From positions 128,001-192,000 of the forward strand of contig CAVXTP010000014.1 of assembly GCA_963764715.1 (NCBI GenBank): a stretch of DNA of 64,000 nt, in the 5' to 3' direction. Positions 1 through 64,000 of the stretch are shown here, piece by piece; the stretch's first letter is position 1, and each line of letters starts with the position of its first letter. A program made the position numbers and the translations under genes. The notes beneath the pieces are model-generated. The model worked only from the letters and a program-made list of their open reading frames with translations. It had not been told where the DNA came from and ran no database searches. Origin of the DNA: an uncultured Acidobacteriota bacterium (lineage in GTDB: Bacteria; Acidobacteriota; Thermoanaerobaculia; UBA5066; Gp7-AA6).

Positions 1-689
1 GCCGTCCCCTCGGCCGCGCGGGCGCGGCCGTAGGCGCGCGCGTCGCGGAAGGCTTTCTTCAGCTTCTCGAGGGCTTCGTCGCGGGCCTTCTCCTGGGCCT
101 TGACCGACCTGCTCGCGTCGGGCGACCGGTCGATCGCGAGGGAGGGCCACTCGACCGTGATCGCGGCCGGCGCCTTGAGCGTCGCGTCCTCGCGCGTCCA
201 GCCGTCGAGCTTCATCGCCGCGACGCTGCCGGAGACGATGCCGCCGCCGGGCGTGATCCCGGCGAGCAGCACGCCGCCCGAGCGGGCCACGGGCAGCAGC
301 TCCGAGTCGAGATTCATGGCCACGTCGGCCCGGGCCGCCGGGTTGATCTCGCCGAGCTCCTCGACGTCGAGCATGGAACGGACCGCCGAGATCTCCTCGA
401 GGCCCAGGACCGTCAGCGGCGGGAAGAGCGGCGGATAGACGTGCCGGCCGGCGCCGTCGACGACCGGGACGCCCGGTGGCGGAGCGGCGCCCGGCGCGAC
501 CGACGCGATCTTCCCGTCCCGGACGACGAGGGTGCCGTTGGGAACGTCGGGCCCCGAGACCGGGTGGATCGTCGCGCCGACGATCGCGAAGACGGCCGGC
601 GGCGGCGGCGCGGTCGGGGGAGCGGGGGTCTGCCCCGCGAGCCGCGCCGCCGACAGCGCGAGCAGGACGGCGAGGATCCGCGGCTTCAT
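1..689 (-). CDS. Secreted amidohydrolase family protein, 5' part (runs off the window start)
   Basis: ATG at 689 overlaps the upstream stop (ATGA) and has a GGAGG SD. Reads MKPRILAVLLALSAA...AIVGATIHPVSGP...GTLVVRDGKIASVG...HVYPPLF, the typical N-terminal beta-sandwich of amidohydrolases. Not in the ORF track because it is partial. Confidence 0.8.
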   Translation of the reverse strand, partial: MKPRILAVLLALSAARLAGQTPAPPTAPPPPAVFAIVGATIHPVSGPDVPNGTLVVRDGKIASVAPGAAPPPGVPVVDGAGRHVYPPLFPPLTVLGLEEISAVRSMLDVEELGEINPAARADVAMNLDSELLPVARSGGVLLAGITPGGGIVSGSVAAMKLDGWTREDATLKAPAAITVEWPSLAIDRSPDASRSVKAQEKARDEALEKLKKAFRDARAYGRARAAEGT

Positions 690-3412
690 CGCGCGCCTCC
701 CTCTTTCGCGCCCTCGCCGGGCTTGCCCTCGTCCCGGGCGGCCTCGGCCCGGATCTTCGCCTTCGCGACGAGGGCCGCGCGCTCGGCCTCGCGCTGCGGA
801 CGCGCCGCGAGGTCGGCGGCGCGGTCGAAGTACTTCTTTCCGTCGATCCAGGTCTCGAGCGCCACCGTCGTGGTCGACATCGGATCGCCGCTCCAGACCA
901 CGAAGTCCCCGTCCTTGCCGGCCTCGAGCGAGCCGACGCGGTCCGCGATGCCGAGCTGCCGGGCGGGATTCGAGGTCACGAACGCGAGGGCGTCGGCGGG
1001 CGGCACCCTTCCGTACTTCACGGCCTTGGCGGCCTCCAGGTTGAGGCGCCGGGCGAGCTCGTCCGAGTCCGAGTTGAAGGAGACGAGCACCCCGCGCTCG
1101 CGCATGAGCGGGAACGCGTACGGGATCGCGTCGAACACCTCGACCTTGTAGGCCCACCAGTCCGAGAAGCCCGACGCCCCGGCCCCGTGGCGGGCGATCT
1201 CGTCGGCGACCTTGTAGCCCTCGAGGGCGTGCTGGAAGGTCCCGACCTTCACGCCGAATTCCTCGGCCGAGCGCATCATCTGCAGGATCTCGTCCTTGCG
1301 GTAGGAGTGGCAGTGGATCGTTCGCTTGCCCTCGAGGATCTCGGCGATCGCCTCGAGCTGCAGGTCCGGGCGGGGCGGGATCGGGCGGGCGCCCTTGACC
1401 GCCGCGGCCTTCCGGTACTCCTCCTGCCGGCGCCGGTAGTCGCGCGCCGCCTGGAACCTTTCCCGGATCGACTCGGCGACGCCCATCCGCGTCGCGGGGT
1501 ACCGCGGCTTCGGGTTCCTCCAGTTGGACTGCTTCGGGTTCTCTCCCAGCGCGAACTTGATGCCCGGCGGCGCGCCGGCGAAGATCAGGTCGTCGGGCCC
1601 GCCGCCCCACCGCCACTTGACGATCTGATTCTGCCCGCCGATCGAGTTGGCCGAGCCGTGCAGCACGTTGGCGACGGTCGTTCCGCCCGCGAGCTCGCGG
1701 TAGATGGCCGGGTCGAGCGGCGAGAGGACGTCGCGGACGCGGACCTCGGCGGTGACGTTGTGGGTCGACTCGTTCGTCTGGTCGTCCATCGCGGAATGCG
1801 AGTGCGCGTCGATGATTCCGGGGGTGACGTGCCTGCCGCGGCCGTCGACCTCGAGCGCGCCGGACGGGGCCGCGAGGCCCTTCCCGACGGCGACGACCCT
1901 TCCGCCGACGACGAGGACGTCGGCGTCCTCGAGAACCCCGGCCGGGCCCTGCGTCCACACGGTCGCGCCGCGCACGACCACGGCCGAAGGCGCCGCCACC
2001 GGCCCCGCCTCGCGCGCCGGGGCCGGCCGCACGTCCGGCGCCGCAGCGACTTTCGGAGCCCCGGGCGCCGCCGGTTTCTTCTCGGGGAGGTCGATTCGCT
2101 CGCCGTCGATCCAGATCTGGGACACCGCGCTGGTCTCTTCGAAGGGAGCCCCCGTGCGCACGACGAGGCTCGCCACCTTGCCCGCCTCGAGGGTTCCGAG
2201 CCGGTCGGCGAGGCCGAGCTGCCGCGCCGGCACGGTCGTGACCGCGGCGAGCGCGTCGTCCGGCGACAGGCCGCGGCCGATGGCCTCGCGCACGCGCTCG
2301 TCGAACGTGCCGATCTCCTCGAGCCCGGCCGTGGTGAACGAGAAGGATAGGCCCGCGTCCCGCAGCCAGCGGGGATCGGACGGCGCGCGGTCGAAGGCGC
2401 GCAGGCGCGTCATCGAGACGTCGAGCCACTCCTCCTCGCGATCGAGCTTGTCGGGCTGCGGGAAGGCGACGCGCAGGACGAGGTCGGGGCGCGCGGCCGC
2501 GACCTCCGACAGCAGGCGGTACTCGTCGCCGGCGGCGACGAACCGGGCCTTGACCTTCATCTCGTTCGCCACGCGGGCCGCCCGCAGGAGCGACAGCACG
2601 TCGGTCGTCTCGAACACGACGGTCTCGCGCCCCTCGGCCGCCGGCACGAGCGCCGCCGTCGCCGCGACGAAGCGGGGCCGCGCATTGCCCGACGGGGACG
2701 CGGCGTACGCCGCCTCGGCGTCCCGCCACCAGAGCGCGTCGAGGAAGGCCTGGCGCGTGACGGCCACGCCACCCATGTTCGACGTCGGGTAGGTGTCGTC
2801 GTCCGGGCCCTTCATCGCGACGATCTGTCCGTTCGAGGGATCGAGGATGCGGCCCGAGAGGGGGCCGTCGGTCAGGCTGACGACGGCTCCCTGCCCGCGC
2901 AGGACTCCGGCCGACGGGACCGCCGCGACGACCCCGAAGCCCTGGCGCCGAAGCTCCTCGGCGACGTCGTCCTTGATCGCGAGCCCGTCGAGCGCGCGCT
3001 CGTCGGCGCGGACGGCCGCCACGGGATGCGCGGCCGGCCCGGTTTCGCGGGGCGCGGACGACGGCGCCGGCTTCGGCGTCTCGTCGTCCTTCGGGCGCTT
3101 CGAGGGCCGGCCCGCGAGACGGTCCGTGGTGACGTACGGGTCGATGAACGCCGCGTGGACCACCTTGCCCGACACGTCGATGACGGCGGCGTCGGCCGGA
3201 ATCGCCGTCGCCGAGGCGGGGCCCACGGCCTCGATGACGCCGCCGCGCACGACGACGACGCCGGCCTCGATCGTCCGGCCGGGGGCGACGATGACGCGGC
3301 CGCCGGTCAGGGCGTAGGCATTGCGGTCCGTGGAGGCGGCGACGGCGCCCCGGGGAAAAACGAGCGACGAGAGAAGCAGGCCGGCGAGAAACCGTCGGGA
3401 ATGTTGGTGCAT
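686..3412 (-). CDS. Secreted tandem-domain amidohydrolase (imidazolonepropionase-like)
   Basis: Signal peptide and two amidohydrolase repeats. The second has PGIIDAHSH, HCHSY, FQHALE, FNSDS and GSLEAGKDGD. The first lacks the HxH motif (FIDPYV). Confidence 0.85.
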   Translation of the reverse strand: MHQHSRRFLAGLLLSSLVFPRGAVAASTDRNAYALTGGRVIVAPGRTIEAGVVVVRGGVIEAVGPASATAIPADAAVIDVSGKVVHAAFIDPYVTTDRLAGRPSKRPKDDETPKPAPSSAPRETGPAAHPVAAVRADERALDGLAIKDDVAEELRRQGFGVVAAVPSAGVLRGQGAVVSLTDGPLSGRILDPSNGQIVAMKGPDDDTYPTSNMGGVAVTRQAFLDALWWRDAEAAYAASPSGNARPRFVAATAALVPAAEGRETVVFETTDVLSLLRAARVANEMKVKARFVAAGDEYRLLSEVAAARPDLVLRVAFPQPDKLDREEEWLDVSMTRLRAFDRAPSDPRWLRDAGLSFSFTTAGLEEIGTFDERVREAIGRGLSPDDALAAVTTVPARQLGLADRLGTLEAGKVASLVVRTGAPFEETSAVSQIWIDGERIDLPEKKPAAPGAPKVAAAPDVRPAPAREAGPVAAPSAVVVRGATVWTQGPAGVLEDADVLVVGGRVVAVGKGLAAPSGALEVDGRGRHVTPGIIDAHSHSAMDDQTNESTHNVTAEVRVRDVLSPLDPAIYRELAGGTTVANVLHGSANSIGGQNQIVKWRWGGGPDDLIFAGAPPGIKFALGENPKQSNWRNPKPRYPATRMGVAESIRERFQAARDYRRRQEEYRKAAAVKGARPIPPRPDLQLEAIAEILEGKRTIHCHSYRKDEILQMMRSAEEFGVKVGTFQHALEGYKVADEIARHGAGASGFSDWWAYKVEVFDAIPYAFPLMRERGVLVSFNSDSDELARRLNLEAAKAVKYGRVPPADALAFVTSNPARQLGIADRVGSLEAGKDGDFVVWSGDPMSTTTVALETWIDGKKYFDRAADLAARPQREAERAALVAKAKIRAEAARDEGKPGEGAKEGGAR

Positions 3413-3509
3413 GACGGGGCGGGATTCTATGCGAGAGGGCGCGGGATTCGCGTATGCTTCGCGGCTGCGGCGCCCCCTCGGCGCCCGTCATTTGAGGAGG
3501 AACCAGACG

Positions 3510-4148
3510 ATGATTCGACGCAACCTGATTCTTGGAACGATCGTGGCACTCGCGGCGGCCACGGCCGTCACCGCCCAGGATCGCAAGCCCCTTTCCCCGG
3601 CGGGCACGGCGAGCGCGATGGTCGGGGGCACCTGGAGCGCGCCCGACAAGGACGGCAACAGCAAGTACGACGGCGGGAAGTGGCTCGAGGTGACCTACAG
3701 CCGGCCGATGCTTCGCGGCCGCACGGACATCTTCGGCAAGGGCGCCGACTACGGCAAGAAGGTCTCCGACAACGAGAAGGTCTGGCGCACCGGCGCGAAC
3801 GCGACGACGAAGCTGAAGACCGAGGCTCCGCTGATGATCGGCGGCAAGCGGATCGAGCCCGGATCCTACGACGTCTTCGTCGAGCTCAAGGAGCCGGCGT
3901 GGACCCTGATCCTCTCGACGCAGCCGACGCAGGACAAGTACGACCCGAACGACAAGACGAAGATCTGGGGCGCCTACGGCTACGACCCCAAGTTCGACGT
4001 CGTGCGCGTGCCGATGACGATGCTCCAGCCCAAGGCCTCGATCGACCAGTTCACGATCGCTTTCGTCGACATGACGAACGACGGCGGCAAGCTCGCCATG
4101 GCCTGGGAGAAGACCGCGGGCGTCGTTCCCTTCACCGTCGCCAAGTAG
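3510..4148 (+). CDS. DUF2911-like secreted protein
   Basis: GAGGAGG SD, then MIRRNLILG signal peptide. Motifs LSP, VTYSRP..RGR.IFG and VWRTGANATT. Confidence 0.8.
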   Translation: MIRRNLILGTIVALAAATAVTAQDRKPLSPAGTASAMVGGTWSAPDKDGNSKYDGGKWLEVTYSRPMLRGRTDIFGKGADYGKKVSDNEKVWRTGANATTKLKTEAPLMIGGKRIEPGSYDVFVELKEPAWTLILSTQPTQDKYDPNDKTKIWGAYGYDPKFDVVRVPMTMLQPKASIDQFTIAFVDMTNDGGKLAMAWEKTAGVVPFTVAK

Positions 4149-4161
4149 GTCTCTGCACGCC

Positions 4162-6144
4162 GTGAACAGAGTCGGGGCGGCCCTTGCGGCCGCCCTCGTT
4201 TTGACGGGCGCCGCCTCCGGGGAGGACCGCGCCATCCCCTTCTGGCCGAACGCGGTGCCCGAGGCCATCCACGCGGAGGTCGACGGCGTCGCGACGCTCG
4301 AGACGGTCCGCCAGCTCGCGCAGTTCCACCGGGTCCAGGGCTCGCCGGGCTTTGCGGCCGCGGCCGAGCTCATGAAGCGCAAGGCGATCGCGGCGGGACT
4401 CGCGGACGCCTCGATCGAGCGGTTTCCGGCGGACGGGAAGACGAAGTACGCGCACTTTCTCTCGCACGTCGGGTGGGACCCGGTGTCGGGCCTCCTCGAG
4501 GAGGTCGCGCCGACCCCGCGCATCGTCGCCTCCTTTCCGGACCTGCCGGTCGCGCTCGCCGATTACAGCCAGGACGCCGACGTCACGGCCGAGCTCGTCG
4601 ACGCGGGCGCCGGCACCGACGCGTCCGACTACGCGGGCCGCGACGTGCGCGGCAAGATCGTCCTCGCCGACGGGACGCTTCCGGTCGTGCACCGTCTCGC
4701 CTGCGAGGAGCGGGGAGCGGCGGGCTTTCTCTCGGCGTACCCGAACCAGAAGACCCCCTGGTCCGGCGACGACCGCGACCTGATCCGCTGGGGCCACCTC
4801 TCGCCCTATCAGGTCCAGAACCGATTCGCCTTCATGGTCTCGAAGCGGCAGGCCGAGGACTACCGGGCGCGCCTTGCGGCCGGCGAGAAAATCGTCCTGC
4901 GCGCGCGCGTGAAGGCGAAGATGGTCCCGGCGAGCTACGACGTCGTCGTGGCGACCCTCCCCGGCACCGACCCCTCGGCGGGCGAGATCGTCGTGACGGC
5001 GCACCTCTGCCACCAGTCGGCGGGCGCCAACGACAACGCCTCCGGCAGCGCGGCGATCCTCGAGGTCGGCCGATCTCTCGCCGCGGCGGTCCGCCGCGGA
5101 ACGCTGCCGCGGCCGAAGCGGACGATCCGGTTCCTCTGGCTTCCCGAGATCACCGGCTCGCAGGCGTACCTCGTGCGCCACCCCGAGCTCGTCAAGGCCT
5201 TCGTCGCCGGAGTCCACATGGACATGGTCGGCGGCGTGCTCTGGACGACGAAGGGCACATTCCACCTCTCGCGCACGGCCGAGACCCTGCCCCACGTCGT
5301 CAACGCCGTCGCCGAAGCCTGGTTCGACCAGGTCGTCGCCGCGTCCCGGAGCTACGCCGAGGGCCGGGAAGCGAGTGCGTACGCCGGCTTCGTCTGGCCG
5401 CCCGGGTCGCGCGAGAGCTTCCTCGGCGACGTCCGGGCGATCGAGATGGGCAGCGACCACGAGGTCTTCGAGGCCGCGGGATTCCGCGTGCCGATGGTCT
5501 ACTTCCACGACTACCCCGACGTCACGATCCACACGCAGAAGGACCTGCCCGAAAACCTCGACGCGACGAAGCTCGGCCGCGTGGCCTACATCGGGGCCGG
5601 CACGGTCTGGACGCTCGCGGCGTTGCCCGACACCGAGGCCCCGCGCCTGCTCGCCGTCGCGCGCGCGTCGGTCGAGCGGCAGGTGCTGGCGCGCGGGGCC
5701 GCCCCGGGACCCGACCCCGCGCTCGCCGCGCGCGAGGCCATCGCGTCCGGCATCGGCACGCTCGAATCGCTCGCGCGCCTCTGCCCGTCGGTCGCCCCCG
5801 ACGTCGCGAAGGACGTCGAGCACCTGCGGGCCGCGATGCCGCCCGCGCCTCCCGCCTCCGACCGCCGGCGGCCGCTGAAGAACCCGGAGATCCGCGGGCC
5901 GCTCAACGTCTACTACTACGATTACTTCGCCGACATCCCGGGCGCCAACCTGACCGGGATCGCGCTCGCGGCGCGGCCGGACGGCGAGGTCCTCGCCTAC
6001 GAGGCCATCAATCTCGCCGACGGCACGCGTTCGGTGTCGGAGATCCGCGACGTCCTTTCGGCCCGTTACTCCCCCGTCGAGACCGCGGCGGTCGCCGAGT
6101 ACTTCGACCGCCTGGCGAAGGCCGGCGTCGTCACCTACCGGTGA
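4162..6144 (+). CDS. Secreted M28 family peptidase with PA domain (DUF4910-like)
   Basis: Motifs AHLCH, GANDNASGSA, LPEITG, HMDMVG, SDHEVF and IHTQKD; signal peptide. Confidence 0.85.
   Translation: MNRVGAALAAALVLTGAASGEDRAIPFWPNAVPEAIHAEVDGVATLETVRQLAQFHRVQGSPGFAAAAELMKRKAIAAGLADASIERFPADGKTKYAHFLSHVGWDPVSGLLEEVAPTPRIVASFPDLPVALADYSQDADVTAELVDAGAGTDASDYAGRDVRGKIVLADGTLPVVHRLACEERGAAGFLSAYPNQKTPWSGDDRDLIRWGHLSPYQVQNRFAFMVSKRQAEDYRARLAAGEKIVLRARVKAKMVPASYDVVVATLPGTDPSAGEIVVTAHLCHQSAGANDNASGSAAILEVGRSLAAAVRRGTLPRPKRTIRFLWLPEITGSQAYLVRHPELVKAFVAGVHMDMVGGVLWTTKGTFHLSRTAETLPHVVNAVAEAWFDQVVAASRSYAEGREASAYAGFVWPPGSRESFLGDVRAIEMGSDHEVFEAAGFRVPMVYFHDYPDVTIHTQKDLPENLDATKLGRVAYIGAGTVWTLAALPDTEAPRLLAVARASVERQVLARGAAPGPDPALAAREAIASGIGTLESLARLCPSVAPDVAKDVEHLRAAMPPAPPASDRRRPLKNPEIRGPLNVYYYDYFADIPGANLTGIALAARPDGEVLAYEAINLADGTRSVSEIRDVLSARYSPVETAAVAEYFDRLAKAGVVTYR
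4171..4197 (+). repeat. REP-like palindrome inside the signal-peptide coding region
   Basis: GTCGGGGCGGCCCTTGCGGCCGCCCTC matches the intergenic element at 16945-16971 at 25 of 27 positions. Confidence 0.5.
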
Positions 6145-7172
6145 AGATCGCGCAGATCGCGTCGATCCGGTTCCCCGTCCCCCCGCGTTCCCATGGCGGG
6201 ACCGAGCTCGCGATCGACCTTCTGACCCGGGGACTCCTCGCGCGCGGGCACCAGGTCACGCTCTTCGCCTCCGGCGATTCGACGGCGCCGGCGACCCTGC
6301 ACGCGGTCGTCGCGCGGGCGGCGACCGAGGACCCGGCCTCGACGAGCTACCTCGAGAACGAGCACGAGGCGCGTAACGCCGCCGAGGCCTACCGCGCCGC
6401 CGACCGGTTCGACGTGCTCCACTCCCACTGGCCGACGCCGGCGGCCTACTTCTCGGACCGGACCGCGCGCCCGAGCGTCATGACGTACGCCTACATGGAG
6501 AAGCCCCTTCACGACTATTACCGGGCGAATTACCCCGGCCTCCAGGGCGTCTGCATCAGCGAGGCGCAGAACCGGATGCTCGGCGGCGGCCTGCCGGTCA
6601 TTCCCTACGGCGTCGACGTCGATCGGATCCCCTTCGGCGCCGCGCCGGAAGAGTTCCTGCTGACCGTCGGCCGGCTCGTGCCGCACAAGGGAGCCGACCG
6701 GGCGATCGCGATCGCGCGCGCCGCGGGGCTTCCGCTCGTCATCGTGGGCGCCGTGACGCCTTACCTCGCGGAAAGCGAGCCTTTCGCCCGCGAGCGCGTC
6801 CTCCCGCACGTCGACGGCCGGAGGGTCGTCCACCACGAACAGCTCCCCAACGCCGAGGTGCTGTCCCTCATGGCCCGCGCGAAGGCCTTCCTCTTCCCGA
6901 TTTCCTGGGAGGAGCCGTTCGGCCTCGTCGTGGCCGAGGCGATGGCCGCCGGCACTCCCGTCGTCGCGACCCCGGCCGGCTCGTTGCCCGAGCTCGTCGA
7001 GCACGGCGTCACCGGTTTCCTCGGCCGGACGGACGAGGAGCTGGCCGCCTTCGTCCGCGAGGTCGGCCGCATCGACCGCGCGGCCTGCCGCCGCCGGGCC
7101 GAAGAGCGTTACAGTGCCGGACGCATGGCCGCCGACTACGAGGCGCTTTACCGAAGGCTCGGGGCGCGATGA
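6141..7172 (+). CDS. Glycosyltransferase family 4
   Basis: GTGA-coupled start. MKIAQIA...VPP..HGGTE, HQVTLFASGDS and EEPFGLVVAEAMAAGTPVVA. Confidence 0.9.
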   Translation: MKIAQIASIRFPVPPRSHGGTELAIDLLTRGLLARGHQVTLFASGDSTAPATLHAVVARAATEDPASTSYLENEHEARNAAEAYRAADRFDVLHSHWPTPAAYFSDRTARPSVMTYAYMEKPLHDYYRANYPGLQGVCISEAQNRMLGGGLPVIPYGVDVDRIPFGAAPEEFLLTVGRLVPHKGADRAIAIARAAGLPLVIVGAVTPYLAESEPFARERVLPHVDGRRVVHHEQLPNAEVLSLMARAKAFLFPISWEEPFGLVVAEAMAAGTPVVATPAGSLPELVEHGVTGFLGRTDEELAAFVREVGRIDRAACRRRAEERYSAGRMAADYEALYRRLGAR

Positions 7173-8323
7173 GCTTCGACTTCTCGCCCGAGAACCTCGA
7201 CCGGGAGTTCCCGGTCCGCCGGAACCTCGTCTACCTCAACCACGCGGCCGCCTCGCCCTTGCCCCGCCGCGTCGCCGACGCGATCGTCGCGCACGTCGAG
7301 AACGTCCGGGACCGGGGCATCGCGGACTGGCGGCGGCACTACGGCGACGTCGAGAAGACCCGGGCGAAGGCGGCGCGCTTCATCGGCGCCGCGCCCGAGG
7401 AGATCGCGTTCCTCCCGAACACCTCCTGGGCGGTCAACCTCGTCGCCCTCGGCTTTCCGTGGCGGAAGGGCGACAACGTCGTCACCGACGACATGGAGTT
7501 TCCCTCCAACGCCTACCCCTGGCGCGCGCTCGAGCGCCGCGGCGTCGACTGCCGGGTCGCCGTCAGCCACGGGGGCCGCGTCACGCTCGATTCGCTCGCG
7601 GCCCTCGTCGACGCGCGCACGCGGGTCGTCGCCGTCTCCTGGGTGGCCTTCCACAACGGCTTCGTCTTCCCGCTCCGGGAGATCGGCGCCCTCTGCCGAA
7701 AGCACGGGATTCTCTTCTTCGTCGACGGGATCCAGGGCCTCGGGCTCCTCCCGGCCGACGTCCGCGGCGCCGGAATCGACGTCCTCGCGGCCGACGGCCA
7801 CAAGTGGCTCTACGGCGCGGAGGGCGGCGCCGTCTTCTACGTCTCCGAGAAGGCGCGGGACCGCGTGCCGGCGATCGCGTCCGGCTGGTGGAACCTCAAG
7901 ACCGAGGGCGACTACCTCGAGTACCGGGCCTCGCCGTACGAGGGCGCGCGGCGCTACGAGCCGGGCACGCTGCCGATCGACCACGTCCGGGGCCTGTCGG
8001 CGTCGCTCGATCTCCTCGAGGAGATGGGCGGCGAGGCCGTCCTCTCGCGGGTGCTCGGCCTCGTGCGCACGCTCGCCGAGGGCCTCGACCGCCGCGGCTG
8101 GAAGATCGCCACGCCCGAGCCGTTCGCGTCCGGGATCCTCGCCGCGCGCCCGCCGGGCGGCGAGGTCGCCCGGTGGGCCAAGGCCCTCGAGGGGCGCGGC
8201 ATCATCGTCGCCCCGCGCGAACGCGCCGTGCGCTTCTCGCCCCACGCCGGCAACGACGAGGGCGAGATCGAACGGGCCCTGCGGGAGATCGACCAGATCG
8301 CGAGCGTCACCGGAACAGGCTGA
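7169..8323 (+). CDS. Aminotransferase class V PLP enzyme (cysteine desulfurase/C-S lyase-like)
   Basis: YLNHAA, EFPSN, VDGIQ, DGHKWLYG (PLP Lys), RYEPGT and VRFSPH. Confidence 0.88.
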   Translation: MSFDFSPENLDREFPVRRNLVYLNHAAASPLPRRVADAIVAHVENVRDRGIADWRRHYGDVEKTRAKAARFIGAAPEEIAFLPNTSWAVNLVALGFPWRKGDNVVTDDMEFPSNAYPWRALERRGVDCRVAVSHGGRVTLDSLAALVDARTRVVAVSWVAFHNGFVFPLREIGALCRKHGILFFVDGIQGLGLLPADVRGAGIDVLAADGHKWLYGAEGGAVFYVSEKARDRVPAIASGWWNLKTEGDYLEYRASPYEGARRYEPGTLPIDHVRGLSASLDLLEEMGGEAVLSRVLGLVRTLAEGLDRRGWKIATPEPFASGILAARPPGGEVARWAKALEGRGIIVAPRERAVRFSPHAGNDEGEIERALREIDQIASVTGTG

Positions 8324-8326
8324 GGC

Positions 8327-10276
8327 CTACGGGCGCGGCCCGAGCTCCCGCGTCGCGCCGCGACCCTCGACGGGAACGACTTGGCCGCGAGGCGCGGGGG
8401 CCTGGGCGACGGCGCGGCGGTAGACCGCCCCGCCCCGCGTTCCCGCGAGGACCGTCCCCCCGTCGAGCACGGCGAGCGCCAGCACCTGAGGATCGGAGAG
8501 CCCGGTTCCGGCGAGGGTCCAGGTCGCGCCCCCGTCCGCGCTCTGGTAGACGCCGACGGGCGTCCCGGCGTAGATCGAGCCCCCGGCCTCGTCCCGGACG
8601 AGGGCATAGACGCCCGCCGAGGGGAAGCCGCCCTGGACGCGCGTCCAGCTCGTGCCGTCGTTGTCGCTGACGTAGAGGCCCGGGTCCGCGCCGGCGAAAA
8701 CGCGGTGGGCGGACGCGGAGGAGAGCACGGCCCGTACGGGGCCCGAGACGCCGGTGCTCTTCTTCGTCCAGCTCGCTCCACCGTCCGTCGAGAAGTAAAC
8801 GCCGTCCTGCGCGCCGGCGACGACCGCCGAGGCGGACGTCCCGGGCGCGAGCGACAGCGTCTGGACGTCCGTCGTGCCCGCCGCCGCGGTCCAGCTCGTC
8901 CCGCCGTCGGTGCTCCGGTAGACGCCGGAGAGCGTGGCGGCGAGGATGTCCGTGGCGCTTCGCGGCAGGATCGCCCGGACGATGGTACCGGGAAGGCCGG
9001 CGTCCACGCGCTCGAAGTTCGCTCCGTCGTCGGAGCTCCGGAAGATCGCGTCGGCGGTGCCCTCGAAGATGACGCCGGGCGAAAACGGATTGAACGTGAG
9101 CACGGTCCCGAAGCCGACGAGCGGAAACGTCTGCCAGGTGCGTCCGCCGTCGGTCGACTCGGCCCCGCGGGCCGTGCCGAGCGCCAGCACGCGGCCGGAG
9201 GTCGCGGGATCCGGCGCGAGGCTCGCGACCGTCATGACGTTGACGCCCTCGCCCGCCGAAAACGCCCCGAACTGGTCGCTCACGAACAGCCCCCCGGGAT
9301 CGAGCGGCGGGTTACCGGTGCCGACGAGGAGCCGGGCCGACGCCCCCGGCGAAGCCGGCCAGGCCGCGATCGCGTTGGCGAAGAGCTGCGGCAGGTCGAG
9401 GTGCTGCCAGGCCGACGAACCGAACGCCGCCCCCCACGCGCCGTTGATGTTGGCGAGATACGCGACCCCGTTGGAATCGACGATCAGGTCCTTGACCGCG
9501 ATCGCGCCGGCGCCCGTGGTGAACGGCCCCCACAGTCCGCCGTCGTCGATCGACCGGAACACGCCCACGTTCGTGCCGGCGTAGAGGGTCGAAGACGTGG
9601 TCGGGTCGACCGCGATCGCCGAGACGTGGAGATTGCCGATGTTGTTGTTGAGCTCGGTCCAGGTCGCGCCCGAGTTCTCGCTCCGGTAGACCCCGTTGTC
9701 GACCGTGCCCAGGTACACGCGCGCGGCGTTGGTCGGGTCGACCGTCAGGGCGTCCGGCCGGAAGGTCGACGCCGGCGTCGTGAGGGTCTCCCAGGTCGCG
9801 CCGGCGTCGGCGCTGCGGCCGACCCAGCCCGAGAGGCTCGCGGCGTAGGCCGCCGCGCCCGCCGGGTCGAAGACGAGCGCGTCGATCGTGTCCGCCGGGA
9901 CCGGCGCGCCGAGCAGCGCCCAGGACGCGCCGCCGTCGGCGCTGCGAAACGCGCCGACGTCCGTGCCCGCGAGCACGATCTGCGCGTTCGCCGGGGAAAC
10001 CGCGAGGCTCCGGACGTCGAAGTTGGTCAGGCCCGAGCTCGCGATCGACCAGCTCGCCCCGCCGTCCTCGGTCCTGAAGACGCCGCTCGAGTCGCCGGCG
10101 AGATATGCGACGTCCGGATCCGACGCCGCGGCCGCCACGACCAGGACCGCGCCTCCCGCCGGGCCGACGCTCGTCCACGCGGCGTCCGCGCCCGCCGCCG
10201 CTGCGGCGACGCCGGCGAGAAGCAGCACGGTGGCGCCGCGCCGCGGAGTTTCAGAACGCACTCGTGTCCGCCACAC
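8327..10276 (-). CDS. Secreted BNR/Asp-box (VPS10/YCF48-like) beta-propeller protein
   Basis: Signal peptide and about ten S-x-D-G-G-x-S/T-W repeats. Exact start is uncertain. Confidence 0.8.
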   Translation of the reverse strand: MWRTRVRSETPRRGATVLLLAGVAAAAAGADAAWTSVGPAGGAVLVVAAAASDPDVAYLAGDSSGVFRTEDGGASWSIASSGLTNFDVRSLAVSPANAQIVLAGTDVGAFRSADGGASWALLGAPVPADTIDALVFDPAGAAAYAASLSGWVGRSADAGATWETLTTPASTFRPDALTVDPTNAARVYLGTVDNGVYRSENSGATWTELNNNIGNLHVSAIAVDPTTSSTLYAGTNVGVFRSIDDGGLWGPFTTGAGAIAVKDLIVDSNGVAYLANINGAWGAAFGSSAWQHLDLPQLFANAIAAWPASPGASARLLVGTGNPPLDPGGLFVSDQFGAFSAGEGVNVMTVASLAPDPATSGRVLALGTARGAESTDGGRTWQTFPLVGFGTVLTFNPFSPGVIFEGTADAIFRSSDDGANFERVDAGLPGTIVRAILPRSATDILAATLSGVYRSTDGGTSWTAAAGTTDVQTLSLAPGTSASAVVAGAQDGVYFSTDGGASWTKKSTGVSGPVRAVLSSASAHRVFAGADPGLYVSDNDGTSWTRVQGGFPSAGVYALVRDEAGGSIYAGTPVGVYQSADGGATWTLAGTGLSDPQVLALAVLDGGTVLAGTRGGAVYRRAVAQAPAPRGQVVPVEGRGATRELGPRP

Positions 10277-12020
10277 TCGCGAGATTACCGCGTTCGTTGT
10301 GGTAGGTGCGGCGTTCGCCCGTCAGCGTGTCGGTCACGGTGATCTGGTACTCGACGTTGGAAAGCGCCCCATAAAAGACCCAGAAGTGCCCGTTGAACCC
10401 GCGCCCGTCGAGGACCTTCACGACGAGCTCGATGTTGGCGGGATCGAAGAACCAGAAGTATCCGGTATCCGCCGTGAGGGCTTCGGTGGGCGCCGGAGCC
10501 GAGGGCCCGAGGGGTGTTCGGGTGAAGACGGCCTCGACGCTGAACCGCCCCTGCTGAAGGCACACGGTGTACGGCCCGCGCTCGCAGGCCGCGGCGAGGG
10601 CGGACTGGAGCGGCGACCGCGGCGGCGGCGGCGGGCCGAGGGGCGCCCGGCCGGCGTCCCGAAACGCGGACGTGTCCGCCACGCTCGCCTGCCACCCCTG
10701 CGGGTTGACGTAGCTCTGGATCGCGCCGGTCGCGGTGTCGAGGACGGTGATGACGTACTCGACGTTGGAGAGGGCGCCGTAAAAGACCCAGAAGTATCCG
10801 TCGAACGACCGGCCGTCGAGGACCTTGACCGCGACCTCGATGTTGTCGGGCTCGAAGAACCAGAAGGCGCCGGTATCCGGGGTCAGGGGGACGGCCTGCG
10901 CGATGCCCGCGTCGTGGCGCGTCCGCCACGAGGCCCGGACGAGAAAACGCGCCTCCTGCAGGCAGAGTGAATCGGCGCCCGCCGCGCAGGTCTCGACCGG
11001 TCCGATCGTGATCCGCAGCAGGGTCCCGTTGCCGCCGGCATATACGCGTTCGGGCCGCGACGGGTCGAGCACGACGGTGAAGAGCGCGCTGCCGCGCAAG
11101 CCGGTCGGCGTCCATGCCGCGCCGCCGTCGCGGCTGCGAAACAGGCCGTCGAGGTGAGTTCCGGCGTAGACCGCCGACTCGGGACCCGCCGCAAGCGTCG
11201 TGACGGGCGAAGCCGGCAATCCGAGACCCGCGCTCGCCCACGCGTGTCCTCCGTCGGACGTCCGGAACAGGCCGGCATCCGTCGAGACGTAGAGCGTTTC
11301 GGGCGCGTCGGGGGCCAGCGCGAGCGCGGTCGAGAGCGCCGACGTCAATCCCGCGGAACGCGGGGCCCAGGACACGCCGGCGTCGTCCGAGAAGTAGACT
11401 ACCGCTCCGGCCGGGTCCCCCGCCACCGCGGCCCAGATCCGCCCGGGATTCGCGCCGTGCGCGGCGAACGCCTGCACGGCTTTCCCGGCGAACGGCGCGA
11501 TCTCCGTCCAGGTCAGTCCGGAATCGAGGCTCGCGAGGGTCGCGAGCCTGCCGGACCGCGAGACGCAGGTCAGCACGGGGCCGCCGGCCGGGCTCGCGTA
11601 CAGCGACGCGACGCCCTGCGACGACACGACCGTGAACCAGCTCTCTCCCGCGTTGGCGCTGCGGAAGATGGACCCACCGGCCGAGGCCGCGAAGACGACG
11701 TCGGGATCCACCGGATCGATCGAGATCAGCGTGAACGCCCAGTAGGTCGGGTTGGCGGGGATGGTCGACGGCACGCGATCCTGAAGGAGCTGCCGCCAGG
11801 TCGTGCCGGCGTCTTCGGTCTTGTAGAGCCCGCGGCTGACCCCGGCGTACAGCGTCGCGGGATTCTGGGGATCGATGGCGATCGCGCCCACGGGCCCGAC
11901 GTAGTTGCCCGGAACCGCGGCGTCGGGACCGATGCTGTCCCAGCGGTTGAGGTCTTCACCCGCCGAGCGGGCGGCGAGTCCGAGGGTCGCGAGGAGTATC
12001 GCGAGCGTCCGTCGCTGCAT
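10251..12020 (-). CDS. Secreted BNR-repeat protein with two C-terminal FWFF/EVxVKVLDG domains
   Basis: Start MQRRTLAILL at 12020. Asp-box repeats, then two copies of LCLQxxRF...FWFFxPxNIExxVKVLDGRxFxGxFWVFYGALSNVEY...TG...ASVADTSAF. Confidence 0.82.
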   Translation of the reverse strand: MQRRTLAILLATLGLAARSAGEDLNRWDSIGPDAAVPGNYVGPVGAIAIDPQNPATLYAGVSRGLYKTEDAGTTWRQLLQDRVPSTIPANPTYWAFTLISIDPVDPDVVFAASAGGSIFRSANAGESWFTVVSSQGVASLYASPAGGPVLTCVSRSGRLATLASLDSGLTWTEIAPFAGKAVQAFAAHGANPGRIWAAVAGDPAGAVVYFSDDAGVSWAPRSAGLTSALSTALALAPDAPETLYVSTDAGLFRTSDGGHAWASAGLGLPASPVTTLAAGPESAVYAGTHLDGLFRSRDGGAAWTPTGLRGSALFTVVLDPSRPERVYAGGNGTLLRITIGPVETCAAGADSLCLQEARFLVRASWRTRHDAGIAQAVPLTPDTGAFWFFEPDNIEVAVKVLDGRSFDGYFWVFYGALSNVEYVITVLDTATGAIQSYVNPQGWQASVADTSAFRDAGRAPLGPPPPPRSPLQSALAAACERGPYTVCLQQGRFSVEAVFTRTPLGPSAPAPTEALTADTGYFWFFDPANIELVVKVLDGRGFNGHFWVFYGALSNVEYQITVTDTLTGERRTYHNERGNLASVADTSAF

Positions 12021-12048
12021 GAAGGACCCCCTTTTGTCGGGCGCTTCC

Positions 12049-12063
12049 GCACGAACGATGCCA
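12049..12063 (-). promoter_or_regulatory. Putative sigma54 -24/-12 promoter for the 12020 gene
   Basis: Minus strand TGGCATCGTTCGTGC, with GG-N10-GC spacing. Confidence 0.55.
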
Positions 12064-12125
12064 TGAGTCGAGACCGGCAGGTCCCGACCGGTGAGCGACT
12101 TGGTGTTCGGCGGGCATGCGATCCT

Positions 12126-12141
12126 GTCCCAGATTTGGGAC
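12126..12141. promoter_or_regulatory. Palindromic putative enhancer (bEBP binding site)
   Basis: GTCCCA-gatt-TGGGAC lies midway between two divergent sigma54-like elements. Confidence 0.5.
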
Positions 12142-12203
12142 GGCTTGTCCCCCGAACGCTCCAGAATTCTCGCGAAGAGAGCGGCAAATGGCCGGAGAAT
12201 GAT

Positions 12204-12219
12204 CGGCATCTCGATTGCT
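12204..12219 (+). promoter_or_regulatory. Putative sigma54 -24/-12 promoter for the VWFA-related gene
   Basis: CGGCATCTCGATTGCT, with GG-N10-GC spacing and TTGC at -12. Confidence 0.6.
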
Positions 12220-12261
12220 CTCTACGGCGACAGTCAGACCCGTAAACCGCGGGAGGTCGTC

Positions 12262-13920
12262 GTGAAACGGTGGCTCTACGGAGTCTTGGTCCTTTGCCTG
12301 AGCGTCCCGGCGGCCCCGCAGGAGAAGCAGCCACCCCAGGAGCAGCAGCCACCCTACGTCGAGCGGGTCGAGGTGCGGGTCCGTTCGGTGCTCGTCTTCA
12401 TCACCGACGCGAAAGGCAAGCCGCTCGTCGCCGCCCCCTCTCCGGCCGACCTTCGCGTAACCGAGGACGGGAAGCCCGTCGAGGTTCTCGCGGTCGAGCC
12501 GGCACGGCCGGCAGCCACGGCGCCGTCGACCACGGCGACGACGGGGGACGGAGCAACGGCGACGCCCGTCGTGCGTGAGGCAGCGGCCGTTCCGCAGTAC
12601 CTCTACCTCGACACGACGTCCCTGCAGGTCCGCTCCGTCCCGCGGATCGTCGAGACCCTCGACCGCCACCTCGAATCCCTTCTCGCGAGCGGACCCCTCG
12701 AGGTCGTCGTCGCGGACCCCGATCCGAAAGTCGCGCTCCCCTCGACCCGTGACGTCGCGGCCATCCGGGCAACTCTGAAGACTCTCCCCACGACCGCGGT
12801 GGGAAAGCAGCGCATCTACGAATCCCGCCGCGACTCACTGACCCAGATGCTCTACGACCAGACCAATCGGGGCACGACCAGCGGCCCGAGCCGGCCCGAG
12901 CTGCGAACCGCGATTCGGCAGGAAATGGCGCTGATCACGACGTCGCTCGATCGCCTCGACACCTGGGCCGCGACGCTTCCCTACGACCGGGCTTCGGTCG
13001 TCTACCTCTGCAACGACGGCTTCGACGGCGACCTGACCGAGGTCTATCGAAAGGTCCTGAACGAGAGCCTGAGCTTCGAGGACCACCAGGCCGCCATGCA
13101 GCTCCAGATGGAGTTCGGGCGGGACGCCGCCAACATCACGGCGCGGGCCGGCGACATCCTCGCGGGTCGTGGCGCGACCGCGATCGTGCTCGCGTTCGGC
13201 AACACCGACTCCGACTTCGCCACGAGCGCCGCCAACCAGGGCAAGCTCGGCACCACGGCGATCCGCCGGCCGACCAACTCGATGCCGATCAACTATTTTG
13301 CCCGGCCGAACGAGCCGCTCCTCGCGATCGCCGACCGTACGGGAGGCGAGGTCGTCTCCGTCGACAGTAAGCTGCCCCGGGCGCTCGACGACGTGGGAGG
13401 CGCTTACCTGGTGTCCTTCCGCAGCCACGCGCCGGCGGATGGGCATGCGCACCCGCTCGAGATCACGAGCGCGTCGAGCGCGATCCGGGTCCGCGCGCCG
13501 CGCGCCGTTCTCGCCGCGACGCCCCAGGCGGCATCCGCCGGGCAGGCGGTTCGCGCGCTCTCGACGCCGTCGGGCGCCGGTTCGCTGCCCGTCACGGCGG
13601 CGATCGCGGACGCCGAGAAGGCGGAGAAGGACCGGATGCGGGGACGGCTGGAAGTCTCGGCCGACCTGGGATCGATCGCCGAGGCGCTCGAGACGCTCGG
13701 GCCCGGGCGGATCCGTGTCACCGTCGCCGTCGAGAACACGAAGGGCGCCCCCTTCACCCGGAGCGAGGAAGCGGAACTCGACCACTCGGGCCAGGGAACG
13801 ATGTGGTCCTACGAAGCCAACATCACCTGGCCGCCCGACGCGACACGGGTGGCCGTGACGATCGAGGAGCTGAAGACGGGCGCGCGCGGCAGCGCGGTGG
13901 CCGAGCTGCCGAAGGACTAG
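12262..13920 (+). CDS. Secreted VWFA-related (acidobacterial VWA-type) protein
   Basis: GGAGG SD and GTG start; signal peptide. E.VEVRV..V.V..TD.KG.P...DL.V.EDG.P N-terminus, YLYLD, and LxxIADRTGG...L..D....Y.V.F C-terminal signature. Confidence 0.7.
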   Translation: MKRWLYGVLVLCLSVPAAPQEKQPPQEQQPPYVERVEVRVRSVLVFITDAKGKPLVAAPSPADLRVTEDGKPVEVLAVEPARPAATAPSTTATTGDGATATPVVREAAAVPQYLYLDTTSLQVRSVPRIVETLDRHLESLLASGPLEVVVADPDPKVALPSTRDVAAIRATLKTLPTTAVGKQRIYESRRDSLTQMLYDQTNRGTTSGPSRPELRTAIRQEMALITTSLDRLDTWAATLPYDRASVVYLCNDGFDGDLTEVYRKVLNESLSFEDHQAAMQLQMEFGRDAANITARAGDILAGRGATAIVLAFGNTDSDFATSAANQGKLGTTAIRRPTNSMPINYFARPNEPLLAIADRTGGEVVSVDSKLPRALDDVGGAYLVSFRSHAPADGHAHPLEITSASSAIRVRAPRAVLAATPQAASAGQAVRALSTPSGAGSLPVTAAIADAEKAEKDRMRGRLEVSADLGSIAEALETLGPGRIRVTVAVENTKGAPFTRSEEAELDHSGQGTMWSYEANITWPPDATRVAVTIEELKTGARGSAVAELPKD

Positions 13921-13931
13921 CCGCACACCCG

Positions 13932-16900
13932 ATGGAGATCCTGTCGTATCCCATCGGCCTTCTCGTCGGGCTCTTCCCGATTGCCGTCGCGCTGGGTCCG
14001 TCGCAGGCCCCCGCGCATCTCCTGCTCGACCATCGTCCCGTCTGCGAGGTCACGGCGCGCTCCCCGGGTTGCATGGTGGATCTCGGGCGCGATCCGCGCG
14101 TCCACCTGCTCGAGCTCGTCCGCACCGACGCCGCCGGCCACGTCGCGGAGCGCGTGCGCCGCTGGATCAACCGGCCGGGGATCGAGCCCGAGATCCTCGC
14201 CGCGGTTTTCTGCAATGAGGCGAAGCGCCGCTGCGACTTCGACCTCACCTGGGCCCATCCGGACCGACTCGAACCTTCCCGCGTCGACCTGTCCCTCGAC
14301 GGGCGCTCCGTCTGGCATGGCAAGGACCGCAAGGGCACCGTTGCGCTCGCGGCCGGCGCGAAGCCGCAGGTCGCCGTCGCCGACGCTCTGTTTCCCGACG
14401 GCAGCCGCGCGACGTACACCCGGACGCTCTACGCCTTCAATCCCGAGGAAGCCCAGGTCGCGCTGCAGGCCGTGCCGATCGTCCCGGCCGAGGGGTCCGG
14501 TTCGGACGAGGAGATCGCCGCGCGACTGCGTGGCGCCGGCCAGCCGGTGCGGATCGTGGAAGAGACCGAAGGCGCGCTCACTCTGGTCCTCGAGCCGGAG
14601 GTGTTCGACAAGGTCCCGGGAATCCGATCCGCGCCGTCCGAGCTCGGCCGCCACGTCGTCGAGATACGGTCGCCGACGGGAGCGCTTTCCCGGGCGATGC
14701 CGGTCCATATCATCGTGCCGGACGAGAACCTGTCGTCGTTCGTCACGACGACGAGCGGAATCGGTCGCAAGCTGCTCGTCGGGGTTCCGCGCTGGTCGCG
14801 CGTGGCCGATGCCGTGGCGGCCGCCGGCTACGCTCTCGGCGGGTCGCCTCAGCGCCGCGCCCTGGTGCTCGTGCTCGGGGGCTTCGACCGGCCCAACGTC
14901 AGCAACTACTCCGCCGCGCAGGCCCAGGCCTATCTGTCCCAGGTGATGGTCCCGCTCGAGGTCTGGCGCATCGGCTCGGAGGACATCGCTCCCGAATGGC
15001 CCGCCGGACGGGTCATCCGCACGCTGTACGACCTCTACGCCGCTTTCCACGGCGTCACCGGATTCATCAAGCGCCAGCGCATCGCGTGGCTCGAGGGAAC
15101 AGGTGAGACCCGTCCAGCCGGAAATGCGCTCGCGCCCGGAATTGCGCTCGCGGGGCGCGTGGCATCGGACGTCGCAGGCCCCGCGCGCCCGGCGGTCGAC
15201 GCGGCGGCGCCTTCTCTTCCCTCGACGGGACCGGACGGCGGCGCGGTTCATGCCGTCGCCTCCGCAGGCGACGGCTCGATCGCCTACGCGGCGACCTACG
15301 CCGGCGTGTTCCGTTCGCGCGACGGTGGCGGGACCTGGACCGACGTGTCCGTGGGCCTCCCCGGAACGCCCGTCCGGTGCCTGGCCGCGAACCCGGAGCG
15401 TCCGGACTCGGTCTTCGCGGGGACCGAATCCGGGCTGTTCCGGTCGGAGGACGCCGGAGGTCGATGGCTCGCCGGCCGCGGGGTCGACGGGGCGATCTCC
15501 GCTCTCGCCCTCGATTCGAGCAGCCGGGGCCCGCTTTATGTGGGCACTTCCGATCGCGGAATCTATCGAAGCGAGGACGGCGGCAAGACGCTTCTGGCAA
15601 CGACGCTCACCCATGGCGACGTTCGTGCCATCGCGGTCCATCCGCGCGACCGCACGGTTTGGGCGGCGGTGGACGGAGGCGTATTCCGCAGCGCCGATCG
15701 CGGCTGGACATGGACTTCCGCCGGGACCTTCGGCGACCTGGTCCTCGGCCTCGCATTCGACGCGCGCGGCGCGGCACTCTACGCGGCAACGGCCGGAGAC
15801 GGGCTCTCGGTCACCACGGATTCCGGCGCCACCTGGAAGAAGACGGCCCTCGCGAACGCGTATCTCACCTCGATCCTCACATCGGGTCCCGGAGGGGGCC
15901 TCCTCGCCGGATCGCCCGACGGGATCTTCGCCTCGTCCGGAGCCCGCTGGACACTCTCGAGAGTCGGCGCGGTGGAGTCGCTCGCGGCGATCCGGCCGGG
16001 CGCCTGGATCGCCGGCGCCGCCTCCGGGATCCTGCGGGCGGATACCGGGCACCGCTGGGTCGAATCGAACGCCGGGCTGACGGCCCGTTCCGTCCACGCG
16101 CTCGCGATCGCTCCGGGCAGCTCCGCCCCGCTTCTCGCCGCGACATCGACCGGCCTCTTCGCCCGCGGCGCCGAAGGTCGCTGGGACCCGCTGCCGGGCA
16201 CACCGGGGACTTCGGCCTGGTACTCGATCGCCGCCGGCGGCGGGACCGGGGGAGCGATTCTCGCCGGATCCGCCGGTGAGATCGGGCGCGGCTCCGCGGA
16301 CGCCTGGTCCTGGTTCCCGACACCGGCGGTCTTCGGCCTCGCCGCGAGTCCCGGAGATCCGGGTCTCGCGTGCGCGGCCACGCGCGGAGGAATTCTCCGC
16401 TCGGAGGACGGCGGCGTGTCCTGGAAGGACTCGTCGAGCGGCCTGGCGAAGACCTTCGCGCTCCAGCTCGCCTTCGACGCGGCGAGCCCCTCGACGCTGT
16501 ACGCCGGAACGGCCGGAGCAGGCGTTTTTCGTAGCGGCGACGGCGGAAAGTCCTGGAAGGCCGGCGGCCGCGAGCTCTCGCGGGCCATCGTACGCTCGCT
16601 CGCGGGGGGCGTCGGCGCGGCCGGAGTCTTATATGCCGGCACCGACGGAGGCGTCTTCGGAAGCGTGACGGGCGGGAAGTCGTGGACCGCGCTCGTCGAC
16701 GGTCTGCCGCGCGCGCCCGTCTATGCCCTGGCCGCCGACCCCGCCGCGCCGCTGACGCTGTACGCGGGCACCGCCGCCGGCCTCTACGTGACTTTCGACG
16801 CGGGAAAGGCCTGGAAACCCGTGGCGCAGGCGCCGATCGCACCGATCACGGCGCTGTCGCTCGACGGCGCGGGCCGGGTGCTCCACGTCGCAACGCTCGG

Positions 16901-16934
16901 CGCCGGGGTTTTCGACCTGCCGCTGGCGCCATAG
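13932..16934 (+). CDS. Large protein: Ig-like/VWA-like N-half fused to a BNR-repeat propeller
   Basis: Start MEILSYPIG. R.ADAVA.AG...RRALVLVL segment resembles a VWA C-terminus. The C-half carries many S-x-D-G-G-x-T/S-W repeats. Confidence 0.72.
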   Translation: MEILSYPIGLLVGLFPIAVALGPSQAPAHLLLDHRPVCEVTARSPGCMVDLGRDPRVHLLELVRTDAAGHVAERVRRWINRPGIEPEILAAVFCNEAKRRCDFDLTWAHPDRLEPSRVDLSLDGRSVWHGKDRKGTVALAAGAKPQVAVADALFPDGSRATYTRTLYAFNPEEAQVALQAVPIVPAEGSGSDEEIAARLRGAGQPVRIVEETEGALTLVLEPEVFDKVPGIRSAPSELGRHVVEIRSPTGALSRAMPVHIIVPDENLSSFVTTTSGIGRKLLVGVPRWSRVADAVAAAGYALGGSPQRRALVLVLGGFDRPNVSNYSAAQAQAYLSQVMVPLEVWRIGSEDIAPEWPAGRVIRTLYDLYAAFHGVTGFIKRQRIAWLEGTGETRPAGNALAPGIALAGRVASDVAGPARPAVDAAAPSLPSTGPDGGAVHAVASAGDGSIAYAATYAGVFRSRDGGGTWTDVSVGLPGTPVRCLAANPERPDSVFAGTESGLFRSEDAGGRWLAGRGVDGAISALALDSSSRGPLYVGTSDRGIYRSEDGGKTLLATTLTHGDVRAIAVHPRDRTVWAAVDGGVFRSADRGWTWTSAGTFGDLVLGLAFDARGAALYAATAGDGLSVTTDSGATWKKTALANAYLTSILTSGPGGGLLAGSPDGIFASSGARWTLSRVGAVESLAAIRPGAWIAGAASGILRADTGHRWVESNAGLTARSVHALAIAPGSSAPLLAATSTGLFARGAEGRWDPLPGTPGTSAWYSIAAGGGTGGAILAGSAGEIGRGSADAWSWFPTPAVFGLAASPGDPGLACAATRGGILRSEDGGVSWKDSSSGLAKTFALQLAFDAASPSTLYAGTAGAGVFRSGDGGKSWKAGGRELSRAIVRSLAGGVGAAGVLYAGTDGGVFGSVTGGKSWTALVDGLPRAPVYALAADPAAPLTLYAGTAAGLYVTFDAGKAWKPVAQAPIAPITALSLDGAGRVLHVATLGAGVFDLPLAP

Positions 16935-16944
16935 GAATCGATCG

Positions 16945-16971
16945 GAGGGCGGCCGCGAGGGCCGCCCCTAC
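16945..16971 (-). repeat. GTAG-type REP element
   Basis: GTAG followed by the imperfect palindrome GGGCGGCC-CTCGC-GGCCGCCC, in a convergent intergenic gap. Confidence 0.7.
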
Positions 16972-17039
16972 GACCGGGGTCGGATCGCGCGTTCGAGTGG
17001 GTTTTCGTCGCAGTGCGAGCCTGGTCCCCGCCCGGTCCC

Positions 17040-17987
17040 CTACTCTTCCGGCGGGACCGCGTCGATCTCGAGACCGGATTCGTCGGCGAGCGCGGTCCGG
17101 TTCCGGCCCGTCTTCTGGGCGCGCGCGAGCGCGCTGCCGGCCGCGATCAGGAGAGCCGAGTCGTCGAGCCCCGCTTCCCCGCCCTCGGCCGCGACGCCGA
17201 GCGAAAGGGTCACGGGCACCGGGCCGGCCGAGGTGAGGACCGGGCGGTTGGCGAAGTTCTCGCGGATCCGCTCGGCGACCGTGAGCGCCCCGAGGCCGTC
17301 GGAGCCTGGCAGGACGATCAGGAACTCCTCGCCGCCGTAGCGGCCGACCGAATCGTAGGGCCGGACGGAGGAGTTCATGCGCCGCGCGGCCTCGCGCAGG
17401 ACCTCGTCGCCGACCGGGTGCCCCAGGTTCTCGTTGACCTTCCGGAACTCGTCGAGGTCGGCGAGCACCACGCCGACCGAGCCGCTCTTGCGCCGCGCGC
17501 GGTCGCGTTCCTTCTGCAGCACCTCGAGGATCGAGGCGTGGTTCCAGGAGCCGGTGATCGCGTCGCGGGTCGACTGGATCCGCAGCGCGTCCTGCGAGGC
17601 CTTGAGCGCCTGCTCGGTCTCGATGACGCGGGCGCCCGTCCGGATCCGCGCGCGCGTCTCGACCGAGTCGAGCGGCGCGAAGAGGAAGTCGTCGGCGCCG
17701 GCGTTCAGGCCGTCGAAGAGCTCCTCCTGGCCGCGGGAGTCGACGAGGAGCAGCACGTAGGCGGACGGAAGGTCGGGGTGGAGGCGGAGGCGCCGGCAGA
17801 CGTCGATGCCGAGCATCCCCTCCATCCGCCAGGCGAGAACGGCGAGGACGGGCTTGCGCTCCGACTCGATCTTCGCCCAGGCGTCGACGCCGTTGCGGGA
17901 GGGGGTCACTTCGTAACCCCACTTGATCAGCCAGCCCTCGAGCTGGCGCATCCGCTCGGAATCGCTGTCGGCGAGGAGGACCCTCAT
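17040..17987 (-). CDS. Diguanylate cyclase with atypical receiver domain
   Basis: REC-like N-terminus, RDAITG, DLDEFRKVNE.LGH..GD, RPYD I-site and GGEEF. Confidence 0.9.
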   Translation of the reverse strand: MRVLLADSDSERMRQLEGWLIKWGYEVTPSRNGVDAWAKIESERKPVLAVLAWRMEGMLGIDVCRRLRLHPDLPSAYVLLLVDSRGQEELFDGLNAGADDFLFAPLDSVETRARIRTGARVIETEQALKASQDALRIQSTRDAITGSWNHASILEVLQKERDRARRKSGSVGVVLADLDEFRKVNENLGHPVGDEVLREAARRMNSSVRPYDSVGRYGGEEFLIVLPGSDGLGALTVAERIRENFANRPVLTSAGPVPVTLSLGVAAEGGEAGLDDSALLIAAGSALARAQKTGRNRTALADESGLEIDAVPPEE

Positions 17988-18030
17988 CGTGTTGCAGCGA
18001 ATCGTAGCAAAGTCGCGTCCGGCGCCCGGC

Positions 18031-18801
18031 CTAGAGCCGGTCGAAGCCGACGAGATCGATCTTCTGCTCGCGGACGAGGGCCCGGATGTTCGGGTCGCAC
18101 AGCACCTCGACCTCCCACTCGCGCTCGTCGACGTAGGCGGAGCCGCGGCGCAGCTCCTCGTCCGCCTTGCCGGGGTGGCACATCAGCTCGCTCGTGCCCT
18201 CCGGAAGCTCCGCGAGGATGCGCTCCATCTCCTCGAACGTGGCCCCCTGCGCGTAAAAGGAGTCGATGAACCGGTCCGGCGTCCGCACGCCCGCGGCGCG
18301 CAGGGCCCGCCGGGCGTCCTCGCTCGACGCGCGCACGGGCAGGGACCGCTTCTTCGCGACCGCGGCGAAGACGGGCGCGACCGAGGGGTGGAGGGCCACG
18401 TGGTGGTGCGAGTCGAGGTGGGTCGGGGATTTGCGCGCGAGAACCTCGAAGATCCCGATCTGCGCCTCGAGCTCGAGGAGCACCTCCTCGGGCGGCAGGC
18501 GCGGGGGGAGGTCCTCGCGGCTCCTCGGGAACGCGCCGCCCGGCGCGAGATGGGGGACGTCGTGCGCGGCGGCGGCGGGCCGGCCCCCGCCGGTCAGGGC
18601 GAAGTGCAGGCCGAGCGAGAGCCCGCGGGCGCGCTCGGCCGCCTCGCGGATGCCTCGGGCGGCGGACTTCTCGAGGACCATCACGGTCGCCGACGTCACG
18701 ATTCCCCGGGCATGGGCCTGCAGCACGCCCGCGTTGACCCCCGCGGAGCGTCCGAAGTCGTCGGCGTTGACGATGAGGCGTTTCACGCGTTCCGGCGCCA
18801 T
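18031..18801 (-). CDS. ChbG/HpnK (YdjC) family carbohydrate deacetylase
   Basis: LIVNADDFG, GLHFAL, HLDSHHH and ELMCHPG. Confidence 0.9.
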   Translation of the reverse strand: MAPERVKRLIVNADDFGRSAGVNAGVLQAHARGIVTSATVMVLEKSAARGIREAAERARGLSLGLHFALTGGGRPAAAAHDVPHLAPGGAFPRSREDLPPRLPPEEVLLELEAQIGIFEVLARKSPTHLDSHHHVALHPSVAPVFAAVAKKRSLPVRASSEDARRALRAAGVRTPDRFIDSFYAQGATFEEMERILAELPEGTSELMCHPGKADEELRRGSAYVDEREWEVEVLCDPNIRALVREQKIDLVGFDRL

Positions 18802-18836
18802 TCTGCAACAGTTTCGTCGGCGATAATTGCGCTCCG

Positions 18837-19223
18837 ATGGCCACGCGCGGAATCCGGGGAGCGACGACCGTCGACGCAAACGCCGCGGATGCGATCAAGG
18901 AGCGCACGCTCGAGCTGCTCGGCGTCCTGGTCGCGTCGAACGGCCTGCGCCCGGAAGACGTCGCGAGCGCGACCTTCACGGTCACGGCGGACCTCGACGC
19001 GGAGTTCCCGGCGCTCGCCGTCCGCTCGCTGCCGGGCTGGGAGGACGTCCCGCTCCTGTGCGCGCGCGAGATTCCAGTCGAGGGATCGCTCGGGCGCTGC
19101 ATCCGCGTCCTGCTCCACTGGAACACGGACCGCCTCCAGAGCCAGGTCCGCCACGCCTTCCTGCGCGGCGCGCGCGGGCTGCGCCCGGCCTGGGCGGTCC
19201 GCGTGGACGGCGACGAGCCGTGA
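18837..19223 (+). CDS. aroH: Chorismate mutase, AroH class
   Basis: RGIRGATT, FTVTADLDAEFPA, EIPVEGSL.RCIRVLLH and LRGA..LRP. Confidence 0.93.
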   Translation: MATRGIRGATTVDANAADAIKERTLELLGVLVASNGLRPEDVASATFTVTADLDAEFPALAVRSLPGWEDVPLLCAREIPVEGSLGRCIRVLLHWNTDRLQSQVRHAFLRGARGLRPAWAVRVDGDEP

Positions 19224-20044
19224 GGCAGGTCGCGGTCGCCGGCCTCGGGCTGATCGGGGGCTCCCTGGCGCTCGCGGTGAAGGCCCGGGGCTGGGACCAC
19301 CGGGCCTCGGCGCGCGAGGCGGCCCGCCGGCGCGGCATCGACGTCGCCGACACGCTCGCCGAGGCGCTCGACGGCGCCCGGATTGCGGTCGCGGCGGTCC
19401 CGAGCGACGCGGCGCCCGCCCTTCTCCTCGAGATGTTCCGCGCGGCGCCGTCCGCCGTCCTGACCGACGCCGCCTCGATCAAGCGGCCGATCGCGGACGG
19501 CGCGGCGGCGCTTCCCGCCGGGGCCCGCTTCGTGGCCGGCCATCCCATGGCGGGCTCGCAGAAGAGCGGCGTCGAAGCCGCCGACGCCGGCCTCTTCCGG
19601 GGCCGTCCCTGGATCCTCTGCCCGACCGCGCGTTCGGACGAAGAGGCCCTGGCGGCGGTCGAGGAAGTCGTGCGCGCCGCCGGCGCCCGGCCCGTCCGTC
19701 TCGACGCGGCGAGCCACGACGCCCTGATGACCTGGGCGAGCCACCTTCCGCTGGCCGTCGCCGCGGCCCTGGCGAGGGCGGCGGGAGCGGGGGCCGGGCC
19801 GGAGCTTTCCAGCGTCGCGGGCCCCGGCCTCCTCGACACCACCCGGCTCGCCGGCCAGCCGGCGCCACTCGCCCTCGAGCTCGCGCTCGCCGACCCGCGG
19901 GCGCTGGCCGACGCGGTGGACGCCGTGCGCGAAGAGCTCGCGAGGCTCGGCGGGGCCCTGCGCGCGGGAGACGCGGCCGCGATCCGCGCGTTCCTCGAAG
20001 AAGCCTCGGCCCGGCGGCGGGACCTCGGTCAGTCCGTCCCGTAG
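19220..20044 (+). CDS. tyrA: Prephenate/arogenate dehydrogenase
   Basis: GTGA-coupled to aro[24 protein letters not shown]...SHLP and DTTRLA. Confidence 0.88.
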
Positions 20045-21732
20045 CGGCGGCGCACTTCTGCGGCGAGCGCGGCAAAGCCCGGGAGGTCGAGGCTCTGGGC
20101 CCCGTCGGAGAGCGCGTGCTCGGGATCGTTGTGCACCTCGACGAGGATACCGTGCGCGCCGGCCGCGAGCCCCGCGAGCGCGAGCGGCGCGACGATCGAC
20201 CGGATTCCCGCGGCGTGGCTCGGGTCGACGATGACGGGCAGGTGCGTGCGCTCGCGGACGAGGGCCACGCCGTTCAGGTCGAGCGTGTGCCGCGTCGCCC
20301 GCTCGAACGTCCGGATGCCGCGCTCGCAGAGGATGACCTCGGGGTTGCCGTCGGCGAGGATGTACTCGGCGGCCGAGAGCCACTCGTCGAGCGTCGCGCC
20401 GCCGCCCCGCTTCAGGAGGACGGGCTTGCCGGCGCGGCCTGCCGCGCGGAGCAGCGCGAAGTTCTGCATGTTGCGCGCACCGATCTGCAGCACGTCCGCA
20501 TACCGGGCGACGACGGGGACCTCTTCCCAGGAGAGCACCTCCGTCACCACGGGCAGGCCGGTCTTCTCGCGCGCCTCGGCCAGGAACTTCAGTCCGCGCA
20601 CGCCGAGGCCCTGGAAGTCGTACGGCGACGTGCGCGGCTTGTACGCCCCGCCGCGGAGCAGATCGGCCCCCGCCGCCGCGACCGAGGCCGCGACTTCGAG
20701 GAGCATCTCCTCCCCTTCGACCGAGCAGGGCCCGGCCATGAGGACGGGCCGATCCCCGCCGATCTCGACGCCTCCCACGGTGATGCGCGTGCCCTCCGGG
20801 TTCTGCCGCCGGTCGAAGAGCGGCATGTCGGGCTTCGGGCGATGGTGCGCGGGCGCGGGCGTCGGCGCGGCCGATGGCGCCGTGCCGTCGTTCCACTCAC
20901 GGTAGCTTCCGAGGATGACGACCTTGGTCACGAGGGCCTCGGCCGACTCGATCGCCTCGGCGAGGCGCGGCTCGTCCGGCGCGCCCTCGACGTCCACGTA
21001 GAAGCGGTACGTCCACGGCGCCGTCCGTTCCGGCCGCGACTGGAGCGAGGTCAGGTTGACGCCGCGCGACGCGAACGCCTGCAGCGCGGCGGCGAGCATT
21101 CCCGGCTTGTGCGGCAGCCAGAGAAGGAGCGAGGTCTTGCGGCGGACGGGCGCGCCGTCGGGAGCGGCGGAGGCCGCCGGCTCGCGCGTGAAGGTCAGAA
21201 AGCGCGTCTGGTTCGAGGGATCGTCCTCGATGCGTTCGGCGAGCGGCGCGAGGCCGTAGGCCCCGCCCGCGCCGAGCGGCGCGATCGCCGCCTGGTCGCG
21301 CCGGCCGTCGCGCGCCACGATCTCGGCGCTGCCCGCCGTGTCCCACTCGCTGACGAGCTCGGCCTGCGGCAGGTGCGCCTCGAGCCAGATGCGGCACTGC
21401 CCGAGGGCCACCGGGTGCGACAGCACGCGCCGGATCTCCGAGAGCGGCGTCCCCGGAGCCCCCAGGAGCGCGTGGTAGACGGGCAGGAGGATTTCGTCCG
21501 AGAGATGCAGCGCGCCGTCGCCGAAGGCGTCGTGCAGCAGGTCGTAGGTCGCCGTGACCGATCCGAAGAGCGAGTTTTCGATCGCGAGGCATCCGGCGTC
21601 GGCGCGGTCCGCACGCACGGCCGCGACGACCTCCCGGACCTCGCGGCACGGCACGATCGTCGCGTCCGGCCAGCGCCACTTCGCGGCCGACTCGGAGAAG
21701 GATCCATGGGTTCCCTGGATGGCGACGCGCAC
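20029..21732 (-). CDS. aroF: Fusion of prephenate dehydratase, ACT domain and type I-beta DAHP synthase
   Basis: N-terminal [29 protein letters not shown] domain PG.L...L..F..RGVNLT.LQSRP. C-terminal [44 protein letters not shown]. Confidence 0.92.
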
Positions 21733-21742
21733 GGGACCTCCA

Positions 21743-21777
21743 GAAAGAAAAAGGCCCCGCCGTTTCCGGCGGGGCCT
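21743..21777 (-). terminator. Intrinsic terminator (attenuator) in the 5' leader of the PDT-DAHPS gene
   Basis: AGGCCCCGCCG-GAAA-CGGCGGGGCCT followed by TTTTCTTT, immediately before the SD. Confidence 0.85.
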
Positions 21778-21805
21778 CGAGTTCCGATTTCGGTTGGCGC
21801 GATCG

Positions 21806-21883
21806 CTAACGCACGCTCCCCGAACCGGACGCGCCGCAGGCCGCGCCGGAGCCGGTCAACGGGGAGTACCAGTATCGCGTCAT
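21806..21883 (-). CDS. Putative attenuation leader peptide [25 protein letters not shown]
   Basis: 25-codon ORF with Tyr-Trp-Tyr at codons 4-6, upstream of a terminator and an aromatic biosynthesis gene. Confidence 0.75.
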
Positions 21884-21892
21884 CGCCCGGGC

Positions 21893-21921
21893 AGGATAGG
21901 CCTCGACAGCGGAGGTGTCAA
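21893..21921 (-). promoter_or_regulatory. Sigma70 promoter of the leader/PDT-DAHPS transcript
   Basis: TTGACA-N17-TATCCT. Confidence 0.75.
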
Positions 21922-21996
21922 CCGGGCGGCCCGGCATAGAATCCGGCCGTCCTCGCGGCGCCGCCCGAAAGCCGCGCCGCAGGCAGGAGGAACACC

Positions 21997-22479
21997 ATGC
22001 ATCCGACGAAGAACGATCTCCCGCAGAAGGTCCGATCCAAGGTCGGCTCGGTCCTCGCCGATCGCCTCGCCGACGCGACGGACCTGATGCTCCAGACCAA
22101 GCAGGCCCACTGGAACGTCAAGGGCCCCAGCTTCATCGCCCTCCACGAGCTCTTCGACAAGGTCAACGACTCCGCCGAGGAGTGGGTCGACCTGATCGCC
22201 GAGCGGATCGTGCAGCTCGGCGGGCAGGCCGAGGGCACCCTGCAGGCCACCGCCGCGCGCACCTCGATGACGCCGTATCCGATCTCGATCGTCAGCGGCA
22301 AGGACCACGTCGAGGCCCTGTCCTCGGCGCTCGCGTCCTTCGGCAAGAAGGTGCGCGCCGCCATCGACAAGACCGACAAGCTCGGCGACAAGGACACGGC
22401 GGACCTCTTCACCGAGGTGTCGCGGGACGTCGACAAGTACCTCTGGTTCGTCGAGGCGCACAACCAGCGCGCCGAGTAG
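21997..22479 (+). CDS. dps: DNA starvation/stationary phase protection protein Dps
   Basis: AGGAGG SD. KQAHWNVKGPSFIALHELFD, D.IAER..QLGG and DK.LWFVEAH. Confidence 0.95.
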   Translation: MHPTKNDLPQKVRSKVGSVLADRLADATDLMLQTKQAHWNVKGPSFIALHELFDKVNDSAEEWVDLIAERIVQLGGQAEGTLQATAARTSMTPYPISIVSGKDHVEALSSALASFGKKVRAAIDKTDKLGDKDTADLFTEVSRDVDKYLWFVEAHNQRAE

Positions 22480-22484
22480 CGGCG

Positions 22485-23411
22485 GTGGCCGCCGGCTCGA
22501 AGTGGCGGCGTCTCTCGACCGAGGCGGTTCATCCCCGGTCCCGGAATCTCGACCGGCTCGGCGTCGAGGGCGTCGTCGCGCTGATGCAGGCGGAGGACCG
22601 CCGCGCGGTCGGGGCCGTGAAGGCCGCCCGCCGCGACATCGCGCGCGCCGCCCGGGCGCTGCGCGAGGTCTACCTCGCCGGCGGAAAGTGCCTGCTCTTC
22701 GGCGCCGGCACGAGCGGCCGGCTCGCGGTGCTCGAAGCCGCCGAGCTGCCGCCGACCTTCGGCACCGACCCCCGGCGGATCCGGGCCGTCATGGCCGGAG
22801 GGCGCGGCGCCGTCTTCCGGTCGCGCGAAGGGGCCGAGGACGCAAGGCGCGCCGGGGCGCGGGCGGGAGCGCGCGCGGAGGGCCGCGACCTCGTGATCGG
22901 AGTTTCGGCGAGCTCGGTGACGCCCTTCGTGCGCGGAGCGCTCGCCTCGGCGCGGGTCCGCGGCGCCCGCACCGTGCTCCTGACCGCGCACGCCCCCGGA
23001 GCGGCGCGCGCCCTCGCGGACGTCGTCGTCGTTCTGCGCGTCGGGCCCGAGGTCGTCGCCGGCTCCACGCGGCTGAAGGCCGGCACGGCGACCAAGCTCG
23101 CGCTCAACCAGATCACGACGGCCGCGTTCGCGTCCTCGGGACGCGTCTTCGGGCCCTGGATGCTGGACCTCTCGCGCGGCTCCGCCAAGCTCCGCGACCG
23201 GGCGGCGCGGACCGTCGCCGCCGCCTCGGGCGCCGCGCCCGCGCGGGCCCGCCGGCTGCTCGCGCGCGCCGGCGGCGACGTGCGCCTCGCGATTCTCATG
23301 GCCCGTACTGGCCTCGATCTGCGCGCGGCGCGCGCCGCCCTGGCCTCGGCGGGCGGGAACCTCAGGGCCGCGCTGGAGCGCCCGCGGAAAGGGCCTCGAC
23401 GGCGAGCCTGA
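22485..23411 (+). CDS. murQ: N-acetylmuramic acid 6-phosphate etherase
   Basis: TE..HP.S..LD, GAGTSGRL..L.A.E.PPTFG, EGAED and GPEVVAGSTRLKAGTATK. GTG start inferred. Confidence 0.88.
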   Translation: MAAGSKWRRLSTEAVHPRSRNLDRLGVEGVVALMQAEDRRAVGAVKAARRDIARAARALREVYLAGGKCLLFGAGTSGRLAVLEAAELPPTFGTDPRRIRAVMAGGRGAVFRSREGAEDARRAGARAGARAEGRDLVIGVSASSVTPFVRGALASARVRGARTVLLTAHAPGAARALADVVVVLRVGPEVVAGSTRLKAGTATKLALNQITTAAFASSGRVFGPWMLDLSRGSAKLRDRAARTVAAASGAAPARARRLLARAGGDVRLAILMARTGLDLRAARAALASAGGNLRAALERPRKGPRRRA

Positions 23412-24294
23412 CCGCGCCCAGGGCCGGCTCGTCCCGCAGCGGCACCACGCGCGCGCCCGGGGCCGCGAGCCGCTCCGCGACCGCCCTCTCGAGCGTCGGG
23501 ACCGCGCGGAAGGTCCCGCCGGAGAGCACCACGTCGTAGGACTGTCCGGCGAGCCCGAGGCGCTCGCGCACGCTCGCCGCGGCGAGCACGAGCTCGTTCG
23601 AGGCCGCGGCCAGGATCGATCGCGCCGCCTCGTCTCCCGCCTGGGCCGCTTCCTCCACCTTCACCGCGAAGTCGGCGACCCGCTGGCGCGGAAATTCGCC
23701 GTCGTAGACCGCGCGCAGGATCTGCTCGGGCCGCGCGATCTCGAAATGTGCGATGAGCGCCTCCTGGAGCCGCGTCGGAGTACCGCGGCCGTCGGCGGCG
23801 CGGAGAGCCTCGCGCACCGCCCGCACGCCGATCCAGAACCCGGACCCCTCGTCGCCGAGGTGCCACCCCCAGCCTCCGGCGCGAGCCGTCTCGCCGCGCG
23901 CGTTCTGTCCCCAGGCGATCGAGCCCGTGCCGCAGACGAGCGCGAGGCCGATCCGCTCCGGCGATCCCGCGACGAAGGCGATGCGCGCGTCGTTGGTGAC
24001 GACCACGCGCTCGCGAAATCCGAGACGGCGAAGGATCGCGCGGAGCACCGCTTCGTCGTCGGGCCGGTCGGCCCCCGCGATGCCGAGCGCGAGCGCCTCC
24101 GGACGCGGCACCCCCGGCTCCTCCAGCTCCTCGACCACGCCGTGGAGGACCTTCTCGACCGCGAGCTCCCCGTGGGTGCGGAGGTTCGCTCCTCCGGATT
24201 GCACCCGTCCGAGAACGCGTCCCGACGCATCGGCGAGGAGGCCGACCGTCTTGCTGCCGCCGGCGTCGATCCCGAGGACGCGGCGCACGCTCAC
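23362..24294 (-). CDS. BadF/BadG/BcrA/BcrD-type sugar kinase (GlcNAc/MurNAc kinase-like)
   Basis: GIDAGGSKT, NDA, GTGS and GGWG..LGDEGSG.WIG. Translationally coupled to ampG. Confidence 0.85.
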   Translation of the reverse strand: MSVRRVLGIDAGGSKTVGLLADASGRVLGRVQSGGANLRTHGELAVEKVLHGVVEELEEPGVPRPEALALGIAGADRPDDEAVLRAILRRLGFRERVVVTNDARIAFVAGSPERIGLALVCGTGSIAWGQNARGETARAGGWGWHLGDEGSGFWIGVRAVREALRAADGRGTPTRLQEALIAHFEIARPEQILRAVYDGEFPRQRVADFAVKVEEAAQAGDEAARSILAAASNELVLAAASVRERLGLAGQSYDVVLSGGTFRAVPTLERAVAERLAAPGARVVPLRDEPALGAVRLAVEALSAGAPARP

Positions 24295-25889
24295 GTCTCC
24301 CGCGCGCCGCGGACGCCGAAGCGCGCGGCCACGAACGCGGCGGCTCCGGCCCCGACGACGAGGCCCACGACGCCGAGGCCGGCGAGCCGGACCCAGTCCG
24401 AGGCGGCGGCCGGGGAAAGCGTGCGGACGAGCGCCGCGCCGAACTCAACGCCCCTTCCGGGGGAGAGCCGGGCCGCCTTGAGGGCGCCGAGCGTCGCGGA
24501 GATCGCGACGGCCACGGCGAATCCCGCGAGCGCCGCGCCGGCGGCGACGGACGCGAAGCGCGTCCGCGACACCGGCCGCGCCTCCATCCGATCGAGCGCG
24601 TCGAGCCGCGGCTCGCGGCCCCCGATCGGCGCGAACTGCTGCAGGAGCAGGAGCCCCGGGATGGACGCCACCGTGCAGACGAAGAAGAACGGCGTCCAGC
24701 CGAGGGCGTCGGCGAAATAGCCCGCGATCGGACCGGTCACGGTCCGGCCGAGAGCGAAGATGGACGAGAAGAGCGCGTACTGCGTGGCCGAGAACTTCCG
24801 CTCGGTCATGCGGAGCAGGAGCACGCCGAAGGCGCCGGTCGCCATGCCCTGGCAGAGGTTCTCCAGGGCGATCGCGCCGTACATGGCGAGGCGATGGGAC
24901 ATCGGCTGAACCACCGCTCCGACGATCCCGCCGGCGCAGGGCGACCCGGGCGTGAGGTGATCGACGAGAACCTGGCCGAGGAACCCGACGTCCTGGAGGC
25001 ATCCGAAGACCCACAGACAGCGCGTCAGGCCGAAGCGCTCGGTCGCCGCACCGCCGAAGAGCGTGCCCGTGATGAGGCAGGTCAGGCCGATCGTCGCCGT
25101 GGCGAGCCCCACGTCCTCGGGCACGTAGCATTTCTGGATCAGGAACGGGCGCACGAGCGCCGTCGCCAGGTTCTCGCCGAACTTGTAGAAGAACAGGAAC
25201 CCCAGGATCGGAAGGATGCCCTGGCGCCGGAAAAGGTCGAGGAGCGGGCCGAAGACCGCCTCCCGCAGCGTCCGGGGCGGCGGGGGCGGAACGGCCGGCT
25301 CCGGCGACCAGAGCACCACGGCCGCGAGCGGCAGGAAGAGGAGCGCGACGCCGGCGAGCACCGGGGGCCAGCCGAGGCGCTGCCCGAGCGTGATCGTGAC
25401 CGCGCCCGACAGCAGGACGGCCGTCCGGGCGAGCGCGGTCCGCGCGCCGACGGCGAGCCCCTGCTCCGAGCGCTCCAGCACCTCGACCGCGTAGGCGTCG
25501 ATGACGATGTCCTGTGACGCGGACCCGAACGCGATCAGGAGCGCGAGCAGCGCGATCACCGTGACGTCGGCGGTCGTGCCGAATCCCGCGAGCGCGAGGA
25601 CCGAGCCCATCAGCACGAGCTGGCAGACCAGAATCCAGGACCGCCGGCGGCCGATCGCGCCGAAGCGGGGGCCGAACCGGTCCATCAGCGGCGACCAGAG
25701 AAACTTGAAGGTCCACGGCGCCTGCGCGAGCGAGAAGAGCCCGACCGTCTTGATGTCGACGCCCCGGTACGTGAGAAAGGCCGGCAGGGCGATCCACACC
25801 AGGCCGAGGGGCAGGCCCGAGGAGAACGACTGGAGCGTGACGGCGCCGATGCGACGGGAGGAGAGCGCCGCGGAGAGGCTCGTCCACAT
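24291..25889 (-). CDS. ampG: AmpG family muropeptide MFS permease
   Basis: FSSGLP, PWTFKFLWSPLMDR, RRRSW, SASQDIVIDAY and FSATQYALFSS. Confidence 0.88.
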   Translation of the reverse strand: MWTSLSAALSSRRIGAVTLQSFSSGLPLGLVWIALPAFLTYRGVDIKTVGLFSLAQAPWTFKFLWSPLMDRFGPRFGAIGRRRSWILVCQLVLMGSVLALAGFGTTADVTVIALLALLIAFGSASQDIVIDAYAVEVLERSEQGLAVGARTALARTAVLLSGAVTITLGQRLGWPPVLAGVALLFLPLAAVVLWSPEPAVPPPPPRTLREAVFGPLLDLFRRQGILPILGFLFFYKFGENLATALVRPFLIQKCYVPEDVGLATATIGLTCLITGTLFGGAATERFGLTRCLWVFGCLQDVGFLGQVLVDHLTPGSPCAGGIVGAVVQPMSHRLAMYGAIALENLCQGMATGAFGVLLLRMTERKFSATQYALFSSIFALGRTVTGPIAGYFADALGWTPFFFVCTVASIPGLLLLQQFAPIGGREPRLDALDRMEARPVSRTRFASVAAGAALAGFAVAVAISATLGALKAARLSPGRGVEFGAALVRTLSPAAASDWVRLAGLGVVGLVVGAGAAAFVAARFGVRGARET

Positions 25890-25971
25890 CCCCACGCGGC
25901 CGCTCGAAGGCATCGGCGACCAGTCTACGATCCTTGACAGTCGAATCGGCCCTCTGATCTCGTACCGGCCC

Positions 25972-27273
25972 ATGTTGACCCTGCTGACCGCGCCCGTGCT
26001 CGCCGGCCTTCTCGCGGCCCCGACCGCCTCCGCCTCCCCCGTCGTCGTCCCGCTCCCGCAGCTCTACCCCGAGCTCGAGGCGTTCTACGTCGACCTCCAC
26101 CAGAACCCCGAGCTCTCGCTGCACGAGGAGAAGACCTCGGCCAAGCTCGCCGCGAAGCTCGAGGCCCTCGGCTACGAGGTCACCCGGAAAGTCGGCGGCT
26201 TCGGGGTCGTCGCCGTGATGAAGAACGGGAACGGCCCGACGCTCCTGATCCGCGCGGACATGGACGCGCTTCCCGTCGAGGAAAAGACGGGGCTCCCTTA
26301 CGCCAGCCGCGTCATGGCGAAGAACGACGCGGGGGTCGACGTTCCGGTCATGCACGCCTGCGGTCACGACGTCCACATGACCTCGCTCCTCGGCGCGGCC
26401 AGCCTGCTCGCCCGCGCCAGGAAGAGCTGGCGGGGCACGCTCGTGCTCGTCGGCCAGCCGGCCGAAGAGGGCGGCGGTGGAGCCCTGCGCATGGTGAACG
26501 ACAACTTCCTCGGGCGCTTTCCCCGGCCCGACTACGCGATCGCGCTCCACGACACGCCCTCGCTGCCGGCCGGAACGCTCGGCTACACGCCGGGCTTCGC
26601 GCTCGCCGCCGTCGACTCCGTCGACGTCACGGTGTACGGCCGCGGCGGCCACGGCTCCCGGCCCGAGGCGACGGTCGATCCGATCGTGATCTCCGCCCGC
26701 ATCGTCACGGCGCTCCAGACGATCGTGGCCCGGGAGGTCAGCCCCTTCGACGCGGCCGTCGTCACCGTGGGCTCGATCCACGGCGGCACCAAGCACAACA
26801 TCATCCCCGACGAGGTGAATCTGCAGCTGACGGTGCGCTCGTACAAGCCCGAGGTGCGCCGCCGCGTCCTCGCCTCGATCGAGCGCATCGCCCGGGGAGA
26901 GGCCGAGGCGGCCGGCGCCCCGCGGGCGCCCCGCATCGTCGACGAGGGCCACGGCGCGACCTACAACGACCCGGTGCTGACCCGCCGGATCGCGGCGGCG
27001 CTCGCGCGAACGTTCGGCGCCGACCACGTCCGCGAGACGCCGCCGGTCATGGGCGGGGAGGATTTCGGCGAGTTCGGAAAGGCCGCCGCCGCGCCCTCGC
27101 TGATCTTCTGGCTGGGCGCGAGTCCTCCCGCGGCCTGGGCCGCCGCGGCCGGCGACGTGACGAAGCTGCCCTCGCTCCACTCCTCGAACTGGGCCCCCGA
27201 CAAGGAGCCGACGCTGAAGACCGGGGCCTCGGCGCTCGTCGTCGCCGCGATGGAGATCCTGAAGAAGCCCTGA
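25972..27273 (+). CDS. M20D amidohydrolase (hippurate hydrolase-like), secreted
   Basis: LHQNPELS, RADMDALP, MHACGHD, QPAEE, GEDF and LHS. Confidence 0.9.
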   Translation: MLTLLTAPVLAGLLAAPTASASPVVVPLPQLYPELEAFYVDLHQNPELSLHEEKTSAKLAAKLEALGYEVTRKVGGFGVVAVMKNGNGPTLLIRADMDALPVEEKTGLPYASRVMAKNDAGVDVPVMHACGHDVHMTSLLGAASLLARARKSWRGTLVLVGQPAEEGGGGALRMVNDNFLGRFPRPDYAIALHDTPSLPAGTLGYTPGFALAAVDSVDVTVYGRGGHGSRPEATVDPIVISARIVTALQTIVAREVSPFDAAVVTVGSIHGGTKHNIIPDEVNLQLTVRSYKPEVRRRVLASIERIARGEAEAAGAPRAPRIVDEGHGATYNDPVLTRRIAAALARTFGADHVRETPPVMGGEDFGEFGKAAAAPSLIFWLGASPPAAWAAAAGDVTKLPSLHSSNWAPDKEPTLKTGASALVVAAMEILKKP

Positions 27274-27343
27274 CCCTTCCCCGCCGCCCCTGGCCCGCGC
27301 GATTCGGCGGCGCGGCGCAAACCAACCGGGTTAGGATTGCGCC

Positions 27344-29292
<1,949 letters not shown>

Positions 29293-29296
<4 letters not shown>

Positions 29297-30426
29297 GCGG
29301 CCCGGCCCGGAACCGCCCGTTCCTGCGGTGGGCCGCCGCGGGCCTTTTCCTCGGCGCGCTCGCCCGGGCCGCTTCGGGGCAGACGGCGGCGGCGGGGACG
29401 GCGGATCCCGGCCGGGAGCTCGCGATCGGCGTCTTCGAGTCGCCGCCCTGGGCGATGAAGGACGCGAGCGGCCAGTGGCAGGGACTGACCGTCGACCTCT
29501 GGAAGGACCTGGCCACCGACCTCCAGTTTCGCTATCGATTCGTCGAGGCCGGGCCCGACGCCATTCTCGACCAGATCAGTCAGGGCACTTTGGATACCGC
29601 GGCCGCCCCGTACGCCGCGACGGTCGAGCGGGAACGGGAAGTGGACTTCAGCCACGCCTACGCCGCCGCGGGGATCGGCATCGCGATCCTGAGGGTGCGC
29701 GAGGAAGACCGGTGGCTCGGCGTCGTCGAAGCGCTCTCGACGCCGACCGCGATTCGGCTCTACACGGGCATCGTCGCGCTGGTGTTCCTGGCGGGCGCCG
29801 CGCTGTGGCTCCTCGAGCGCCGCCGCAACGCGATGTTCTCGGGTCGCGCCCTCCAGGGCATCGGGTCCGGGTTCTGGTGGGCCGGCGTGACGACGGTCGG
29901 CGTGGGATACGGCGACAAGGTCCCGATCACCTTCTGGGGCCGGCTCGTGGGGCTCTTCTGGATGTTCGTCAGCCTCATCCTGATCACTTCGTTCACCGCG
30001 TTCGTCACGACGAAGCTCGCGCTCTTCGACGTCGCCCGCATCCAGGGGCCCGGCGCGCTGCGGCATGCCGTCGTCGGGACCGTGGAGGGCTCGGCGTCCG
30101 TCGACCTGCTGCGGCGCGAGGAGCTGGCGCACCGCGTCTATCCCGACGTGCCGAGCGCCCTCCAGGCCCTCCTCGCGGGCGACGTCAAGGCCATCGTCTA
30201 CGGCTCGGTCGTACTGCGCTATTACGCCGACCGCGATCCGGGACGGCGGATCGAGGTCCTGCCCGGCCAGATCGAGGCGTTCAACTTCGCGTTTCCGCTG
30301 AAGGACGGCAGCCCGCTGCGCGAGCCCCTCAACGAGGCGCTCCGCCGCGTGCTGAACGAGTCGCACTGGAACGACCTGAAGGACCGTTACCTCGGCAAGG
30401 GCGCCGCCGGGGGCATCGGCCAGTGA
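29293..30426 (+). CDS. GluR0-like ligand-gated ion channel (PBP domain split by a 2TM pore)
   Basis: S1 ligand-binding lobe, TM1, pore [16 protein letters not shown]2 (GRLVGLFWM), then S2 lobe. GTGA-coupled to speA. Confidence 0.82.
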
Positions 30427-30812
30427 CCCGCCGCAACGTCTCGAGCGGCGCCCCCTGGGAGCCGATCGTGGGCTACTCGCGGGCGGTCCGCGTCGGCGAC
30501 GTCGTCCACGTCGCGGGGACGACGGCCACGGGGCCCGACGGCCGCATCGTCGGCCTTGGCGACGCCTACGCCCAGGCCGCGCGGGCGCTCGCCAACATCG
30601 CCTGGGCCCTGGAGAAGGCGGGCGCGCGGATGTCCGACGTCGTGCGCACGCGGATCTACGTCGTCGACATCGCCGACTGGGAGAAGGTCGGCCGGGCGCA
30701 CGGCGAAGTCTTCGGCGACATCCGCCCCGCGGCCACCATGGTCGAGGTCTCGCGGCTCATCGATCCGGAGATGCTCGTCGAGATCGAGGCCGAGGCGATC
30801 GTCGAAGACTAG
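30423..30812 (+). CDS. RidA family protein
   Basis: [23 protein letters not shown] and [11 protein letters not shown]...LVEIEA. Confidence 0.9.
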
Positions 30813-31168
30813 GCCGGCGACTCGATCGGCGTGACCGCCGCCTGGTCCTCTTCTCCCGTGCGGATCCGGTAGACCTTCTCGACGGGCAGGACGAAGATCT
30901 TCCCGTCGCCCACCGAGCCCGTGCGCGCGGCACCCACGATCGCCCGCACGGTCCGCTCGACGAAGTGGTCGGAGACGCCGATCTCCAGGCGCACTTTTTC
31001 GGCGAGCTCCATCTTGACGGTCGTTCCGCGATAGGTCTCGACCCTCTCGGTCTCGCCGCCGTGCCCCTCGACGCGGTGGAGCGTCAGGCCCCGCACCTGC
31101 GCCCGGAAGAGCCCCTCGAGAACGTCGGGCAGCTTCTCGGGACGGATGATGGCGACGACGAGCTTCAG
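30809..31168 (-). CDS. glnK: P-II nitrogen regulator (Thermus-like GlnK), probable CTG start
   Basis: [12 protein letters not shown]...YRG...[13 protein letters not shown]....RIRTGE. Lies directly after amtB, with GGAGG 6 nt before a CTG that overlaps the amtB TGA. Confidence 0.88.
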
Positions 31169-32445
31169 CCGGATCCTCCCTCGGCGGGAGCGGGGACGCC
31201 GAGCGCGGGGCCCGCCGTCTCGGGAAGGACCAGGATCGCACCTTCGCCGCGCGCGTAGGCCTCCTCGCCGTGCTGGGTCACGTCGAGGCCCATGCCCTCG
31301 TCGCGCACCCCGGCGCGCAGGGGCGCAAAGACCCCGATGAGCTTCAGGAGGCCGAAGGTCGCGAGGCCGCTGTAGGCCATCACCGCCAGCACCGAGACCG
31401 CCTGCACGGCGAGTTGACGCGGGTTGCCGAAGAGCAGGCCGTCGGCCGAGCCGTTCCAGGCCTTCTGCGCCAGCACGCCGGTCAGCAGCGCGCCCACCGT
31501 CCCGCCGAGGCCATGCGCCGCGACGACGTCGAGCGAATCGTCCAGCCGCGTCCTGGCGCGCCACAGGAGCGCGAAATAGCTCGGGAAGGCGCCGATCCCG
31601 CCGAGCAGGATCGCCGAGAGCGGGCCGACGTAGCCGGCCGCCGGTGTCACCGCCACGAGGCCCACGACGATCGCCGTCGCGGCGCCGACCGCCGTCGCTC
31701 GGCCGGTGCGCGCCAGGTCGAGCAGCGTCCAGACGACGAGCGTCGCCGTCGGAGCAAAGAGCGTGTTGACGAAGGCGAGCGTCGCGGGGCCGCCGACGCC
31801 GAGCGCGCTTCCCGCATTGAAGCCGAACCAGCCGAACCACAGCAGACCCGCCCCGAGCAGCGTGAACGGCACGTTGTGCGGCAGAATCGCCTGCCGCGCA
31901 TAGTCTTTGCGGGGCCCCAGCACGAATGCCGCGACGAGGGCGGCCGCGCCCGCGTTCACGTGGACGACCGTCCCGCCCGCGAAGTCGAGGGCGCCGAGCC
32001 GCCCGAGGAACCCGCCGCCCCAGACCCAGTGCGCGACGGGCGCGTAGACGAGAAGGCCCCAGAGCGTCAGGAACGCGAGATAGGGACCGAAGCGCATCCG
32101 CTCGACGATTGCGCCCGAGATCAGGGCCGCCGTGACGATCGCGAAGGTCCCCTGGAAGGCCATGAACAGCAGGTGCGGGATCGTTCCCTGGAGCTCGAGT
32201 CCGACGCCCGAGAGCAGGGCACGCGAGAGGCCCCCGGACCAGCCCGAGCCCGGGCCGAACGCGATCGAGTAGCCGAGAAGCGCCCAGGAGACGCCGACGA
32301 AACCGAGCGACACGACGCTCATCATCATCGTGTTGAGGGCGTTCTTCGAGCGCACGAGGCCCCCGTAGAAGAAGCCGAGGGCCGGGGTCATGAGGAGCAC
32401 GAGGGCCGTGGAGACGAGCAGCCAGGCGGTGTCGGCCTTGTCCAC
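31165..32445 (-). CDS. amtB: Ammonium transporter
   Basis: LMTPALGFFYGG, FQGTFA, DFAGGTVVH, LLWFGWFGFNAGS and DDSLDV...HG. Confidence 0.95.
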   Translation of the reverse strand: MDKADTAWLLVSTALVLLMTPALGFFYGGLVRSKNALNTMMMSVVSLGFVGVSWALLGYSIAFGPGSGWSGGLSRALLSGVGLELQGTIPHLLFMAFQGTFAIVTAALISGAIVERMRFGPYLAFLTLWGLLVYAPVAHWVWGGGFLGRLGALDFAGGTVVHVNAGAAALVAAFVLGPRKDYARQAILPHNVPFTLLGAGLLWFGWFGFNAGSALGVGGPATLAFVNTLFAPTATLVVWTLLDLARTGRATAVGAATAIVVGLVAVTPAAGYVGPLSAILLGGIGAFPSYFALLWRARTRLDDSLDVVAAHGLGGTVGALLTGVLAQKAWNGSADGLLFGNPRQLAVQAVSVLAVMAYSGLATFGLLKLIGVFAPLRAGVRDEGMGLDVTQHGEEAYARGEGAILVLPETAGPALGVPAPAEGGSG

Positions 32446-32486
32446 GGAGCTCGAGGTTACCAGCCCTCCGGCAGGCCTGACAACCT

Positions 32487-32582
32487 AAATCTGTAAAACA
32501 TGCAGATTTCAGCCATCAAGGTGGCGTCTTGAACGCCATTTCGAGCTCCTTGACGGCCGAAATCTGCAGATCGTGCAGGTTT
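32487..32582. promoter_or_regulatory. Nested inverted repeats / two operator-like palindromes upstream of amtB
   Basis: AAATCTGtaaaacatgCAGATTT and AAATCTGCAgatcgTGCAGGTTT. Outer arms 32501-32521 and 32548-32568 are complementary at 19 of 21 positions. Confidence 0.55.
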
Positions 32583-32588
32583 TCCAGA

Positions 32589-34553
32589 TCAGTCCTTCAG
32601 CAGGAACTCCTTCATGAAGAGGACGGACGCGTAGAACTGATAGTCGCGATTGGATTTCTTGGCGAACCCGTGGCCCTCGTCCTTCGCCATCAGGTACCAG
32701 ACGGGCGTGCCGACGCCCCGGATCTTCTGGACCATCTGGACCGACTCGGACATCGGCACGCGCGGGTCGTTGGCGCCCTGGATCACGAACAGGGGCTTGC
32801 GGATCTTCTCGGCGTTGTTCATCGGCGCGGTCTTCTCGAGGAACGCGCGCATCTTCGCGTCGCGCTCGTCGCCGTACTCGACGCGGCGCAGGTCCCGCCG
32901 GTAGCCCGAGGTGTTCTGGAGGAACGTCACGAAGTTCGAGGGCCCGACGACGTCGAGGGCGCACCGGATCCGGTCGCTGTACAGGTAGGCCACGGCGAGG
33001 GTCATGTGGCCGCCATAGCTGCCGCCTCCGACGAGCACCCGGCCGGCGTCGAGGTCCGGGCGCGCCGCGATCCAGTCGAAGAGCGCGCCGATGTCCTTGT
33101 AGGCGCCCTCGCGCAGGAAGCCGTTGTCCATCTGCAGGAAGGTCTTCCCGTAGCCCGAGGAGCCCCGGATGTTCGGCAGGATCAAGGCGACACCCAGCTC
33201 GTTGACGACGTAGTTCCAGATGCCGATGAAGTCGGGCCGCGACTGCCCCTCCGGGCCGCCGTGGATCTCGATCGTCACGGGACGTTTGCCCGGGAACTTT
33301 TTCGAGTCCGGCCGATAGAGGAACCCCGTGATGTCGCGGCCGTCGAAGCTCTTCCAGGACACGAGCTCCGGCTCGGCGAAGGTCTCGGGGTTGAGGCCTC
33401 CGAGCTCGCTGTACGTCCACCGCTCGACCTTCCCGGTCTTCAGGTCCCACGAGTAGGCGTCGGAGTTGGCACGCGCGGTCTCCATCGTGAATCCGATCGC
33501 GCCGCCGTCCCGGTGCCACTTCACGTTCCCGATGGTGCCGAGCGGAAGCTTCGGCCCCGGCAGCTCCCGGCGGCTCGCCGTGTCGAGCAACCGGAGAATC
33601 GAGACGCCCTTCTCGTTGGTCACGTAGGCCAGCCGGCTCCCATCGAGAGACAGGTCGAAGTCCTCGACGTCCGCCGTGTCCCCGGTCAGGAACTCCGTCT
33701 TCTTCGTGGCGAGGTCCATGTAAGCGAGCCGCTGGAACTCGGAGCCGGCGTCGACGGTGACGTAGAGCCCCTTCCCGTCCCGGGCGAAGGCCGCGTTTCC
33801 GTACGCCACCTTGTCCTTGCCCTTCGGCGTCAGCAGCGTCTTCGCGCCGGTCGCGAGGTCGGCGAGCCACAGGTAGGTCTCGTTGATCGAGATGGCCTCG
33901 GCGAGGAGGAGCTTCGAGTCGTCCGGCGACCAGTCGGCGACCTCCCATCCTCCGCCCGTAAGCTCGACGACGCGCCGGTCCGTCTTCGGGTCCCTCACCG
34001 CGACGACGTAGACGTCGACGTCGTTGCCGGTGCGACGCGTCGAGCCGTACGCGATGCGGTCGCCGCCGTTCGACCAGCGGGCGCCGGTGTTGCGCGACTT
34101 GCCGTCGGTCAGGAGCGTCACGCTCCCGTCGGCGAAGTCGTAGCGGTAGAACTGAAAGAACTCGCTGCCCCCGATGTCTTTCGAGAAGATGAAGGACTCG
34201 CCGGTCTTCGGGTCGAAGCGCGCGCCGCCGACGCGGTCCGGGTAGAAGGTCATCTGCGTGCGGGCCCCGCCGGGGAACTTGACGAGATGGGCCTGGGCGA
34301 CGTTTCCGAAACGGGTGGAGATCAACATCTCCCGGCGGGTCGGGTGCCAGCCGGTGAATCCGGCCGACCGGAACTCGGTGTAACGACCGACCTCCTCCGC
34401 GAGGGAGGCCGGGATCGGCGGGACGCCCTCGGCGACGAGGCTTTCCGGCATCGGCACGACCGCCGGGGCGGCGGATGCGGGCGGGGCCGTCTGGCCCAGG
34501 GCGAACGGCGAGACCAGCAGGGCGAGAAGGGCGAAACGAGCGCGAAGCGACAC
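32589..34553 (-). CDS. S9 family (prolyl oligopeptidase/acylaminoacyl peptidase) secreted peptidase
   Basis: Beta-propeller, then IHGGPE, GGSYGG (catalytic Ser), NDPRV and DEGHGF. Confidence 0.92.
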   Translation of the reverse strand: MSLRARFALLALLVSPFALGQTAPPASAAPAVVPMPESLVAEGVPPIPASLAEEVGRYTEFRSAGFTGWHPTRREMLISTRFGNVAQAHLVKFPGGARTQMTFYPDRVGGARFDPKTGESFIFSKDIGGSEFFQFYRYDFADGSVTLLTDGKSRNTGARWSNGGDRIAYGSTRRTGNDVDVYVVAVRDPKTDRRVVELTGGGWEVADWSPDDSKLLLAEAISINETYLWLADLATGAKTLLTPKGKDKVAYGNAAFARDGKGLYVTVDAGSEFQRLAYMDLATKKTEFLTGDTADVEDFDLSLDGSRLAYVTNEKGVSILRLLDTASRRELPGPKLPLGTIGNVKWHRDGGAIGFTMETARANSDAYSWDLKTGKVERWTYSELGGLNPETFAEPELVSWKSFDGRDITGFLYRPDSKKFPGKRPVTIEIHGGPEGQSRPDFIGIWNYVVNELGVALILPNIRGSSGYGKTFLQMDNGFLREGAYKDIGALFDWIAARPDLDAGRVLVGGGSYGGHMTLAVAYLYSDRIRCALDVVGPSNFVTFLQNTSGYRRDLRRVEYGDERDAKMRAFLEKTAPMNNAEKIRKPLFVIQGANDPRVPMSESVQMVQKIRGVGTPVWYLMAKDEGHGFAKKSNRDYQFYASVLFMKEFLLKD

Positions 34554-34596
34554 GGCGGTCCCCCTTTCCGAAACGAAACGCGTTCTTCTGGACCTC

Positions 34597-34622
34597 TACG
34601 CCGGGCGACCCCCGAAAGTTCC
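34597..34622 (-). promoter_or_regulatory. Putative ECF sigma promoter
   Basis: GGAACT-N16-CGTA upstream of the S9 peptidase. Confidence 0.5.
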
Positions 34623-34639
34623 GGGACCGCCGGGACGGC

Positions 34640-35704
34640 TCACGGCGCGGCCGGGGTCGGGGACCAGTCCCCGAACGGCACCAGCGTCGGCCCCACCACG
34701 TGACAGTCGTCGAGGTCGCCCCCGTCATGGTAGGCGCCGGTCCGGTACCAGAGCACCAGGTCCGTCGCCAGCCCCTCCGGAGGGTTGAGGTAGTTGTTGA
34801 ACTTGATCGCGCAGGCCGGCCCCGACTGGCCCGAATCGTCGATCTCGTTCGCGTTGTACTTGAGGACCCACACGTCGCCGACCGAGAACGAGTCGGCCGG
34901 CAGCGCCGTCTCCGCGCCGGGCACCAGCCGATAGCCCCGCCGGGTCGTCGAGTCCGCGACCGACCAGACGATCCCGGGCTTGTTGGTCCGGCGCAGCGCC
35001 TCGGTCGGAAGGTTGATCGTCGGGTATCGCGGGCCGGGCCGGCCGTCCTCGGACGGATTCGGCCCCTCGGTCACGACGTCCCCGCCCGGGCCGTCGATGT
35101 CGAAGTCGAAGCGCCAGTAGGCGTGGTGCAGGTGCGTGAAGGCGATGCAGGAGTCGGCGACCGCCGCGAAGCCCATCGTGGGTTCGATCCTCCCGTCGAG
35201 GTGGAACTTCCACTTCATGATGTAGCGGTACCACCCGGCCTCGGCCTGCGTCGTCAGGATGAGCACGTCGGGGAGCTTCTCGGCGGCGACGCCCGTGAAG
35301 CTGCCGATGTCGCCCCCCGAGCCGCCGACGTCGCACACCGTCAGCGGCGGCACGGTCGGCTCGGAGTAGCCCGGCGAGATGACGTTGTCGGACTGGAAGC
35401 GGGTCTCCTGGTACATCCAGTCGCGGAAGCAGCCGCAGCCGCCCGGCAGGTACAGGACGTTCAGGATCGGAATGTGGGCCCGCTTCAGGACGAGGTGGCC
35501 GTTGTAGTAGACGTTGCGCAGCTCGAGGCCCGAGCCGCGGGTGCCGCTGCTGTCCGCCGGACGGAGCCAGCAGAACTGCCACACCGGATTCGCGTCCGGC
35601 CAGGACATCAGGTGCTCGGTTCCGGAGCAGGCGGGCTGCGCCTCGACCGGCCGGGCCGCGAGCGCGAGCCCGAGGAGGACGAGCGGGGCGAGGCGGCGGA
35701 GCAT
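34640..35704 (-). CDS. Secreted copper amine oxidase D4-like protein, copy 2
   Basis: Signal peptide MLRRLAPL. AGWYRY...W.FH.DGRI, HLHHAYWRFDFDIDG and DLVLWYRTGAYH. Eight Cys. Confidence 0.72.
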   Translation of the reverse strand: MLRRLAPLVLLGLALAARPVEAQPACSGTEHLMSWPDANPVWQFCWLRPADSSGTRGSGLELRNVYYNGHLVLKRAHIPILNVLYLPGGCGCFRDWMYQETRFQSDNVISPGYSEPTVPPLTVCDVGGSGGDIGSFTGVAAEKLPDVLILTTQAEAGWYRYIMKWKFHLDGRIEPTMGFAAVADSCIAFTHLHHAYWRFDFDIDGPGGDVVTEGPNPSEDGRPGPRYPTINLPTEALRRTNKPGIVWSVADSTTRRGYRLVPGAETALPADSFSVGDVWVLKYNANEIDDSGQSGPACAIKFNNYLNPPEGLATDLVLWYRTGAYHDGGDLDDCHVVGPTLVPFGDWSPTPAAP

Positions 35705-35706
35705 CG

Positions 35707-36261
35707 TCACGGATGCGCCCCCGTCGGGACGTACACGGGGTACGCGATCTCGCGCTTGACGAGGTCGACGACGGTCCAGCGCACCAGTCCCTCCCGGTCC
35801 GGAGACAGGAGCTGGATCTGGAGGCACCGGCTGCCCGGCCCGCAACGCCGGCCGCGGCCCTCTTCGAGGATGAACCCCCCCTCGAGGACCGCGTTCTTGC
35901 GCGCGACGATGCGGCCGAGCTCCGCGTCGCGCCGCACGAGGTCGCCGGCCTCGGCGATCTCCTCCGGGGAGGGGCTCGGCTGGCTCTGCTTGATGTCGCG
36001 CGTGCCGTAGATCCGCGCGTCGGCGCCGGAGGAGTAGCGCTCCTGCGCGAAGCCCCTCGTATAGTCGAACACGAGCTCCACGTGGCGAATGTAGTCGCGG
36101 CCGTTGGGCGCCTTGACCGTCTCGTCCCAGCTCCGGAGCAGCCGCACCGGACGGGACGTCGCGGTCACCCCGCCGCTCTCGGCCTGGGCCGAGGCCGCCG
36201 CGAGCGCCCCGACGACCGCCAGCAACCGAGCCGCAACGTCCCGCCGCAGGGCCACCTTCAT
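35707..36261 (-). CDS. Secreted partner protein (amine oxidase D3-like), copy 2
   Basis: Signal peptide. QPSPSPEEIAEAGDLVRRD.EL, CGPGSRCL and VVDLVK. Paralog of 37417-37947. Confidence 0.65.
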   Translation of the reverse strand: MKVALRRDVAARLLAVVGALAAASAQAESGGVTATSRPVRLLRSWDETVKAPNGRDYIRHVELVFDYTRGFAQERYSSGADARIYGTRDIKQSQPSPSPEEIAEAGDLVRRDAELGRIVARKNAVLEGGFILEEGRGRRCGPGSRCLQIQLLSPDREGLVRWTVVDLVKREIAYPVYVPTGAHP

Positions 36262-36337
36262 TGTCGTGATTCCCGAAATCCTAGCAGACCCCGCCGGCCC
36301 CCGGCGACCGGCGGGATCCGGGGCCGCGGCCGCCCCG

Positions 36338-37420
36338 CTACCAGGTGCCGATCGGCTCGAAGGTCGGACCGACCGTGTGGCAGTCGTCGAGGTCCCCTCC
36401 CAGGTGGAGGGCGCCCGTGCGGTACCAGAGCACGGTGTCGAGGGCGAGCGACTCGCCGTTGAGATAACCGCTGAGCTTGACCGCGCACGCCGGACCGGGC
36501 TGTCCGGCGTCGTCCAGCTCCTGCGCCTTGTACTTCAGCAGCCACACGTCCCCGACGCTGAAGTTGTCCGCGGGCAGCTCCGCTTCCGTTCCGGGGACGA
36601 GCCGGTAACCGCGGCCCGTCCGGGAGTCGACGATCGACCACCACAGCGCGGGATCGTCGTTGAGCCGCATCGCCTCGGTGTCGATGACGCCCTTGCCGAC
36701 GCCCTCCGGGCCCTCGGTGACGACGTCCTCATCCGGACCGTCGATGTCGAAGTCGAGGCGCCAGTACGCGTTGTGGCGGTGCGTGTTGGCGACGCATGCG
36801 TTCGCGACCGCCGAGTAACCCATGGTCGGCTGGATGCGGCCGTCGAGGAAGAAGGTCCACTTCATCTCGTAGCGATACCAGCCCGCCATGGCCTGGGTCG
36901 TCAGGATCAGCCGGTCCGCGAGCTTCTCGGCCGCCACCCCCTGGAAGCAGACCCGGTTGCAGGGGTCCACGTCCGTCGCGGGACAGACGTCGACGCCGAG
37001 GTGCTGCTCGCAGACCGTGATCGGAGGACAGGCGGGCTCGGCGTATCCGCAGCCGGCGGTCAAGGGCGGCGGACAGGGGTTGTCGACCAGAAAGGGCTGC
37101 TCGGTGTAGAGCCAGTCGCGGTAGCAGTGGTTCGCCCCGCCGCAGCTTCCGACGTCGTACTGGACGTTGAGGATCGGCACGTGACCGCGCTTGAGCACGA
37201 GGTGGCCCTTGTAGTAGACCTCCCGAATCTCGATCCCGGAGCCGTTGGTGGCGCTCGACTGGGCCGGCCGGACCCAGCAGAAGTCCCACACCGGGTCCGC
37301 CGTCGGCCAGGCCATCCAGTGCTCGTTCGGACCGACGCAGCGCGCCCTCGCGACGGCGGCGGACGCGGGCTCCGCGGCCGCCGCGAGAACGAGAGCGAGC
37401 AGCAGAAGGCGGGCCTTCAC
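36338..37420 (-). CDS. Secreted copper amine oxidase D4-like protein, copy 1
   Basis: Signal peptide. AGWYRY, HRHNAYWRLDFDIDG and VLWYRTGALH. Fourteen Cys. Confidence 0.72.
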   Translation of the reverse strand: MKARLLLLALVLAAAAEPASAAVARARCVGPNEHWMAWPTADPVWDFCWVRPAQSSATNGSGIEIREVYYKGHLVLKRGHVPILNVQYDVGSCGGANHCYRDWLYTEQPFLVDNPCPPPLTAGCGYAEPACPPITVCEQHLGVDVCPATDVDPCNRVCFQGVAAEKLADRLILTTQAMAGWYRYEMKWTFFLDGRIQPTMGYSAVANACVANTHRHNAYWRLDFDIDGPDEDVVTEGPEGVGKGVIDTEAMRLNDDPALWWSIVDSRTGRGYRLVPGTEAELPADNFSVGDVWLLKYKAQELDDAGQPGPACAVKLSGYLNGESLALDTVLWYRTGALHLGGDLDDCHTVGPTFEPIGTW

Positions 37421-37947
37421 TTGACACCCGGGTGCTGGGACGGGACGAAGTTCCGATACGTGACCTTCTGCTTGACCAGGTCGACGCCCGTCACGCGGAT
37501 CAGGCCCGAATGGTCGGGCGACAGCACCTGGATGAGCAGGCAGCGGGATCCCGGTCCGCAGGGCTTGAGCCGCCCTTCCTCGATGATGAAGCCTCCCTCG
37601 AGCTCGGCCTTGTACCGCCGGATGATCCGCGCGAGCTCCGGATCCTCGCGCACGATCTCGAAGGCCTCTTCGATCTCCGCTTGCGAGGGCGTCGGAGGAT
37701 TGACGACGATGCGGCGGGCCGAGATCAGTTTGCCGTCCAGCGTATAGGTGCGCTCGAAGGCGGACGCCCGCTGGTAGTCGTAGAGGATGTCGACCCGGCG
37801 CGGGAAGTCCCCCTGCGACGTCTTGACCGAGTCGTACCAGGTTCTCAGCAGGCGCAGGGGCCGCGAGGTCAGCGAGGGCTGGGTTTGAGCGGCAGCCGCG
37901 GCGACCAGGCCGAGAAGGAGGGCGAGAATCGGAATCGCGCGGCGCAT
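37417..37947 (-). CDS. Secreted partner protein (amine oxidase D3-like), copy 1
   Basis: GAGG SD and MRRAIPIL signal peptide. PPTPSQAEIEEAFEIVRED.EL, CGPGSRCL and VDLVK. Confidence 0.65.
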   Translation of the reverse strand: MRRAIPILALLLGLVAAAAAQTQPSLTSRPLRLLRTWYDSVKTSQGDFPRRVDILYDYQRASAFERTYTLDGKLISARRIVVNPPTPSQAEIEEAFEIVREDPELARIIRRYKAELEGGFIIEEGRLKPCGPGSRCLLIQVLSPDHSGLIRVTGVDLVKQKVTYRNFVPSQHPGVK

Positions 37948-37981
37948 GGGGACCTCACCTTGTACTGCCCCGACAGGAGCC

Positions 37982-38010
37982 ATCCTATGGGCCGGTCCCG
38001 CCCGAGTCAA
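37982..38010 (-). promoter_or_regulatory. Sigma70 promoter of the four-gene amine-oxidase-like cluster
   Basis: TTGACT-N17-TAGGAT. Confidence 0.65.
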
Positions 38011-38035
38011 CCGCCATTGCGGCGACCACGCGTGC

Positions 38036-39682
38036 TCACGGGTGGGGCGAGGCGTCGACCGGCTTCGCGGGCGGGGCGTCGGCCTTCTTCGGCTCCGGCT
38101 TCGGCGGTTCGTCTTTCGGCATCGGCTTGCGCGGGAACATCCCGTCGCGCATGGCCGCGTTGTAGGCGAACGAGGCCATGATGACCGAGGCCTGCATCAG
38201 GTCGTTCTTCTGGAGCCGCTCGTAGACGTCCATGTTCGTGTGATGGGTCCGCGTCTCGTACTCGAGCGCGTCCTGGACGAACTGGAAGCCCGGGAGGCCG
38301 ACGTCGTCGAAGGACTGGTGGTCCGTTCCGCCCGTCCGGTTCATCGTCACGAGGGTCGCGCCGAGGTCGTGGAAAGGCGCGAGCCAGGCCTCGAAGATCG
38401 GAACGGCCGCGGCGTTGTCCTCGGAGTAGATGCCGCGGATCTTGCCGGTCCCGTTGTCGAAGTTGAAGTAGGCCGACAGCTTCGCGTGCTCGGGCTTGAC
38501 CGTGAGGGGCCCGGTCTTCTTGCGGAGATAGAACGGCTTTTCCTTCTCCTCGGCCGACGGCTCCGGCCGTGACGCGAAGTGCTGCGAGACGTAGGCCCGC
38601 GAGCCGAAGAGGCCCTGCTCCTCGCCGCTCCAGAGCCCGATGCGGATCGTCCGCCGCGGTTTCGCCCCGACGGCCTTGAGGATGCGCATCGCTTCCATCG
38701 CCACGACCGAGCCCGCGCCGTTGTCGGTCGCGCCGGTCCCGCCGTGCCAGGAATCGAGGTGGGCGCCGATCATCACGACCTCGTCCTTCCGGTCGGTTCC
38801 GGGGATCTCGGCGATCGTGTTCCACTGCATCTGGTCTTCTTCGATGAACCGGGCCTTGACGTCGAGCTCGACCTCGACGGGAACGTCCCGGTCGAGAAGC
38901 CGCGACACCCGGCCGAAGCTTTCGGGCTCCATCGAGAGCGAGGGCAGGCCCTGGGGGGCCCCCTTCTTCCAGGTTCCCTCGCCCTGGACGCTGAAGGTCC
39001 CCATGTCGCCGCGGCCCGACGCGACGATCGCCAGCGCCTTCTCCTCCTCGAGGAACTTCGTGACGGCCTTGCGGAGCTCGCGACGCTTGACGTACTCCGC
39101 CCGGTTGTAACGCGGCGGTCGTCCCGGCATCTCGTACTGATACTCGGCCTCGAGCGACTTCTCGTCGTAGCGCACGGAGTCGGGCTTCTCGCCGAGCGGG
39201 ATGTCGCGCACGTCGCCGAAGAAGACGACCGTTCCCGCGAACTTCCCCTTGAGCTTCTCGAGCTCGTCGGCCGACTTGACGTTGAGCCGCGCCGCCTTCG
39301 CGCGGACGGGCCCCGCCGTCCCCGGCGTCCAGGCCTCCGGGATCGCGATGAGCTCGGCCGAGCCCGGCGCCGTCATCCGCACCGCGCAGCCCGACCAGGT
39401 CCAGCCGCGGCCGAACGGACCCCAGCTCTCGAGGTGGGCGTTGGCGAGCCCCCAGGACTCGAGCTGCTTCTTCGTCCACTCGTTGGCTTCCTTCATCTCG
39501 GGAGAGCCGGTCAGGCGCGGCCCGATGCGGTCCATCATCTCGGAGGCCGACTCCATGACCTTGGAGTTGTTGAAGCCCTCGAGGCGGATCCGCGTGATCA
39601 TGTCGAGGTCCACCGCCTCGGTCGCGGGAAGGGTGGAACCGGCGAGCACTACGAGGCCGACGGCGGCGATCAAGCGTTTCAG
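38036..39682 (-). CDS. Secreted M28 peptidase (carboxypeptidase Q-like), probable CTG start
   Basis: GPRLTGS, GAHLDSW, GATDNGAG, GEEQGL, GGTDH and HHTNMD. AGGAGG lies 6 nt before CTG-AAA-CGC-TTG, which begins a clean signal peptide. Confidence 0.88.
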   Translation of the reverse strand: MKRLIAAVGLVVLAGSTLPATEAVDLDMITRIRLEGFNNSKVMESASEMMDRIGPRLTGSPEMKEANEWTKKQLESWGLANAHLESWGPFGRGWTWSGCAVRMTAPGSAELIAIPEAWTPGTAGPVRAKAARLNVKSADELEKLKGKFAGTVVFFGDVRDIPLGEKPDSVRYDEKSLEAEYQYEMPGRPPRYNRAEYVKRRELRKAVTKFLEEEKALAIVASGRGDMGTFSVQGEGTWKKGAPQGLPSLSMEPESFGRVSRLLDRDVPVEVELDVKARFIEEDQMQWNTIAEIPGTDRKDEVVMIGAHLDSWHGGTGATDNGAGSVVAMEAMRILKAVGAKPRRTIRIGLWSGEEQGLFGSRAYVSQHFASRPEPSAEEKEKPFYLRKKTGPLTVKPEHAKLSAYFNFDNGTGKIRGIYSEDNAAAVPIFEAWLAPFHDLGATLVTMNRTGGTDHQSFDDVGLPGFQFVQDALEYETRTHHTNMDVYERLQKNDLMQASVIMASFAYNAAMRDGMFPRKPMPKDEPPKPEPKKADAPPAKPVDASPHP

Positions 39683-39840
39683 AGCACACCTCCTGAACAA
39701 AACCGCGGCACGGTACCACCCGCCATCCCCGGGGTCAAACCGCGGCGGGGCCTCGTGTGGGCGCGACACGATCGCGAGCAGGGCGAACCGAAGAAGGGCG
39801 TCCGGTCCGACCAATCCCGGGGTGGACAAAAACCACGTGC

Positions 39841-39860
39841 GCGGTCAACCAGTTGACCGC
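39841..39860. promoter_or_regulatory. Perfect palindrome in a divergent intergenic region
   Basis: GCGGTCAAC-ca-GTTGACCGC. Confidence 0.45.
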
Positions 39861-39933
39861 GTAACGCCCCGCCGGGATAGGGCACTAGGGGTGTCATGAG
39901 GCGACGCCCCGCGTCGCGACGGAGGAGCATCCG

Positions 39934-42610
39934 ATGAGCAACCGCCTGAGAGTCGTCTTCGTTCTGGCCCTGATCGCCGGTGCCGTCGGCGCCCCGACCG
40001 CGGCGGCCGAACAACCCGCCTGGGTCTTCAGCGGTCCGACCGACGTCGGCACGATCTACGACTTGAAGGCGGCCGACGGGATCACCTGGGCGGGGACTTC
40101 GGCGGGGGTCTTTCGGTCGACGCCGTCCGGCGACGGATGGGAGCTCGCGGGCCTGCGCGCGGAGTGGGTTTCGGCGATCGCGGTGCGTCCCGGCTCGCCG
40201 GTCTTCGCCCTCTTCGGCCAGGGCGGCCTCGCCGTCAGCCGGGATGCCGGGAACTCGTGGGAGACGCTCGCTCCCAGCGGCTCCAATCTGTCGGCCGTGG
40301 CCATCGATCCGGACGACCCTTCGACGGCGTATCTCGGGAGCTTCGACGGGATCCTGTGGAAGTCGACCGATTCCGGCGCAACCTGGAAGCGGCTGGGCTC
40401 GACAGGTTTCTACTACCTCACGGCCGTCGACCTCGATCCCCACGACGGCGCGATCGTCGTCCTGGGCTACAGCCAGTCGAGCGGCAACGCCGCCCTTCAG
40501 CGCAGCACGGATGGCGGTGCGTCCTTCCAACCGGTCGCGATCGTCGGACACGCCGCCCCCCAGTGGAACGCGATCGCACCCGGCGCTCCCGGCTCCGGCC
40601 GGTTCTACGCGTCGATGACCGGTTTCGTCTGCGTGACCACCGACGGCGCCGTCGACTGGTCGTGCGCGCCCGTCACCCCGGTCGTGACGCGCATCGCCGA
40701 GGTCCCGGACACCGACCCGACGTCGACGCCCGTCGTCGTCGCTGACCTCGGATCACGGCGTGCTCGTCAGCAGCGACGGCGGAGATTCGTGGACGCAGGC
40801 TGGAGGGTCGCTGGCCACGGGCTACATGCTCGCCGCGGCGTTCGACTCCGAATCCGGCGCCGTCCTCGCCGGCACCGACGCGGGCATCTATCGCAGCGCC
40901 GACCGGGGAGCGACCTGGAACTGGCACGGCCATGGCCTCCGGTCGTCCTGGGTCACGACGGTGGCCGTCGATCCGTCCCACCCGGAGAACGTCGTCGCAA
41001 GCACCTTCGGGTTCTCGGTCAACCAGGGTCCGGGCCTCTTCCGTTCGAGCGACGCGGGGCACTTCTTCGACCCCTTCAGTGAGCCACCCCCCTCCGGCTT
41101 CACCTCGCTGGTCTTCGATCCGAACGACCCGTCGAGGCTCTATGGCACGGCGAACGGAACGTTCTATCGATCCGCGGACGCCGGAGCATCCTGGTCCGCG
41201 CTGACTCCGGTCAATTTCGGATTCGGCCGGCTTTCGGTCGACGCCCGATCGCCGGGACGGGTCTGGGCCGCCGAGAATTCGGGGCTCGTCTTCAGCCGCG
41301 ACGGCGGCGCGACCTTCCAGCGGGCCGCCGTGTCGCAGACCATCTACGATCTCGTCTTCGACAGTCACGACCCGACGACGCTCTACGCCAGCTCGTATCA
41401 CGACCTCGAGACCGGTTATTACGGCTACTCGTACCCCCGCGGGGGCTCGATTTTCGTCAGCCGGGACCTCGGCAACACGTGGACACGCAACGAGCAGGAC
41501 CTCGGCGCCCTGCCCCTGGTCCTCGCCGCCGACCCGTTCGCGGGCGCAGTCGTCTATGCCGGCACCTCGGGTCACGGGGTCATGCGCAGCAGCGACGCAG
41601 GCTCGACCTGGAAAATGTCGTCGGGCCCCGTTTCCCCGACCGTGGTGAGCGGGCTCGTGGCGGATCCGTCCCGGCCCGGCTACCTTTACGCGGCCGCGGA
41701 CGGGACGGTCTATCGCAGCCGGGATGGCGGCGCGAGCTGGGAGCACTTCGGAGAGGGAATCGACGGCCCGCCCGTGGGAAGCGTCGCGGTCGCCGGCGGG
41801 GGCCGGACCCTCCTGGCGGCTTCGACGGGAGCCGGGATCTACCAGATGGATCTGGGGACGAGCAGCCCGTCGTTCCCGTGCGTCGCGGGCCCCGAGCGTC
41901 TCTGCCTGATCGGGGGCCGATACGCCCTGGACGTCGCCGTCCAGAGCCGCGCTCTGTGGACCACGGGGGCGGCGCACGCCGTCACCGACCGGTCCGGGTA
42001 CTTCGCGTTCCCGAGAGTCACGGGCGACGCGACCTTCCCGGAGGTCGTCGTCAAGATGCTGCCCGCCGGCGCCCTCGGCCCGGGCGGCGCCGCGATCTTT
42101 CATTCCGGCCTCACGTCGCTTCCCTACGTCCTCACCCTCACGGACACGGTCACCGGCGAGCAGCACCAGTACGTCGGCAACCAGGGGGGCTCGCAGTGCG
42201 GCGGAGTGAGTCAGCCCTTCCCCGACGCGAGCGCCGCGGTCAGCCGGCCCGAAGCCACCGCCGCGCCCTCCGAGGCCGCGCTGTCGCTTCTCGATCACCG
42301 GTTCTCGGTGACCGTCCATGCCCGCCATCCGCGCACGGGGCGCGAGTCGAACGGCTTCGCGGTTTCCGGAAGCGACCGGTGGGGGTACTTCAGCATGCCG
42401 GACATCACGGGCGACGCGGCGTTGCCGGAAATCGTCGTCAAGATGGTCGACTTCAGCCAGATCAGCGGGAAGTTCTGGGTCTTCTACACGGGGCTGACCG
42501 GCTTCGACTACACCCTGACCGTCACCGACACGAAGACCGGGACCGTCCGGACCTACGAAAGCACCGACGCCTTCTGCGGCGCCTCCGACACGTCGGCGTT
42601 TCCCGAGTGA
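39934..42610 (+). pseudogene. Secreted BNR-repeat protein with two C-terminal acidobacterial-type domains, frameshifted near 40741
   Basis: The 39934 ORF degrades after ...VVV. The +1 frame continues LTSDHGVLVSSDGG into ORF 40760-42610. Either a true pseudogene or a sequencing error. Confidence 0.75.
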
Positions 42611-42672
42611 CCGCGGTGGATGAGACCCGCTGGTGATACCCTGACCACTTTCCGAACCACCGGAGCCCGGAC

Positions 42673-43908
42673 GTGAGCCACAGGAAAACGATCTCCCGAA
42701 GCGCCGCCGCGGCGGCGCTTTTCGCCTTCTCGCTCGCCGGCGCCCTGCGCGCCGACGAGCCCGGGTTCGTCCTCCAGGGCGAGGGCGGGCTCGTCACCGC
42801 CCTCGTGCTCGACCCGATCTCGACGGCCACGCTCTACGCGACGACCGGGCGCGGCCTCTACCAGTCGCGCGACGCGGGTGCGAGCTGGAGGTCGCGCGGG
42901 CGCGGCCTCGACGCGCATTCGGTCCTGGCCCTCGCGATCGACCCGTCCGCGCACGACACCCTCTATGCCGCGACGGATACGGGCGGCGTCTTCCGCAGCA
43001 CCGACGCCGGCGAGTCCTGGCGCCGTTCGAACGAGAGCCTCGAGCTGCGGTACGTCGGGACGATCGCCGTCGATCCGCACCGGCCGGGCTCGGTCTACGC
43101 GGGCGGCGAAGGCGGCCGTGTCTTTCGCAGCCTCGACTCCGGGGAGTCGTGGAGCGAGCTCGGGGCGACGACGGCGCGCGTCGCCGTGACGGCGATCGCC
43201 TTCGATCCCGCCACGGCCGGGACCATCTACATCGGGACCAACAGCGAGGGCTTCTTCAAGAGCACGGACGGCGGCGCGACGTGGCTGCGCCCCTTCAAGG
43301 CCATGAGCAAGGGAACGATCTGGAACCTGACGGTCGATCCGTCCGCGCCGAGGACGCTGTACGCCGGCATGCACGACGGCCTCTACCGCAGCGACGACTT
43401 CGGAACGACCTGGCGGCCCCTCCACAAGCGCCTCAAGAGCTACAACGTGCTCGCGCTCGCGATCGACCCCGCCAACTCGAAGACGCTCTACGCCGCGACG
43501 GCGATCGGAATCTACAAGTCCTCGGACGGCGGGGACTCGTGGATCCTCCTCAACCAGGACCTCTACGTGACGGCGATCGCGCTCGATCCGCGCGCGCCCG
43601 CGGTGCTGTACGCGGGCACCCAGCTCGGCGTCCTCAAGAGCGGTGACGCGGGGACGAAGTGGGCGCCGCTGAGGCTCACGGGCGAGCCGCCGGCGGCCCC
43701 CGTCCCCGGAGGCGCCACCGCGTCGGCTCCGGGCTCCGCCTCGACGCTCCCCCGCTTGCCCGTCGCCCGGCGGCCCGCCGCCCCGGGGCCGGCCGCGCCC
43801 GGCGCCTCTTCCAATCCCGGCACGCCGGCGCAGGACGGGCTCCGCGTCCTCCCGGTCAGGCCCCGCCCCACGCCGGCCGCGCAGCGGGTCGTCGTCGGCG
43901 ACGAATAG
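42673..43908 (+). CDS. Secreted BNR/Asp-box repeat protein with Pro/Ala-rich tail
   Basis: Signal peptide and seven regular LAIDP...LYA...G..xSxDxGxxW blades. Confidence 0.85.
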   Translation: MSHRKTISRSAAAAALFAFSLAGALRADEPGFVLQGEGGLVTALVLDPISTATLYATTGRGLYQSRDAGASWRSRGRGLDAHSVLALAIDPSAHDTLYAATDTGGVFRSTDAGESWRRSNESLELRYVGTIAVDPHRPGSVYAGGEGGRVFRSLDSGESWSELGATTARVAVTAIAFDPATAGTIYIGTNSEGFFKSTDGGATWLRPFKAMSKGTIWNLTVDPSAPRTLYAGMHDGLYRSDDFGTTWRPLHKRLKSYNVLALAIDPANSKTLYAATAIGIYKSSDGGDSWILLNQDLYVTAIALDPRAPAVLYAGTQLGVLKSGDAGTKWAPLRLTGEPPAAPVPGGATASAPGSASTLPRLPVARRPAAPGPAAPGASSNPGTPAQDGLRVLPVRPRPTPAAQRVVVGDE

Positions 43909-43933
43909 CGCCGCCGACCGCGATCCGCGGGTC

Positions 43934-44911
43934 CTACTCCGCCGCGAACAGCGTCACGGCGAACCGGGCGTCGGACTCGACCCACTGCTGGAGCAGGCGG
44001 AAACCCGCGTCGGCGCCCATGCGGACGACCTCTTCGGCGTCGTACTTGTAGGAGCTCTCCGTCCAGATGGGCTCCCCGCGCGCGAACGCCACGGTCGTTC
44101 CCGCCCTCGGGATCACCACCGTCTGGTCGGCCAGGGAGACGAGGTGCATCTCGACGCGCCGCTCCACGGGATTCCAGACGGCGCGGTGGGCGAACGCGGA
44201 GAGGTCGAAGTCGGCGAGGAGCTCCGTGTTCATGCGCGCCAGCAGGTTCTTGTTGAACGCCGCCGTGACGCCGAGCGGATCGTCGTAGGCGAGAAGCAGC
44301 TCGCTCTCGGGCTTGACGAGGTCCGCGCCGAGCAGGAGCGCGTCGCCCGGCCGCAGGGACCTCCGGATGTCCGCCAGGAACTCGTCGGCGGCGGGGCGAT
44401 CGAAGTTGCCGATGTTCGACCCGAGGAAGATCGCGAGCATCGTGCCGTGCGACGGGCGCTGCTCGGCCGCGTGGCGCAGGCCCTCCTCGTACGTCGCCCG
44501 GTGGCCGACGACCGAGACGTGCTCGAGCGCGCCGAGGGTGCGTTCGGAGAGCTCGAGGGCGTCGGGCGAAATGTCGATCAGGTGGACGAGAACGCGCTTG
44601 CGCCGGCTGCGGAGGTTCTCGGCGAGCATCGCGAGCTTCTCGCCGCTGCCGCAGCCGAGCTCGACGAACGTGATGGGGTCCTCGAGCGCGCTGACCATTT
44701 CTCCCGAGAACCGCGCGAGCAGCCGTCCCTCGGCCCGCGTGATCCGGTACCACGGAAGGCGGCAGATGGCCTCGAAGAGGGCCGAGCCCAGCCCGTTGTA
44801 GAGGTAGCGGGACTGGATCTGCTTCGGCACGAGCGCGAGGTCGCGCCGCACGTCGTCGGCGAAGTCGCGGACCGCCTCGGCGGGCGGCGCCTGGGCGCTC
44901 AGGGGGATCAC
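43934..44911 (-). CDS. egtD: L-histidine N-alpha-methyltransferase
   Basis: K...RYLY...GS.LFE.IC.LP.Y, ELGCGS..K, FLGSNIGNF, AYDDPLGVTAAFN.N and TESSYKY. GTGA-coupled to egtB. Confidence 0.92.
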   Translation of the reverse strand: MIPLSAQAPPAEAVRDFADDVRRDLALVPKQIQSRYLYNGLGSALFEAICRLPWYRITRAEGRLLARFSGEMVSALEDPITFVELGCGSGEKLAMLAENLRSRRKRVLVHLIDISPDALELSERTLGALEHVSVVGHRATYEEGLRHAAEQRPSHGTMLAIFLGSNIGNFDRPAADEFLADIRRSLRPGDALLLGADLVKPESELLLAYDDPLGVTAAFNKNLLARMNTELLADFDLSAFAHRAVWNPVERRVEMHLVSLADQTVVIPRAGTTVAFARGEPIWTESSYKYDAEEVVRMGADAGFRLLQQWVESDARFAVTLFAAE

Positions 44912-46236
44912 GGCGCGACCGTCCGGAACTTGGCGTACACGTAGGGATAGTTGGGCCGGAACCAGTTGCGGAAGCTCCGCCGCACGAGCTCCTTCGGGGT
45001 CGCGGGCGAGGCGCCCTTCAGGACGTAGTGCTTTCCGTCGAAGAAGTCCGCGGAGTACCGCGGGTACGAAGGCATCGGCTCGAAGCCGGGAAGCGGCGCG
45101 AAGACCGTCGACGTCCACTCCCAGCCGTTGCCGACGAGGTCGCGGACGCCCCACGCGCTGGTCCCGCGAGGAAAGGACGCCACCGGCACGGGGTCCGCGC
45201 CGGCGACGTCGAAGTGGCCGCGCGTCGCATCGGGCGGCGCATCGCCCCAGGGCTGCGGGCGCTCGCCGCCGCCCGGTTCGCCGTAGGCCGCGCGGTGATA
45301 CTCGGCTTCCGTCGGCAGGCGCCGGCCCTTCCAGCGCGCCCAGGCGGACGCCTCGGCGTGGGAGACCCAGGCCGGCCAGGCCATCGGCAGCGGCACGAGG
45401 TCCCACATCCCCCGCCACATCCAGGCGCCGCGGTGGAGCTCCCAGAAGAGCGGGCTCCGGACGTCGTGCGCGAGGCGCCAGGACCGGCCCTCCTCGTCCC
45501 AGAGCGCTTCGTCCTCGTAGCCGCCGGCCTCGACGAACTCCATGAAGTCGCGGTTCGTGACGCTGTCGACGTCGATGTCGAAGGCGGGGACCTCGGCTTC
45601 GATTCGTGGAAACTCGTTGTCCCAACCGAAGGCCATCTCGCCACGATTCGCGCCGAGCGTCGCCCGTCCCGCGTCGACCCGGACGCTCCGCCGGGGCGGC
45701 GGCTCGCTCCCCGGCCGGGGCGCGGGAAGCCCGGCCGGACGGATTTTCTGGCCGTAGGGCAGGCGATGGAGGATGTAGGACAGCGTCTCGTGGTGCATGG
45801 GGTCGTGCTCGAGCACCGTGTACGCGGCGAGGCCTCCGGCGAGAACCGGACGGCTCTCGTCCGCGATGTCGGCCTCGGCGATCGCCTCGAGCACCTTGCG
45901 GTCCGCGGCGGCGGCGAAGCTGCGGATCGCGATCCGGGAAGGCCACGAACGGGCCGTGCCGGGGACCGCCTTCTCGTCCTCCGGGTCGATCCCGCGCTCG
46001 AACAGGACCTCCAGATCCTCGTCGACCCCGGGCTGCCCCAGCCCGCGCTTGACCAGGGTGTTCACGGCGAAGGCCGGGAGGTGGCCCTCGTAGAAGCAGA
46101 TCGGATTGCGGAGGGGAATCGGCCGGGACTCGTAGGCCTCGGGACGGACCGCGTCGAAGATCGCGTCCGCACGCTCGCGGTTGCGGACGTACCAGGCGGC
46201 GAGAGCGGCTCGATCGAGGTCCAGGGCCGTCGGCAT
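44908..46236 (-). CDS. egtB: Ergothioneine sulfoxide synthase (DinB-like plus FGE domain)
   Basis: Candidate Fe triad GH...H.PMH, FGWDNE, RLPTEAE, GNGWEWT, YSADFFD and RSFRNWF. Adjacent to egtD. Confidence 0.85.
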   Translation of the reverse strand: MPTALDLDRAALAAWYVRNRERADAIFDAVRPEAYESRPIPLRNPICFYEGHLPAFAVNTLVKRGLGQPGVDEDLEVLFERGIDPEDEKAVPGTARSWPSRIAIRSFAAAADRKVLEAIAEADIADESRPVLAGGLAAYTVLEHDPMHHETLSYILHRLPYGQKIRPAGLPAPRPGSEPPPRRSVRVDAGRATLGANRGEMAFGWDNEFPRIEAEVPAFDIDVDSVTNRDFMEFVEAGGYEDEALWDEEGRSWRLAHDVRSPLFWELHRGAWMWRGMWDLVPLPMAWPAWVSHAEASAWARWKGRRLPTEAEYHRAAYGEPGGGERPQPWGDAPPDATRGHFDVAGADPVPVASFPRGTSAWGVRDLVGNGWEWTSTVFAPLPGFEPMPSYPRYSADFFDGKHYVLKGASPATPKELVRRSFRNWFRPNYPYVYAKFRTVAP

Positions 46237-46367
46237 CGGGTCAAGATATACCTGCAAGGAAGATGCTAGATTTGGCCCTCGGCGGCCGCGTCCCCCGGGG
46301 TGCGAAACCGTCCGCGAGGTTCGCGAAGCCCGAAGGGAGTCCCATCGCCATGGATTCGGAGGTCAAA

Positions 46368-46796
46368 GTGGTCAACGAGAACGAGGAACAGAACACGGTC
46401 GTCCCGATTGCGTCGAAGAGCCCGCGCAAGCCCGCCGCGCGGAAGTCTCCCGCCCGCAAGGCCACGGCCCGGAAGGCCCGGCCCGCGGGGGCGGCGCGCC
46501 GGAAGCCGGCGGCCCGGCGGAAGGCGCGCCCGACGACGATCGAGGGAGTGATCCGATCGATCACCGGGGGCGTCTCGGTCGCCCGCGCCGCGATCGCGGA
46601 AGCGTCCGGCCAGGGGGCCACGGTCGTCCGCCGCGCCGTGGGCAGCGCCACGAAGGTTTCGCGAAAGACGGTCACGCGGCTCGCCAACGAGTGGAAGGCG
46701 ATGGACCCGAAGAAGAAGGCCCGCGTTCTCGCGGCCCTTCTCGGGGCCGCGGCCGCCGCTTCGGCGCCGCTCGTGCGCAAGTCCTTCAAGCGATAG
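46368..46796 (+). CDS. Small basic protein with histone H1-like K/R/A repeats
   Basis: GGAGG then GTG at 46368 (alternative ATG at 46350). RKPAARKSPARKATARKARP repeats and a C-terminal hydrophobic helix. Confidence 0.6.
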   Translation: MVNENEEQNTVVPIASKSPRKPAARKSPARKATARKARPAGAARRKPAARRKARPTTIEGVIRSITGGVSVARAAIAEASGQGATVVRRAVGSATKVSRKTVTRLANEWKAMDPKKKARVLAALLGAAAAASAPLVRKSFKR

Positions 46797-49414
46797 TGCC
46801 GAGGCGCCGCGCCGCTCTCGCGCTGGCCGCGGGGCTCGCGGCGCTCTTCGTCTGCGCCGTCCCGCGGGCCGACCAGGCGGCGGCCTCGTTCTACAGCCTC
46901 ACGCCGCCGACGGCGGGCGGCCTCGAGGCCGTCGACCGCGCGCTCGCGCGACTCTCGGCGCACCGGCGCCTGCTGGTGGTGGGGGCGCATCCGGACGACG
47001 AGGACACGGAGATCCTGGCCTTCGTCGCGCGCGGGCTCGGTGGCGAGGCGGCGTACCTCTCCCTGACGCGCGGCGAGGGCGGCCAGAACCTGGTCGGGCC
47101 GGATCTCGGCGTCGGCCTCGGACTCGTCCGCTCGCAGGAGCTCGGCGCGGCCCGCCGGCTCGACGGCGCCCGGCAGTTCTTCACGCGCGCCTACGACTTC
47201 GGATTCACGCGCTCGCTCGACGAGGCGTTTTCGAAGTGGCCGCGCGAAGCGATCTTCGGCGACGCGGTGCGGGTCGTGCGCCGCTTCCGCCCGCAGGTCG
47301 TCGTCAGCATCTTCAACGGCACCGCGCGCGACGGGCACGGACAGCACCAGGCCGCCGGCGTGACCGCGCGCGAAGCCTACCGGCTGGCGGGCGACCCCTC
47401 GGCGTACCCGGAGCTCGCGGCCGAGGGCCTGAGCCCCTGGAAGCCGGTGACGCTCCTCCAGGAGACGGGCTACTGGAGGGACCAGGCGGCGACGACCGTC
47501 GTCCTCGACACCGGGCGCGTCGAGCCGCTGACCGGGCGTTCCGTCTACCAGGTCGCCATGGCGAGCCGGAGCCTCCACCGGTCGCAGGACATGGGCCAGC
47601 TCCAGGAGCCCGGGCCGAACCAGACGACGGTCGGCTGGGTCGGCGGCGGCGCGGGGCGCGACGGCCGCGATCTCTTCTCCGGCGTCGACACGCGCCTGCG
47701 GGCGATCGCCGCCGAGGTCCGGGACCCGGCGCGGCGGGCGGAGATCGAGAAACGGCTCGACGCGGTCGAGGCCGGGGTCGCCGAGGCGCGGCGCCGCCTC
47801 TCGACGCCCGACCTGCCCTCGACGGTCCCGGCGCTCGCGAAAGTGCTGTCGAACCTGCGCGCCGCGCGCGGGCTCGTCCGCGACGGCGACGGGGGCACGG
47901 CCATGCTCCTCGACGAGAAGCTCGCGCTCGCGCAGAACGCCCTCGCCGGCGCGGCCGGAGTCACGCTCGACGCGGTCTCGGAGCGGGAGACCGCGGCGCC
48001 CGGCGAGTCGCTCGAAGTCACGTCCTCCGTCTGGAACGCGGGCGGGCAGAGCGTCTCGGTCGAGAGCGTCGCCGTCGAATCGCCGGCCGGCTGGTCGGCC
48101 GCCCCGGCCGCCGGCGCGAAGACGGTCGCGCCCGGAAAGCTCGAGGAGTGGAAGAGCCGGGCGAGCGTGCCCGCCGGGGCCCCCGCCACGGTCCCGTACT
48201 TTCTCGAACGCCCGCTCCAGGCCGATCTCTACGACTGGAGCTCGGCGCCCCCCGGCGTCCGGGGCGACCCGTTCCAGCCGGCGCCCCTGCGGTCGGTCGC
48301 GCGCCTGACGATCGCGGGAGAGAGCGTCGTCCTCGAGCGCGACGTCTCCTTCCGCGTGCGCGACCAGGAACTCGGCGAGGTCCGCCGCCCCGTGCGCGCC
48401 GCACCGTCGGTCGAGGTCGCGGTCGAGCCGGACCTGCTCGTCTGGCCCCTCGGCCAGGCGTCGCGGCGACTCGAGGTCTCGCTGCTGTCGCACGCGGCGA
48501 CCCCGGTCTCGGGACGCCTCGAGGTCGTCCCTCCCGCCGGCTGGCCCGCGCCGGCGCCGCGGCCGTTCACGCTCGCGAAGGCCGGCGAACGCGTCTTCTT
48601 CGACGTCGACCTCCAGGCCCCGCCGGCGCTTTCCCCGGGGCGCCACGAGGTCCGCTTCGCCGCGCGAATCGACGGAGGCGCCGCGGCCGACCTCGGCATC
48701 CGCCTCATCGATTACGGGTACATCCCGCGCACGCCCATGCCCGAGCGGGCGCAGGCGAAGATCTCGGCCGCCGACATCCGGTTTCCGCCGCTCAAGCGCC
48801 TCGGCTACGTGCGCGGCGCGGCGGACCGCGTTCCGGAGGCGCTGACCGCGCTCGGCGTCCCGGTCGAGATCCTGACCGCGCGCGACCTCGACGCGGGAGA
48901 CCTCTCGCGCTACGACGCGATCCTCGTCGGGAGCCGCGCGTACGAGACCGACCCGGCGCTGCCGCGGGCCAACGGGCGCCTGCTCGACTATGCCCGGGCC
49001 GGGGGCCTCGTCGTCGTCCAGTATCAGCAGTACCCTTTCATCCAGGGAGGCTATGCCCCGTTCGCCCTCGAGATCGCGCGGCCGCACGACCGCGTCACGG
49101 ACGAGACGGCCCGGGTGACCGTGCTCGACCCCGCGAGCCCGATCTTCACGACGCCCAACCGCATCGGGTCCGAGGACTGGTCCGGCTGGGTCCAGGAGCG
49201 CGGCCTCTACTTCGCGCACACATGGGCGCCGGAGTACACGCCGCTGCTCGCGATGGCCGATCCGGGCGGCCCCGAGCAGAAGGGCGGCCTGCTCGTCGCG
49301 AAGCTCGGCCGGGGCCGCTACGTCTACACCGGGCTCGCGTTCTTCCGGCAGCTCCCCGCCGGGGTGCCGGGCGCCTATCGACTGCTCGCCAATCTCCTCG
49401 CGTGGAAGTCCTGA
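46796..49414 (+). CDS. Secreted PIG-L/LmbE family deacetylase with Ig-like (NEW3) domains
   Basis: AHPDDED, RGEGGQN, DFGF, GHGQHQ and C-terminal WVQERGLYF...FFRQLPAGVPGAYRL.AN. Confidence 0.88.
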   Translation: MPRRRAALALAAGLAALFVCAVPRADQAAASFYSLTPPTAGGLEAVDRALARLSAHRRLLVVGAHPDDEDTEILAFVARGLGGEAAYLSLTRGEGGQNLVGPDLGVGLGLVRSQELGAARRLDGARQFFTRAYDFGFTRSLDEAFSKWPREAIFGDAVRVVRRFRPQVVVSIFNGTARDGHGQHQAAGVTAREAYRLAGDPSAYPELAAEGLSPWKPVTLLQETGYWRDQAATTVVLDTGRVEPLTGRSVYQVAMASRSLHRSQDMGQLQEPGPNQTTVGWVGGGAGRDGRDLFSGVDTRLRAIAAEVRDPARRAEIEKRLDAVEAGVAEARRRLSTPDLPSTVPALAKVLSNLRAARGLVRDGDGGTAMLLDEKLALAQNALAGAAGVTLDAVSERETAAPGESLEVTSSVWNAGGQSVSVESVAVESPAGWSAAPAAGAKTVAPGKLEEWKSRASVPAGAPATVPYFLERPLQADLYDWSSAPPGVRGDPFQPAPLRSVARLTIAGESVVLERDVSFRVRDQELGEVRRPVRAAPSVEVAVEPDLLVWPLGQASRRLEVSLLSHAATPVSGRLEVVPPAGWPAPAPRPFTLAKAGERVFFDVDLQAPPALSPGRHEVRFAARIDGGAAADLGIRLIDYGYIPRTPMPERAQAKISAADIRFPPLKRLGYVRGAADRVPEALTALGVPVEILTARDLDAGDLSRYDAILVGSRAYETDPALPRANGRLLDYARAGGLVVVQYQQYPFIQGGYAPFALEIARPHDRVTDETARVTVLDPASPIFTTPNRIGSEDWSGWVQERGLYFAHTWAPEYTPLLAMADPGGPEQKGGLLVAKLGRGRYVYTGLAFFRQLPAGVPGAYRLLANLLAWKS

Positions 49415-49430
49415 ACCGAAGGAGGCCGAC

Positions 49431-50261
49431 ATGATCCGCCGATTCCTCGCCGCCGCCGCCCTGGCCCTCATCGCATCCGCCGCCTCGGCCCAGTTCGAGG
49501 GGGAAGCGACGTTCAAGATCACGACCCGGCGCGAGAAGGGGGCCCCGCTCGAGGGCACGGCCCACATGTTCTCCTCGAAGACGGGCTTCCGCATGGAGTG
49601 GGAGATGGCGACGGGCGCGAGCCGCCGGGGCGGCCCGCAGCAGATCAAGATGGTGATGCTCGCGAAGCTCCCGAACCCGGAGAAGGTCTACCTCGTCAAC
49701 GACGCCAACCGGACGTACTCCGTGTGGGACACGAAAAAGGCGCGCGACGACGCGAAGACGGCTCCGAAGGAAACGTACACGGTCGAGAAGCTCGGGATGG
49801 ATCGCGTCGCCGGCTACCCCTGCCAGAACGTCCGCGTCACGTCGTCGAAAGGCAGCGTGTTCGACCTCTGCGTCACGAAGGAGTTCGGCGCGTCGAGCGA
49901 CTGGCTGGCGGCGATGAACCGCAACGATTCGGACGCCGGCTCCTGGCTGAAGTCCCTGCGCGACGCCGGCATCGAGGGCTCCCCCGTCCGCTGGTCGGTG
50001 CGGACCAAGGGCTCGGCGGAGCCGACGATGGTCATGGAGCTCGTGCGGGCCGACAAGAAGGCCCTCTCCGCGGCGCTCTTCGAGGTGCCGGCCGGCTACA
50101 AGGAGACCGGGATGGCGGTCGGCGGCCTCACGCCCGAGCAGGAGAAGGCGATGGCCGACGCGCGCGCCCAGATGCAGGAAGCCCTGAAGGACATGACGCC
50201 CGAGCAGCGCAAGCAGTACGAGGAGATGATGAAGCGCTACGCCCCGACGCCGGCTCCGTGA
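49431..50261 (+). CDS. DUF4412-like secreted protein
   Basis: AGGAGG SD and signal peptide. FEG, YLVND...Y, G...VAGYPC and LFEVPAGYK. Confidence 0.7.
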   Translation: MIRRFLAAAALALIASAASAQFEGEATFKITTRREKGAPLEGTAHMFSSKTGFRMEWEMATGASRRGGPQQIKMVMLAKLPNPEKVYLVNDANRTYSVWDTKKARDDAKTAPKETYTVEKLGMDRVAGYPCQNVRVTSSKGSVFDLCVTKEFGASSDWLAAMNRNDSDAGSWLKSLRDAGIEGSPVRWSVRTKGSAEPTMVMELVRADKKALSAALFEVPAGYKETGMAVGGLTPEQEKAMADARAQMQEALKDMTPEQRKQYEEMMKRYAPTPAP

Positions 50262-51301
50262 GGCGCCCGGCCCTCCGCCTCCTCCTCGCCGCCGCGCTGT
50301 GTTCCGGCCTCGCCGCCTGCCGGGGCGACGGCCGCGTGCCGCTGACGATCTATTCGCCCCACGGCCGCGACCTGCTCGGCCTGATGGAAAAGGAGTTCGA
50401 GCGTGCCCACCCGGACGTCGACGTCCGCTGGCTCGACATGGGCTCGCAGGAGGTCTACGACCGGCTGCGCTCGGAAAAGGCGAATCCGCAGGCCGACGTC
50501 TGGTACGGCGGGCCCGACACGATCTTCGCCCGCGGCGTGCGCGACGGCCTGCTCGCCGCCTACCGCCCGGGCTGGGCCGACGCGGTCGTCCCGTCCAGCC
50601 GCCACGAAGGGGACCTCTACTTCGGCCTCTACCGGACGCCCGCGATGCCCGTCTACAACTCGAAGGCGATCGCCGCCGCGGAGGCGCCGCGCGAGTGGGA
50701 CGACCTGCTCGACCCGAAGTGGAAGGGCAAGATCCTCATCCGCGATCCACTGGCGTCGGGGACGATGCGCGCGGTGTGGGGCTACATCCTGGCGAAGTCC
50801 GTGCGCGAGACGGGATCCCCCGCGGCGGGGTTCGCATGGCTCGCGAGGCTCGACGCCCAGACCAAGGAGTACGTCTTCAACCCGATCCTCCTCTACGAAA
50901 AGATCGTCCGCCAGGAAGGCCTCATCACGATCTGGGACCTTCCGGACACGCTGCTCGAGCGCGAGCGGGGCTCGCCCCTCCAGTACGTCTTTCCGAAGAG
51001 CGGAACGCCCGTGATCGACGACTCGGTCGGGCTCGTCGCCGGCAGCCGCCACGCCGAGGCGGCGAAGGCGTTCATCGAGTTTCTCGGGAGCAAGCCGATG
51101 CAGCGCCTGGCGGCCGAGAAGACGTACCGCCTCCCGGCGCGGACGGACCTCGGCGAGGAGCTGCCCGCGTGGGCGCGCGACGTCGAGCGCGACATGGTCG
51201 TCGCCGAGATCGACTGGCCGCTCCTCGAGAAGGACGGCGCCGAGTGGATGGCGACCTGGGACCGCACGATCCGCGGCCGGGGAGCCGCCAGGGCCCCGTA
51301 A
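50258..51301 (+). CDS. ABC transporter substrate-binding lipoprotein (Fe3+/thiamine-type)
   Basis: LAAC lipobox, LTIYSPH, EKANPQADVW.GG, W.DLLDP.WKG and DPLASGT. Confidence 0.88.
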   Translation: MRRPALRLLLAAALCSGLAACRGDGRVPLTIYSPHGRDLLGLMEKEFERAHPDVDVRWLDMGSQEVYDRLRSEKANPQADVWYGGPDTIFARGVRDGLLAAYRPGWADAVVPSSRHEGDLYFGLYRTPAMPVYNSKAIAAAEAPREWDDLLDPKWKGKILIRDPLASGTMRAVWGYILAKSVRETGSPAAGFAWLARLDAQTKEYVFNPILLYEKIVRQEGLITIWDLPDTLLERERGSPLQYVFPKSGTPVIDDSVGLVAGSRHAEAAKAFIEFLGSKPMQRLAAEKTYRLPARTDLGEELPAWARDVERDMVVAEIDWPLLEKDGAEWMATWDRTIRGRGAARAP

Positions 51302-51346
51302 CGCGGTGACGGCCCGGGCCCCCGGTTTGCGATACCGTTCGCCGCA

Positions 51347-52400
51347 ATGTCGGACTTCCTGCGGCTCGAGTCGCTCGACAAGCGCTTCGGGAGCGCCGCC
51401 GTCACCCGCGACGTCACTCTCACGGCGGCGCGCGGGGAGATCGTCGCCCTGCTCGGGCCCTCGGGAAGCGGCAAGACGACGATCCTCCGGCTGACCGCCG
51501 GCTTCGAGACGCCGGACGCCGGCCGGATCGTCGTCGAAGGCGAGGACGTGACGCGGCTCCCGGCCGAGCGCCGCCGCTTCGGCATGGTCTTCCAGCACTA
51601 CGCGCTCTTTCCGCACATGACGGTCGGCGAGAACGTGGCCTTCGGCCTCGGGTCGGCCCGCGCCTCCCGGGCCGCCACGGCCGCGCGCGTCGCCGAGGTC
51701 CTCGCCCTGACCGGCCTCGCGGGCTTCGAGAAGCGCCGCGTGACGGAGATCTCGGGCGGCCAGCAGCAGCGCGTGGCGCTCGCCCGGGCCCTCGCGCCCT
51801 CGCCGCGGGTCCTGCTCCTCGACGAGCCCCTCTCGAACCTGGACCCGACGCTCCGCGAGAAGACGCGGAGGGAGCTCCGGCGCGCGATCCGCCGCATCGG
51901 GATCACGACGCTCTTCGTGACGCACGAGCAGGAGGAGGCCTTCGAGCTCGGAGACCGGGTCGCCGTCCTGAACGCGGGCCGCCTCGAGCAGATCGGCACG
52001 CCCGAGGAGCTCTTCGAGCAGCCGGCCACCCGCTTCGTCGCGACGTTCATCGGCCGCTCGAGCGTGATCCCGGTCCGGTGGGAGATGGGCGCGCGCATTC
52101 CGAAGGGCCCGGTGTGGCCGGCGATCGCGGACGCCTCGCTGGCGGAGGGCTCCGACGCCGACCTGGTCGTGCGGCCGGAGGCGCTCGAGTTCTCGGCGCG
52201 GACGCGCGCCGACGCGCTCGAGGGCGAGGTCGCCGAACGACGCTTCGCGGGGCGCTCGGCCTACTTCCGGATCGTCGACGGCGGCGGCGGGCGAGGTCGA
52301 GGTCCTCGCTCCGCCCCACGCCGCCCGCGAGGGCGACCGCGTCCTCGTCGTCCCCTCGCCGGGAGGGCCCGTGCCACGCGCCTTCCCGAGGGAGCCGTGA
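51347..52400 (+). CDS. ABC transporter ATP-binding protein (FbpC/PotA-like), probable frameshift near 52275
   Basis: GPSGSGKT, ISGGQQQR and LLLDEP. The TOBE tail continues in another frame (GEVEVLAP...DRVLVVP) and ends in a TGA that overlaps the permease GTG. Confidence 0.82.
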
Positions 52401-54031
52401 CCCGGCGCCGCGGCGCGATCCTCGCCGCCGGCCTCCTCGTCCTGCTCTTCTGGCTGGTCGGCTACCCGCTGGTCCTGACGTTTCTCGAGGCCCTCGGCGC
52501 GCCCCGCTTCACGCTGGCCCACTTCGCGGAGTTCGCGCGCCGGCCGGCCGAGTGGCAGGCGCTGTGGGCGAGCCTCTGGATCTCGCTCCTGACGGTGGTC
52601 TTCTCGGCGGCGATCGGCGTGCCGCTCGCGTTCCTCTTCGAGCGCGCCGAGTTCCCGGGCCGCCGCGCGCTCGGCGTCCTCGTCGCGCTGCCGGTGGCGC
52701 TGCCGCCGCTCGTCGGCGTCATCGCCTTCCTGTTTCTCTATGGCGAGAGCGGGTTCGCCTCGCGCGCCGTCCAGGCGGCGCTGCGCCTGGAGCACCCTCC
52801 CTGGCGCCTCGCCGGCCCCGGCGCGATTCTCCTCGTCCACGCGTACTCGATGTACGTCTACTTCTACCTCTTCGTCCGCGCGGGGCTTTCGCGCCTCGAC
52901 GCCGCGTACCTCGAGGCCGCCGCGAGCCTCGGCGCCGGCCGCGCGCGCACGGCGCGCCGGGTGACGCTTCCCCTGCTCTCGCCCGCCCTGACGGGGGCGG
53001 CGCTGCTGACCTTCATGACCTCGCTCGCCTCCTTCAGCGCGCCGTACGTCTTCGGGGGAAGCTTCCGCATGATGACGACGCAGATCGTGGCCTCGAAGTT
53101 GAACGGCGACATCGGGCTCGCGATGGTCGAGACCGTGGCGCTGGCGGCGATCGGCTTCGCCGGTCTCCACCTGCTGCGCCGCACCGAAGGCCGGTCGGTC
53201 GTCGGCACGGTCCGGGGCATCGCCCCCCGCCGGCGGGAGCTCGCCGGCGGCCGCTTCGCCGTGGCCGCGGCGGGCTGGGGCCTCGCGCTGCTGCTCCTCC
53301 TGCCGCACGCGTCGCTCCTGCTCCTGTCCTTCGTGCCGCGCAACACGTGGACGACCGAAGCCCTGCCGCCCGTCCTCGACCTCGGAAACTACCGGAGCCT
53401 CATCTCGCAGCCCGAGCGGCTCCAGCCGATCGCCAACTCGCTGTGGATGGCCGCGGTGGCCACCGCCCTCGCGCTCGTCCTCGGCTTCGCCGCCGCGTAC
53501 GCCGGCGTGCGCAAAGGCGGCCGCGCGGGCGCGGCGCTCGAGTGGCTGGTCGCGGCGCCGTGGGCCCTGCCTGGCACGGTCTTCGCGGTCGCGCTCGCCG
53601 CGGCTTTCAGCGTCCACCAGCCCTGGGCGGCGCGCTTCGTCCTCGTGGGGACCGCGGCGATCCTGCCGCTCGGATACCTCGTGCGGAGCCTTCCCCTCAC
53701 GGGGCGGGCCGCGTTCGCGGGCCTGCGGCAGCTCGATCCCGCGATCGAGGAAGCCGCGGCGTCCCTGGGCGCCTCCGCGGGGCGGCGGCTCGTGCGCGTC
53801 GTGCTGCCCCACCTGCGGCCGGCGCTGCTCGCCGGCGCGAGCCTCGCGTTCCTCTCGGCGCTCGGCGACTTCGTCGTTTCGATCGTCCTGTACACCTATT
53901 CCACCCGGCCCATCTCGATCGAGATCCTCTCGGACCTCCGGCTCCAGGAGATCGGGGCCGCGGCGGCGTATGGAGTGCTGCTGACCGCGCTCTCGGCCGC
54001 GGCGTTCCTCGCGTGGGGTCGTCGGGCCTGA
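52397..54031 (+). CDS. Iron ABC transporter permease (FbpB-like, double domain)
   Basis: Two EAA motifs (EAAASLGA), many TM helices, and GGAG SD before GTG 52397. Confidence 0.87.
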   Translation: MTRRRGAILAAGLLVLLFWLVGYPLVLTFLEALGAPRFTLAHFAEFARRPAEWQALWASLWISLLTVVFSAAIGVPLAFLFERAEFPGRRALGVLVALPVALPPLVGVIAFLFLYGESGFASRAVQAALRLEHPPWRLAGPGAILLVHAYSMYVYFYLFVRAGLSRLDAAYLEAAASLGAGRARTARRVTLPLLSPALTGAALLTFMTSLASFSAPYVFGGSFRMMTTQIVASKLNGDIGLAMVETVALAAIGFAGLHLLRRTEGRSVVGTVRGIAPRRRELAGGRFAVAAAGWGLALLLLLPHASLLLLSFVPRNTWTTEALPPVLDLGNYRSLISQPERLQPIANSLWMAAVATALALVLGFAAAYAGVRKGGRAGAALEWLVAAPWALPGTVFAVALAAAFSVHQPWAARFVLVGTAAILPLGYLVRSLPLTGRAAFAGLRQLDPAIEEAAASLGASAGRRLVRVVLPHLRPALLAGASLAFLSALGDFVVSIVLYTYSTRPISIEILSDLRLQEIGAAAAYGVLLTALSAAAFLAWGRRA

Positions 54032-54037
54032 GCCCCG

Positions 54038-55564
54038 TCAGGGGCCCGGCCGCGTGACGATCCGGGTGCCCGGGGGCGTGTCGGCGGCGCGCGGGATCGC
54101 GACGTAGGCGAACCCGTTCGCCTTGACCGCGGACGCGGCGCCGGGGTTGGCGACCGTCACGGCGACGAGGCCGCTGTCGCCGGGCGGGGTCACCGCGGTC
54201 AGGCGCGTCGGCGAGACGACGGACACGGCCTTCGCCGGCTTCGTCCCGAAGAGCACCGTGGTCGCGCCCGTGAAGTTGGCGCCCGTGATCGTGACGGTGT
54301 CGCTCCCCCGCTCGTAGCCGGTCGCGGGGGTGATCGCGGCGATGACCGGCGTCTGCGGCACCGGCCCGTCGACGCGGTAGACGAAACCCGCGCCCGTCCC
54401 GACGTAGAGCTCGCCGGCGGAGTCCTCGCCGAACGTCGTCGGGTTGTCGACGGAGATCGGGAGAAGCTCCGCCGTGAACGCTCCGCCGCCCGCCGGCCGG
54501 GCGCCGAAGAACTCGCCCGAGCAATAGTCGGCAAAGAGATACGTGCCGTAGAGGTCGGGAATCGCGAGGCCCCGGTAGACGTAGCCTCCCGTGACCGAGC
54601 AGCGCCCCACGTCGTGGCCGTACTCGAGGATCGGCGCCGTGAAGCTCGGCGAGAAGCAGGCCGGCGTGCTCGGGGGGCAGCTCGCCGTGTTGCCGGTGCA
54701 GAGCGTTCCCTCCATGATCTTCCAGCCGTAGTTGGCTCCGGCGCCGGAGCCCGCGGCCTGGAAGTCGATCTCCTCCCGTAGCCCCTGGCCGACGTCGCCG
54801 ATGAAGAGGTCGTCCGTCAGGCGGTCGAACGAGAACCGCCACGGGTTGCGCAGGCCGATCGCCCAGGCCTCGTCCGGCCCGCCCGCCCCGACGAACGGGT
54901 TGCCGGCGGGAATGGCGTACCACGGCGGGTTGGCGATGCTCGGGTCGACGTCGAGGCGCAGGAGCTTTCCGAGGAGGTCCTGCCGTCCCGGCTGCGGGTC
55001 GAGGCGCTGCGCGTGGCAGTCCGGATCGTTGGCCGAGCCCCCGTCGCCCATGCCGACGTACAGGTCTCCGTCGGGGCCGAACTGCAGTTGTCCCCCGTTG
55101 TGGTTCGCGAACGGCTGGTCGATCGTCAGGAGGATCTTCGCGCTGAACGGGTCCGCCACGTTGCGGTCGCCCGAGACCGAGTACCGCGCGATCACCGTGT
55201 CGCCCGACAGGTTCGTGTAGTCGACGAAGAAGAGGCCGTTCGCGGCGTAGTTCGGGTGGAACGCGGTCGAGAGCAGCCCCTGCTCGCCGCAGCACACGAC
55301 GAGGTCCGACAGGTCGAGGAACGGCGTCGCGAGCACCTGGGCGCCGTCCCAGACGACGATCTGGCCGCGCTGGAGGGTGAGGAAGAGCCGCCCGTCGCCG
55401 GCATTGGTGATGGCGGTGACTCCCGTCAGCGGGCCCGCGACCTGCGTCAGGTGGATGGCCGGAGCCGCCGCCGCCTTCTCGACGCGTTCGGCGCGCGGCA
55501 CGGAAGTCGGGGACACGGCCCACGCGATCCCGAGAAGAGCCGCGGCGAGGATCGGCGGACGCAC
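54038..55564 (-). CDS. PQQ-dependent sugar dehydrogenase (GSDH family) with C-terminal IPT/TIG domain
   Basis: EQGLL..AFHP, NHNGG, GDGG, GLRNPWRFSFD, NYGW and SVTGG.VYRG. C-terminal TVTITGANF...V.FG. Confidence 0.88.
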   Translation of the reverse strand: MRPPILAAALLGIAWAVSPTSVPRAERVEKAAAAPAIHLTQVAGPLTGVTAITNAGDGRLFLTLQRGQIVVWDGAQVLATPFLDLSDLVVCCGEQGLLSTAFHPNYAANGLFFVDYTNLSGDTVIARYSVSGDRNVADPFSAKILLTIDQPFANHNGGQLQFGPDGDLYVGMGDGGSANDPDCHAQRLDPQPGRQDLLGKLLRLDVDPSIANPPWYAIPAGNPFVGAGGPDEAWAIGLRNPWRFSFDRLTDDLFIGDVGQGLREEIDFQAAGSGAGANYGWKIMEGTLCTGNTASCPPSTPACFSPSFTAPILEYGHDVGRCSVTGGYVYRGLAIPDLYGTYLFADYCSGEFFGARPAGGGAFTAELLPISVDNPTTFGEDSAGELYVGTGAGFVYRVDGPVPQTPVIAAITPATGYERGSDTVTITGANFTGATTVLFGTKPAKAVSVVSPTRLTAVTPPGDSGLVAVTVANPGAASAVKANGFAYVAIPRAADTPPGTRIVTRPGP

Positions 55565-55611
55565 CCGCCGATGATACGGCAGCGGTCCCCGGCGCGGATG
55601 TCTCCGGCGGG

Positions 55612-56421
55612 CTACAGCTCCATCACGCTGTCGAGGCCTCGCTTCAGGCCGGTGAAGCTTCCGACGCGCCGGATCGCGAGGAGCGTTCCGGCGATGTAAG
55701 GCTGGGCGCCGGATCCGGAATCGTGGCGAATCGAGAGGCGCTCGTCGGGCAGGCCGAAGAGGACCTCGATCGACGAGACGAAGCCGGGAAGCCGGACCGA
55801 GTGGACGGGCGTTCCGGACAGAGACGCCCCGCGCGCCTCGGGCTCGCCGAGCGTCTTCTCGGCGGGCACCGCGATCTCCGGGCGCCGCACGCGCGACAGG
55901 CGGCGGGCGAGCTCGCGGGCCGTGCCCGACGGAGCGTCGGGCTTGGACGCCCGCGCGTACTCGATGACCTCCCACTGCGGGATGAGCCGGGCCGCCATCT
56001 CCGCGAAGCGCTGCAGCAGCACCGCCGTGAGCGCGAAGTTGCCGGCCGCGAGCACGCCCACGCCGCGCGCCTTCGCTGCGTCGTCGATCGCGGCGTACTC
56101 GGCGTCGGTCAGGCCCGAGCTCCCGACGACGACGTGGACGCCCCGGGCGATCGCCGCGTGGACATGGTCCCGGACCCAGGCGGCGCTCGTGTAGTCGACG
56201 AACACGTCCGCGCCGGCCTCGAGGGCTTCGGCCGCCGTCGAGCGCACGACGACCGGGGGCAACGACGGATCCCCGAGGGCCTCCGCGAGGGTCCGGCCGG
56301 CCGCTCCCCGCGCCGCCGCACCGGCGAGCTCCAGGTCCGGCGCCGCCGCGATCGCCGGCGCGAGGCCGCGCCCGACCCAGCCGGTCGCCCCGGCGAGGCA
56401 GACGCGAATGCGGCCGCTCAA
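55612..56421 (-). CDS. dapB: 4-hydroxy-tetrahydrodipicolinate reductase
   Basis: GATGWVG, DYT, GSSG, NFA, K.DAPSGTA and HSVRLPG. The usual E.HH motif reads EYAR. Confidence 0.82.
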   Translation of the reverse strand: MSGRIRVCLAGATGWVGRGLAPAIAAAPDLELAGAAARGAAGRTLAEALGDPSLPPVVVRSTAAEALEAGADVFVDYTSAAWVRDHVHAAIARGVHVVVGSSGLTDAEYAAIDDAAKARGVGVLAAGNFALTAVLLQRFAEMAARLIPQWEVIEYARASKPDAPSGTARELARRLSRVRRPEIAVPAEKTLGEPEARGASLSGTPVHSVRLPGFVSSIEVLFGLPDERLSIRHDSGSGAQPYIAGTLLAIRRVGSFTGLKRGLDSVMEL

Positions 56422-57731
56422 CGCGCGGCCGGCGCCCCGCCGAGGGGCAGCTTCAGGATGACGGCATCCTGCATCGCCTCGGGCGTGATGGGCTTTTTCT
56501 CGTTCTGGAACTTGCCGCCCTGGCTGTTGGCGGTGAAGTAGAGGGCGCCTTCGGCCGCGACGCCGAGGGTCGGCTCGTCGAAGTCGGGATGGTTCATGAC
56601 GAGGATCTTAGCCCCGGCGATCGTCGTCCCGTCGGCCGAGAGCTCGAGCCGCGTCACCCGGTTCGGCTCGACGCCGTTCTGGATGCCGTAGAGGCTCCCG
56701 GCGGCGTACACGAGGCCGTCGATGCCGTTCAAGGCGGCGTCCGGCGGTACCGGAAGCGGGGTGAGGCGCTTCGAGACGAGGTCGACGCGATAGAGCGACG
56801 TGTAGTCGGAGACGTACAGCGTCCTGCCGTCCGGCGCGACCGCCATGCCCTGCGTCCCGCGAAAGGCGTCGGACTCGAGGAAGAGCTCGATCGAGCCCGC
56901 CCCGGGGGCGAGCGTCCAGATCCGCGGGTTGCGGCCGTCGTTGAGGAACACGCGGCCGTCCGGGCCGAGGGCGAGATCGTCGAAGGCCGCGGGCGGGTCG
57001 GAGGCCGGCGAACGGTACTCGCGGCGCAGCCGCCCGGTGTCGAGGTCGAACTCGAAGAGCGCGCTCGCGGGCGGATCGCCCTTCTTGAACCCCTCCATGT
57101 GCGGCATCGCCTCGCTCGCGACCCAGAGCGACCGGCGCCTCGGGTCCGCGGCGATCCCGCAGGCCGAGCGCAGGCCTCCCTCCGCCGGCGGGACGAAGTC
57201 GGAGACCTTCCCGCTCGCGTCGACCCGCACGATCTTGCGCTTGCGGATCGAGGAGACGAAGAACGACTTCGTCTTCGGGTCGTACGCCACGCCCTCGGGG
57301 ACGAGCCCCTTCTCGTGGATCGTGAACGCCGTGACGACGCCGGAGGAGATCTTCTGCGCGCGGAGGGCCGCCATCTGGTCGCGGACCTTCCGGTAACCGT
57401 CGGACGTCCGGATCGAATCGAAGTCGGTGTCAGAGTCGAGATCCGCCACGGCCCCGCGCGCGGCGATCCCCTGGAGCGACTTCACGGCCGCGTCGGTCTG
57501 GCCGTTGAGGGCCTGGCCGCACGCCAGGTTGTAGAGCACGTAGACGTCGCCCGGCCGCCGCGCGGCGATCTCCTCCGTGAGGCGCAGGAACCCGGCCTTG
57601 TCTCCGGCGTCGTAGGCCGCCCGGGCCTCGCGGGCGAGAGCAGCCGTGGACTTTTGCGGCGGCGCGGGCGTGGGCTGCGGGGCGACGGCGACGGCGAACA
57701 GGGCCGCCGCCAGGACGAAGACGAGGTGCAT
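56418..57731 (-). CDS. Secreted TPR-like plus SMP-30/gluconolactonase-like beta-propeller protein
   Basis: Signal peptide and YNLAC..ALNG TPR-like segment. PEGVAYD, QGMA, GIDGL and EPTLG. Confidence 0.75.
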   Translation of the reverse strand: MHLVFVLAAALFAVAVAPQPTPAPPQKSTAALAREARAAYDAGDKAGFLRLTEEIAARRPGDVYVLYNLACGQALNGQTDAAVKSLQGIAARGAVADLDSDTDFDSIRTSDGYRKVRDQMAALRAQKISSGVVTAFTIHEKGLVPEGVAYDPKTKSFFVSSIRKRKIVRVDASGKVSDFVPPAEGGLRSACGIAADPRRRSLWVASEAMPHMEGFKKGDPPASALFEFDLDTGRLRREYRSPASDPPAAFDDLALGPDGRVFLNDGRNPRIWTLAPGAGSIELFLESDAFRGTQGMAVAPDGRTLYVSDYTSLYRVDLVSKRLTPLPVPPDAALNGIDGLVYAAGSLYGIQNGVEPNRVTRLELSADGTTIAGAKILVMNHPDFDEPTLGVAAEGALYFTANSQGGKFQNEKKPITPEAMQDAVILKLPLGGAPAAR

Positions 57732-57754
57732 GGGTGGAACTCCTCTGCGGCGTT

Positions 57755-57780
57755 TACGCAGGGCAAAGCCCAGAGTTTCC
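57755..57780 (-). promoter_or_regulatory. Putative ECF sigma promoter
   Basis: GGAAAC-N16-CGTA upstream of the 57731 gene. Confidence 0.5.
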
Positions 57781-57799
57781 CGAGAATCGGACCGCCGGC

Positions 57800-58456
57800 C
57801 TAGGGCAGGACGGCGTAGGCGCGGACGGAGAAGCTGCCGAGACCGCGAAACGGCGCCGGGACACAGTGGACCTTGAATCCCGACTCCGGCAGCTCGCCGA
57901 GATTGCAGAGGTGCTCCACGATCGGAATGCCGGCGGAGAGCAGCAGCGTGTGGGCCGGGCGCACGCCGTCGCCCGTGTCGTCGATGTTGAGCGAGTCGAT
58001 GCCGACGAGGGCCGGGCCCGCGCCGGCGAGGTGCTCCGCGGCGGCCCGCGTCAGGTAGGGATGACCTTCGGCGTAGCGGGGCGTGCGCCAGTGCGCGTCC
58101 CATCCCGTCCGCACGAGCACCGCGCGGCCGGCGAGGTCATGGCCCGCGAAGAGCTCCTGGTCGAGCGCGCGTCCCTTTCCCGAGGCGTCGATGACGAGGC
58201 CGGGCAGGTCCGCGAGCCGGTCGAGCGGGAGCGAGCCGACGTCCTTGCCGTGCGCGAAGCGGTGGAACGGGGCGTCGAGATACGTTCCGGTGTTCGCCAC
58301 CATGCGGACACGGGCGATGTGAAACGTCGTGCCTCCCGCGTAGTGACCGCGCGAAGCCTCGCGCCCCAGGAAGTCGGAGATCACGGGTCCCGGGAGCCCC
58401 GGGTACGTGATCATGCCGTGCTCGATCGCGTGGGACAGGTCGACGAGGCGCCCCAT
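57800..58456 (-). CDS. Cyclase family protein (kynurenine formamidase-like)
   Basis: DLSH, NTGTYLDAPFH, LVRTG, GIDSL, H..LL...IPIVE.L and VRAYA. Confidence 0.88.
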   Translation of the reverse strand: MGRLVDLSHAIEHGMITYPGLPGPVISDFLGREASRGHYAGGTTFHIARVRMVANTGTYLDAPFHRFAHGKDVGSLPLDRLADLPGLVIDASGKGRALDQELFAGHDLAGRAVLVRTGWDAHWRTPRYAEGHPYLTRAAAEHLAGAGPALVGIDSLNIDDTGDGVRPAHTLLLSAGIPIVEHLCNLGELPESGFKVHCVPAPFRGLGSFSVRAYAVLP

Positions 58457-58511
58457 GGGCCGGAGAGGCTATCAAAAGAGGGAACCGACCGCAGACCGCG
58501 GTCCGCTCACT

Positions 58512-58539
58512 GCTTACGGCTTACGGCTTACGGCTTACC
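58512..58539 (+). repeat. Heptamer tandem repeat (GCTTACG) x4
   Basis: gcttacg gcttacg gcttacg gcttacc, overlapping the DinB stop codon. Confidence 0.8.
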
Positions 58540-59032
58540 GCTTCCGCCAGAGTCTCTTCAACAACTGAATCTGCCCCGTGTGGTACACGTCGTGGGATGC
58601 GACACCATAGAGAAGCCGCGCCGTCGTCGAGCGGCTGCCTCGCGGCTTCCGGGCGAGCGCCGCGGGCCGGAGCTTCGCGACCGCCTCCATGAGCCGCCGG
58701 TGCTCGGCGTCGAGGCGCGCAACGTCCGCCTTCCATGCCCGTGCGTCGGCGGGGCTCCCGGCGGAGCGAGCGAACCAGTTGCTCCCCTTCTCGGCGAAGG
58801 TGCCCCGCTTCTCCCCCGTCAGCATCCGCCGCACGGCGTACTTCCAGTACGCGGCGTGAACGACGACCTCCCAGATGCTGTGTCGGCCGGGCGCGGGACG
58901 CCAGGAGGCCTCCGCCGCCGTCACGCCGCGGAGGCTGCCGCGCAGGTTGGGTCCCTGCCAGGCCTTCTTCTCGTAGGACACTTCCAGGAGTACGGTCAGC
59001 AGGCCGATCTCCCGGCCCCGCGGCGCCGTCAC
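58535..59032 (-). CDS. DinB family protein
   Basis: HSIWE.V.H..YW and HDVYHTGQI. Confidence 0.88.
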   Translation of the reverse strand: MTAPRGREIGLLTVLLEVSYEKKAWQGPNLRGSLRGVTAAEASWRPAPGRHSIWEVVVHAAYWKYAVRRMLTGEKRGTFAEKGSNWFARSAGSPADARAWKADVARLDAEHRRLMEAVAKLRPAALARKPRGSRSTTARLLYGVASHDVYHTGQIQLLKRLWRKR

Positions 59033-59391
59033 AGCTCTTCGGCGGCGAACCGCACGCGCGAGAGCCCCTCGTCCGCGCCGGCCCCGGACCGGCTCGCCGC
59101 GACCTCGTAGTGGGTCACGTTCGGCTCCTTGCCGAGGAGGAAGCGGTCGTCCTCCGGGTAGTAATAGGCCTTCTCGGGATCGGCTCCGGCGAAACGGCGG
59201 ATCGCGTCGAAGTCCCGCCAGAAAGAGATGAGGATGAACTCGGCCGCACCGTTCTCGACGCGGCGCAGCGCGAGCACGCCCTCGTTGCCGGGCGTCGCCT
59301 TGTAGTCCGGGAGGCCCGAGCGCTCCAGGAACGCCATGTACTCGTCCGCGTCCGAGGCCCGCGTGTGTCCCCGCCAGATTCTCGCGATCAT
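59029..59391 (-). CDS. Antibiotic biosynthesis monooxygenase (ABM)-like protein
   Basis: MIARIWRG, GNEG, EF..ISFW...AIRRFAG and YPEDDRFL. ATGA coupling. Confidence 0.8.
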   Translation of the reverse strand: MIARIWRGHTRASDADEYMAFLERSGLPDYKATPGNEGVLALRRVENGAAEFILISFWRDFDAIRRFAGADPEKAYYYPEDDRFLLGKEPNVTHYEVAASRSGAGADEGLSRVRFAAEEL

Positions 59392-60365
59392 GATGCCCTC
59401 CCGGCTCGCCGCGGCTCGGACGCCGCCTCCAGAGCCACTTCCTTCTGCACCTTCCGCCCTCCGTACCGGATGATCACCGCCACCGAGCCGACGATCGCGA
59501 GCGCCGCGATCACGGTCCGCGCCGTCACCCCCTCGCCCGCGAGCGCCCAGCCGAGAAACACGGCGACGACCGGGTTGACGTACGCGTACGTCGAAACCCG
59601 GGCCGGCGTCGTCGCGCCGAGCAGAAAGATATACGCCGTGAAACCGAGCAGCGAGCCCGCCACGATCAGATAGAGGAGCGCGACGAGCGATCGGCCGGAC
59701 ACGGCGGCGATCGAGAAGCCCCGCCACTCGCCGACGAGCGTCGAAGCGCCGAAGAGGATCGCGCCGCCGGCGATCATCTCCATGGCCGTCGCCATGAGCG
59801 TCGAGGCCGGCAGCTTCGCCCGGCGCGCGTACAGCGAACCCGTCGCCCAGAACAGCGACGCGAGCATCAGGGCGCCGGCCCCGAGGAGGTCCACGTGGGC
59901 GCCGCCGGCGAACCGGCCCGGGACGACGAGAAACGCGAGGCCCGCCAGGCCGGCAGCGAGCCCGGCGAGCACGACGCCGTGCGGCCTCCGGCGGTTCTGG
60001 ATCCCGTCGAGAAGCGTCATCCAGATCGGCACGCAGGCGACGATCAGGGCCGCGAGCCCCGAGGGCACACGCTGTTCGGCCCAGCTCACGAGCCCGTTGC
60101 CGCCGAGGAGCATCAGCCCGCCGATCGCGGCGGCCGGTCCCCAGTGCTGCCGCTCCGGCCCGGGCGTGCCGCGCAGGCGCAGCCAGCCGAAGAGCAGGAG
60201 ACCCGCCGTCAGGTGGCGCAGGCCCGCCATCAGGAACGGAGGGATCGTCTCGACGCCGAAGCGGATCGCCAGGTACGTCGAGCCCCAGAGCACGTAGACC
60301 GCGGCGAAGGCGACGACGAGCTGCCCGCGCGTGACCGGCCGGCGGAAGGCGCCCGAATCAGGCAT
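59388..60365 (-). CDS. EamA/DMT family transporter (YedA-like)
   Basis: VY.LWGSTYLAIR, PSGLAAL and STYAYVNPVVAV. Confidence 0.9.
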   Translation of the reverse strand: MPDSGAFRRPVTRGQLVVAFAAVYVLWGSTYLAIRFGVETIPPFLMAGLRHLTAGLLLFGWLRLRGTPGPERQHWGPAAAIGGLMLLGGNGLVSWAEQRVPSGLAALIVACVPIWMTLLDGIQNRRRPHGVVLAGLAAGLAGLAFLVVPGRFAGGAHVDLLGAGALMLASLFWATGSLYARRAKLPASTLMATAMEMIAGGAILFGASTLVGEWRGFSIAAVSGRSLVALLYLIVAGSLLGFTAYIFLLGATTPARVSTYAYVNPVVAVFLGWALAGEGVTARTVIAALAIVGSVAVIIRYGGRKVQKEVALEAASEPRRAGRAS

Positions 60366-61344
60366 GCAGTGTCTCCGGCGCCTTGGCGCAGCCGAAACCC
60401 TCGTCGCCCGACGACGGCGCCGGCGCCTCGCCGCCGTGCCGGATGATCAGGACGACGGCGCCCACGATGACGGCGGCGGCGACGAACACGCGCGGCGTCA
60501 GGGGCTCGGCGGCGAACATCCAGCCGAGGAGCACGGCGACGATGGGATTGACGTAGGCGTACGTCGCGACGCGGGACGCCGTCGCGACGCGAAGGAGCCA
60601 GAGGTACGCGCTGAAGCCGATGATCGAGCCGAAGACGAAGAGGTAGACGGTCGCGAGCACGGATTTCGACGAGACCGCCGCCGGATCGAAAGCGGCAAGC
60701 TCGCCGGCCGCGACGCCCGCGAGCGCGAGGAGCCCCCCGCCCGCGAGGAGGGTCGCGGCCGTCGCCATGACCGGAGAGGCGGGCAGCCGGGAGCCCCGCG
60801 AGAAGAGCGATCCGCCGGCCCAGGCGAACGTGCCGGCGACGAGGACGATGCAGGCACCGAGGTGGAACCGCTCGCCGCCGAACAGCGAGCCCGGCCCGAC
60901 GAGGGCCAGCAGCCCCGCCGTGCCCAGGGCGAGGCCGGCGAGCACGTATCCCCGGGGTCGGCGCCGGTGAATCATCGATTCGATCAACACGAAGGCGATC
61001 GGTTCGGTTGCAACGACGAGAGCGGCCACGCCGGACGGAATCCGCTCCTCGGCCCAGACGAGGCCGCCCGAGCCGCAGACGAAGAGGAGAAAACCCGTGA
61101 CGGCGGCTCCGCCCCACTCCCGGCGCGTCGGCGCCGGGACCCGCCGGGCGCGCGCCCAGGCGTAGAGCAGTACCCCCGCGAGGAAGAAGCGCATGCCCTG
61201 CGTGAAGAACGGCGGCAGGGTCTCGATCGAGAACCGGATGCCGAGGTACGTCGATCCCCAGAGCACGTACACCGCGGCGAAGGCCGCCACGAGGGCGAGG
61301 CGCGAAGGGCTCTTCGCGGCGCGCGGCTCGGCCCGCTCAGACAC
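60358..61344 (-). CDS. EamA/DMT family transporter (YedA-like), tandem paralog
   Basis: VY.LWGSTYL.IR, PSGVAAL and TYAYVNPIVAV. Confidence 0.9.
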   Translation of the reverse strand: MSERAEPRAAKSPSRLALVAAFAAVYVLWGSTYLGIRFSIETLPPFFTQGMRFFLAGVLLYAWARARRVPAPTRREWGGAAVTGFLLFVCGSGGLVWAEERIPSGVAALVVATEPIAFVLIESMIHRRRPRGYVLAGLALGTAGLLALVGPGSLFGGERFHLGACIVLVAGTFAWAGGSLFSRGSRLPASPVMATAATLLAGGGLLALAGVAAGELAAFDPAAVSSKSVLATVYLFVFGSIIGFSAYLWLLRVATASRVATYAYVNPIVAVLLGWMFAAEPLTPRVFVAAAVIVGAVVLIIRHGGEAPAPSSGDEGFGCAKAPETLHA

Positions 61345-61834
61345 GGACGGGCTCCTCGAACGCATTCGGCGGGTCGGGCGCTCCGATCGGAAGCTCGGCG
61401 GATTCCTTGACGGTCTCGAGGACGATCGTCGTCCGCGTCGACGTGATCGTTTCGATGGCGCCGAGCCGCTCGCGCAGCAGACGCCCGAGCGCGTCCGTGT
61501 CGGCGGCGCGGACCTTGACGAGGAAGCAATCCTCGCCGGCGACGTCATGCACTTCGAGAACTTCCGGGATCGCCGCGACCCGGCGCGCGGTGTTGAGTTC
61601 GGCCCCCGGCTTTTCGTCGACGCGCACGAAGATGTAGGCGAGCAAGGAGAGCTCGACCGCCCGGGGATTGACGCGGGCGGCGTACCCTTCGATCACTCCG
61701 CGCTCTTCGAGCTTTCTGATCCGTTCGAAGACCGCCGATGGGGCGAGACCCACCTGCCGGGCAATCTCCGCGTTCGACGTTCTTGCGTTTGACTGGAGGA
61801 TGTTCAGGATAACTGCGTCAGTACCGTCGATCAT
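61337..61834 (-). CDS. Lrp/AsnC family transcriptional regulator
   Basis: HTH D..IL..LQ.NAR.S..EIA..VGL.....ERI.KLE..G.I and C-terminal RAM domain V.G..C.LVKV. Confidence 0.93.
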   Translation of the reverse strand: MIDGTDAVILNILQSNARTSNAEIARQVGLAPSAVFERIRKLEERGVIEGYAARVNPRAVELSLLAYIFVRVDEKPGAELNTARRVAAIPEVLEVHDVAGEDCFLVKVRAADTDALGRLLRERLGAIETITSTRTTIVLETVKESAELPIGAPDPPNAFEEPVRV

Positions 61835-61933
61835 TCTGCGATCCTATCGAATACATAACCATTCGTCTACAAAGTCAGTAATGCAGGACTGACCCAATCG
61901 GGAATCTATATCCACCATGGATATACTAGGGCC

Positions 61934-63031
61934 ATGCGAAACACCGCTGCCGCACTTCTTTTCGCTCTCGCCGCCATCGGCGGGGCTCAGCCGGCCGGAC
62001 AGTGGGCGACCGGGACTCCGGAATCGGCGGGCCTGGACTCGGGACGCCTCGCGGAGATGGAACGAGCCATAACGGCCGGCGACTTTCAGAAGATCACGAG
62101 CGTCGCGATCGTTCGAGACGGGAAGCTCGTGTACGAGAAGTACTTCGCAGGCACCGGCGTGGAGACCCGCCACAACACCCGGTCGGCGACGAAGACCGTC
62201 GCCGGAATGCTCGTCGGGATCGCGATCGACCGCGGCCTCCTGTCCGGAGTCGACGCTCCGGTCCTCCCCTTCTTCCCCGACCGTCAGCCCCTCGCCAACC
62301 CCGATCCGCGCAAGCCGAAGATCACGGTCGAAGATTTCCTCACCATGAGCTCCCTCCTCGAGTGCGACGACGAGAACCAGTACTCGCGCGGCAACGAGGA
62401 ACGGATGTACCTGGTCGAGGACTGGGTGAAGTTCACGCTCGACCTGCCGATCCGCGGCTTCCCCGCCTGGGTGCCGAAGCCGAAGGACTCTCCCTACGGC
62501 CGCAGCTTCAGTTACTGCACGGCCGGCGTCGCCACGCTCGGCTCCCTGCTCGAGCGAGCGGCGAAGCGGCCGGTCCCGGACTTCGCCGCCGAGACGCTCT
62601 TTGCGCCCCTCGGCATCGAGAAGCCCGAGTGGCAGTTTTCGCCTCTCGGCACGGCCATGACCGGAGGCGGGCTCGGGCTGCGCACCCGCGACCTCGCGGC
62701 GCTCGGCCGGCTCTACCTCGACGGCGGGACCTGGAACGGGAAGCGCGTCGTGCCGGCAGCCTGGGTCGAGCGCTCGGTCGCCCCCCACGCCTCCGTCGAC
62801 GACACCACGGAGTACGGCTATCTCTGGTGGCTCCGGACGCTCACCCGCGAGGGTAAGACGGTCCGGACCTGGATGATGCAGGGAAGCGGCGGCAACAAGG
62901 TCGTCGTCGTCCCGTCGCTTCGCCTCGTCTGCGTGATCACGACGACGAACTTTCGCGTCCGCGATTCGCACGCCCTGTCGGACCGGCTTCTCACCGACAT
63001 CGTGCTGGCGGCCGCGGGGACCGGACCCTAG
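61934..63031 (+). CDS. Secreted serine hydrolase (beta-lactamase/AmpC-like family)
   Basis: RSATK (SxxK), LTMSS, FSYCT, YGYLWW and G.GGN. Confidence 0.88.
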   Translation: MRNTAAALLFALAAIGGAQPAGQWATGTPESAGLDSGRLAEMERAITAGDFQKITSVAIVRDGKLVYEKYFAGTGVETRHNTRSATKTVAGMLVGIAIDRGLLSGVDAPVLPFFPDRQPLANPDPRKPKITVEDFLTMSSLLECDDENQYSRGNEERMYLVEDWVKFTLDLPIRGFPAWVPKPKDSPYGRSFSYCTAGVATLGSLLERAAKRPVPDFAAETLFAPLGIEKPEWQFSPLGTAMTGGGLGLRTRDLAALGRLYLDGGTWNGKRVVPAAWVERSVAPHASVDDTTEYGYLWWLRTLTREGKTVRTWMMQGSGGNKVVVVPSLRLVCVITTTNFRVRDSHALSDRLLTDIVLAAAGTGP

Positions 63032-63034
63032 GGC

Positions 63035-64000
63035 TCAGCTCGAGAAGTAGCGCGCCTGCGGGTGATGGAGGACGAGGGCCGAGACGGAGGCCTCGGGATC
63101 CATCATGTAGCCCTCCGTCAGCTCGACGCCGATCTTGCGGCCGTCGAGGAGTCGGAAGAGCGTCGCCTGGTCGGCGAGATCCGGGCAGGCCGGGTATCCG
63201 AAGCTGTAGCGCTTCCCGCGGTAGCGTCCCTGGAAACGGTCGACCATCGAGATCTCCGGCGGGTCCGGAAAGCCCCAATCGGCGCGGAGTTTCGCATGCA
63301 GCCATTCGGCCGCGGCCTCCGCGGTCTCCACGGCGAGCGCCTGCAGCGCGTGGCACAGAAGGTATTCGCCGGCGGTCTTGAGCTCCTCGGCCCGGGCGCG
63401 GATTCCTTCCCCGGCGGTCGTCAGGAAGAACGCGACCGAGTCGGCGCCGCCGGCGCCGCGGGGACGCGCGAAGTCCGCGAGGCAGAGCCTCTCGCCGGCG
63501 ACCTGTCGCGGGAACGTGAAGCACGCCTCGCCGCCTCCCGGCACGGCGACGTGCAGGGTGTTGCCCTCGGACGACGCGCCGAAGTAGCGATACATGGCTC
63601 GGGCGCGGATCCATCCGGCGGCCTGAATCTTCGCGACGACCGCCTCGAGCTCGGCGAGCTTCGGATCGCCCGCTTCCTTCAGCTTCCGGTAGCTTCCCCG
63701 CAGGCCGAGGTGCTTGGCGTAGAGCATGTGCGGGTTGAGCCACTTCCAGATCTCGGCGAGGTCGAGCTCCGGCAGAACGTGCTCCGCCGCGTCGGGCGAG
63801 GAGACCGCTTCGACGACCGAGACCTCCGTGCTCCGGACGGCCGGGGCCGCGAGCGGCATCTCCTCCTCCGGCCGCGCGGCCGCCGCGACCGCGGCGCGGC
63901 GCTTCTCCGCCTCGGCGGCGAGCGCCGTCCGCGCGTCCTCCCCCGAGAGAATGCGGTCGGCCAGCGCGAGCCCGCGCATCGCGTCCTCGGCGTACACCGC
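63035..64000 (-). CDS. metH: B12-dependent methionine synthase, C-terminal (reactivation) part; starts beyond the window
   Basis: YA.DAM.GL, FTFPRQ, LCLADF, AEA.AEWLH, YRG.RYSFGYPACPDL and PEASVSA....HP.A.YF. Confidence 0.92.
   Translation of the reverse strand, partial: AVYAEDAMRGLALADRILSGEDARTALAAEAEKRRAAVAAAARPEEEMPLAAPAVRSTEVSVVEAVSSPDAAEHVLPELDLAEIWKWLNPHMLYAKHLGLRGSYRKLKEAGDPKLAELEAVVAKIQAAGWIRARAMYRYFGASSEGNTLHVAVPGGGEACFTFPRQVAGERLCLADFARPRGAGGADSVAFFLTTAGEGIRARAEELKTAGEYLLCHALQALAVETAEAAAEWLHAKLRADWGFPDPPEISMVDRFQGRYRGKRYSFGYPACPDLADQATLFRLLDGRKIGVELTEGYMMDPEASVSALVLHHPQARYFSS

Follow-up and report, generated by a model that had tools for sequence, protein, structure and literature searches.

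All structurally characterised copper amine oxidases (CAOs) are described as homodimers of single chains, in which an Asn-Tyr-Asp/Glu site is conserved (PMC3382800). This site serves as the model for how a protein builds a quinone cofactor by itself. Its consensus is given as N-Y-D/E (PMC3382800, PMC12058724), the Asn being termed strictly conserved and both flanks, Asn and Asp/Glu, being reported to tune the biogenesis and orientation of the cofactor TPQ (PMC3382800). According to the same report, in the yeast enzyme HPAO-1 the replacement Asn404Ala leaves only 5-10% TPQ, and Glu406Gln makes biogenesis tenfold slower (PMC3382800).

In canonical TPQ CAOs (EC 1.4.3.21/22), a single polypeptide of 600-750 aa contains the domains D2, D3 and D4, and two beta-hairpin arms hold the homodimer together. 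The locus described here, located in a window of 64,000 nucleotides (the whole stretch of DNA that was analysed), holds instead two tandem gene pairs, each for a small protein (176 and 184 aa) and a large one (360 and 354 aa). The large proteins are members of the CAO superfamily, as judged from domain score, predicted D4 beta-sandwich fold and aligned His and Tyr residues. We consider it probable, with some reserve, that each pair makes an exported two-chain copper quinoenzyme of this superfamily which deaminates primary amines.

Results

Gene organization

The four genes lie on the minus strand in the small-large-small-large order announced by the original prediction: S1 (37417..37947), L1 (36338..37420), S2 (35707..36261) and L2 (34640..35704). 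The stop codon of S1 and the GTG start of L1 overlap in GTGA. S2 and L2 are separated by 2 nt, or overlap in GTGA if L2 begins at the in-frame GTG at 35710. Between the two pairs lies a G+C-rich spacer of 76 bp (36262..36337), in which no terminator-like site was found on the minus strand. A sigma-70-like promoter site (TTGACT, 17 nt, TAGGAT; 37982..38010, minus strand) is present in the 88-bp gap between the upstream M28 peptidase gene and S1. It is the sole promoter-like site in 34300-38300 (the shuffled region gives 0.1), so that the single sigma70 promoter claimed earlier was recovered, at the level of a consensus match. Examined by eye on the translations, each of the four proteins opens with basic residues, followed by a hydrophobic stretch and a cleavage-like site with small residues, in agreement with the signal peptides attributed to them.

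The two pairs resemble each other: L1 and L2 are 59% identical (348 columns, E 1e-140), and S1 and S2 51% (152 columns, E 5e-50). The landmark motifs that had been listed for the large proteins, as well as the CGPGSRC of the small ones, were found by translation in both copies. S1 carries EGGF at residue 117 and CGPGSRC at residue 130; in S2, W45, P95, P97, G128-G129-F130 and C140...C146 are invariant. L1 (14 Cys) carries Y88, R101-D102-W103, W181-Y182-R183-Y184 (36880-36869), H214-R-H216 and H339. The corresponding positions of L2 (8 Cys) are Y85, R94-D95-W96 (35425-35417), W158-Y159-R160-Y161 (35233-35222), H191-L-H193 (35134-35126) and H326 (34729-34727).

The large protein and its putative active site

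Both large proteins score above the cut-off of 27 bits for Pfam PF01179, the CAO catalytic domain D4 (L1, 32.9 bits; L2, 40.2 bits), and precomputed annotation gives this domain to 120/120 homologues among the matches listed. Against the NCBIfam model NF008559 (TynA-type primary-amine oxidase) they reach 22.9 and 25.2 bits, below its cut-off of 651. The family profile, searched against the PDB, retrieved 32 sequences at E <= 0.01, all of them CAO-family chains, with Arthrobacter globiformis phenylethylamine oxidase (AGAO) as the best (E 1.3e-10). The AF2 model of L2 (pLDDT 88.0) gave 121 Foldseek matches at E <= 0.001, those among the matches listed being all CAOs (best E 4.9e-14), and was superposed on AGAO by VIA-align with Z 26.8 and rmsd 3.6 over 286 residues. 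Folded on L2, the large protein is thus predicted to adopt the D4 fold, as had been anticipated.

Profile alignment placed Y159 of L2 on TPQ466 of the E. coli CAO and on TPQ382 of AGAO, GWYRY falling on GNYDY. H191/H193 were placed on H524/H526 (E. coli) and H431/H433 (AGAO), and H326 on H689 and H592, respectively. The assignment of the Tyr and the three His to the TPQ position and the copper ligands is therefore maintained, and by homology the three His would converge near Tyr159. In 120/120 close homologues, Y85, R94, D95, Y159, R160, Y161, H191, H193 and H326 are unchanged. We also examined a panel of 148 family representatives at <= 50% identity: the Trp-Tyr-Arg-Tyr positions are kept in 145 (W158), 145 (Y159), 133 (R160) and 147 (Y161), the His positions in 134 (H191), 146 (H193) and 112 (H326, with 13 gaps), RDW in 134, D95 in 139 and Y85 in 140.

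The canonical N-Y-D/E flanks are absent: Trp stands for Asn and Arg for Asp/Glu, giving the consensus W-Y-R-Y. G-W-Y-R-Y is present in both L1 and L2, as the original prediction had noted, and xWYRY in most relatives (GWYRY by itself in 115/148). Since the flanks are Trp and Arg and the HPAO-1 mutants are impaired, formation of TPQ is not to be assumed.

The candidate catalytic Asp that had been proposed in xRDW fared less evenly: D95 is invariant among the close homologues but does not align confidently on the CAO base. Confident profile alignments begin after D95, and a low-confidence extended hhalign alignment with the E. coli enzyme sets Y85 on Y369 and D95 three residues off D383. Both Y85 and D95 stand in the correct order ahead of the TPQ strand. 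In the model of the S2+L2 complex, F130 of the small chain contacts residues 93, 94, 156 and 157 of the large chain; because residues 93-94 and 156-157 meet this same residue, the strands of D95 and Y159 are predicted to be neighbours.

Around the site, W96, W165, R198, C90 and C186 are invariant extras with no counterpart in CAOs (C90 in 125/148 and C186 in 129/148 representatives; both also in two signal-less fused proteins). In some sub-branches Asp replaces His326 and R160 is lost as well, and others lack two of the three His (11/148 representatives), which shows that the metal site is chemically plastic.

The fold, the assembly and the copper site could hold and the chemistry nevertheless differ: the Tyr might be unmodified or yield a non-TPQ cofactor, e.g. 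a cross-linked quinone, or the substrate might be something other than a simple primary amine, e.g. an anionic amine or an amino acid gripped by the conserved R94, R160 and R198. We regard such different chemistry as possible though rather unlikely. The replacement of the TPQ-tuning Asn and Asp/Glu (for these roles, PMC3382800), the extra Trp, Arg and Cys residues and the plasticity of the metal site all point towards it, as do the amino-acid and peptide transporters found among the neighbours of the system in other phyla. However, the Tyr, the three His, the second Tyr and the invariant Asp are kept, i.e. all residues of TPQ chemistry except the flanks, and yeast flank mutants are reported to retain some TPQ (PMC3382800). 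Also, no tool result favours a specific alternative cofactor or substrate.

The small protein and its partnership with the large one

The AF2 model of S2 (pLDDT 88.4) shows a four-strand sheet followed by a D3-like helix-sheet unit. Its best Foldseek match is AGAO (E 1.2e-5), among 28 matches at E <= 0.001. VIA-align superposed 154 residues on AGAO 28..288 with rmsd 3.8 and a Z of 7.9, a value in the range that, per the tool, can reflect a common arrangement; the best 30 rows were all CAOs. The resemblance to D3 proposed earlier was thus found in the fold, with a larger extent than stated, which covers the D2/D3 region. The similarity of the modelled small protein to CAO domains D2/D3 appears to be one of fold only: no hit to the Pfam N2 and N3 domains (PF02727, PF02728) was obtained with the small proteins or with the fused relatives, and no significant match of the small protein to TynA (hhalign probability 6.6%). 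Weak Atlas leads were recorded, with scores of 0.80-0.85.

We compared 78 related loci. In 53 of them the large gene is paired with a small gene of the same orientation. The remaining 25 loci hold 26 large domains, each inside a longer reading frame, and the N-terminal parts of these fused frames match the small-protein profile with an hhalign probability of 96.9% (E 1.9e-10; 92.7% in another comparison). Among 121 genomes of the class, the small gene occurs in 10, all within the 11 that have the large gene, and the genes are adjacent (one genome with the pair, G004, is unpublished). Similarly, phylogenies of the two proteins mirror each other: the nine type-1 large proteins, L1 included, form one clade with support 100/99, and the nine type-1 small proteins, S1 included, one clade with support 99/99. 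The co-occurrence of small and large genes that had been put forward is therefore well borne out, either as pairs or as fusions. The two-subunit split itself holds here and in the 53 loci but is not universal, as 62/148 representatives are fused chains of ~520-600 aa.

An interaction between S2 and L2, also put forward, is predicted by the complex model, with an ipSAE of 0.90 versus 0.01 for the best of three controls; at least 87% of contacts recur between runs, and the partner has a pLDDT of at least 89. In the calibration of this score, 58/80 solved complexes and 2/110 mismatched pairs pass, figures that apply only approximately here, where custom alignments were supplied. The pass may also echo remembered intrachain D3-D4 packing of solved CAOs.

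The small protein might act as a maturation factor, an export escort or an inhibitor of the large protein instead of a stable subunit, a role we find improbable. Its lack of sequence-level match to CAO domains would suit such a role. So would some arrays with one large gene in excess: L004 and L015 hold four large and three small genes within the sequence covered. Small and large genes are not always one to one, and the arrays in loci L004, L015 and L016 open with a large gene without a small gene ahead. Against such a role, all 25 loci without a separate small gene, like the 62 fused representatives, have it joined covalently to the large one, the small-protein fold is that of domains which are permanently part of CAOs, and the invariant loop of the small protein is predicted to lie on the active-site strands.

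Distribution and gene neighbourhood

The family comprises 669 clusters at 50% identity and appears split into two exported chains in about half of its branches. Named records in the 78 loci include Acidobacteriota, Bacteroidota, Rhodothermales, Myxococcales, Actinomycetota, Bacillota and Chloroflexota, and fused forms occur in cultured strains of Brevibacillus, Neobacillus, Lederbergia, Psychrobacillus and Flavobacterium. Some relatives carry adhesion-type C-terminal domains (TSP3, fn3, Laminin_G, T9SS sorting). That the family consists of non-catalytic CAO-fold proteins, e.g. copper-binding or structural envelope proteins, is very improbable: these C-terminal domains and the relatives lacking two of three His would fit, but all six putative catalytic residues are retained in both window copies and in 105/148 representatives, and the conservation maxima fall exactly on the active-site motifs. 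Databases list the family as hypothetical; its fused relatives are named 'hypothetical protein' in RefSeq and 'Copper amine oxidase catalytic domain-containing protein' in UniRef. In the literature searched, no paper on this family was found.

Upstream of S1 lies a gene for an M28 family peptidase (38036..39829, minus strand; PF04389, E 8.3e-33; start codon uncertain), which adjoins the system in 21/78 loci, all close relatives. The gene 86 bp after L2 (32589..34553, minus strand) encodes an S9 prolyl-oligopeptidase-family peptidase (PF00326, E 6.7e-33), the N-terminus of which looks signal-like; this gene stands directly downstream in 20/78 loci. The next gene, for an Amt ammonium transporter (31165..32445, minus strand; PF00909, E 2e-114), has the same position in 10/78. 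The arrangement M28 peptidase, (S-L)n, S9 peptidase, Amt is confined to close relatives (loci L001-L022 and L074); in the 56 loci that are more distant, the 98 nearest neighbours are of mixed kinds.

Discussion

A two-chain copper quinoenzyme deaminating primary amines, the reading that we favour, could work as follows. The large chain would be a trimmed D4 beta-sandwich with a three-His copper site, Y159 at the TPQ position and Y85 as a second Tyr, and D95 of the invariant Arg-Asp-Trp would be the likely catalytic base. The small chain would form a D2/D3-like cap, which in ordinary CAOs is part of the same polypeptide, with its Gly-Gly-Phe loop resting on the D95 and Y159 strands and lining the substrate channel. 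After export and disulfide formation, both chains would assemble, and copper and O2 would turn the Tyr into a TPQ-type quinone. A primary amine would then be converted to the aldehyde, with release of ammonium and H2O2. As for physiology, the genes of this lineage are flanked by two presumably exported peptidases, with an ammonium transporter gene further on; scavenging of nitrogen from extracellular peptides or amines is the most likely context.

A bolder scheme can be drawn, which we hold as speculative and doubtful: the W-Y-R-Y family would be a separate ancient quinone-copper branch with a detachable channel-building subunit, and the Trp/Arg flanks together with the additional Cys and Trp would direct a non-TPQ cofactor or a specificity for anionic amines, e.g. 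amino acids freed by the neighbouring peptidases. The tandem arrays would then constitute an extracellular deaminating system feeding Amt in soil Acidobacteriota.

Whatever the chemistry, this widespread bacterial family, which appears unstudied, departs from the single-chain model over several phyla: copper site and Tyr are kept, both flanks are replaced, and two chains are used in about half of the branches. It bears on the tolerance of TPQ biogenesis to Trp and Arg flanks, on a possible new cofactor and on the role of a detachable cap. If the link with the peptidases and the ammonium transporter is true, the family may also release nitrogen outside cells in soils by a route that has gone unrecognised.

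Among known systems, lysyl oxidase and LOXL2 (lysine tyrosylquinone) also combine copper, a tyrosine-derived quinone and extracellular deamination of amines, as is proposed for the present family. They are described as lacking homology to CAOs (PMC3382800). Among the rows of our fold and profile searches there was no LOX-fold structure; those labelled 'lysyl oxidase' correspond to Pichia PPLO, a CAO and not a LOX.

Fused relatives, e.g. WP_023574926.1 of Flavobacterium enshiense and WP_176560131.1 of Brevibacillus dissolubilis, likewise uncharacterised, share W-Y-R-Y, R-D-W and HxH with the present proteins, and their N-terminal 200 aa are homologous to the small protein. They differ by consisting of one chain and by missing most Cys pairs of the split forms; the two sequences examined lack a signal peptide.

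TynA, the periplasmic CAO of E. coli (PDB 1OAC, 1DYU, 1D6U), is exported, as predicted for the present proteins, and aligns with the large chain at an hhalign probability of 95% (residues 150-331). In contrast to the small-large pair with its two genes, it has D1-D4 in one chain of 757 aa, and its homologues carry precomputed Pfam N2/N3 annotation, whereas N2/N3 are not detectable in the small proteins.

The best structural and profile match is AGAO (PDB 1AVK, 1AV4, 3X3X and others). The likeness extends to the D4 beta-sandwich, the Tyr at TPQ382, the His at 431, 433 and 592 and the superposition of the small chain on residues 28..288. AGAO is a single chain of ~620-640 aa, whereas here the D2/D3-like and D4 parts are encoded by separate genes with their own signal-like N-termini. 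Compared with AGAO, the large chain has ~333 mature residues, an identity of ~20% and eight or more extra Cys, and the N381-Y-D383 of AGAO is replaced by W-Y-R.

Organization of the two small-large gene pairs

Two adjacent gene pairs, each encoding a small (S1, S2) and a large (L1, L2) protein, occupy the minus strand within 34640-37947. Gene coordinates place S1 (37947-37417, 176 aa) first, followed by L1 (37420-36338, 360 aa), S2 (36261-35707, 184 aa) and L2 (35704-34640, 354 aa), which confirms the small-large-small-large order of the original prediction. S1 ends and L1 begins within a shared GTGA; S2 and L2 are separated by 2 bases, or likewise share a GTGA if L2 begins at the in-frame GTG 35710, and a G+C-rich spacer of 76 bp lies between L1 and S2. 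The single sigma-70 promoter also predicted was found as one consensus-like site (TTGACT, 17 nt, TAGGAT) at 38010-37982, preceding S1. It is the sole such site in 34300-38300 (0.1 in shuffled sequences), and no terminator-like site was found on the minus strand of the same interval. An internal stop codon in L1 was rejected, since the TAG counted inside the gene is its own stop (36340-36338). Among data sets matching the 3.3-kb stretch, no RNA set was listed and the best DNA sets shared at most 0.18 of words.

L1 and L2 are 59% identical (E 1e-140) and S1 and S2 51% (E 5e-50). Signal-peptide-like N-termini were seen by eye in the translations of all four proteins, and both small proteins contain 2 cysteines. 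The large proteins differ in this respect, with 14 cysteines in L1 versus 8 in L2: insertions rich in cysteine distinguish L1 (CGGANHC, plus a Cys-rich stretch and more Cys before the strand of the topaquinone (TPQ) tyrosine), and the Pro/Gly-rich loop of L2 is absent from it. Since the L1 and L2 types are found again in other genomes, substrate or stability may set the two paralogues apart.

Large proteins as copper amine oxidase catalytic domains

Its above-threshold sequence score, its fold and its metal-site residues place the large protein in the copper amine oxidase (CAO) superfamily. Both copies exceed the curated Pfam cut-off of 27 bits for PF01179 (L1 32.9, L2 40.2), while their scores of 23-25 bits with the NCBIfam TynA-type primary-amine oxidase model are far below its cut-off of 651. 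Above-cut-off PF01179 matches also came from Deinococcus radiodurans and Sulfolobus acidocaldarius, two of the 14 control genomes. The L2 sequence alone was too weak in a PDB search (best E 0.088), and a family profile was therefore needed. With an alignment of 30 family members, 32 PDB sequences were recovered at E <= 0.01, every one a CAO-family chain, the best being Arthrobacter globiformis phenylethylamine oxidase (AGAO, E 1.3e-10). The AlphaFold2 model of L2 (mean pLDDT 88.0, pTM 0.87) gave 121 Foldseek matches in the PDB at E <= 0.001 (top E 4.9e-14), all rows shown being CAOs, and VIA-align superposed 286 residues on AGAO 1AVK with Z 26.8 and rmsd 3.6. The fold of the catalytic domain D4 proposed for the large proteins is thus borne out.

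Three alignment methods gave the same mapping of the L2 active site (residue numbers are those of L2 or S2). Tyr159 in G-W-Y-R-Y corresponds to the TPQ tyrosines Y466 of E. coli CAO and Y382 of AGAO, both in G-N-Y-D-Y; H191-x-H193 corresponds to H524 and H526 or H431 and H433, and H326 to H689 or H592, respectively. By homology, His191, His193 and His326 would thus converge on Tyr159. Y85 and R94-D95-W96 occur in the order expected for the Tyr that hydrogen-bonds TPQ O4 and the catalytic base. A forced, low-confidence hhalign extension, made with a shallow TynA-homologue profile (120 homologues listed, all at least 79% identical), placed Y85 on E. coli Y369 and D95 three residues off D383. D95 is therefore treated as a likely catalytic base. 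In the complex model described below, large-chain residues 93-94 and 156-157 contact the same small-chain residue, and the strands of D95 and Y159 are accordingly neighbours.

Two cysteines of L2, C90 (35437-35435) and C186 (35149-35147), lie five residues ahead of D95 and H191, respectively. C90 is conserved in 125 and C186 in 129 of 148 family representatives, and, unlike most other cysteines, both occur in two signal-less fused proteins; they may be joined in a structural disulfide or act at the active site.

The small protein resembles the N-terminal part of copper amine oxidases

A Pfam search of the small proteins returned no family match, and hhalign of their profile against TynA, the E. 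coli periplasmic CAO, found no significant match (probability 6.6%). The S2 model (pLDDT 88.4) gave 28 Foldseek matches at E <= 0.001, the best being AGAO (E 1.2e-5). In VIA-align, 154 residues were superposed over AGAO 28..288 and E. coli CAO 112..373 (rmsd 3.8), the first 30 rows being all CAOs, with a Z of 7.9, which is weak by itself as a Z under 8 may come from a common arrangement. A language-model search added low-ranked leads to N2/N3-domain clusters (scores 0.80-0.85). That the best structural matches fall in the CAO N-terminal region agrees with the D3-like nature suggested for the small protein. Residues invariant in 25 homologues include W45, P95, P97, G128-G129-F130 and the hairpin C140-G-P-x-x-R-C146.

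Pairing of small and large proteins in gene order, fusions, trees and a complex model

We examined gene pairing in 78 related loci of species-representative genomes, these being the best of 547 relatives confirmed from 600 pattern matches. A same-strand small gene accompanied the large gene in 53 of them, directly upstream in paired loci. Arrays at three loci (L004, L015 and L016) open with a large gene placed directly after the M28 peptidase gene, without a small gene ahead; within the stretch analysed, L004 and L015 each hold four large and three small genes, and another locus, L033, three pairs. One locus (L074) is fragmentary. The other 25 loci contain 26 large domains, each inside a longer reading frame and starting at residue 216-416. 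The N-terminal parts of these fused frames matched the small-protein profile by hhalign (probability 96.9%, E 1.9e-10, 110 columns), as did a single fused protein (92.7%). Similarly, among 121 genomes sampled from the class, a tally that includes the window's own genome and one unpublished positive genome (G004), the large gene occurred in 11 and the small gene in 10. These 10 are a subset of the 11, with the genes adjacent, and the eleventh is a weak partial match (E 3.8e-17).

In trees of 31 pairs, nine large proteins of the L1-like paralogue type formed one clade (100/99) and their nine small partners a matching clade (99/99), which means that duplication of the pair as a whole predates the divergence of these genomes. 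As kin share history, the mirrored trees show joint inheritance, not co-evolution.

A complex of L2 22-354 and S2 34-184 was predicted with an ipSAE of 0.90 versus 0.01 for the best of three controls; runs had at least 87% of contacts in common and a partner pLDDT of at least 89. The mark used was reached by 58 of 80 solved complexes and 2 of 110 mismatched pairs, a calibration that applies only roughly because custom alignments were supplied. Solved CAOs hold the same interface within one chain, so this result may in part reflect structures already known to the model. The predicted interface involves W45, 88-97 and 127-131 of the small chain and 51-57, 87-96 and 156-158 of the large one, F130 of S2 lying on R94 and G157 of L2. 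In the yeast enzyme HPAO-1, position 156 is described as a D3-derived 'bulky hydrophobic' channel residue (PMC3382800), and from the aligned ranges the F130 site would roughly correspond to it. The two-subunit CAO-like structure originally predicted is thus supported by fold, alignment, co-occurrence and complex model, gene pairing and multimer modelling being among the checks proposed with it.

Size, architecture and motif of the family

A 90%-clustered search yielded 1020 large-protein relatives at E <= 0.001 among 8000 scored candidates, and 207 small-protein relatives. Exhaustive search of 50%-identity representatives gave 669 clusters at E <= 0.001 and 223 at E <= 1e-30. Named records of the 78 loci include Acidobacteriota (Thermoanaerobaculia, Holophagae, Occallatibacter), Bacillota (Neobacillus, Brevibacillus, Lederbergia, Psychrobacillus), Myxococcales, Rhodothermales, Bacteroidota (Flavobacterium enshiense), Actinomycetota and Anaerolineales. 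No canonical CAO was found in the window's own genome, where only the two large copies match.

We then classified 148 representatives at <= 50% identity (P0241-P0388), drawn from 150 matches listed: 66 are standalone large proteins, 62 fused (N-terminal extension above 150 residues), 12 intermediate and 8 truncated. Some bear C-terminal TSP3, fn3, Laminin_G, Ig-like or T9SS sorting domains. A simple correspondence between the split form and export was rejected, since a crude hydrophobicity score suggests export for 38 of 61 fused representatives as well, versus 48 of 61 standalone ones.

W-Y-R-Y is the family hallmark: W158 and Y159 are each present in 145 of the 148, R160 in 133 and Y161 in 147, and GWYRY is intact in 115. 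All six putative catalytic residues are retained in 105. In 11 representatives His326 is Asp, so that the metal set reads His-His-Asp, and most of these also lack Arg160; another 11 combine His191 to Arg with loss of His326. Such sub-branches may bind another metal or none.

Neighbouring genes

The pairs are flanked on the minus strand by an M28 peptidase gene upstream of S1 (38036-39829), an S9 peptidase gene downstream of L2 (32589-34553) and, after it, an Amt ammonium transporter gene (31165-32445). The order M28, one or more small-large pairs, S9 recurs in 20-21 of the 78 loci and Amt in 10, all close relatives (L001-L022 and L074), and thus reflects shared ancestry more than independent evidence. 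On the plus strand, a 1029-aa protein (27337-30426) with SBP_bac_3, Lig_chan and Ion_trans_2 domains, like a prokaryotic glutamate-receptor-type channel, adjoins the cluster in 17 of the 78 loci, again all close relatives. Two plus-strand BNR/Sortilin-Vps10 repeat ORFs (39934-41082 and 40760-42610) share about 320 bp in different frames and could be a single frameshifted gene or two separate ones; a third protein of this type is encoded further on, at 42673-43908. Next, a 670-aa minus-strand protein (43934-45946) has an EgtD-type histidine-specific methyltransferase C-terminal half (PF10017, E 2.8e-85), its N-terminal 360 aa having no Pfam match at E <= 1e-4.

In distant lineages, Pfam analysis of 98 neighbour proteins from 56 loci, chosen as ORFs by a GC3 and length filter and so possibly mis-called in some cases, gave a heterogeneous set including amino-acid, AbgT and SSF transporters and S15 and S8 peptidases. 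As no family exceeded 5 of the 98, assigning a function from these neighbours was rejected. The only recurring enzyme is a glyoxal/galactose-oxidase-like protein (GO-like_E_set, Kelch, Glyoxal_oxid_N), encoded directly downstream of a fused CAO-like gene on the same strand at four loci in two phyla (L060, L068 and L069 of Solirubrobacteraceae, L070 of Flavobacterium enshiense). As a lead only, a copper radical oxidase of this kind could act on an aldehyde product, so that two enzymes would take an amine via the aldehyde to the acid.

Possible mechanism and comparison with known amine oxidases

Together the two chains make up the CAO domain set, with copper ligands, precursor Tyr and nearby invariant residues conserved. 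In the mechanism we propose, both chains would be exported, disulfide-bonded and then assembled; copper and O2 would convert Tyr159 to a TPQ-type quinone, and a primary amine would yield aldehyde, ammonium and H2O2. In this lineage the enzyme would plausibly cooperate with the flanking peptidases and feed ammonium to the Amt transporter.

The least certain step of this proposal is the cofactor. The Asn before the TPQ tyrosine is described as strictly conserved in CAOs; in HPAO-1, Asn404Ala is reported to leave 5-10% TPQ and Glu406Gln to slow biogenesis tenfold (PMC3382800). At these two positions the W-Y-R-Y family has Trp and Arg. It may make TPQ with different helpers, make another cofactor, or bind an anionic substrate via its arginines.

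The CAO relationship itself is already visible to automatic annotation. Members are named 'hypothetical protein' in RefSeq and 'Copper amine oxidase catalytic domain-containing protein' in UniRef. A search of the literature found no paper on a split W-Y-R-Y CAO-like family, and a 2025 CuAO phylogeny is described as taking in plants and animals only (PMC12058724). The present analysis contributes W-Y-R-Y as a hallmark, the fused forms, the duplication of whole pairs and counts of co-occurrence. An altered cofactor site in a natural two-chain form would surprise a quinoprotein specialist and is easy to test.

All structurally characterised CAOs are described as homodimers of 70-80 kDa subunits (PMC3382800). 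Canonical TPQ amine oxidases combine the consensus motif with a single D2-D3-D4 chain, whereas the two-gene system has neither; in spite of its place in the superfamily, we therefore do not class it as a primary-amine oxidase.
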